Both the position numbers and the translations under genes were made by a program. A stretch of DNA of 64,000 bases from assembly GCA_052426225.1 (NCBI GenBank), contig JBNJNM010000015.1, positions 1,864,186 to 1,928,185 of the forward strand, read 5' to 3'. This document shows, piece after piece, positions 1 through 64,000 of the stretch. Position 1 is the first letter of the stretch. Each line of letters starts with the position of its first letter. The notes beneath the pieces are model-generated. The model did no database searches. It saw only the letters and a program-made list of their open reading frames with translations, and was not told where the DNA came from. Source of the stretch: Zancudomyces culisetae HAW-14-8. Lineage: Eukaryota > Fungi > Kickxellomycota.

Positions 1-441
1 AATAAGTTTTACTTTATTTAACCAGTCAACCCTACCTTTTTAGCTTATATTTAATTTAGTTTTATGTATTTATTACTTCAATAAATGCGATAAAACTGGG
101 TAAAATTACGCCCAACTCCTAAAATTTGGTGTGCAAAACGATTAATTTTGGTCCAAAAATTAGACTCTGATAACTTTCTGATACCCTTTGAAAATTGTGT
201 TACGCTTCACTACCTATGTTTTTTTTTGGTTTTAGGTAGGTTTTAGCTCAAATCACAAATTTCAATTTTATAGAGTAAAATATGGTATTTTAGAGCTAAT
301 TTGTATTGTATTTAATGAATAACTATAAAAAACGAAATGATAAAACCACCAAACTTGTGGTGGGGTTACTTGTAATATACTAGTACCTGACTAGCTATTT
401 TATTAGAACTTTATATAATAGAAACTTAAAATAAAACAATT

Positions 442-640
442 ATAACTGAATGTTTCTCCAACATTTGGGTAATTTATTACCCAAGAAATCCCAGATTTCT
501 TGCTCGAACACCCGAGGTAACAGTGGTTATTCGGTGTTTGAGAAGCTGTATGCTGTTCATCCAATAGTTTAGCTTGGATAGAACTAAGCATACAACAGTT
601 ATGTTATCAAAAGCTCAGATTCACAGCTTTTGTTTTTTCA
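442..640 (+). ncRNA. Candidate structured RNA (five packed hairpins in a closing stem, then a terminal hairpin and T-run); identity unknown
   Basis: ATAACTG(442-448)/CAGTTAT(596-602) encloses hairpins at about 449-465, 466-483, 484-500, 503-542 and 548-593. AAAAGCT/AGCTTTT hairpin at 609-631 is followed by TTTTTT. G-T pairs favour the + strand. Confidence 0.35.
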
Positions 641-1156
641 ATTAGTTGGAAACTATTATAGTAATTATACTATGTACTATTTTATTATAAGTTTTCACTA
701 TAATACTATAAGTTCCTGTGTAGAACCAACTTTATTGCATTGATATTTTTTCTTTCTAGGTCTTTTAAACAACCTATTTATACAAAATTCAAATACTAAT
801 AGAAATTAATTTATACTAATAATCTATTTTTTTTTCATTCTTATCATGTCATAGAAATACCATAAAGATAAAATAACTATACATGATTCCTACAAATAAA
901 TAAACATATGTAAACATTCATGATTTGCATTAACAAATACTACTTAAAATATACTAATATAATATGCACAGACTACTTCTGTGTTTACTAATAATATATA
1001 AATATGTATAAACTCAAATAAATATTAAATAAGTAAGTCAAACAATTAAGTATAATATGATAAATAATAAAATTAACAAGAAAATATCATAAAATCATAT
1101 AAATATTTATATAATTGATAAACATATAGGTATGTATACTCATTATATAACAGTTT

Positions 1157-1486
1157 TGTTAACTAAAATGTTTATATTTACTACTTAACTATACTATAGA
1201 AGTAACTTACTGTATGTTTGGTATTTATACTTATTAAAACTTATATCTATTTTAATATTCTGTTAAGCTTGTTTTATTTAAATTCAAGTGGGCGTTTGCT
1301 TTAACCCCAAAAACTTTTCGATAATTATTATTCAAAACACTAAGTAATAAATCCATGGACAAAACCACGGGAGGAAAAAAGTCCAATCTAAAAATAAAGA
1401 TAACTATACTATAAATTAACTACTATAAAATATTGAGATTTGAAATCTCAATGCATTAAGAGTTCTAATCGTATTAATATACGACA
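1157..1486. repeat. Diverged solo LTR related to the element D LTR
   Basis: TGT...ACA termini; shares GGACAAAA(A)CCACG..GGAAAAA.GTCCAATCTAAAAAT with 14101-14140. Left boundary approximate. Confidence 0.45.
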
Positions 1487-1739
1487 ATAATGTCGTGTAG
1501 TGTAAATGCTTAACCTCCTACTTGGTAACTTTCGCTACCAAGTATTACACGGGACGGGCCATTTTACTTACCTTTTACTATATGCTGCGTATTATTATAT
1601 AGTAATTTTGATTTAGCAAATGAGGACATTTGATTTAGTTAGACAAAAATTTCAATTTTATACAATAAAATCTACAAAAAATCTAACTAAAAATTACAAT
1701 CACGTTTAACCAATGAAAATGTTTCACCTATTTTAGGCA

Positions 1740-2070
1740 TACAACATGAATTTGATCACTTCTTTCTCTTTTCAAAGTTTAAGAAATAATTAAATTGATA
1801 ATTAATATTAAATAGTTTAGTTAAATATCTACTTGTTATATCCGATCTAAAAACTCACTATTAATATTTTTTCTTTATAAAACAGTTTATTTTGTAATAA
1901 TAGTAATATTAATAATAATAATAATATATGTATTCCCTCAAAAAAGGTATATTTATTAAACGCAAGCTAATTCCTATATAAACTATTGTTTATGCTATTA
2001 TGTTATCTCAATTTTTCTTGATATCTATTTAGTCTTGGCACATTAAAAAAACCTAATGCACAGAGAAAAA
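1740..2070. repeat. Dispersed AT-rich repeat homologous to about 17170-17495 (probably LTR-derived)
   Basis: Colinear blocks such as ACTTCTTTCTCTTTTC, TATCTACTTGTT, AAGCTAATTCCTATATAAACTATT and AATGCACAG. Confidence 0.6.
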
Positions 2071-2214
2071 TGATGTTAGAAATTGTTTTAAAATAAATTA
2101 AATAAATTCATGTTTATTATAATTCTCCATGACCAAATCAAGAAGGTTACAAAATGAAATTGTAACCATATACAAATTTCTATAATGTAACAAAGTACAA
2201 ATTATTAAATAAAT

Positions 2215-2626
2215 TGTCAAGATCTGGAGTTTGGAAAGTTATATTTATTATTATTAAAGTTTATTGTATGAATGTATACAAGATACTAGATACTGAATCC
2301 AAGACAGGAAAATTGTACCCTTTTTATACTTTTTTCCAGCCTTGGTTTTTGAACATAATCACTATGAAAACTGCGGAATAGCTAAAAACGCAAGCTAAAG
2401 AAAAACGTGTATGATTACTAATCAAATTGGATTAGTAATCATACAAAAATCAAACTCGAATGCTATAAAAATTAAACATGTGAAAATTATTACGTAATAA
2501 AAATTAAGAAATAATGTGAATTTTCGGTAATGTTCTAGAATGTTGGGGAACATTCTAAACATTACTGCGGAATAAAATCAGATGATTCTAGAACGTTTTC
2601 GAACATTCTAGAATCAGTTCATGACA
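2215..2626 (-). repeat. Element A 3' LTR
   Basis: TGTCA...TGACA termini; direct repeat of 5177-5588; adjacent PPT GAGGGGAGGTCG (2627-2638, - strand). Confidence 0.95.
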
Positions 2627-2638
2627 CGACCTCCCCTC

Positions 2639-3595
2639 TTAAGGCTGAGCTCCGTGAAGCATTTGTTGTGGCTTTGGTTTTTCAGGATGGTGACGATGGA
2701 ATTCAGTGACAAGATATTTTGCATTTGCTAAGTCAGAATATGTTTGCCAGGTACGTTCAGTGTCTGGGTATCCTTTCCAGTGTACCAGGTATTTGACAGT
2801 TCTACCAAATATTTTACTATCTAGGATTTTCTCAACTTCATATTCTTCTTGGCCATCAATAATCACAGGTAGAAGTGGTTTTGATGGTCTATCTGGAATC
2901 AGATCTGGTTTATAAGGTTCAAGGAGATTGACGTGGAATACTGGGTGAATCTTCATTGTGTGTGGTAGCTGGAGTTTGTATGATCTTTGTCCAATCTTTT
3001 CCAATACTTTGAATGGGCCAAGTTTCCGATAGTCAAGCTTCTTGCTTGGTCTTTGAGTCCTGATGTTTTTAGTTGAGAGATAGACAAGATCACCAATGTT
3101 GAAGTCAGGTTGTGATGATACTTTTCGGTTGTAGTATTTCTCATGGTCTTCAAGGGCAAGGGAGATGTTAAACTTCAGTTCTTGGTGGATATCAGATAGT
3201 CGTTTGGATCTATCAGAGGAGGCAGGATTTAAAACTTGAGTACGAGGGATTATGACTGAGAAGCGTGGATGGAAGCCATAGTTGGCGTAGAAAGGTGTGG
3301 TCTTAGTAGAAGCATGAGATGTGTTGTTGTAGGCGAATTCAGCAATTGGTAACCACTTTGACCAATCAGTTTGTTGGTAATCAATGTAGCACCTGAGATA
3401 CTGTTCCAATACTGAGTTTACGCGTTCAGTTTGTCCATCTGTCTGAGGATGGAATGCGGTGGACATTTTTTGTTCAATATTCAGTGATTTCATTAGAGTA
3501 CGCATGAATGATGAATTAAAGGTTACACCTCTATCAGATACGATGTCGTTAGGGAGTCCATGTTTGCAGATAGATACTTTCGAGATGGTTATCAT
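2639..3595 (-). pseudogene. pol: Truncated integrase (rve core, GPF/Y module) plus chromodomain of element A
   Basis: [37 protein letters not shown]...YLVHWKGY. HHCC zinc finger and first catalytic Asp are lost at a junction near 3570. Confidence 0.9.
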
Positions 3596-3917
3596 TGATT
3601 TTTAGTGTTACTTGGCAGGCAGAGTTGGATCTAAGCTTTGATCCGTCAGCGAGAGTGATTGTCATTTTTCTAGATAAAGATGGTAGATTGTTTTTTAGAG
3701 CAAAGGTGGCGTCAATGAACGAGGACGAAGCACCAGAATCAACCATAGCGTAGGTTTTGATGTGGTGGTGCTTGAACAAGATGGTTACAGGAATGGTCAA
3801 GGTGTTTGGTTTATCAGGAGATTGGGTGTCAGAAACAGGAGTGGTTACAGTGGCGTGGGGACTGGCTAAGTTGCCCAATAGGTGTCCCTTACTGTCTACT
3901 GGGCGGTGTCGTTTTCC
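3549..3917 (-). pseudogene. pol: Pol N-terminus with aspartic protease fragment (element A), -1 frame relative to gag
   Basis: AMVDSGASSSFI motif; frame is open from the GGAAAAC slippery site at 3911-3917. Confidence 0.85.
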
Positions 3918-5116
3918 TGTGTTGGTGTAATGCTGGAGATGTTGTGGCGTTTCTTTGGACAGTTGATGTTGAAATGGTCATTACCGCCACAATAGAGACA
4001 GAGATTGTTTTCGATACGGTATGCTCTTTGAGCAGGAGTAAGTGGTGGTCTTCTAGTCGATGAAGCGGTACTGAGATCCATTGGTTGCGGTCCATCACTA
4101 TTAGCTGGTGGAGTGGTAGATGGTGCCGAAACAGGTGAAGCAAACGGGTTGTAAGCAGTGGGTTTGGGTGGCATAGTTGCAGTGGGGTTAACTGGAGGTT
4201 GACGACGTTGTGGATGGCTGAAGAGGCGGTTGTCGATCTGGATGGCTGTAGAGATCAGGGTATCGATGTCTTCTATTGGTTCTCTACGGTTGAGTTCCTG
4301 GGATACGTTGTACTTGAGACCGGATAGAAACTGTGAGATCAAAGGTGGTTGGTTCCAGTCAATTAACATCTGTAGGCGTCTAAACTCGGTGGCATATGCG
4401 GCAACGGAAGTGGTTTGGCGGAGTTGGCGGATTGCCCTATCAGCATTCTCAATAGGGTTGGGATCACCAAAGGCACGAGTGATAGTTTCTTTAAACAGAT
4501 TGTAGTTGGAGAGGATGACAGGACGGTCAGACTCTGGAAGGTTTGCTTTCATGAGGTAAGGTTCCATGTAACTGAATGTTGTGCCTGAGAGGTAGGAGAT
4601 GGCATACAAGACTTTACTTGAGTCTGTGTTGAATTTATCGGGTGAAGCGGCAAAGACGAGAGCAAGCTGTGAAAAGAAGTTGGAACAGGCGGAGGGTTTT
4701 CCTGAAAATGTGTCTGGGTGTCTTACTTTGATACTAGGTTCAGAAGTACTAGCAACTTTGGTGGCACGGTTTTCAGTTATATAAAGTATGACTTCGTTCC
4801 TGAGGGTACTGAGCTGGTCCTGAAGGGATTGGATTTCCAACTGGTTGGCCTTTATGGCGCTTTGGGTTAGCTGGTCTGAATTCTGGATATCGGACTGGAG
4901 GTTGTTCATGGAGTCAAGAATGGTCTGGATGGACTTGGTGGTGTCTGCTTTGACCTTGTCATAAATTTTCTTGGATACTGTGGCAGGGTGTTCCTTGATG
5001 GCAGACTCGGCTTTTTCTACTCTTATTAATAGTTGCTGGAGGGCTTCTTCAACTGCTGGTAGGGTTACGGCGGCTTTGTTGAGGAATTCAACTTGTTCTG
5101 GGATAAACGGTTCCAT
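3896..5116 (-). CDS. gag: Gag of element A (N-terminal coiled-coil-like extension, capsid, CCHC knuckle)
   Basis: LRQTTSVAAYATEF, PQPMDL, CLYCGGNDHFNINC. Confidence 0.92.
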   Translation of the reverse strand: MEPFIPEQVEFLNKAAVTLPAVEEALQQLLIRVEKAESAIKEHPATVSKKIYDKVKADTTKSIQTILDSMNNLQSDIQNSDQLTQSAIKANQLEIQSLQDQLSTLRNEVILYITENRATKVASTSEPSIKVRHPDTFSGKPSACSNFFSQLALVFAASPDKFNTDSSKVLYAISYLSGTTFSYMEPYLMKANLPESDRPVILSNYNLFKETITRAFGDPNPIENADRAIRQLRQTTSVAAYATEFRRLQMLIDWNQPPLISQFLSGLKYNVSQELNRREPIEDIDTLISTAIQIDNRLFSHPQRRQPPVNPTATMPPKPTAYNPFASPVSAPSTTPPANSDGPQPMDLSTASSTRRPPLTPAQRAYRIENNLCLYCGGNDHFNINCPKKRHNISSITPTQENDTAQ

Positions 5117-5176
5117 GGTTAAAATACTTAGGCTGGTTTCAGAAAATAATAAATATAATATTTTGATCTAGTATAG

Positions 5177-5588
5177 TGTCAAGATCTGGAGTTTGGAAAG
5201 TTATATTTATTATTATTAAAGTTTATTGTATGAATGTATACAAGATACTAGATACTGAATCCAAGACAGGAAAATTGTACCCTTTTTATACTTTTTTCCA
5301 GCCTTGGTTTTTGAACATAATCACTATGAAAACTGCGGAATAGCTAAAAACGCAAGCTAAAGAAAAACGTGTATGATTACTAATCAAATTGGATTAGTAA
5401 TCATACAAAAATCAAACTCGAATGCTATAAAAATTAAACATGTGAAAATTATTACGTAATAAAAATTAAGAAATAATGTGAATTTTCGGTAATGTTCTAG
5501 AATGTTGGGGAACATTCTAAACATTACTGCGGTGTAAAATCAGATGATTCTAGAACGTTTTCGAACATTCTAGAATCAGTTCATGACA
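5177..5588 (-). repeat. Element A 5' LTR
   Basis: Repeat of 2215-2626; TATAAAAA on - strand near 5284-5291. Confidence 0.95.
5494..5576. promoter_or_regulatory. Two heat-shock-element (nGAAn) arrays in U3 of the A LTR
   Basis: aTTCt aGAAc gTTTt cGAAc aTTCt aGAAt (5547-5576) and gTTCt aGAAt gTTGg gGAAc aTTCt (5494-5518); present in all four A-family LTRs. Confidence 0.6.
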
Positions 5589-5988
5589 TTAATCTAACCA
5601 AGTCAAGTAAAAATGAATTTCGCGATGAAATTCCGTTAAAAAATAATACAGACCATTTTAGGAAATAAGAAACCTAGAAAGAATTCCGAAACTAATAATT
5701 CAAAGAATCGTCAGAATAACATGAATGACGCAATCATTGACACACTAAACTCACGGTAGTTAATCACATCAGTTACTATTAAGTTTAATAGTCAAATTTT
5801 ATAGTATGATAGCAACTTTACTTAAGAAAATTTTATATGGAAAAATCACTGGAGTAAAAGTATAAAAAACCTTTCGAAATCCATTGAAAGAGAACTTCAG
5901 AGAAAAATAACTTATTCACTATTGAATACCATATTTTTCTAAATAACATAATATTTATAAATAATTTAATAATAAAATTAATCAAGTA

Positions 5989-6829
5989 TTAACAAATAAA
6001 CACTACCGCACTTTTCCATAATTCAGGCTCCAAAACTTTCTCTATTAATCGTTGAAAGGAAGCAGGACTATTTGTAAGCCCGAAAGGCATTACATTATAG
6101 CAGTAGCTTTCACTGCCAGGTATTGAGAAATCTGTCTTCTCTTTATCTTTTTCCGACATCTTTATTTGCCAGAAGCCATTTAAAGCATCTAGAGTGCTTA
6201 ACACAACAGAGACTGAAAGTGACATATAGATGTCGTCTATTGTGGGTAAGGGATAGACGTCTTTCTTGGTTATCAAGTTGAGTTTTCTGTAATCCGTACA
6301 AATCCGCAGTTTTCCATTTTTCTTCCACACGGTAACCACGGGGGAACACCATTCCGACGCACATGGAGATATTATACCATGCTCTTCCATTAACTTAAGC
6401 TCATCTCTTACCATCTGTTGTAAGTGGTAAGGAATTCGATAAGGTCTTTGTTTGATAGCCTTGTTATCCGTGAGCTCAATAGTATGCTCTACTACATTTG
6501 TTTGCGTTAGCTCCTCCAAGTTTTCCACAAACAGCTCGCTGTAACTCTCTTTGAGTTTATCGAATCTCTTATCAACATAACTATCTTCTTCAACTGCATC
6601 TATGGTATCCTGCTTAGCTATCAGGTAAATCTCAGTATAATCCTGGTCACTATTTGACTTTAAGGAGTTATTATATATTGGAATAATTAACTCTGCGTTT
6701 GCTATTGGTAACTATATTGTTTATTCAATTAAGTCTATTATAACCTTGAAATTCTGTAAAAAGTCTGTTCCTAAAATTAGTGTATTATCCATACGATCCA
6801 TTTTAACCATATCTGTTGGAAATTCTAAT
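5989..6829 (-). pseudogene. pol: Protease C-terminus and RT N-terminal half of element D
   Basis: KKNGKLRICTDYRKLN, LDALNGFWQI, VMPFGLTNSPASFQ; breaks off at the YxDD motif. Confidence 0.85.
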
Positions 6830-6834
6830 CCTCC

Positions 6835-6955
6835 TGTCAGAATCGCATTATTTACCCATAAGTTTTAATATTTATTTTTAATCATATTTAACTACCTTTG
6901 AATCCTAACTTGGGAACATTAAGTTTCCCAACTTAAATAAATTAGTTTCCTGACA
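6835..6955 (+). repeat. B1 5' LTR (121 bp)
   Basis: TGTCAG...CTGACA; identical to 12315-12435. Confidence 0.97.
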
Positions 6956-6957
6956 TT

Positions 6958-6968
6958 TTGGGAAACTT
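6958..6968 (+). promoter_or_regulatory. Self-priming PBS of B1
   Basis: TTGGGAAACTT is the exact complement of LTR AAGTTTCCCAA (6921-6931); no tRNA-type TGG primer match. Confidence 0.7.
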
Positions 6969-6990
6969 CTAATTATTGGTTGAAGAGTTA

Positions 6991-7944
6991 ATGATGGTCC
7001 ACCAATTAGATGAGATCGCAAAATTAGCTATGCAACAAGCTTTGCAAGAAAGTCAAGCTCAAGCCCAGGCTCAAGCCCAGACACCCGCCCAAGTCCCCAG
7101 TCAGTTGCAGAATTTGCCTGCACCAAATCCGCAGCCAAGGATTGATGGTATCAGAATACCAGAAATCCAGAAATACTCAGGAGAATCAGGAAGGTTCCGA
7201 GCCTTCACCGCCGAGATCAAGCGCCAGTTCTGGGCCAGACCAGACGTGTTCCAGAGTGACCATAACAAGATATGGTTCATCAGTTCTCACCTTGCCGGTC
7301 ATGCTGCCCTGTGGTTCGATAACCTTATCGATACCCAATCACCGTTGCTCTCAGATTTCAAAGGGTTTGAGAATGAATTTCAAAAGAGATTCTCAGATCC
7401 TGGCCACCAAGCCCGAGCTATCACCCAGCTTCATAGTTGCCGCCAGTCCCAGCGTTCCGTCCTGGAATTTGCAACCGAGTTCAGAAACCTCGCCTCTCTC
7501 AGTGGATTCAACGAGCCAGCCAAAATCCACCTGTTTTACATCGGATTGGATACTAGCCTTGTCCAGCGCCTTGCCACTGAACCGCTACCAAACACCTTGG
7601 ACCAGCTCATTGATCAGGTGATTGAGCTTGAGAACAGAATCAATGCCCGCAGTGCCTACCTGCCCAAGAGAAGCGTCCCATTCCGCAACTGGAGTACTCC
7701 GGCTCCACCGGTCTTCCCCCGTCCAGCCATGCCTGTCCCAGATCACCAGGCTCCTGAACCAATGGACGTTGATGCCGTCACCTCCCGTCCAAGAGCACCG
7801 CTAGATACAGCCGAACGCCAGAGAAGATTAGCCAATAATCTTTGTCTATACTGTGGTCAGCCGAACCACATTCTCCGTAACTGTCCGCTCCGCAGGCCAA
7901 GACCCCCTATACCTGGGGTGCCAAAAGACAGTGCTCAGATGTAG
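6991..7944 (+). CDS. gag: Gag of B1 (first ATG at 6991; ORF track begins at TTG 6976)
   Basis: CRQSQRSVLEFATEF, PEPMDVD, CLYCGQPNHILRNC. Confidence 0.93.
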   Translation: MMVHQLDEIAKLAMQQALQESQAQAQAQAQTPAQVPSQLQNLPAPNPQPRIDGIRIPEIQKYSGESGRFRAFTAEIKRQFWARPDVFQSDHNKIWFISSHLAGHAALWFDNLIDTQSPLLSDFKGFENEFQKRFSDPGHQARAITQLHSCRQSQRSVLEFATEFRNLASLSGFNEPAKIHLFYIGLDTSLVQRLATEPLPNTLDQLIDQVIELENRINARSAYLPKRSVPFRNWSTPAPPVFPRPAMPVPDHQAPEPMDVDAVTSRPRAPLDTAERQRRLANNLCLYCGQPNHILRNCPLRRPRPPIPGVPKDSAQM

Positions 7945-10900
7945 TCCGGGAGTTACTCCTGAGCGTAGCTAATAATTCTAATATTTCTAGTAATAAATTT
8001 CATATTAAAGTTGTTTTAAATAATCTATACGAACTTGTTGCATTAGTGGACTCCGGTGCTTCAGCCAACTTTATTCGTCAAGATTTATTAGAAAAACTAA
8101 ACCTCCCAACCAAAGAAGCTGAAAAAACCATCGTCCTAGAAAGTGTTGATGGTCACCAGATATACCCAGGGGGCATAAATGTCAAGGTTGATAATGCCCA
8201 TATCAAGTCCGGTCCTAACCACTCTGAACACCTAGACCTTATCCCGATTCCAACCAATCACGCTGACATTATTTTTGGATTACCCTGGTTACGCAAACAC
8301 AATCCTAGTATAACTTGGCCAGACCTCCAGATCCACTTCGACTCTGACTTTTGCAGTACAAATTGTGTTGATACCCACTCCATCCAGGCCGTGTTCAAGT
8401 CACCTGATGAACCAGATCCAGATCCAGTAGAACAAAATATTAGCCAGAATACGTCCACAAACTCAACTATCCTCCAAAGGGTGTTGAATAGATTATCAAC
8501 TACCCTGCTTCCACACAGTGCCAAGTTGCTCGAATCGGTCAAGTTGGACGATTCAAACACTGAAAATCAAAGATTTTCACCGCCTCCGTCTCCTGATCTC
8601 CCCAGCCCAGCTCCGTCAAATCCATACGCCAGAATTGAAGAGATTCTACCTGTACCTGTTCCTGCACCAGTCCAATCAGTCACTCCAGAACCTGAAACCC
8701 AAAGTTTGCCCAAACCCGCAGCTATTGAGAACCCAGTAGATAACCATGTTGTCAAGCAAATTCCTGATCCCCGTCGTTCAGTAACCCCTGTGCCAAAAGT
8801 ACCACTCAGACCTGAACTTCCCAAAGCAATCCTGAAGAAAATTGAGCCAAGAGAACCAGTCGTCAGATGTCGGCCATTTCATAAAAATACCCCAGTCACC
8901 ACCCCCGAGCCAGAATATTCCTTGGATCCAGATCCTGTAACTTTTGCCGTTTCTGAGTCCCCACTAGAGTACTTGGAAGAATTTCCGCAACTTCCAGTAA
9001 TATACTCTGAATTCAAGGAAGTGTTCAATCCCAAGTCTGCCGTTTCACTTCCTCCTCACCGCCGTTATGACTGTCCTGTCAACACCAAAGAGGGTTACAC
9101 CCCATACTGGGGGCCAATATACCCGCTATCGGAAGTAGAGTTAGAGTCTCTAAGAGGTTACATCCGCGAAAACCTCACCAATGGCTTCATCAGACGCTCT
9201 GTCTCCCCTGCTGGTGCACCAATCATGTTTGTAAAGAAGAAGTCTGGTGACTTGCGCCTTTGTGTTGACTACCGCCGATTGAACGAAGCTACCATCAAGA
9301 ATAGGTACCCATTACCTAGGATTGATGAGGCGTTCGATCGGCTGCGTACAGCCAAGGTCTTTACAAAATTGGATCTCAAAGGTGCCTACAACTTAGTGCG
9401 GATCAAGGAAGGTGACGAGTGGAAAACTGCATTTAGGTGCAGATATGGCCACTTTGAGTACCAGGTCATGCCATTTGGCTTGACAAATGCTCCCGCCACC
9501 TTTCAGCACTTTATCAATGATGTGTTACGAGATGTATTGGATCTCTATGCAATTGCATACCTTGACGACATCTTGATATTTTCCAATGACACTGACACTC
9601 ACATCAATCATGTGAAATCTGTTCTGAAAAAGCTGCTTGAAAATGGTCTGTACTGTAACGCCGAAAAATGTCACTTCCATATCAGGGAAGTTGAATTTCT
9701 AGGCCATGTTGTGTCTTCAGATGGAATAGCCACCGATCCTGCTAAAGTCAAGTGTGTAAAAGAATGGCTACCACCCACCAATGTTAAGGAGGTCCAGAAG
9801 TTTCTCGGTTTTGCCAATTACTACCGAAAGTTTATCCCATACTTTTCGCTGAAAGCCCTGCCAATCACAAGACTTCTGAAAAAGGATACACCGTTCGTTT
9901 GGAGTAAGGAGGCAGGTGAAGCCTTTAATACTCTTATCCAGGATCTCACCACTTCCCCCGTTCTCAGATACCCTGACCCAGGAAAACAGTTTATTCTGGA
10001 AACTGACGCCTCAGACTACGCCATTGGGGCTGCTCTGTCCCAAGAAGATGAAAACGGTGATCTCCGTCCTTGTGCCTACTATTCTTACAAACTCAACACT
10101 GCCGAATCCAACTATAATATCTATGACAAGGAACTCTTGGCAATCATCAAGGCTCTCAAAGAATGGCGACATCATCTGGAAGGCTCCTCCATCCCGTTCA
10201 AGATTCTTACTGACCATAAGAATCTGGAGACCTTTAAAAATCTGAAGTCACTCAACAGAAGACACGCAAGGTGGTCTCTTGATCTCAGTAGATTCAGCTT
10301 CATCATAACCTACAGGCCTGGATCTCAAGGAGGCAAACCTGACGCTCTTTCTCGTTTGCCCAATCACACACCTGATAAGGTCGCCAACAACAACATCATA
10401 GGCGAGGACCACTTCTTAGACATTATCAGCATAGTGGACAGTGATTTTGCTCAAGAAATCGCCAAATCCAGCAAAGCCCATCTAGAAGGATTATTGGATG
10501 CCGCAAGATACCAGAGCAGCCATAAGTCTAACGAGCCAGTAGAAGTTGAAGATGGAATTGTAATGCTTGGAAACCGTGTTGTCGTCCCCGACAAAATGAA
10601 GCCGCAAGTTGTAAGTTCTAGACATGACAGTGGCCCAGCCGGCCATTTTGGCGCTAAGAAGACATTGGAGCTCGTGGAACGAGACTTTTGGTTTCCAGGA
10701 ATGCGCAAATTTATTAAAGAGTTTGTTCAAACCTGTGATACATGCAATAGATCAAAGGACAGAAGACACAAAGTTTACGGTAAACTACTTCCGCTACCCG
10801 CTCCCTCAGGCCCATGGAAATCTATCACCATGGATTTCATAACTGATCTTCCTCCATCCAACAAGCACACTACTATTATGGTAGTTGTAGACAGGTTCAC

Positions 10901-11873
10901 TAAAATGAGCCATTTCATCCCGCTTAAGAAGCTGCCATCCTCAGAAGAAACTGCCTCCGCCTTCTTTACCCACGTATTCAAGCTTCATGGACTACCAGAC
11001 GTCATAATCTCTGACCGTGGAACCCAATTCTCGTCCAAATTTTGGAGTTCACTATTCAAACTGCTCAAAGTTGATACTAGAATGTCTACAGCCTTCCATC
11101 CAGAGACAGACGGTCAAACGGAGCGGGTGAATCAAACATTGGAACAGTATCTACGCTGTTTCATCAACTATCAGCAAGATAATTGGTTTGAACTGCTCCC
11201 AATTGCCGAATTTGCTTATAACAACACTCTCCACTCCAGCACTAATACTTCTCCTTTCTTTGCTCTATATGGTTACCATCCAAGATTTGATCCTCAAATC
11301 ACTAAAAACGTTCACGTCCCCAGCGCTTCTGATAGGATAAAACAACTCAAAGAACTTCAATCAGCCCTCACTTCCATACTTAACAAGAAATCTCAGGAAT
11401 ATAAAAAGTATGCTGATGTAAACCGATCTGAACATCCAAAGTATAAACTAGGTGACAAGGTTTGGCTATCCAGCCAAAATATCAAAACTCAAAGGCCTTC
11501 TAAAAAGCTTGACCACAGACTTCTAGGCCCTTTCACCATCTCTAAAATTATCAATCCTGTTTCTGTCCGTTTAGACCTCCCGCCAACAATGAAAATCCAT
11601 AACACTTTTCATGTCTCGTTATTGGAACCGTATATCGAACCCAGCAGTAACCGCAGATTATTAAACAGTCTTCCTCCACCTCTAATTATAAATGGAAATA
11701 AAGAATATGAAGTTAAGGCTATTTTGGATTCTAAGCTTGTTAGGGGTAAAAAATATTACTTGGTTGATTGGAAAGGCTTTGACATAAGTGAAAGAAGCTG
11801 GGAGCCGATTGCAAACATAAACGCGCCTCAACTATTGAAAAAATACTATAAGACATATCACAACAAACCATAA
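7920..11873 (+). CDS. pol: Pol of B1: protease, Pro-rich spacer, RT, RNase H, integrase, chromodomain; -1 frame relative to gag
   Basis: LVDSGAS, YLDDIL, TDASDYAIG, HHCC, DFITD...SDRG...QTERVN, YEVKAILD...WKGF. Frame is open upstream of 8046 into the gag overlap; start inferred. Confidence 0.95.
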   Translation, partial: AKRQCSDVVRELLLSVANNSNISSNKFHIKVVLNNLYELVALVDSGASANFIRQDLLEKLNLPTKEAEKTIVLESVDGHQIYPGGINVKVDNAHIKSGPNHSEHLDLIPIPTNHADIIFGLPWLRKHNPSITWPDLQIHFDSDFCSTNCVDTHSIQAVFKSPDEPDPDPVEQNISQNTSTNSTILQRVLNRLSTTLLPHSAKLLESVKLDDSNTENQRFSPPPSPDLPSPAPSNPYARIEEILPVPVPAPVQSVTPEPETQSLPKPAAIENPVDNHVVKQIPDPRRSVTPVPKVPLRPELPKAILKKIEPREPVVRCRPFHKNTPVTTPEPEYSLDPDPVTFAVSESPLEYLEEFPQLPVIYSEFKEVFNPKSAVSLPPHRRYDCPVNTKEGYTPYWGPIYPLSEVELESLRGYIRENLTNGFIRRSVSPAGAPIMFVKKKSGDLRLCVDYRRLNEATIKNRYPLPRIDEAFDRLRTAKVFTKLDLKGAYNLVRIKEGDEWKTAFRCRYGHFEYQVMPFGLTNAPATFQHFINDVLRDVLDLYAIAYLDDILIFSNDTDTHINHVKSVLKKLLENGLYCNAEKCHFHIREVEFLGHVVSSDGIATDPAKVKCVKEWLPPTNVKEVQKFLGFANYYRKFIPYFSLKALPITRLLKKDTPFVWSKEAGEAFNTLIQDLTTSPVLRYPDPGKQFILETDASDYAIGAALSQEDENGDLRPCAYYSYKLNTAESNYNIYDKELLAIIKALKEWRHHLEGSSIPFKILTDHKNLETFKNLKSLNRRHARWSLDLSRFSFIITYRPGSQGGKPDALSRLPNHTPDKVANNNIIGEDHFLDIISIVDSDFAQEIAKSSKAHLEGLLDAARYQSSHKSNEPVEVEDGIVMLGNRVVVPDKMKPQVVSSRHDSGPAGHFGAKKTLELVERDFWFPGMRKFIKEFVQTCDTCNRSKDRRHKVYGKLLPLPAPSGPWKSITMDFITDLPPSNKHTTIMVVVDRFTKMSHFIPLKKLPSSEETASAFFTHVFKLHGLPDVIISDRGTQFSSKFWSSLFKLLKVDTRMSTAFHPETDGQTERVNQTLEQYLRCFINYQQDNWFELLPIAEFAYNNTLHSSTNTSPFFALYGYHPRFDPQITKNVHVPSASDRIKQLKELQSALTSILNKKSQEYKKYADVNRSEHPKYKLGDKVWLSSQNIKTQRPSKKLDHRLLGPFTISKIINPVSVRLDLPPTMKIHNTFHVSLLEPYIEPSSNRRLLNSLPPPLIINGNKEYEVKAILDSKLVRGKKYYLVDWKGFDISERSWEPIANINAPQLLKKYYKTYHNKP

Positions 11874-12011
11874 GAGCAACATTATATTATATTAATTAAC
11901 CAATATTATACCTAAATACTTATCAAAAAAAACTATAAAAACAACCTAAAAACAACTAAAAAGCATAAAAAATTATAAAAGAAAAAATAAAAAAGAATGA
12001 ACTTAGGAGGG

Positions 12012-12192
12012 CGCTAACGTCTTGGGCCACACAATCACGTGATTCGAATTAACTGCTCGAGATCCCGAAGGAGTTATCGGAGAGGTGAAACGGTCCGGTA
12101 CTAGTCCCGAAGGACGTTATCGCGCACATTGGCCCCGTGAAACATCACATCCACTCTACAGCTAATTACTTCCCAATTACGGTCTTACAGCG
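12012..12192 (-). ncRNA. Unknown ~180-nt structured RNA in the B1 3' UTR (antisense)
   Basis: Nested stems, two cUUCGg tetraloops, homology with covariation to 23372-23546; T-run downstream at 11989-11994. Confidence 0.7.
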
Positions 12193-12256
12193 AAGGATCG
12201 AACCAGGGTCCTGCAGAATACAAGTTCGACGCCTTAGCCACTCGACTATAAGCTCA
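12193..12256 (-). promoter_or_regulatory. tRNA-derived head with Pol III A and B boxes
   Basis: A box TAGTCGAGTGG (12238-12248), D-arm-like GTCGAGTGGCTAAGGC, B box GGTTCGATCC (12195-12204); acceptor, anticodon and T stems pair poorly. Confidence 0.7.
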
Positions 12257-12314
12257 CATTTTTGTCCAAGATATTATTTTTATATATTTAAAATATTCTT
12301 TGAAGGGGGGATAA

Positions 12315-12435
12315 TGTCAGAATCGCATTATTTACCCATAAGTTTTAATATTTATTTTTAATCATATTTAACTACCTTTGAATCCTAACTTGGGAACATT
12401 AAGTTTCCCAACTTAAATAAATTAGTTTCCTGACA
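12315..12435 (+). repeat. B1 3' LTR
   Basis: Identical to 6835-6955. Confidence 0.97.
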
Positions 12436-13857
12436 CCTCCAATAACTAAAGGCACACCAGAAATTTTTCCTCTACTAATATGGCGTTTGCCATCCGCTGT
12501 GACTATAATCTGATTATCATCTGGCTCAGGTATTAATCCCCAACTCTTCACTAAATCTGGAGTTGCCACTGAGCAGACAGCTCCCGTATCAACTATTGCT
12601 GTTGTTTCCATATCAAAAATAACTACTTGAATTTTGCTGTTGGACTGTTTTGGTGTCTCCATACGTATCTCATTTATTTCCGACTTTTTTACCTTTTTAT
12701 TAAGCATTGTCAGCTCATTAGACAACTTAGGCGAAGCTTCCAAAAGCTGTGGTAGAGATATCTGTGGGTAAAAAGTTGCCAACTGTTCACTCAATGAAAA
12801 CGGTTTGACCCTCTCAGCCATTTTTAAATATGTGGGAACCTTGGTAATTTGCTTTTTCTGATCTATGCTATTAGTTTCTCCTGCATTTCAACATCAACCT
12901 TAACTTCAGCTGTACCCATAGTGTTCTCCTTGCTTGTGCTTACCTTCCTTATGTATGGTTTATTAGCGATATCTGGACCTTTACGCCGCTGTACTGCTAA
13001 TACTTCATTTTCCTGTTTCAACTGTAACTCTGTCTCCAATAAGTTAACATCCCTAGTCTGATTTACTATTCTGGAATGATTTGATTCCATATTTTGGAGA
13101 CATTCGTGTCTCTTATGGCCTATCTTCTGGCAGTTGAAGCATCTTACCTGTCTTGGTGGGTACCGAGGTCTTGATTTATTATCATATTGTACCAATCTCA
13201 ATCTTCTTTCGACTGCTTCATCTACCTTGGTTAGAATGTTCACACTCCATTCTTCCATTTTATGCAACATTTCTTGATAGTTAATATCACTACTACTATT
13301 ACCACTTTCATTTCTAGTCAATACTTGATCCCTATTATCCTTAGTATAATTTGTCGCTCTGCTTAAACTTTGCTGATTGTCCATGAGGTTATGTTTCTCT
13401 GCCTCTGCTAACATATTAACTAAATCATCCCATAATGTAATTTTGCGTTCCCTGATTTTAACTTTAACTTCTGGTTTTAACGAACTGACTAACCAGTTGA
13501 ACTTGGCCTGATTCTCCTCAATTCCCGCGTTACTAAGAGCTTCTTCTAAGGCATATTCCAACTCCTCTACTGAGTTGTAATTTTCCTGTCTAATTGCCTT
13601 GAGTTTATCATAACTCATGTATCCTTGCTCTTCAGAAACGAATTTATCTTTAAACTCCACTGTGAATGTTGTCCAATCAGTAAACTTGCCTATGTTTTTC
13701 TTGTACCATATCAATTCCTTCCTACCTAGCTTCAACTATACTAGGTCAATCCAATCATCTTGGTCCCATTTATTTAATTTAGCCACTAGTCTAAACTGAT
13801 TAAGCCACTCGTGTGGTTTATCTCATTTGCAACTTCAAATCGAGGAATATTATCCAT
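12436..13857 (-). pseudogene. gag and protease of element D (frameshifts and stops)
   Basis: CFNCQKIGHKRHEC knuckle; IVDTGAVCSV; split ORFs 12863-13735 and 12399-12821. Confidence 0.85.
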
Positions 13858-13874
13858 TATTTAAATCTTCTGGG

Positions 13875-13891
13875 TCCTGGCTGGATCACCA
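13875..13891 (-). promoter_or_regulatory. tRNA PBS of element D (probably tRNA-Val)
   Basis: TGGTGATCCAGCCAGGA, 1 nt from the LTR end; complementary to a tRNA 3' end ...GGATCA-CCA, as recalled for yeast tRNA-Val(UAC). Same motif at 14601-14617 (+) and degenerate at 26010-26026 (-). Confidence 0.7.
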
Positions 13892-13892
13892 C

Positions 13893-14209
13893 TGTTAAAA
13901 TAGATTATTGTAATATATTTTTCTCTACTTATTTATTATAACTATACTATATTTGTTTTAACAATATAAACTGTATGCTTAATATTATTCTGATAGTTTG
14001 AGAAAAGAGTTGTTTATATTTTTCTTGTTGTGGGAGGTCCTATTGACCCCTAAAATAGTTCATACGAGTCTGAAATAAATTATACCTATAAAATAACATC
14101 GGACAAAAACCACGAGGGGAAAAAGGTCCAATCTAAAAATATTGCTAATTATATAATCCTAAACTAATAACTAATAATTAAATTTCTTCGTTCATATTAT
14201 TATATGACA
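13893..14209 (-). repeat. Element D 5' LTR
   Basis: TGT...ACA termini, abuts the PBS, homologous to 1157-1486. Confidence 0.7.
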
Positions 14210-14211
14210 TT

Positions 14212-16846
14212 TGTCGTGAATTTAAATCATCGCAATTTGTATTTTTTCCCAATGGGTTTTTAATTAATTGCAAAGATGGTTAAATTAAATTCACGTAACA
14301 TCCTTGTAAATCTGAGAATCACAACGTCATAGATGAGTCATGGGAATCATCTATAAATGATTTACAACATCTTTTCCCAATCAACAAGGGGAAACCCCCT
14401 GTTTAATAATAATATTATAATTCATAATTCACATGATTAAAACAGTTATAACTTTATAATTTTATTTATTATAGTAGTAGTTCGTTAGACCCAAAAAAAT
14501 ATATAAGGGCAAATAATATCAATCTAGTTTTCGGGATGACTTAAGCAAATAAAAATATAAAAATATAATATTCACACGACAGTATTATATATTATATTAA
14601 TGGTGATCCAGCCAGGACAGACAAAGCAAGGAACATTACAAGACAGGAACATCAAGAGATTTTTCAGATTCAGATAATGAGATGATTGGAAACACAGTAA
14701 GGACAGCAAGACATATGGAGCCGCCTGTTTTCAACAACTCCGCAGATCAGAATGCTACACTTTGGATTAAGAGATTTGAGCTGTTTGCACGTAGTGAAAA
14801 TTGGACACATCTAGACATGTTAGAATATATTGAAATTTATTTTGGCCCAAGGGTACTCATATGGAATGAAAGAACAAAGGGCAGAGTTATAACATGGGAT
14901 GATTATAAAGTCGAATTTTTGAAGAAGTACGCAAACAAAGACTCAGTACTGAACTCATGGAGAGCATTACAAAGGTTGAGGCAGTATCCCACGGAAAGTG
15001 TTGAAGAGTTCATCTCACGTCTTGAAAGACTGTTTATCTCAGCAAATGTAACTGACGATACTATAATGTACCAATGTCTCATGACAGCTCTGTCACCGCA
15101 GTATCAAAAGGAGATCCTAATAGGGAGAGTTGATAACTACGACGAAGCTGTGCAAACAGCAGTAGAGTTTGAAGAACTCCAGAAATTCATACAGGACAAT
15201 GTTTATTCAGCTAGTCATCAAAAGTATAAAAAACAACATGAAACAAGACAAGGAGTGCGAACTTCAATGCGCACAGAAAATAATGCAAGTATCTATATTG
15301 ACAAACCAAAAAGTAAACCAGATTACATGCAACCAGCTATAAGCGAAGTAAAGGGCAGCAGTGCAGGCATAAGTACATACAATAAGTATGCAAGACCGAC
15401 ATGTTACACGTGTAACGAGGTGGGACACATAAGTCCACAGTGCCCAAATAAAAATATAAATTCAGGTTATGCCAAGAATAATAACAGTATGAAAGATGTT
15501 AATGTTGTTGAGTTATTCCAGTTCACACAAAACCCGGACATGGACGAAATAGACAAACGTTGGCATGAACTAAGTATAATCGAAAAACGTAAACTATTGG
15601 ATAATAAATTAAGTATGAGCCAGAAGAGAAGTAAAATTGAAGAAGTAAATACTAATGATCAAGAAAATTTTAATATAGTTTTTAAAAATAAAGCAACAGA
15701 TAATGAGTTGCAGCAAGATAATATAAAAATAATAAATAAAGTAAACAAAACACCAGCAGAGAAACCAGAATACTCTGTGAGGCAAGATATTGGATCAGTG
15801 AAAGCCAGCATCACTTTGGACCAGCTTATCAAAGTGTCACCTACAGTCAGAGCAGAGTTGAAGGAAGTTTGTGAAGGAGACAGTCAGGCCATTAAACAGT
15901 CAAGAGAATTGGGAACCCTCACCCAACATCCTAGTACAAATTGCAGATCAAAGGTCTCTATTTTAAATCAAGAATGTGATGTAGTGATCGACACAGGAGC
16001 AGCATGTAGTGTGATTAACGTCGCATTGGCCACAAAACTCAGATTAACTACGGATACTAAGATTCAAGAAGTAATAATGACAGCAGATGGAGGCCTTCAC
16101 AAGACAACCGGAAAAGCCTGGAACGTTCCCGTAACCATACAAAACTGCGTTTTTCCTGCAGATCTACTAATCATGGCTAGTAACAAGAAGACTTTTGTCT
16201 TAGGGGTAGATTGGCTTAAAAAGCATAACGCAGTAATTGACATCAACAAAAGCAAAGTGATGATACCATACCAAAACGCCATCATATCGTTGGGAATATC
16301 GACGGTTGTCGATGAAGAGGAAGAAGTTGTGGGTTGGGCAAGAGAAGTGTCTCTTGTAGAAAAAAAGATTAAGTTAGATGAAGACATTGAGCAGTTAATG
16401 ATGGACTATAAAAATATCTTTGCTTCAAGTTTGGAAGAGTTGACTAGTACAGACTTAGTAGAACACACTATTGACACTGGGGACCACAAACCCATTCGTT
16501 TGAGACCATATAGAGTTCCTCAGTCCATGCAAAGTAAAGTTAGAGATGAATTAGCAACCATGCTAAGAAAAGGTGTTATTGAGAGGTGCCATTCAGATTG
16601 GTGCGCTCCAGTAGTGACCATAGTTAAGAAAAATGGTAAACTTCGAGTTTGCTCAGATTATCGCCAATTGAATGCGATAACTAGAAGGGACAACTATCGC
16701 TTACCTAATATAGCAGACATCTTCAATGCTTTAGCTGGAGCTCTATACTTTACTACGCTAGACGCCCTCAGCGGGTTCTGGCAAGTAAAGATTCGAGAGG
16801 AGGACTTAAGCAAATAAAAATAAAAAACTATAATATTCACACGACA
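14212..16846 (+). mobile_element. Element F: deleted Ty3/Gypsy (5' LTR 14212-14581, PBS, gag-pro-RT', only the last ~45 bp of the 3' LTR)
   Basis: TGTCGTG...CACGACA LTR; RT joins directly to the LTR tail GACTTAAGCAAATAAAAAT...TTCACACGACA at about 16803-16846. Confidence 0.85.
14682..16817 (+). CDS. Single-frame Gag-protease-RT' polyprotein, truncated in RT
   Basis: CYTCNEVGHISPQC, VIDTGAACSV, LRVCSDYRQLN, LDALSGFWQV. Confidence 0.85.
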   Translation: MIGNTVRTARHMEPPVFNNSADQNATLWIKRFELFARSENWTHLDMLEYIEIYFGPRVLIWNERTKGRVITWDDYKVEFLKKYANKDSVLNSWRALQRLRQYPTESVEEFISRLERLFISANVTDDTIMYQCLMTALSPQYQKEILIGRVDNYDEAVQTAVEFEELQKFIQDNVYSASHQKYKKQHETRQGVRTSMRTENNASIYIDKPKSKPDYMQPAISEVKGSSAGISTYNKYARPTCYTCNEVGHISPQCPNKNINSGYAKNNNSMKDVNVVELFQFTQNPDMDEIDKRWHELSIIEKRKLLDNKLSMSQKRSKIEEVNTNDQENFNIVFKNKATDNELQQDNIKIINKVNKTPAEKPEYSVRQDIGSVKASITLDQLIKVSPTVRAELKEVCEGDSQAIKQSRELGTLTQHPSTNCRSKVSILNQECDVVIDTGAACSVINVALATKLRLTTDTKIQEVIMTADGGLHKTTGKAWNVPVTIQNCVFPADLLIMASNKKTFVLGVDWLKKHNAVIDINKSKVMIPYQNAIISLGISTVVDEEEEVVGWAREVSLVEKKIKLDEDIEQLMMDYKNIFASSLEELTSTDLVEHTIDTGDHKPIRLRPYRVPQSMQSKVRDELATMLRKGVIERCHSDWCAPVVTIVKKNGKLRVCSDYRQLNAITRRDNYRLPNIADIFNALAGALYFTTLDALSGFWQVKIREEDLSK

Positions 16847-16849
16847 GTT

Positions 16850-18156
16850 TGTCGTAGGACCTGAAATTGGAGTATTCATATACTATTTTTATTACATATT
16901 ATTTATTGGTTAACAATATGAGTTTTGCACCCAATGGGTTTTTCTCATGGTAGGCAAATATAAAAATACAAAAAATTTTGGAAATATCAAAAAGTATAAG
17001 AAAATATAGTTAATTAAAAATATATATTGGATTTAATGTTTTTATAATTAGAATTTTGAAAAAGATATATAAGAAATAAACAATTAATAATTAATTTAAG
17101 ATTCGAAGAGTAATATATTAAGTGGTAACATTTCGGTTAAAATCAACCAATACTTAAAATAACACCCGACATGTTTTGATAACTTCTTTCTCTTTTCGAA
17201 CTTTAAGTTAATATTTAAATTGATTTTTTATAATTATTAGTTTAGTTTAATTATCTACTTGTTTTATTCGAACTAAAAAAAACTATTATGTTGCTTCTTT
17301 ATATAACTGTATATCATGTAAAAATAGTAATATTAATATTAATATTATAATAATATATGTATTCCAAAAACGATATATTTCTTCCTTTAAAGCTAATTCC
17401 TATATAAACTATTTTTTCAACTATTATGTTAGCTCATTTTTCTTGTTATCTATTTTTACTTGGTACATTAAAAATACCCAATGCACAGGGAAAAAAGAGT
17501 ATAATTTTTCCAATAATTAATTTTGTTAGTTCTCAAATTATCTTAGACAATTTGAATAAATATAAAATATATACTTTTATACGACAGAACCCCCTTCCCA
17601 AATTGGACGAAATGTGTTTTTAAAACGGTGAAGCTTTGAACACAACTGTGAGGACACTTCAGGAACCATTGGGTGCTGTGGTGGTATTTTTTTAGTGAAT
17701 CGCCATTCACAATGTCGCGATTTCCCTCGGAATCGGTAATCAGGTAAGCTCCTAAATTTAACTTTTTTAGAATGCGGTATGGCCCTTCTCATACTTCTTG
17801 AAACTTATCGGTAGCATGTTCGACTAGCTTCATGACCATTTGGTCAATTTCGAATTTCACAAATTTTACTTTTTTATCGTATGCTGTCTTCATGTTTTGT
17901 TTAACTTTAACACTATTTTGGTATCCTATTTCACGTAACTCAGGTATGTTAGTATTTATAGATTCGATTCTTTTCTGATTGCAAGTTCAAATCACTAATT
18001 TCGGCCGGCGGTGACCACAATGCAGGTGTAGTCAACTTTACACCATATAGTAACTCGGCAGGACTATAACCAGTACTTCTATTTCTCATGGTTCGTATAG
18101 CGAGTAATGTTTTCCACAGGTAAGCGTCCCAGTTTTTCTTATCTTTTTTGCACTGC
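16850..18156 (-). mobile_element. 3' end of a decayed Gypsy element: integrase remnant, PPT and putative 3' LTR (16850-17586)
   Basis: TGTCGTA...TACGACA termini; PPT GGGAAGGGGGTTC next to 17586; integrase-like remnant (WDAYL...TGYSPAELLYG). Confidence 0.6.
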
Positions 18157-18567
18157 TGTCAAGATCTGGAGTCTGGAAAGTTATATTTATTATTATTATT
18201 GTTTATTGTATGAATGTATACAAGATACTAAATACTGAATCCAAGACAGGAAAATTGTACCCTTTTTATACTTTTTTCCAGCCTTGGTTTTTGAACAAAA
18301 TCACTAGAAAACTGCGGAATAGCTAAATATGCAAGCTAAAGTATTACGTGTTTGATTTCTAATCCAATTTGATTAGTAATCAAACAAAAAACAAATATGA
18401 ATGCTAATAAAATTAAACATGTGAAAATAATTACGTAAGAAAAATTAATAAATAATGTGAATTTTCGGTAATGTTCTAGAATGTTGGGGAACATTCTAAA
18501 CATTACTGCGGAATAAAATCAGATGATTCTAGAACGTTTTCGAACATTCTAGAATCAGTTCATGACA
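18157..18567 (-). repeat. Solo LTR of family A, no TSD
   Basis: High identity to 2215-2626; flanks ACTGC/ATGAA differ. Confidence 0.92.
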
Positions 18568-20790
18568 ATGAAAATGAAGTATACATAACTGAGAAAAGAA
18601 AATACAACGATGATGCTGAGTTCATAAGTGATAGTACAAACAACATCCGAAAGAGACCCACCCATCACAACGAATCAGGATACAGTAAAGAGCAACCGCG
18701 GCCACATCAGATGAACCAAATCTAAAAACTCAAGATTATAATATCACAGAAAGGTTTTCACCAACAAAAGTCGTATACAAGGATTATAATAATTACATCA
18801 AACCTTATTCAATAATTGAAGATCTATCAAAAGTAAAGGAATCATTAAGCACACCACTTCTTATAAACATTGCTCCGATAGTGAAGTCACAACTGGCTAC
18901 TATACATAATAGGAAAACAATTGATAAAAATTTAGGAACTATTCTTAACCATAAAACAACAAACTGCAAGACCAATGTTAACTTATTAGGATGTTCAATT
19001 ACCACAATTATTGACACGGGAGCTGCTTGTTCGGTCTTAAATGCTAAAATTGCTCAAAAGTTAGGAACTAAACCTGATATAAACACCAATGAGTGTATTA
19101 TAACGGCAGGTGGTGGCAGACACAAGCCATTAGGAAAGGTTGGAGACTTACCGATTAATCTAGCTAATGTTGTTTTCGGAACAGAAGTACTGGTTATGAA
19201 TCTTCCTAATAAGTACTTATATTAGGGATGGACTGGTTATCTAGATATAACGCTCAACTAGATTTAACAGCTAAAAATATAACTATAACAAAAAATAACA
19301 ACCGGATAATCCTACCGTTACACATGAACGAATCTACTACAGAAAGAAAACAAAACGATGGAATCGCAGATTTAGAACTGTTTGGAATAGGTAAAGAATC
19401 GAAAGTTATTTGCGAAATGACAAATATGTCAGATGCAATATTGGAGGAGGTTATAAAAAAATATGCAGACCAGCTAGTAAATGAATAAACAAAACTTACC
19501 GTAACGAATGTCTTAGAGCATGGAATTGATACTGGTAGGCCGAGCCAATTAAAATAAGACCATACAGAATTCCTAATGCAATGAAAGTGTTAGTTAGAAT
19601 TGAACTCAAACTTTGAAGAAAAAGAACATTATATAGCCTTGCTATTCTGACTGGAGTGCTCCTGTTGTAACAGTATGGCAAAAGAACGGATCTTTGCGTA
19701 TCTGTTCTGATTATAGGAAACTCAATGCAGTCACAAAAAAAGACAACTATCCGATACCAAATATTAAAGACATAATCGAAGCACTTACGGGATCAGCTGT
19801 ATTCAGCACCCTTGACGCGTTGTCAGGGTTCTGGCAAGTCAAGCTGAAGGAAACTGATAAACACAAAACGGCGTTCACAATACCTGGAGAAGGGTTATAC
19901 TGCTACAATGTGATGCCCTTTGGGCTATGTAACAGCCCACCTACTTTCCAAAGACTTATGGAAAGAGTACTTCATTCAGTATTGTGGAAGTCCGCCGTGG
20001 TATTATTTGATGACATCGTGGTATTTTCTAAAAATATGGTACAGCATGTTAAGGATTTAAAAGAGGTGTTTAGTTTACTCAAGAATCATAAAATTAAATT
20101 AATCACGGGAAAGTGCAACTTTGGTCAGACCCGTTTGAATTATTTAGGAACATTATGTCGTCTAGAGGGATAGAGACTGACCCTAAAAAAGATAGCAATT
20201 GAAAAGATTCTTACTCCCAAAAGTATTAAAGAATTCAATGCTTCCTTGGCACTACAAATTACTATAGGTAATTTAGCTAAGGTTACGGGATAATTGCAGG
20301 CCCATGAAATAGATATTAAATATAAATAACGTTTGGATATTGATTAATACTGATATGCATAATAATAACCTAAAAGATAAGTTAACTACGGGACCCGTGT
20401 TAACACACCCAATTTGGGTTATCCATTTTTTGTAACCATCGACGTGTCACTTCAGGGTATTGGTGGAATCCTCAGTCAAATACAGAATGGTCGAGAACAC
20501 CCAATGGCATTTGTGAGTAGTTCGTCGAAAAAGGCTAAAATAACCATTCAATAACTCACCTTGAAGGGTTAGCAATAATCTACTCGGTTAACCAATTTCG
20601 TAACTATACTTGGGGAAGAAGATTCAAATCGTAACGGATCACACAGCTTTGGTTAGGCTAAATGATTCTAAAGAAGCTTCAGGCAGGTTGGCCAGATGGG
20701 CTATCGTATTAAGAGTGTAAGATTATACGCAAGTGAATGGAAAAGGTAAGCATTACCCGGCTGACCTCATATCAAGATGCATCTCTAATA
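18568..20790 (+). pseudogene. Decayed Gypsy protease-RT-RNase H (D/F-like family)
   Basis: IIDTGAACSV, RICSDYRKLN, MPFGLCNSP, LFDDIV; many frameshifts. Confidence 0.85.
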
Positions 20791-21271
20791 ACCCAAATTT
20801 TATTCGAACTGTATTTGAATCGATTATTAACGGTTAACACATTTCGGATAAGATTAATTAAAAGATTTTATGGAAGGAAACGTTGATGACGATAATACGA
20901 AAGCTATAATATTAATAATTTCTACGTTATAAAAATTAACAATAGTTAGCTAATACACATATTGAGAAATGAATGAACTTTTCAAATATATATATAAAAT
21001 AATGCAATTAATTACGAACAAATTTTTCAATTTATACTAACATTCTTAATTTATTGTCAAACCGAAGTATTACACAAATTTTCAATAATTTGTAATTTAA
21101 TTTCATAACGAAAATCACCTAAGAATTCAAATACCAGAATATATTAAAAGTGAAATAATATTCGCAAAAATTGATTTTTCAGCAAACATGTATTATTCCG
21201 TGATATTTTCAAAGTTCAAATATTCTTAAACGTGGAAAAATTAATAAATCAATATTGCCTTGCATCCTATC

Positions 21272-21388
21272 TGTTAGAAGTTAACTATGTACTGTATGAA
21301 ATAACAAAATGTTTTTTTATATTATAATAACATTGTAATCTAACTAGGAAACATAGATTCTCAACTATAATAAATTAGTTTCCTGACA
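21272..21388 (+). repeat. Diverged solo LTR related to family B
   Basis: Ends in ATAAATTAGTTTCCTGACA, identical to the B LTR; starts TGTTAGAA; 117 bp. Confidence 0.6.
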
Positions 21389-21505
21389 CTGAAATATGAA
21401 ATTTTTAAATCTAAAATGTCAAACTCTTTAATATATAATGAAGTAAGAAAATATTTAACCTTCGATAATCAAGGTCTTGCAACCACGGTTTTAATCATAA
21501 AATAC

Positions 21506-21910
21506 TGTCATGAACTGATTCTAGAATGTTCGAAAACGTTCTAGAATCATCTGATTTACATCCGCAGTAATGTTTAGAATGTTCCCCAACATTCTAGAAC
21601 ATTACCGTAAATTCTCATTGACTATTAATATATATTTCTTAAAAATTTATACATTATATATTTTATTAACATCTATTTTGAATTTTGTTTGATGACTAAA
21701 TCACTTAGATTAGTTATCAAACATGATTTACTTTAGCTTGCAGTTTTACTTATTCCGCAGTTTTCATAGTGATTTTGCTCAAAAACCAAGGCATGAAAAA
21801 AAGTATACAAAGGGTACAATTTTCCTGTTTTGGATTCAGTATCTAGTATCTTGTATACATTTATACAATAAACTTAATAATATTATATACTTTCTAATCC
21901 AGATCAAGAA
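21506..21910 (+). repeat. Diverged solo LTR of family A (opposite orientation)
   Basis: Reverse complement of the A LTR: TGTCATGAACTGATTCTAGAATG...CCAGATC. Confidence 0.88.
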
Positions 21911-22879
21911 TTTTCTTGTCTATAAAGTAATTAACCCGACAAGATTTGTTAAATTAACCTTATTAAAAAATATTCAATCTTCATTTTATATTTCTACAAC
22001 CAATATATAACTTATCAAAAGAATAATAACATATAAAACATGTTGATAATATTCACAAGTCATATTTACATTATTCATATAGAATTTAATTAAATTTTGT
22101 CAATTATAAATCTATTGTCGGAAATATCCATTTTATCCGACCAAATTTACATGTACATAAAAAATATTAAATTATATATATTATATTATAGTCATACGGA
22201 ACAAAATATTATGAAGAATTTATTTATTCTATAAAATCAGGATAAATAATTAAGTATAGAATATGACATATTCGACTTACTACATTATTAGTATTTAAAT
22301 ATAAGATTGATATTTGCATTATGATGTCTACAAACAAACTAAGAATTATCTTAAATAATCACTAAATTATACAAATTTTATATTATAATTTTTAATTATA
22401 AACGCAGTATAGATAATAAAGGATATGTCTAGTAGACTGAAAAGTAGATCATATGTAAAATGTTGTTATTAATAAAATTTCTTGAGTAATACAAAATTCT
22501 CTTCATTCTATTTCTTAATATAATGCCAGTATATTTCAACATTAATCATGACATTCGAAATTAAATTACGAAAATTATTTAATTACTATTTGAGAGCAAA
22601 TTTCTCAAATAGAACTTATTGAAAAAAAATATTATGTAAATTAAGCAATAGATAGGTATTATGAAAACATCTAATAACACGACATTTGCTGCGCCATTTT
22701 CAAGTTATACATTCAATTTATAATTTAGTAACCTGTCACAGAACGCGTTTTATTGGTTAAACAGGTTGTAATTCTTAAGGAATTAATGCTAGTCAAAAGC
22801 TATTAATTAAAACCTAATTAAATATTAAAACAAATGTTATGGAATGTTAGATGTCACCAGATTAACCATACCAGCTCCC

Positions 22880-23864
22880 CGTCTCAATGAACAAATATCC
22901 AGTTTTTTATGTTTCGCTAAAGGATAAATATTCATCTCCAGTGATTTGTGATCAACAAGCCACTACGGAACCTAAATATTATCAACTACAAACTAGAGTA
23001 TGAAATTAAGGAAATACTCGATTCAAAAATTAACAGAAATAAACTTAGTTTTTTGATACATAGGAAGGGATACAATATTAATGAACGAACTTGGAACCAA
23101 AAGCAAATTTATCTGCAAACCAACACATAAAGACTTCCATACTCAATTTCCATCAAAGCCAAAATAACTATCAAATCGTAAAAAAAAATATATATATAAA
23201 ATTTAATATAATAAATCAAAATAACAAACAACAACAAACACCATAGTCAATATAAAATATTACAAATTAAAAAAATTATTTCAATTTTCTCATAATAATA
23301 TTTATATGCCAACTTTCCCTAACGAAATTAGTAAATAAAATCGAGAATACTCGCTTATATATTAACCGAGTTAACTGAAAGATCGTATGGGAGAAGATGA
23401 ATCAGCTGGTGAGAATGTGGGGCTATAGGCGGCCAATGTGCGCAAGCGAAAGCGAGCACCGGGGCCTCCCACATCTTCTTAATTTCCTTTAGGATGCCGG
23501 TACTGATTCGCGGATCACCGAATGGTGTGGCACTCAACGTTAGTTATGTTTTAAAAATATTAAGTCGAATATCCCAAAATTCGATATCATATTTTAATAT
23601 ATTACTATTATTAAAAAAATAAACCAATCAAACAAAAAAATATAATTAATATAATTATTTTAAAAAAACTCAAATTTACCATTAGTATAAAAGTATACTT
23701 TAATACCTTTTTGGAGAGGGATAATGTAACAATAAATAATGTTACATCTTATTACCCATAATTATATTATACAATTATTCTTCTACATAATCATTTGAGT
23801 TATGCTTTGTTGTAATTACCTAAGTATTACAACCTGTTTAACCAACAAAAGTCGTTAGGTGACA
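22880..23864 (+). mobile_element. Element C: 3' remnant of a short-LTR chromovirus (chromodomain, 3' UTR, PPT, 140-bp LTR at 23725-23864)
   Basis: YEIKEILDSK...HRKGY; PPT GGAGAGGGATAA resembles B; related LTRs on - strand at about 22734-22800 and 27754-27894. Confidence 0.75.
23372..23546 (+). ncRNA. Homolog of the B-family structured RNA, sense orientation in element C
   Basis: GC-rich island sharing GGCCAATGTGCGC, AGYACCGG, TCCTTnnGGAT and ACGTTAG, with a GAAA tetraloop and compensatory stems; followed by TTTT. Confidence 0.7.
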
Positions 23865-26030
23865 CATTTGTGATAACTCCTTCCGTGTGGTGATTCTTGC
23901 CATCAGCAGTGATTATTACTTGACTGATTTAATTATCCGATTCTAAACCGATTTCTTTTACTGCAATCGAGTGATTACCGAGCAGGCTGCTCCGATATCG
24001 ACAAGAGTATTCCAGTTCGTTTTAAATATCTCAACTACGATGTTACATCTTGTTTCTGCTTTCTCTTGAATTCTGATTTCGTTTAGTGTAGTATAAGCAG
24101 ACTTATTGTCTATGTCCATCCACTCGACTGCAATATGTTTCGAGCTATCCAACAGCTGGATCAAGCTTATCTTCGGAAAATACTTTTTCAATCTTTCCCG
24201 CAAACTAAACTGCTTTCCCGCGACTCTATCTTTTACCGTTCCGGTAACCGCCGCGAATTTTTTGCTTTGGTATCAGTTTGGTTAAGTGTAGTGGATACTC
24301 CTTTGATCCTAGCTGCGTTTTTTACTTTAGCTGGCCTGCCCACTCTGGTTTCGGTGTCGGGGTTTTTTCTTTTTTCTACCATCAAAACTTCTTCTGTGAT
24401 AACCTCACTATCTTTTACTGCTTCTTCAGGTACTATCGATATAAGGTTAACGCCTTTATTGGTGTCTATTCCTTTATCGATATTGCCGGTTTCTTAGGAT
24501 CTGTTAGGACATTTAAACTTTCTATGTTCTTTTTCATGACACTGCTAACACTCAATGTTTTGTATTCTTTTGTCGGACGTGACCGGGTAGGTCACGTTCT
24601 TTGGTCGGGTTTCTGATAGTCAGAAACTCCTGCTTAACTATCTCCCCTAGCTCATGGAAGGGATCCTGTGACTGTTCCGGTTCTATATCCATATTGGATA
24701 CTTCTGAACGGTCACTGTCGGAAGAATAGCGTCCCTCATCCTTGAACTGTTGGATGATGGCTGAACGGAGTTGCTGCATCAGACCTGACATTGAGTTTTT
24801 AGTAACGTTATAAATGATATATTCTTCTAGTTAATTAGCCTCAGCACTATTAAACTCTATAAATAAACAACCTTGTTTAAACGAGTACTTTGTTGTTCAA
24901 CTGTTTTCTTTATTTCCTTATTTTTAACTTGTTTCTTAAAACTACTAAAAGAGCTAAGGAATCCTCATTGAGTCTTCCTTCGCTTATAATATATACTATT
25001 TCGTTTAACCTAATAAAATCTAATTCAAATAACCTATGTTTCTACGTAATATACTGAGTTCATCGTGTGGTTTCGTTTTTTCATCGTTTTCGTATTCTTA
25101 TTGTTCATATATTTGAATGTTGATTTCCTATAATCTTTTTTTAATTGTAATTTTCGTTTTCTAATTTTTCTTTGATTATTAAATTTTTTTTCAATTGACT
25201 AAATAGTATTGTTGTATTATTGATCAACTTTAAATTACTTTAGTTGATTATTATGTGGTAAATAAATGTTAATAAAATATTTCGAGTGAGGTAAAAATAT
25301 GCGACACTTTCTACTTTATTAAAATTAAATAATCTTTTGCTAGTATCATTAGCTTTATCCATGCGCTCGATTAACGATACACTGAGTTGTTGAAACGTCT
25401 TCACGAACTCACTAAATTGAGAGTTGTCTACTATCGCTTCCTTTACGGTCTTATTAGCTCTTATGGTGGTACTTCTGGGATTGCTTTTGTCCACTTTGTC
25501 TCCATCACTCTGATCCTTACGAACTGGTTTTCCCTGTTCCAGTTTTGCAACCATCTGAATTATTTGCTTTCGGTCTAATCCCTCGATTTCCTCTAGTTTA
25601 GCCCTGGTATCCGCCGGCAGTGTACTAACCAGAGACCCCTTTTTTGTCTCCTCTTACTTAATACCCGCCTGTTCCCATAAGACTTCAAGCTCTATCTCTA
25701 GCTCCTCAATGCTATAAACTCTGATCTTTTTATCGTACGGAGCTTTTCCCAAGCTCCATTCATAGTTCCTGAGGTACTGTACTTTGCCTTGAACTCTTTG
25801 GCAAACGTTTCCCAATCTGTGAAACTTGACTTGTTTCGCTTGTACCAAATTATCACCGTTCTGCCTAACCATAGCTTGACTAGTCCGACTCAATCGCCTG
25901 GTTCCCACTTGTTAATCTTTGCGATTAACTCAAATCCTCCACCCAGTCTTCAGCGCTAATACCCTTATTGTGTTCAAATAGTTTGATTTTATCTATCTCA
26001 AATATTTAGTCCAGGCTGGATCAACATGTC
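23865..26030 (-). pseudogene. Decayed gag/protease fragments of tRNA-primed Gypsy element(s)
   Basis: LVDIGAACSVI, FPKISLIQLL, gag fragments 25240-25908, degenerate PBS 26010-26026 next to an LTR terminus at 26027. Confidence 0.7.
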
Positions 26031-26589
26031 ATATAAATAATACCAACTTCTTTAATATATTAATATAATATAACCATGTTCACCAAAGATTTACTAAATA
26101 TTTGTGTGTAAGTAAGGGAATAACTTGGATAATATATATTTATTAATACACTGGAATTAACTAAAAAAACGAAACGAAACTAGACTCGTTGTAAAACTTT
26201 CGTTCCATCATGTTAATCGCATAGATACTTAATTTTCATGTTGGGACGATAATGTTAAAAATATACTAAATATCAAACATAACTAAAACTTTAATTTAAA
26301 CATTTATATTATTAATATTGGTCGGTAAATGTTATTTTATAATTTTAAATTATATTAATGTGGATCTAAATAAATTTTAGTAAAAATAACATGGTTTACA
26401 AGTGTTTTACTTATATAACATTAGGTATTATTTAGTAATTGTATTATTATTTAAAAAAATTATTATTCTGATTAAATAAAGTTTATGAAAAACAATCTAT
26501 AAATACTTTATCATTAATCATATTCTAACTAACTAGATAAATAATTTGCTAATAATGTAATAATATAATAAAAATAAACCTATAACTAA

Positions 26590-27720
26590 ATGATAATACT
26601 CTCCGGACTGCTAGAGTATTCGAAGAGAGCAATCATAATTGTAATTAAAACTAGAATTCTAAATTCCATAAAAAATATCCACTATATGACACAGTATGTG
26701 TTATTTACCTGTGACCCATATGGCTTGTGATAAGAATTTAGCCCATTTGTCCGAGATTGCGATCTAACCAAGTTATAGCTCCCGACATATTTCCGTTTAT
26801 CTTCAACGTCATCTCATTTGCTATTGGGTGGTATATCTACTATATTTTTGTTTTCTTTTTTAATATTTAATACTTTTTTGAGCACTTTTAGGGTATTTTT
26901 TACCTAAATCACTTAATGTATTTTGGGCATCATAAATTGAGCATTATGTTTTTGTTAATAAACTATCAACCAATTGTGCCGTCGCATCTACATTGGCTTG
27001 TGCCACTACCTTATTAGACAATATTCTACATCGACTAAAATTTATTCATATTTTTCCATGTCTTCTGTAAAGCGCCTACAATGTCTATACCCAATCATAC
27101 TAATTGTAATTTGCCGCAGGTAAAGGTTTAGTCATGCCGTTGTATTATATTTTGTTTGGGAATTGACATTGTAACCAATTATCTTAATATTCTAATTTTT
27201 TTTTTCATGTTCATATACAAAATCGGTACAACATGTTCATAGTATTGTTAACACCAAAATCGCTGCTTTTCAATATTATTTTAACATATTTCAACATATC
27301 TTCAATATTATGTTAAAATATGAGTACATTTTATTATAGTTTGTTAGAAAATGTTAAATATTTAAATTGATAATTAAATGTTTAATCTTCTGCTAATAGG
27401 TATATAAATTATTAAATATTTTGTAAATTTGTATAATTTCTATCATTATAGTGTTGACAGTGGCAATATTTACTTCCTGTTACGCTTCTGATTCAATATT
27501 TCACTTATAATAATATGAATCTTATGTAGAAATGTGCATCCTATCCTCGAGCCCCCATGCAACTCGGTGTGACGGTTGTTTTCCTCAAAAAATCCTATCA
27601 ATCTTTTGTGATTGGTGTAAAATCAAATACCGTTCTCGCAGTAATAGATAATTTTTTGAGTGCATTGATGATCTCTACCAACTCAATTGCACAAACATAA
27701 CTTTATTTCTAGGCTTTTGA
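26590..27720 (-). pseudogene. Highly decayed integrase/RNase H remnants
   Basis: Scattered pol-like motifs (PESII, WGID-like); no long ORF. Confidence 0.35.
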
Positions 27721-27753
27721 TACTAATCATGAATCAAATATTAGTGGGACATT

Positions 27754-27894
27754 TTGTCACAGAACGAGATTTATTGAATAAACATGTTGTAATTCTAAGA
27801 GAATTACAACGAAGCATAAACGAAATGATTAAATAGAAGATAAAATATTAAGATTAATTATGGATAATAAGAAGTAATATTATTGGCTATAACA
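27754..27894 (-). repeat. Solo LTR of family C
   Basis: Reverse-complement similarity to 23725-23864; TGTCAC...TAACA. Confidence 0.65.
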
Positions 27895-28389
27895 CATTTA
27901 CTGTTATTATTTCTGTGATACTACGGTTCCTATTGCCGTGACGCTTACACTAGTATCCTAAATATACTTTTTACTACAATCTAGTGAATACTATGGCAAT
28001 TTTCGGAACTTTTTCTATTATTGAAGCAAATGTAATAGTGAACTTTAATCTATTATACTTTAACATTCTGGCTTTTGTATCCGTTTGTTAATTAATAAAC
28101 TATTATGAAATCTTAGCAAATCCTGGAATATATAATATATTATTTTATTAATCTTAGTATAAATTATAATTTTTGTATCTATTTTTAACTTTTTCCAATT
28201 GTTAATATTATACTATATTAATTATATTTTTTCTACTATGAAATGTTATAATTTATTTAAATATGATCTACAATTATCAGATATTTATATGATTTGAATA
28301 AATACATTTATTTCGATTCAATGATACTAAATTAATATTTTGCCAAATGATCATACAAGATTCAAAGAAATATACATATTGTCAAAAAA

Positions 28390-30217
28390 CTAGTAATAGT
28401 TATCGATAAACTCTTGCAGAATTTGATTCATTATTCTCTGAAAAGTACTTGGTGCGTTACATAAGCCAAATAGCATCACCGTATATTCATAACTACCATA
28501 TCTAGATACAAATGCAGTCTTTTCTATTGATTCTTCGTCCATCCTTATTTGGTGATATCCACTGCTTAGATCCAGTGCTGAAAAGTATTTTGCCCCTCCT
28601 AGCCTATCGAAACAATCCTCCATCAAAGGTAATGGATATCTATCTTTAATTGTTACTTTATTTAACGCCCTATAATCTACACACATACGAAATTTACCAT
28701 CTTTTTTCTTTACTAATAGTACTGGGCTAGCCCAAGCCGAAGTTGAAGGTCTGATCATTCCCTTTTTTACCAGCCCCTCTATTTGTTCTTTAACTTTTTT
28801 TTAGCTGTTTATCTCCGTGTCTGTCCATCTGTCTGGCAAATGGGAGTGCATCCCATGATACTATTTATGCCTTTTTCTAAAGTCGCGTTTCCACCAATGT
28901 GCTCTGTATCAAATGAGCTTTTGATTTGTCCAATATACTTTTTAATTCTACGGGTGGGTTGTTATCTTGGGTTGATTGTTCGTTTTTGTTAAAAATAATA
29001 GGCCAGACCTCGCTAACTTGTCTATTTATAAGTATTTGTTTAATGTGTTTCTACTAGTTACGAATCTGGCAAATTGTGCGCCATTATAAAGTTATTATTT
29101 TGCTTTATTATCATTATCTTCATACAAATACTTGTACTATTATCGAAATGAATCTTATTTTATATCCAGAAATCAATCCCTATTAACATTCCACATTTAA
29201 CCCTTGAATAATTATTAACTTAATTTGTCTTATTCTTCGCCAAATGTGATTTCAGTATTGACCATTTTATCGCATGTAGCTATAACACCGTTTGCCATTC
29301 TTGCCTTGACAGGTGTTGATGGTTCTTAAATTAATCCGAGTTTTTTTGATAACTCATTTGAAATAAAACTTGTTATTGCGCCGGAGTCTAATAGAATTTT
29401 TACTCCAATATTGTTTATAATGCCATTACTCATCGGTCTATTATCCGTGTTCTGGTTGCCGACTTCGTACATATTTTCAACTATTTCTTCGAAATCGACC
29501 ATTTTTTGATCCTCATCGTCTGATAATCTCAGATTCTCCGTTTTTCGAGCAGTTCGTTCACTCGTCTATCGGATTCGTATTTCTTGTCGGCTCAATTGAT
29601 GTCTGTACTGTCGTCTATACTCGATTGGCTTGTTGATGTATCGATTTCATCTTCGAGTAATTTGTTTACTGTTTTTCGCCACTCTAGGTTTATGGAGTTA
29701 CTAGCTATATTCTGTTGTTTAACATTATAATTAGCTTATTATTTTTAACTTTAGATTATTATATATTTCTTCAGTGTAATTGTATTAGTTTTATGACTAT
29801 ATCTTTTCACTTTTTATTGAATTTTCGTCATTATTGTTTAAAAATGTATTATCTTTAAACTACGTTATTTGATGAATTGTTTATTTAATCGGCTTTTAAA
29901 TGGTTATTAGTATTAATTTCTATTTAAAATGGCATTATAGTTATAAATTGCCTTTATCCGTTTCAATTCGATCACGTCTTTATCATTTTCATCAAATAGC
30001 TTTTATAACCATTGTCGGAAAGCGTTAATACAATTTTTTTGGGTGCATAAGATTATAAGTTCCTTGTCAATCCAAAGAATGGGAACCTTAAACTTTTGAT
30101 AACAGACGTTAGCTATAGGACTTCTTCCACAATTGAAACATATTCAATATGATGTAAAGAATTTTTTTCCTTCATCAGTATTTGTGTCTACTGGTATTCG
30201 CTCGCCAGCAACTACTA
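28390..30217 (-). pseudogene. Decayed Gypsy gag-protease-RT (family I-like), interrupted by a Tc1 element
   Basis: FRMCVDYRALN, LDLSSGYHQI, LLDSGA; gag motif GERIPV shared with about 44083-44100. Confidence 0.8.
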
Positions 30218-30219
30218 TA

Positions 30220-31779
30220 CAGTGAGTTTCTAAAATGTCTCAAAATAATGATAATAATTTTCAAAGTGTAATATATCGCTCAATAATATCCAGTAATTAA
30301 ATAATTTTATATAATATAATGCACAATTGGTATAATTTAATTTTATAAAATTAGTATTATTATTGGTTAAAAATTCATTATAATTAAAACTGAAAAAATT
30401 TTAAAAATGAGACAATTTTGGGAATTTTTCAAAAAAAAACTTTAAAATTCTGTCCACCTTCCTTTAGACTTGATAACTGCCTCAACTCTTTTGGACATAC
30501 TATCTATAAGACCAACTATTGTTTCCACTGAAATTAAATTCCATTCCGTTTCTATTCATCCCATAATTCGATCATCCCGGACGGAGGTTTACTGTATCTA
30601 TTTAGGCGTCTTTTCATGATTGCCCATATACTTTCGATTGGGTTTAAGTCTGGAGGTTGTGGCGGCCAGTCCAATGTATTATATTCCTGGTTTTCAAGCC
30701 AGCTGGTAACTAACTTCGCGGTATGTTTAGGATCATTGTCATGTTGAAATATTATTGACTTGGGATCCAACTTGTAGTACTTTATTGTATTGCTAAGCTC
30801 GTCTTTTAAAATGTTTAAATAACCTTCCTTGTTTAACATTCCTTCTATTCGGCACATGTAGCCAGTTCCAGATGCTGTGATGCATCCCCAAATCATTAAT
30901 GATCCTCCACCGTGTTTTACGGTCTGGTTAATATTGTGCGGCTGTAGACTCACACCATCACGAACCCAAGTCCATTCATTTCCATCAGATCCAAATCGGT
31001 TGATTTTAGTTTCGTCGGACCAAATTACTCGTCTCCAATCATCAGTAGTCCAGTAGCGATGAGATTTTGCGAATCTCAACCTTTTTGCAATATTTTTAAG
31101 ACTCAGTTTCGGTTTGGAGGTTTTTTTATTTGCAACGGCTTATAAATCATTTAATGCCCTATGTATTGTAGACTTACTAGCACTAACAATATATCGATTT
31201 CTAACTTCCATTGTATTGAAGTAGCAGATCGATACTCTCCAGATAATATCATCATAGTACATATTCGCTTGCTTTGGGGTGAAAGCTTCGTTGGACGACC
31301 GCGTTTATTAGCCGGTAAATTGATATTCATTGCTGCTTTTATTCTGTATATTGTTGCTTTACTAACTCCATTTATTATAATGATTTGGTCAATGCTTCTG
31401 CCTTCAAGTAACGCGTTTTTAATATCCAGTTTACGTTGTTCAGATATCACATTTTAAAAAATTATTATTTTGATTAGTATAACAATTATATATATTATTA
31501 TATTTAAAAGTTTAAAAATTTAAAAATTGAATTCATAAAGTTATGATAGTTTAAATTTTTTTTTTGAAAAATTCCCAAAATTGTCTCATTTTTAAAATTT
31601 TTCAATTTAAAATTTCACTATGAATTTTTATCCAATTAATTTACAGTTTATATAAAATTAACATATAACATTTGTGCATTTTATAATATAAAAAACATAT
31701 AATTTCTGGATATTATTGAGCGAGATATTACACTTTGAAAATTATTTTCAATATTTTGAGACATTTTTGAAACTCACTG
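30220..31779 (-). mobile_element. Tc1/mariner DNA transposon with long (~220 bp) TIRs
   Basis: TA|CAGTGAGTTTC...GAAACTCACTG|TA; transposase fragments inside. Confidence 0.93.
30445..31453 (-). pseudogene. Tc1-family DD34E transposase, frameshifted
   Basis: GRPTKL, IWSDETK, FQHDNDPKH, PDLNPIE in split ORFs. Confidence 0.9.
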
Positions 31780-33849
31780 TATGTACTATGTTAATTTGCT
31801 TGTGACCTTTGTTCCGTTTTAACATATTTAGATTTTATTTGTCTCAATAGATTAAAATTTGAGTGAATCTACATCATTATAACATATTGTGTAAACTTGA
31901 CCTTTTGTTATAACTAGATTTATTTTATTACGTATAAGAACTTGTATTAGAAAAATATTAACTTTATTAAACTAAAGAGTTTATTTTTCACTGGCCATTT
32001 TCACAACGAATTCTTATATTTTACATACTTTGCCTTCAAATAAAAACGTCATATAAAAATCAAAGGTCAAAAGACCTTGTATATCGAAGAATATTTATTG
32101 TCTTACTTCGATTAATTTCAAGGAGTTTGACCCTTGATTAATTTCATGATTTTCAAAATTGAGGTTAGTTTCATCATTGAGTTGTTTTGATTTATGTAAA
32201 ATATTAATAATTACTCGAAAATTGAATAGGTAATAATTATTTCATGATATTTTATATCAAATATGTAATTAAACGAAATGGGAAATTCATCACATATATT
32301 TAATTTACAGAAATAGATTTAAAATTAAAAAGACACAATTTATATAACATAATTCTATTCACTTATCAACTGAGAATTTATAAATATATAATTATGTAAG
32401 ATTTGATATAAATTTATAGTTACTACAAGATTAGAATATCAATTATCAATTATAATGTTATTATATTTTTAATCGATTTTTAAATAACTCAATAACATAT
32501 CACTATCCAAATAATTTAATATGCAAATATATTGGATTAATAATATCTTAATAATAGTATCGAAATAAGACAAAACCACATTCAAAAAAGTTGTTTAACA
32601 TGAAACATCTATGGTTAATTATATAGCTATTAGAAGTTATAAAAAATGTTTTATAAAAACATTAATCGATTAAAGAGAATATTAAAGATAATTTATTGTT
32701 TTAAGAAGTACAAAACAACAAGTAGAATAGTTCTACATAGTATTATAAATACAAAGTGTTGGATAATTATTAAGTATAATAGAAATAGTTTATGGATAGT
32801 TCTAATGAATTTAGTAATTCATTTACATAACAATAATATTATTTAATTTATAGACCATATATTACTAGTATAATATATTTGTAATTATATATATCGAATT
32901 AATTAAAAAATTTTAATTAAAAATTCGAATTTACTATAAACATTGAAGTAATTTATATATTACTTGATAATTTTTAAAATAAATTTTGTATAGAACAACT
33001 TGAATGTTAAACAAGCTTTATAATATTAATTACAAGAACAAGTATCGATCATTTATATGTGTTTAAAAACCAAAGTTTATGCATTAATTTTTCTATTTCT
33101 CATCTGATTAAAATTGATAAATATTATAATCATGTACTAAACTAAATATTTTTCAGCCAGTAATGACATTCAGAAATCAAAATCTATTAAAATCTCAAAT
33201 ACTAATTCTGTTTCAAGAGTAAAATAGGTACCGCCTTGAATCAGACCATTTGCTAATAAGATCGATACTTATCAATATTGATCGTTCTTGAGCAACAACT
33301 ATTAAAGTTTTTACTGAAAAACCATTGACTCATTTGAGTTTACATTATTGATCAATTTAATTTGCTAATTAAGAACTCATCAACAAATAGGGCAAACTTA
33401 ATAACTAACTAGATTTGTATTAATATAGTTATTAAAAGCAATCGATTATAATAGTATTATAGCATTCGAGAGAAAATTAAAATCAATTAATGTGCAAACA
33501 ATACAGATATTATTCTTAAAATGAAAAATATAAATTCGTAAATATTCGCTTCATGAAGCGTGTATTTAAAAATATTTTGTAACCAGATATGTGGTATTAA
33601 ATGCAGCGCAAAGTAAAATTTCTTATATTTTATTTTTATAAAGCAAACGAATAAACAGATACTACTAAATAAAATAAGATACTGCTAATCGCATTAAGGT
33701 CAAGTAAATCACTCAAGGACATCTTCAAAGATACGTTTACCTATACACAGTTGATGATGATATTTAAAAGGATCAGTCAATAATATATCTAAAGTTATGA
33801 AATCGTGGATAAGCGATTAAAAAAAGCTGAAGACAGACAAAAATATTAC

Positions 33850-35229
33850 AGTCAAACACGAATAAAGAAGTTCTACATTTTCCATAACGGATATCATAAA
33901 AAATATGACTGCCCCAAATGAAGGCGACTCAACAGCAGCCGGACTGCTCAATCGAATAGAATATTAATTAATCTGCTTTACTTTATAGCTGAAGGATTAC
34001 TATGCTGAAGAAATTATTGCACTTGAAAAGCGAAAGTTAACCAATATCACAGAAATAAATACGAATAGGCGAGTAGATAGACAAGGTTAGGTGAAAGCGA
34101 AACCGAAGTACGACGAGCTTAAAATACATCAACAGCGTCACAAATCCCAAACTGTTTTAACAGACATCCAACCAAGTCGAAACTTTAAAAACTAAAAACT
34201 TTACTTATGTTATAGAATTAGAAATTATAAACCCTAAAATAAAATTATTGCCTTTACTAGTGGATTTTCCAAAGCAAACAAAAGAATTACTTACACTACT
34301 AAATATAGAAGATATTCGAGATGTAAATATAATAAATATACCGGAAAAGAAAGTTACCAACTGTAAGGTACAAACTATATTATTTAGTAGACATTGTGGT
34401 CTGTTATCGATACCGGTGCAGCGTGTACAGTTATAACTGTTAGTTTACTGGTAGAATTGGGATTACTGGTCCAGGAGCAAACCAGTCAAAATGGTAGTGA
34501 CGGCGGATGGGAAAAAGCATCCCACATTAGGAAAAGTTTACGGAGTCCCGCTCAAAATCTCAACAATAGAATTCCCTACTGACCTTGTAGTTATGGACAG
34601 AAATGATGACACTCTCATCTTGTGGACTGACTGGATGCTCAGACATCAGATTATTCTGAATATAAAAGCTCAGGAGATGCGGTTACCTATAGAACAAGCA
34701 GAAGTTTCTACAAAATTTTTAACAACTAGTATCAAGTCACTATAGAAGATGAAGCAGAAATATATTTTGTGAAAGATCCACCTAACTTAATAGGGGTGAC
34801 TGAAAATCCAATATTTAACGAGGTACTTGAATAGTTTTAAGACATATTTGTAAACTACATTACCCAGCTAACTAGTACTGACGTGGCCGAGCACATGATC
34901 AATTTAATTGAAGAGAAGCCAATAAAACAAATGCAGTGTCACATTTCGCATAGGATGCTATTGAATGTTAGATTGGAGCTAACAGAAATTTAAAAGTGGG
35001 TATTATATCGCCTTGTGTATTAGAATGGTATTTCCTTATTGATTTGTTTATAAAAAGAATGATAAGTTGAGGGTATGAGTTGGTTATAAAAATGTTAATC
35101 AAAATCTAGAATAGATACGTACCCCTTACATGTAATTGACAGATTAGAATAAAGACTGAAGACATAAACAAAACCGCATTTGCTATCCCTGGTAGCGGAA
35201 GTTACCAATTAAATGTTATGCCATTCGGC
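33850..35229 (+). pseudogene. Decayed Gypsy gag-protease-RT remnant
   Basis: VIDTGAACTV, VTADGKKH, NVMPFG cut by the B2 LTR. Confidence 0.75.
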
Positions 35230-35409
35230 TGTCAGGAAACTAATTTATTTAAGTTGGGAAACTTAATGTTCCCAAGTTAGGATTCAAAGGTAATTAAATA
35301 TGATTCTAAATAAATATTAAAACTTATGGGTAAATAATGCGATTCTGACATTATCCCCCCTTCAAAGAATATTTTAAATATATAAAAATAATATCTTGGA
35401 CAAAAATGT

Positions 35410-35676
35410 GAGCTTATAGTCGAGTGGCTAAGGCGTCGAACTTGTATTCTGCAGGACCCTGGTTCGATCCTTCGCTGTAAGACCGTAATTGGGAAGTAAT
35501 TAGCTGTAGAGTGGATGTGATGTTTCACGGGGCCAATGTGCGCGATAACGTCCTTCGGGACTAGTACCGGACCGTTTCACCTCTCCGATAACTCCTTCGG
35601 GATCTCGAGCAGTTAATTCGAATCACGTGATTGTGTGGTTCAAGACGTTAGCGCCCTCCTAAGTTCATTTTTTTTT
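35410..35676 (+). ncRNA. tRNA-headed structured RNA unit in B2 (A box 35417-35427, B box 35461-35470, body 35473-35653, T9 terminator 35668-35676)
   Basis: Near-identical to the B1 unit; the only body change (CC to TT) converts G-C to G-U pairs. Confidence 0.72.
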
Positions 35677-35790
35677 ATTTTTTCTTTTATAATTTTTTAT
35701 GCTTTTTAGTTGTTTTTAGGTTGTTTTTATAGTTTTTTTTGATAAGTATTTAGGTATAATATTGGTTAATTAATATAATATAATGTTGCT

Positions 35791-38700
35791 CTTATGGTTT
35801 GTTGTGATATGTCTTATAGTATTTTTTCAATAGTTGAGGCGCGTTTATGTTTTCAATCGGCTCCCAGCTTCTTTCACTTATGTCAAAGCCTTTCCAATCA
35901 ACTAAGTAATATTTTTTACCCCGTACAAGCTTGAATCCAAAATAGCCTTAACTTCATATTCTTTATTTCCATTTATAATTAGAGGTGGAGGAAGACTGTT
36001 TAATAATCTGCGGTTACTGCTGGGTTCGATATACGGTTCCAATAACGAGACATGAAAAGTGTTATGGATTTTCATTGATGGCGGGAGGTCTAAACGGACA
36101 GAAACAGGATTGATAATTTTAGAGATGGTGAAAGGTCCTAGAAGTCTATAGTCAAACTTTTTAGAAGGCCTTTGAGTTTTGATATTTTGGCTGGATAGCC
36201 AAACCTTGTCACCTAGTTTATACTTTGGATGTTCAGATCGGTTTACATCAGCATACTTTTTATATTCCTGAGATTTCTTGTTAAGTATGGAAGTGAGGGC
36301 TGATTGAAGTTCTTTGAGTTGTTTTATCCTATCAGAAGCGCTGGGGACGTGAACGTTTTTAGTGATTTGAGGATCAAATCTTGGATGGTAACCATATAGA
36401 GCAAAGAAAGGAGAAGTATTAGTGCTGGAGTGGAGAGTGTTGTTATAAGCAAATTCGGCAATTGGGAGCAGTTCAAACCAATTATCTTGCTGATAGTTGA
36501 TGAAACAGCGTAGATACTGTTCCAATGTTTGATTCACCCGCTCCGTTTGACCGTCTGTCTCTGGATGGAAGGCTGTAGACATTCTAGTATCAACTTTGAG
36601 CAGTTTGAATAGTGAACTCCAAAATTTGGACGAGAATTGGGTTCCACGGTCTGAGATTATGACGTCTGGAAGTCCATGAAGCTTGAATACATGTGTGAAA
36701 AATGCGGAGGCAGTTTCTTCTGAGGATGGCAGCTTCTTAAGCGGGATGAAATGGCTCATTTTAGTGAACCTGTCTACCACTACCATAATAGTAGTGTGCT
36801 TGTTGGATGGAGGAAGATCAGTTATGAAATCCATGGTGATAGATTTCCATGGGCCTGAAGGAGCGGGTAGCGGAAGTAGTTTACCGTAAACTTTGTGTCT
36901 TCTGTCCTTTGATCTATTGCATGTATCACAGGTTTGAACAAACTCTTTAATAAATTTGCGCATTCCTGGAAACCAAAAGTCTCGTTCCACGAGCTCCAAT
37001 GTCTTCTTAGCACCAAAATGGCCGGCTGGGCCACTGTCATGTCTAGAACTTACAACTTGCGGCTTCATTTTGTCGGGGACGACAACACGGTTTCCAAGCA
37101 TTACAATCCCATCTTCGACTTCTACTGGCTCGTTAGACTTATGGCTGCTCTGGTATCTTGCGGCATCCAATAATCCTTCTAGATGGGCTTTGCTGGATTT
37201 GGCGATTTCTTGAGCAAAATCACTGTCCACTATGCTAATAATGTCTATGAAGTGGTCTTCGCCTATGATGTTGTTGTTGGCGACCTTATCAGGTGTGTGA
37301 TTGGGTAAACGAGAAAGAGCGTCAGGTTTGCCTCCTTGAGATCCAGGCCTGTAGGTTATGATGAAGCTGAATCTACTGAGATCAAGTGACCACCTTGCGT
37401 GTCTTCTGTTGAGTGACTTCAGATTTTTAAAGGTCTCCAGATTCTTATGGTCAGTAAGAATCTTGAACGGGATGGAGGAGCCTTCCAGATGATGTCGCCA
37501 TTCTTTGAGAGCCTTGATGATTGCCAAAAGTTCCTTGTCATAGATATTATAGTTGGATTCGGCAGTGTTGAGTTTGTAAGAGTAGTAGGCACAAGGACGG
37601 AGATCACCGTTTTCATCTTCTTGGGACAGAGCAGCCCCAATGGCGTAGTCTGAGGCGTCAGTTTCCAGAATAAACTGTTTTCCTGGGTCAGGGTATCTGA
37701 GAACGGGGGAAGTGGTGAGATCCTGGATAAGAGTATTAAAGGCTTCACCTGCCTCCTTACTCCAAACGAACGGTGTATCCTTTTTCAGAAGTCTTGTGAT
37801 TGGCAGGGCTTTCAGCGAGAAGTATGGGATAAACTTTCGGTAGTAATTGGCAAAACCGAGAAACTTCTGGACCTCCTTGACATTGGTGGGTGGTAGCCAT
37901 TCCTTTACACACTTGACTTTAGCAGGATCGGTGGCTATTCCATCTGAAGACACAAAATGGCCTAGAAATTCAACTTCCCTGATATGGAAGTGACATTTTT
38001 CGGCGTTACAGTACAGACCATTTTCAAGCAGCTTTTTCAGAACAGATTTCACATGATTGATGTGAGTGTCAGTGTCATTGGAAAATATCAAGATGTCGTC
38101 AAGGTATGCAATTGCATAGAGATCCAATACATCTCGTAACACATCATTGATAAAGTGCTGAAAGGTAGCGGGAGCATTTGTCAAGCCAAATGGCATGACC
38201 TGGTACTCAAAGTGGCCATATCTGCACCTAAATGCAGTTTTCCACTCGTCACCTTCCTTGATCCGCACCAAGTTGTAGGCACCTTTGTGATCCAATTTTG
38301 TAAAGACCTTGGCTGTACGCAGCCGATCGAACGCCTCATCAATCCTAGGTAATGGGTACCTATTCTTGATGGTAGCTTCGTTCAATCGGCGGTAGTCAAC
38401 ACAAAGGCGCAAGTCTCCAGACTTCTTCTTTACAAACATGATTGGTGCACCGGCAGGGGAGACAGAGCGTCTGATGAAGCCATTGGTGAGGTTTTCGCGG
38501 ATGTAACCTCTTAGAGACTCTAACTCTACTTCAGATAGCGGGTATATTGGCCCCCAGTATGGGGTGTAACCCTCTTTGGTGTTGACAGGACAGTCATAAC
38601 GGCGGTGAGGAGGAAGTGAAACGGCAGACTTGGGATTGAACACTTCCTTGAATTCAGAGTATATTACTGGAAGTTGCGGAAATTCTTCCAAGTACTCTAG

Positions 38701-39741
38701 CGGGGACTCAGAAACGGCAAAAGTTACAGGATCTGGATCCAAGGAATATTCTGGCTCGGGGGTGGTGACTGGGGTATTTTTATGAAATGGCCGGGATCTG
38801 ACGACTGGTTCTCTTGGCTCAATTTTCTTCAGGATTGCTTTGGGAAGTTCAGGTCTGAGTGGTACTTTTGGAACAGGGGTTACTGGACGACGGGGCTCAG
38901 GAATTTGCTTAACATGGTTATTTACTCGATTCTCAATAGCGGTGGGTTTGGGCAAACTTTGGGTTTCAGGTTCTGGAGTGACTGATTGGACTGGTGCAGG
39001 AACAGGAACAGGAAGAATCTCTTCAATTCTGGCGTATGGATTTGACGGAGCTGGGCTGGGGAGATCAGGAGACGGAGGCGGTGAAAATCTTTGATTTTCA
39101 GTGTTTGAATCGTCCAACTTGACCGATTCGAGCAACTTGGCACTGTGTGGAAGCAGGGAAGTTGATAATCTATTCAACACCCTTTGGAGGATAGTTGGGT
39201 TTGTGGACGTATTCTGACTAATATTTTGTTCTACTGGATCTGGATCTGGTTCATCAGGTGACTTGAACACGGCCTGGATGGAGTGGGTATCAACACAATT
39301 TGTACTGCAAAAGTCAGAGTCGAAGTGGATCTGGAGGTCTGGCCAAGTTATACTAGGATTGTGTTTGCGTAACCAGGGTAATCCAAAAATAATGTCAGCG
39401 TGATTGGTTGGAATCGGGATAAGGTCTAGGTGTTCAGAGTGGTTAGGACCGGACTTGATATGGGCATTATCAACCTTGACATTTATGCCCCCTGGGTATA
39501 TCTGGTGACCATCAACACTTTATAGGACGATGGTTTTTACTGCTTCTTTGGTTGGGAGGTTTAGTTTTTCTAATAAATCTTGACGAATAAAGTTGGCTGA
39601 AGCACCGGAGTCCACTAATGCAACAAGTTCGTATAGATTATTTAAAACAACTTTAATATGAAATTTATTACTAGAAATATTAGAATTATTAGCTACGCTC
39701 AGGAGTAACTCCCGGACTACATCTGAGCACTGTCTTTTGGC
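35791..39741 (-). pseudogene. pol: Pol of B2 (TAA at 39520-39522; 1-nt deletion near 35932)
   Basis: Near-identical to B1 pol; longest open part 35902-39270. Confidence 0.93.
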
Positions 39742-40670
39742 ACCCCAGGTATAGGGGGTCTTGGCCTGCGGAGCGGACAGTTACGGAGAATGTGGTTCGG
39801 CTGACCACAGTATAGACAAAGATTATTGGCTAATCTTCTCTGACGTTCGGCTGTATCTAGCGGTGCTCTTGGACGGGAGGTGACGGCATCAACGTCCATT
39901 GGTTCAGGAGCCTGGTGATCTGGGACAGGCATGGCTGGACGGGGGAAGACCGGTGGAGCCGGAGTACTCCAGTTGCGGAATGGGACGCTTCTCTTGGGCA
40001 GGTAGGCACTGCGGGCATTGATTCTGTTCTCAAGCTCAATCACCTGATCAATGAGCTGGTCCAAGGTGTTTGGTAGCGGTTCAGTGGCAAGGCGCTGGAC
40101 AAGGCTAGTATCCAATCCGATGTAAAACAGGTGAATTTTGGCTGGCTCGTTGAATCCACTGAGAGAGGCGAGGTTTCTGAACTCGGTTGCAAATTCCAGG
40201 ACGGAACGCTGGGACTGGCGGCAACTATGAAGCTGGGTGATAGCTCGGGCTTGGTGGCCAGGATCTGAGAATCTCTTTTGAAATTCATTCTCAAACCCTT
40301 TGAAATCTGAGAGCAACGGTGATTGGGTATCGATAAGGTTATCGAACCACAGGGCAGCATGACCGGCAAGGTGAGAACTGATGAACCATATCTTGTTATG
40401 GTCACTCTGGAACACGTCTGTTCTGGCCCAGAACTGGCGCTTGATCTCGGCGGTGAAGGCTCGGAACCTTCCTGATTCTCCTGAGTATTTCTGGATTTCT
40501 GGTATTCTGATACCATCAATCCTTGGCTGCGGATTTGGTGCAGGCAAATTCTGCAACTGACTGGGGACTTGGGCGGGTGTCTGGGCTTGAGCCTGGGCTT
40601 GAGCTTGACTATCTTGCAAAGCTTGTTGCATAGCTAATTTTGCGATCTCATCTAATTGGTGGACCATCAT
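39717..40670 (-). CDS. gag: Gag of B2
   Basis: Two amino-acid differences from B1 Gag. Confidence 0.92.
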   Translation of the reverse strand: MMVHQLDEIAKLAMQQALQDSQAQAQAQAQTPAQVPSQLQNLPAPNPQPRIDGIRIPEIQKYSGESGRFRAFTAEIKRQFWARTDVFQSDHNKIWFISSHLAGHAALWFDNLIDTQSPLLSDFKGFENEFQKRFSDPGHQARAITQLHSCRQSQRSVLEFATEFRNLASLSGFNEPAKIHLFYIGLDTSLVQRLATEPLPNTLDQLIDQVIELENRINARSAYLPKRSVPFRNWSTPAPPVFPRPAMPVPDHQAPEPMDVDAVTSRPRAPLDTAERQRRLANNLCLYCGQPNHILRNCPLRRPRPPIPGVPKDSAQM

Positions 40671-41958
40671 TAACTCTTCAACCAATAATTAGAAGTTTCC
40701 CAAAATGTCAGGAAACTAATTTATTTAAGTTGGGAAACTTAATGTTCCCAAGTTAGGATTCAAAGGTAATTAAATATGATTAAAAATAAATATTAAAACT
40801 TATGGGTAAATAATGCGATTCTGACAATACGGTTTGATATTAAGGACTACAAAAATCATTTCTAGTACAATTAATTGTTCCTCCTCAGTTATGATTTGTA
40901 ATATCATTACTGATTTTATGATATGAATATTATATTTATATAGAATCAAGTTTCTAAAGATGAATATATGAATTAGTGTGTATAATATTTTTTAGTAAAC
41001 TATAAATACTATTGTAGATTGTAGTTGTATTATCATAACGAACACTTGTAAATATAATTGAATTTAATATTTAAATATGTGCATATATATATTATGTTCT
41101 TGCTTTTTGCTACTTTCTATCTATAAATTAATGTTGTTGGTTGTATCTGATTATAATAGTTATATTCTTTATGATTTAGAAATATGAATAACCATGTATT
41201 GTTCTTCGTTGGTAGTTACATATTTATCTATTCGAAGCTGCTTTAAAAAGTTAATATATTATTTATCTAATAATAGGTGTAGAAAGCTATATCTATTAAA
41301 CTATTATTAAAATAATTAAAAATATTAAAGTTACTTAGTCAGCTGTTAGATATCGTTATGTATTTGTGAAAATTATAAGAATAAATATTAATTCTAGAAA
41401 CGATAATGATTATTTTCACTAAAAATGGTATTTGGTATAAATAGCATAATTTTTCAATCTTGGTATCTGAAAATATTATATAAATACAAGAATAAAATTT
41501 GGTTGATCAAAATAGTGCTAAGTATATTTGTGATTAGGTTGGTAATTTGAATTTCCAAAATTATTTATCAGAGTTTGTGAGGTTGATTTAAAGTTCTTCC
41601 GATTCATTGGAAAAATGACCATGAATACCGACATTCCGTGTCGGAGCATCTATAGGGATAGGATTGGGGCTGGGTTTGTATCAGCCCTATAATTATCCTT
41701 GATATATTCGGCTTGAGCTTTTTTTAGCCCAAATTTTAGTAGGTAATCACCAAGATTCGGTGATTTTTTTCAAGCAATAATTTATCTATGATTGTTTCTT
41801 AGAGCAGTTTTGGATTCGTTGAGTTCATGTAAGAATCTTTGTAATATTTGGTAGTTTGAATGTTTGTTGTAGAATATGAATAATGGAACAATGATTTTAG
41901 AAGGTTTATTGGTCTTTATAGCTATAATTTTTTAACTTGTATGTGTTTTTAATATGTA

Positions 41959-43562
41959 CAGTGACTCAAATAATTGTTCAAATGTTTTTGATGTTCATTC
42001 AAAAATTATATTTCTCACAAATACTATATCGTATCACTATAAATTTTAAAAATATTATAAATCCATATACCATGTATAACATATAAATTTTGAAGAATAC
42101 TGAAACAGCCAATCAACTGTAGTTATACTTTTTGTATTAATATTTTATTTGAACAATTATTTGGTTTTAAATTTAAATTTTAATTTAGATTATATCTTAT
42201 TCATAATGTTAGATATCATTTTAAAATTTATAAGTTACTAAATTAACTTTAATTATCTACACAATACATTATATTATTAAAATTTAAATATTTGATCAAT
42301 TTAAATACGATGATAAAACTAAATAATGAAAAAGTTTGGAGTGACAAAATCTGCTGAATAATGGAAATATTATAGCTATATAAATTTTAAACTATCTATA
42401 AGTAAAGGAACAATCACTAACATAAAAAAAAATTCATGTTCATCAATAAAAAATTTATCTCCTGGCTGCCCAAATAAATTGACAAAAGCAAATGAGCGAT
42501 TAATAATACGGAAAATTACGTCTGGACAATTTGATACAGCGACAGACGCTACAAAATTTCTCAAGGATAATGGCCTCGTATCTGTGGTTCCTCAAACAGT
42601 GCGGAATAGCTTGAAAAAAAGTGGTTTAAGTTCAAAACCTAAGGTCAAAAAACCTATGCTAAAATTAGGCCATATTAAACAACGACTTGCATTTGCTAAA
42701 AAATATCAGCATTGGACTGTAGAAGACTGGAAACGTGTGATATGGTCTGACGAGACTAAAATTAACAGATTTGGGTCAGATGGGCGCATGTGGTGCTGGA
42801 AAAAACAAGGGAGCCAGTTAAAACCGAACCATGTTAAAAAAACTATAAAACATGATGGAGGCTCAATCATGATATGGGGATGCATGACATCAGAAGGCCC
42901 AGGATATCGTACTAAAATTGATTGCGGACTTAATGCAGAAGTGTACTGTGATATTCTTGAAGATGAACTGGTAAAATCAATGAAGTGATGCGGCTTAGAC
43001 AGGGAAAGTACAACTTTTCAGCATGATATCGATCCAAAACACACCGCTAAAATCACAAAAGCCTGGTTGCAAACTAACTCAATTCAGCGCTTGACTGACC
43101 AGCGCGTCACCTGACCTAAATCCAATTGAACATATATGGGTCAATTTGAAAAGACGGCTGTCAAATCACGAAAATGCACCAAAAGGGATAAACGAACTTT
43201 GGGACCGCGTACAAGACGAGTGGAATAATACATCACGTGACGAGTTTATGTCGCTAATCAGTAGCATGCCAACAAGTAATATTGCATATTGAAAGCCAGG
43301 GGTGGATATACTAAATACTAGTTTAATTAAGTTTACATATTTTTTTATTATTAGCAAAAAAATTGTTAAAATATATTATTTTTACAAAAAGTTTAACTAC
43401 AGTTGATTGGCTGGTTCAAGTATTCTTCAAAATTGATAGGTAATACATGGTATATTAATGTATAAAAATTGTAATTTTAATAGTGATACGATATAATATT
43501 CGTGAGATATACTAATTTTTGAATGAACATCAAAAACATTTGAACAATTTTTAGAGTCACTG
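41959..43562 (+). mobile_element. Second Tc1/mariner transposon (~170-bp TIRs)
   Basis: TA|CAGTGACTC...GAGTCACTG|TA. Confidence 0.92.
42310..43320 (+). pseudogene. Tc1-family transposase with stops and frameshifts
   Basis: IWSDETKINRFGSDG, FQHDIDPKH, SPDLNPIE; stop at 42986-42988. Confidence 0.88.
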
Positions 43563-46500
43563 TATATGGAAGGCAAAGCCGGGATGGCACGAGACTTATA
43601 TTATGCAGAGTTAGATAAAGATGGTTCAAAAACTAAGGAATTAGGAACAATAGCAGAATTGATAAAATACTTCTCACCTACGTTTATACAAGAAAATGCA
43701 TTATTAAATTTAAGACAAAGATTATTAGATTTAAAATAAACAGGGTCTCTACAAGAATAATACAAAAATTAAAATTAATTGTAGGTTCAGTAACATTTGA
43801 GGAAGTTGGGAGAGAACATTTCTATTTTTTAACGGGTTAAATAAGATATTATAAGGCAGTATTAGATCGTGTACCCAAAAAGTTTGAAGATGCTAAGAAA
43901 TACGCTTTAGAATACATCACAAAAAAGGAAACCACAATGTCAATGTAAAGAACAAACCAACCAGAGTACATGGACGTAGACGCATTAAAAGTAACAGACG
44001 AAAAAAAGGTAGAAGAAGCTGCGGCAATTAGACAAGACTATAGAATGCAAAACAAAAGAATCATAGTTTATATAGAAGTTGGGGGTGAACGAATACCAGT
44101 AGCCACGTATTCAGAAGAAGGAAAAAGATATTTTGCCACACACAGACTTTGTTTTAAGTGTGGTAGGAACGGACAAATTGCAAATAACTGCCAACTAAAA
44201 GCCTGAGGGTCCCCGTCTTTGGGTCGACAGGGAACCAAAATTCACACTTACCCGATCTGGTTACAAGGCAAAAGCAACAAAAACTAATGGACCAAGTATT
44301 CGAAAAGTTAGATAAACATGACGAGGAAATCGAAAAGACGCGAGAAATACAAAACGAAATAACAATTGCCAACAGGAAGCAAAGAATATAAAACCACTTT
44401 AAAGGAAACAAAATAAATAACAATAATAATTTTTTTAAACCCGTACATAGAGATAGTTTTATAGAAAATAAAAATTTTAAAAATTTAATACAATATATAA
44501 AAAAATTATTACATACACAAAAGATAAAAAAAATATAAAAGATACAGAATCTAAAAATGAATTTAAAAACAACAAATACAATAATATGAAGAACGATTGG
44601 AGGGACAAACAAATGATTATAAACTCTGACAGTGAGAGTTCAGAAACGAATAGCGGATACGAAAGTGTTTCGGAAGAACTTTAATTATACGACGAAGATC
44701 ATTTAAATAAAAATATAAATTTATCCTACGAGCTAGACGATCTAGACATAACAGATAGCGAAATAAGAAAAGAAAGAATGGAGGACATAATAAATTTAAG
44801 TGCCTTAGGTTTGGATGAAGGATAACCGATAATTATAAGCAGCATAAAAGGAATAAAGATAAAAATATTTTTTGACTAATGAGCAACAACGAGCTTTATC
44901 GATGATAGTTTAGTGTCAAAATTAAAATTAACAAGAGTACCAACAACGAAGAGAATTTAAAAACGGCAGACGGTAAAGAAAACGAAAGTACAGAAATAAT
45001 CAACAAGGAGATTAAGTTGGATGGAGTGACTTTACCAGTAAAAGCTATAGTGTTCAAATTAGACTCCATCGACGTTATTTTAGGTTTTGATTTTTTGAAA
45101 GAGTTTAGACTTAGCTACAATCATGAAAAAGACATTTGGAACTTTTTTTATAACAATAAACAACATTACATATACCCTAAGGACAACAGTATTATTAGTA
45201 GAAACTCAGTTGCAAAACTAATTAATAAGAGTCAAGTAGAATAATTTTTTACGATAGTTACTAAAAAAAGAATCAAATCAATCAACAACGAAATATGGAA
45301 CCGAAAAAATTCAAAAAATCGTTAATAATTTAATGGGTTATTCGAGGTAAAGGAAGAAACACTGCCACCAGAATGAGATATATCACATAAAATAGTTACA
45401 ACAAATGAGATTCCAGTCGCCAAAACTAGTTATAGGGTAAATGGGAAACAAGCACTAGAAATAAAAGAACAAATAAATAAACTATTAAACAAATAGATTA
45501 TCCAACCATCGACATCGCCTTGTGCTAACCCAGTTATTTTAGTTAACAAGAAAGATAATACGTACCGAATGTGTGTCGACTATAGAGCATTAAATAAGGT
45601 GACCGTTAAAGACAGATACCCGTTACCGAGAATAGACGAAAGCTTCGACAAACTAGCGGGAGCAAGGTTTTTATCTGCTTTCGACTTAAAAAGTGGATAC
45701 CATCAGATAAGAATGGAACCGAATTCAGTGGAAAAAACAGCATTTATAACTATTATGGAAGTTACGAATATCTAGCAATGCCGTTCGGATTGTGCAATGC
45801 ACCGAGCACTTTCCAGAGACTGATGAACAATCTTTAAGAGAATACTTGGAAGAATTTGTGTTGGTATATTTAGATGACATTTTGATTTTTCAAGACAATG
45901 AGAACATGAAATACATCTAAAATTAGTACTAAATAAACTACTTGTACACAAGTTGATTATAAATCTAAAAAAATGTAGTTTTGGAGTAAAAAGAATTATA
46001 TTTTTAGGTCATCTAATTAATAACGGAAGTATTAGTCCATGCAAAGATAAAGCCGAAGAAATAATAAAATGAGAAAAACCGAATAATATTCGACAACTAT
46101 TGGGATATTTAAGACTAAGCAATTATTACAGGAAATTTCTTGCAAGATTCGCAAACATGGCGAAACCTCTGTACTATCTAAGTCATGGCTATAAAAACAT
46201 TAATGAAAAGGTTACCTGGACAGTGGAAGAAACAAAATCAATAGTCAAATAAAGGAAGCAATAACTAATGCAGACAGATTGTATCCACCAGAAGGGATAA
46301 AAAGTTCGTTATCGAAACGGATGCCAGCGGAGTAGCAATAGGAGGGGTTCTGTTACAAGATCAGGAAGTAGGTCGAGTCCCCATCGCATTCGAATCTAGA
46401 GAGTTAAATAAAGCGGAACAAAATTATTCAGTAAATGAAAGAGAAATGTTAGCATTATTAATGCATTTAAAACATGGAAACATTACCTTATTAACGGAGT

Positions 46501-48601
46501 AACAGTACATACAGACCATAGGACGCTGACATAATTTTTTAAAAAAAATGAACCAACAGGAAGGATCGCTAGGTGGCTAGAAGAATGGCAATATCTAAAC
46601 CCGGAGATCAAACATATCAAAGGAAAGGAAAATATGGGAGCGGATGCGTTATCAAGAAAAAAGTATATTAACAGTATGGAAACAATGGAATGGCCTGAAC
46701 TAGTTATAGATTGTATTAAGGATGGCTATAACGAAAAACCAGAGAATATTAGACACCTATTCGATAAAGATAGAAGCAAATTTGAATACATTAATAACAT
46801 TTTATATAGGAAAGTATATAACCAATATTTACCGTATATACATATAAATCAATGAGAAGATTTAATAAATGCTTACCATGTGTCATAAATCATAATAATT
46901 ATTACAAATATTATTTAATTTTAGTGTCAATAAACCTATTAGTATTACATAATGTATTTAACTAGTTCTAGAACTATGTTATATAATATGTAAAGTTCAG
47001 TTAGTTATTCATTAGTTTAAGTACTTAATCTAGATTGTTTGATTAGTAAGCAACATTATAACCTGCTTACTAATCCACTATACCTATAAGCACTAGAAGT
47101 TATAAGTTAAATTCTATAGTGATTTTTCAGTTGATTTTTGATAGTTCAACAACTATAAATAGTCTTTGTATTTTATATTTTATTTATCCTTATCTGACAA
47201 CAATTGTCGTAACTAAATAAAGTAGTACTCGGCTAAATCTATACTTCAAATAAATAAATAAATAATACTAGTTAAATATAATCCTTCCTAATCCTGACAC
47301 CATGTAAGTGCAGCACACCTAAGTATAAACAACGTGTACAACCTGATGAGGCTCCGTTGCTGGTGGCCGAATATGCGACAAACGATAACAGCGGAATTGG
47401 CAAAGTGCGAGGCTTGCCAATTATCAGCTAAAGGCAAAGGAACATCAGCACCACTACACCCATTGAAACCAGCAGACGAAGCTTTTTCCAGATGGGGGAT
47501 AGATTTTATCGTTCCCCTACCGAAAACAAAGAGAGGAAACAAGTGGATTCTAGTCGCGGTAGACTACCTAACAGGGTGGGTCATAACACAAGCTACGACC
47601 GATGCAGCTACAGATACAACTGCTAAACTTATATACAAAAAAATTATGTTAACGTTTGGTTACCCAAAAGAAATTATAAGTGATAGAGGTAAACAGTTTA
47701 CAGCAGAAACATTAAGAACATATTTAAGAATACTAGAAGTAAATCACAAACTCACTAGCGCTTACCATCCACAAATGAATGGAAAAACCGAGCGAGTGAA
47801 TGGAATCATCTCGACAGCTATAGCAAAAATGGTTAACAATACAAAAACTAATTGGGATATATTCCTACCTCAAGCCACATGGGCCGCACGTATTCGCACA
47901 AATCGATCGACCGGTATATCTTCATATTACTTAGTTTTCGGACAAATACCAAAATTTCCAGGAGATACAGAACCACCGTTGATAAAGTCAAGAAATAATT
48001 ATAATAAGGCTTGGGATAAGGTAATTAACTGAATTCGCGAACAAAATAAAGTCAGGAAAAATGCCATAAAAAACCAAAAAAATTTTGCTGAAAAATGAAA
48101 ATTTTTTTTTAAAGATATTATATTTTCAATCATTGGAAATCAACGATTGAATACTATTGAAAAAATTTAACAGAAAAAAATTGGAACCTTAGATTGCTGG
48201 CCCATTCAAATTATTGAAAAAACACCATTTAACACATTTAAACTGCGCTCACCTTAATGGTGAAATATTCGAATATTTAGTACATCACGACAGATTAAAA
48301 CGAGCATTTATAAGAAACGAAAAATCAAAAAGGAGACCATGGAACAAATTTAGAAACAGAGTAGAGGACCTCTGAATTGAGGAAGGAGATGATATCGTGA
48401 TCAACCGTTCACATTCAGAAACATGAAACACGGAGACGAGCATAATTAGCTCAATACATTTTTAAATATATATAAGTGCTTAAAGACGCACAGGGGGAAT
48501 AGGGAGTTCAGTAAAGTAGTTTGTTAAGGTTTAGTCAGGTAATCATATAGCCATATGGTTAAGTTAGTAAAGATACATTTATAGTTGCCGATATCACGAC
48601 A
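43563..48601 (+). mobile_element. Element I: decayed Gypsy gag-pol with PPT and 3' LTR (about 48393-48601)
   Basis: CFKCGRNGQIANNC, MCVDYRALN, YLDD, GADALSR, integrase 47334-48032; PPT GAGGAAGGAGATGA; LTR T.TCGTGAT...ATCACGACA. Confidence 0.85.
46881..47299 (+). repeat. Solo chromovirus LTR (419 bp) inserted in element I
   Basis: TGTCA...TGACA; perfect CCATG TSD; contains CCTTATCTGACAACAATTGTC shared with the E LTR. Confidence 0.9.

Positions 48602-64000: not shown

Follow-up and report, generated by a model that had tools for sequence, protein, structure and literature searches.

A 64,000-nt window of the Zancudomyces culisetae genome (the whole stretch of DNA analyzed here) holds three copies of an RNA body that almost certainly represents a genuine conserved RNA structure and that is carried, in opposite orientations, by two families of Ty3/gypsy chromovirus. 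Copies in one family (B) lie within a decayed tRNA frame, and its promoter-like and terminator-like signals make it probable that the B copy is a Pol III transcript. To judge from the letters of the DNA, the RNA is real, unclassified, and more organized than in a preliminary description of this region, to which the tRNA frame, the A/B boxes, the 7-bp closing stem, and the T-run in B are new; its function is hypothetical.

Two chromovirus families carry the RNA body

The window is a subtelomeric repeat field with a GC content of 34%, made up of Ty3/gypsy elements and Tc1-like transposons, and a TTAGGG array begins at about 62.4 kb. The carrier elements and the three RNA bodies are as follows.

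6835-12435, plus strand: chromovirus B1 (5.6 kb, 121-nt identical LTRs, 5-bp target duplication)
12012-12192, minus strand: B1 copy of the structured RNA body, antisense to its carrier
22872-23164, plus strand: integrase tail/chromodomain remnant of element C, with stops and frameshifts (tblastn pieces, E 6e-8 to 5e-10)
23372-23546, plus strand: C copy of the structured RNA body, in sense to its carrier
23713-23724, plus strand: PPT of element C, directly before the 3' LTR
23725-23864, plus strand: 3' LTR of element C, 140 nt, similar to the LTR at 27755-27884
35230-40826, minus strand: chromovirus B2 (98.7% identical to B1, pol frame interrupted, no matching target duplication)
35473-35653, plus strand: B2 copy of the structured RNA body, antisense to its carrier (2/181 differences from B1)

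Element B1 carries gag and a 1330-aa pol frame in the order PR-RT-RH-IN-chromodomain, with its PPT at 12302-12314. This domain order, the C-terminal chromodomain, and an LTR-complementary priming site identify the carrier as a Tf1/sushi-type Ty3/gypsy chromovirus; the site (6940-6970) is complementary to the element's own LTR, which is the self-priming type that needs no tRNA primer. B1 is, by all appearances, a recently mobile element: its LTRs are identical, its pol frame is open, and it has a target duplication. Among the 120 matches listed for pol, the named relative with the best identity is from Cunninghamella (61%). B1 and B2 differ at 57 of 3929 positions in pol vs 4 of 972 in gag, and B2 is possibly a recombinant. 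Across the RNA unit they differ at 2 of 258 positions, which is not clearly below the rate in pol.

What was identified of C as a chromovirus comprises the chromodomain remnant, the PPT, and the LTR. Short LTRs and similar PPT-LTR junctions are common to B and C (LTR z 3.7; 4.8 for the C-family LTR), although these are weak statistics, and the kinship of the two families is likewise weak (z 2.8 for the C vs A LTRs; chromodomain identity 54% vs 48-49% over 39-48 aa). Diverged LTRs related to those of B and C also occur at 21270-21389 and 27755-27895, neither with the RNA upstream. Elsewhere in the window, the 356-nt LTRs of chromovirus D (50664-56300) are identical, and its pol frame, open over 1323 aa, includes a low-complexity tract of 6-nt repeats at 54650-54800; D adjoins an older related element, E (56301-62236), which neighbors the telomere. 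Two Tc1-like DNA transposons (30217-31782 and 41954-43567) have long terminal inverted repeats of about 230 and 210 nt.

The bodies, 175-181 nt long, form three GC-rich islands that are among the GC peaks of the window. Their homology is evident by sequence alone (nhmmer E 1.6e-8 for B1 vs C and 5.5e-9 for C vs B1, the next match in the window having E 1.3), and B and C align ungapped outside the apical cap, with 94 of 162 positions identical (i.e., 42% of aligned positions differ). The preliminary description had placed the islands between the chromodomain and the PPT, and all three window copies do occupy this slot, with none lying free. The opposite orientation that it reported is also real: in B1, pol is on the plus strand and the island on the minus strand, whereas in C both the integrase/chromodomain remnant and the island are on the plus strand. 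In three other chromovirus families of the window (A, D, and E), the PPT sits at the pol stop itself and there is no such insert, so the insert is accessory.

Island C has a GC content of 0.51 and few broken pairs, vs 0.30 for the adjacent pol remnant, which is broken by stops and frameshifts. The island may have been kept under selection after the death of its element; C itself is undatable.

Covariation supports a conserved fold

The coordinates, strands, and ordered motifs of the preliminary description are all present in the DNA, and so are all six stem pairs that it quoted. The caps are found as well, two of the UUCG type in B and the GAAA one in C. Its observation that the differences between B1 and B2 turn G-C into G-U pairs also holds, for 2 of the 181 body positions, both in the second stem.

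Unconstrained RNAalifold, run jointly on B and C, arrived at a fold of -35.8 kcal/mol that holds 17 double changes and breaks no pair. The opposite strand folded at only -24.1 kcal/mol, which favors the strand named earlier (antisense in B, sense in C). Neither of two sets of nulls (500 re-lettered, 500 column-shuffled) contained one that came up to either value. A covariance model built from B1 and B2 only scored C at 89.8 bits, the next best match reaching 10.5. A sequence-only model scored C at 31.6 bits, and structure thus contributed a gain of 58 bits, partly circular because the structure in the model was drawn with C in view. RNAalifold on the ungapped B/C alignment is the less circular test.

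In a hand-made model, 97.4% of 152 cells pair and 16 of the 52 pairs change on both sides; 10 of these double changes lie in two helices that are slipped by 1-2 nt between B and C, and 6 are free of slippage. Single-sequence folding was unexceptional against shuffles (z-scores of -1.15 and -1.44 for C and +1.75 and +1.51 for B1), and the hand-made fold lies 7-8 kcal/mol above the minimum free energy of each sequence. The predicted structure is therefore supported by covariation, not by stability, and the covariation comes from two independent families only.

The lower part of the predicted fold consists of a 5-bp terminal stem, a 6x1 internal loop, short stems, and a first three-way junction with a small 3' hairpin. 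In the upper part, a 9-bp stem leads to a second junction with a 3-bp hairpin and to a long arm, which ends in a variable cap and contains two internal loops, both invariant. Columns 60-63 could pair over a long range with columns 172-175; these 4 bp are invariant and show no covariation. Conserved positions number 38 of 67 among unpaired and 56 of 96 among paired positions; since loops are thus no more conserved than stems, protein binding through the loops gains no special support. The fold contains no long perfect duplex of the kind expected for a Dicer substrate. In B, a perfect 12-nt palindrome spans the small 3' hairpin (12031-12042 and 35623-35634) and could permit RNA dimerization; it is absent from C.

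A tRNA-derived frame with Pol III signals surrounds the B copies

The body of B sits inside the T-arm of a decayed tRNA-Thr-like frame, the parts of which are listed below together with the flanks of C.

12193-12255, minus strand: tRNA-derived head of B1 (5' acceptor strand 12255-12249, A box 12248-12238, B box 12204-12195)
11989-12011, minus strand: 3' part of the B1 frame (linker, 3' acceptor strand and discriminator A 12005-11998, T6 run 11994-11989)
35410-35472, plus strand: tRNA-derived head of B2 (A box 35417-35427, B box 35461-35470)
35654-35676, plus strand: 3' part of the B2 frame (3' acceptor strand 35660-35667, T9 run 35668-35676)
23353-23371, plus strand: possible, weak tRNA-frame remnant 5' of body C (acceptor-like 7-mer shared with B, partial A box)
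23561-23585, plus strand: 3' flank of body C (acceptor-like 5-mer and a hairpin with arms that match the B head hairpin)

The B head, 63 nt long, immediately precedes the body. Over both strands of 62.3 kb, an A box and a B box spaced as in a tRNA were matched only twice, in B1 and B2, each time just 5' of a body and on the strand that folds. On the 3' side, the B body is followed by a linker of 6 nt, by 7 nt that are complementary to the head's first 7 nt, by an A, and by a T-run (T6 in B1, T9 in B2). A 7-bp acceptor-like closure of this kind arose in a fraction of 0.0028 of 20,000 shuffles. In tRNA numbering, the closing stem of B carries G3-U70 and A73, which are alanine identity marks. The predicted transcript would be about 260-270 nt long and antisense to its element.

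ARAGORN found no tRNA in the window. When the body was excised in silico, none of 418 boundaries yielded a tRNA at the default threshold, and tRNA-Thr(TGT) was called at 6 of 418 boundaries at the 95% threshold and at 54 of 418 at 90%. A functional or intron-containing tRNA was accordingly rejected as a candidate, there being no default-threshold cloverleaf with or without the insert. Because excision yields tRNA calls only at relaxed thresholds, we regard the frame as a promoter or scaffold and not as a working tRNA. The head refolds into two hairpins once the body is constrained. The longest complementarity between the B unit and the rest of element B is 9 nt, which is the chance level.

The preliminary description proposed a separately transcribed RNA. 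B1 and B2 lend this support, with the features of a type II Pol III gene (boxes in tRNA spacing and a T-run) in addition to the acceptor-like closing stem; C, which lacks intact boxes and has only a T4, does not, and it could be just part of the sense RNA of its element. In C, the T4 (23549-23552) precedes the 3' hairpin, which includes a B-box-like arm. A strict pattern of the two 6-nt hairpin arms has three sites in the window: in B1 and B2 it precedes the body, whereas in C it lies on the 3' side. A looser pattern picks up two unrelated sites. A motif test of the C flank vs the B head gave 0.00075 post hoc, whereas unbiased alignments were not significant (0.30, 0.80, 0.087, and 0.124). These similarities are suggestive, as a lead only, of rearranged and decayed fragments of the tRNA frame in C.

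Database searches and a third variant

The preliminary description could match the RNA to no known family, and a search of the 64 kb with Rfam 15 agrees, giving no match at the gathering threshold. For B1 and B2, no Rfam 15 covariance model matched at E<=10; around C there were two chance matches (E 5.5 and 7.8), located at the flanks. The Rfam classes of tRNA, SRP, RNase P/MRP, snRNA, snoRNA, known ribozymes, and VA gave no covariance-model match. By eye and by Rfam, there was no support for the VS ribozyme junction order, a lariat-capping ribozyme, a group I core, group II domain 5, a fungal SRP Alu domain, retroviral export elements, or T-loop motifs. Telomerase RNA was also rejected: the longest telomere-repeat match on either strand is 5-7 nt, and a template of about 1.5 repeats is absent.

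A core pattern produced 84 matches in viral contigs and 64 in metagenome contigs, all of them chance matches by nhmmer and by eye, and only chance matches were likewise obtained with a three-part pattern in prokaryotic genomes (n = 23) and a 3' pattern in viral contigs (n = 3). The covariance model found nothing at E<=0.1 over these 174 loci. Of two protein-led searches, one returned no loci and the other nine distant Ty3/gypsy loci, none with the RNA, and blastn gave one chance match in phages and none in plasmids. The collections searched are mostly prokaryotic or viral with little eukaryotic DNA, and these blanks consequently say little about the range of the RNA.

A public sequencing run of uncertain type (X1) contained a single 177-nt contig (depth 4.9) with a near-identical B-type body. 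It differs from 12053-12202 at 2 of 150 letters, and its remaining 27 letters resemble the stretch of the body that comes next; read at face value, it is a third variant. One of its changes, in the cap, is the letter found in C; the other change and the loose end leave the third stem ambiguous. The loose end hints at a length change in the 3' strand of this stem that is unmatched on the 5' strand, and it keeps 10 of the 12 nt of the B palindrome. The run has no close cover of the B pol region or of island C, a blank that we do not count as evidence.

Comparison with known systems

Accessory Pol III RNAs are a feature of animal DNA viruses and a few retroviruses, and the tRNA-type promoters found in LTR elements are those of non-autonomous elements. 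Adenovirus VA RNA and EBV EBER, as portrayed in the pertinent sections of PMC4378190, resemble the B RNA in being about 160-180 nt long, highly structured, of Pol III type, and accessory to a virus-like element; VA RNA is a decoy for PKR and Dicer. The differences are that there is no sequence or Rfam match, that the carrier here is a Ty3/gypsy retrotransposon, that the body is framed by a tRNA remnant, and that a decoy role would apply here by analogy only. According to the same sections, the tRNA-pre-miRNA chimeras of MHV68 and the Pol III pre-miRNAs of BLV and foamy viruses share with B a tRNA-type (type II) promoter and a location within a viral or proviral genome, and they are short hairpins behind an intact tRNA or between the boxes (PMC4378190). 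In contrast, B has a branched 181-nt domain inside a decayed tRNA T-arm and no long miRNA-like hairpin.

The TRIMp3 elements (Helenus, Cassandra, and Ajax) are LTR elements with tRNA- or 5S-derived Pol III promoters and conserved A/B boxes, and fungal Helenus heads have been aligned to tRNA-Thr, as the corresponding passages of PMC10886601 relate. Their promoter is inside both LTRs, whereas the boxes of B are internal, 60-110 nt from the 3' LTR, and its LTRs have none. TRIMp3 elements are also non-autonomous and smaller than 1 kb, whereas B1 spans 5.6 kb with gag and a full pol. Set against Helenus and Cassandra as described there (PMC10886601), the B unit is thus internal, single, antisense, and part of an autonomous element. 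A tRNA-derived SINE (SINE2) likewise combines a tRNA head with boxes, an unrelated body, and a Pol III terminator, a head of this kind being found here in B only; unlike such a SINE, the unit shows no LINE-like tail or duplication and no dispersed copies in the window, and it has a 3' acceptor strand after the body.

Li and Breaker (2017) also identified fungal structured ncRNAs by covariation (PMC5640933). The motifs named in their main text, with which the comparison was made, are gene-associated or belong to HDV/group I, and that text contains no occurrence of retrotranspos*, transpos*, or LTR (PMC5640933). For chromoviruses, the relevant part of PMC2864245 lists only protein additions as cargo. 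A large covarying RNA as cargo of an autonomous chromovirus was found neither in Rfam nor in the literature searched, outside which most subscription journals lie.

Candidate roles of the RNA

Taken together, a trans-acting, protein-binding RNA fits the constraints best. That pairing was retained although 42% of aligned positions differ implies selection on the RNA, either within the elements or before it entered them, and we lean slightly toward the view that it was selected for the benefit of the element in trans. Our tentative proposal, which we would put just short of an even call, is that the B RNA is its own Pol III transcript and serves in trans as a protein-binding decoy that benefits the element, possibly by blunting silencing. 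TFIIIC would bind the A/B boxes of B, and Pol III would then make a 260-270 nt RNA antisense to the element that ends at the T-run. The acceptor-like stem would join and protect the RNA ends, and the folded body would present its loops to a host protein. The cassette would already have been present in an ancestor shared by B and C, and one of the two lineages would have inverted or re-framed it. There are precedents for viral Pol III RNAs in VA RNA, EBER, the MHV68 tRNA-chimeras, and the BLV and foamy RNAs, as the relevant sections of PMC4378190 recount, and a decoy against host defense is our committed guess, drawn by analogy with VA RNA and EBER (PMC4378190). It is rather unlikely that the target is specifically the silencing machinery.

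Orientation independence had been taken to argue for a trans-acting RNA. It also fits a passenger or a DNA-level Pol III barrier. As a passenger, the RNA would be a host non-coding RNA or a SINE-like Pol III unit, headed by a tRNA, that got into the 3' untranslated slot of chromoviruses on one or two occasions and does not serve them. The opposite orientations are compatible with independent insertions, run X1 also contains a near-identical body, and a tRNA-derived head with intact boxes and a decayed cloverleaf is the signature of SINEs and TRIMp3 (in the passages of PMC10886601 that treat them). Against this, none of the three copies in 62.3 kb of repeat-rich DNA is free, no A-tail or flanking duplication is visible by eye at the B unit, and the body lies inside the tRNA frame, not behind it. 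Moreover, a neutral passenger would not maintain pairing across such divergence, and neither an Rfam host family nor a telomerase-type template was found. We consider this explanation unlikely, although it survives better than the other alternatives.

Retroviral export elements lie between pol and the PPT. The position of the RNA recalls this arrangement, and C has it in sense without intact Pol III boxes, so that in the C lineage it might be a cis signal of the genomic RNA (for export, packaging, translation, or decay control), with B an inverted derivative that gained a promoter. However, the recently mobile B1 tolerates an antisense copy, which disfavors any such signal; the reverse strand folds much worse by RNAalifold, and it is on the antisense strand that the differences between B1 and B2 turn G-C into G-U. 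The earlier argument that the RNA is not a simple packaging signal is supported, and a cis role appears quite improbable.

Still less probable is a chromatin device, in which the Pol III unit, as a barrier of the tDNA type, would keep a chromovirus transcribable despite its targeting to heterochromatin, and the RNA would be a stabilized by-product or a tether. The elements do have chromodomains and lie in a subtelomeric repeat field, and the fission-yeast tDNA barrier, which requires TFIIIC and Pol III, is independent of orientation (as the pertinent part of PMC2040200 describes); but a barrier leaves the conservation of the fold unexplained, C keeps the body and not intact boxes, and families A, D, and E manage without such a device. 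A catalytic RNA, whether a novel ribozyme or an insert that cuts itself out of a tRNA in the manner of an intron, is the least probable of all: its size, two three-way junctions, and invariant internal loops would resemble large ribozymes, the possible 4-bp long-range pairing is invariant, and the body interrupts a tRNA-like frame, but there is no Rfam ribozyme match even at E 10, excision gives no default-threshold tRNA, the long-range pairing shows no covariation, and self-cleavage, which the preliminary description had entertained, would in C sever the genomic RNA upstream of the PPT and remove its 3' end.

To return to the decoy proposal, its boldest form, which we hold to be possible but somewhat unlikely, is that an autonomous Ty3/gypsy lineage has a Pol III gene of its own for a non-coding RNA whose structural class is new and which, as a trans anti-silencing factor, would be a counterpart of VA RNA. 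The same reading would see in the unit a tRNA-scaffold cassette with a G3-U70/A73 stem, in which structure was selected despite flips of strand and of promoter layout.

Significance

By analogy, the RNA, which belongs to no Rfam family, would work like a viral accessory Pol III RNA. If real, it would constitute a new structured RNA family and a natural tRNA-scaffold expression cassette, and it would suggest, in a form open to testing, how retrotransposons could counter RNA silencing with no protein involved. Even the duller outcome, in which two elements captured an unannotated host RNA, would bring to light a family of eukaryotic ncRNA absent from Rfam.
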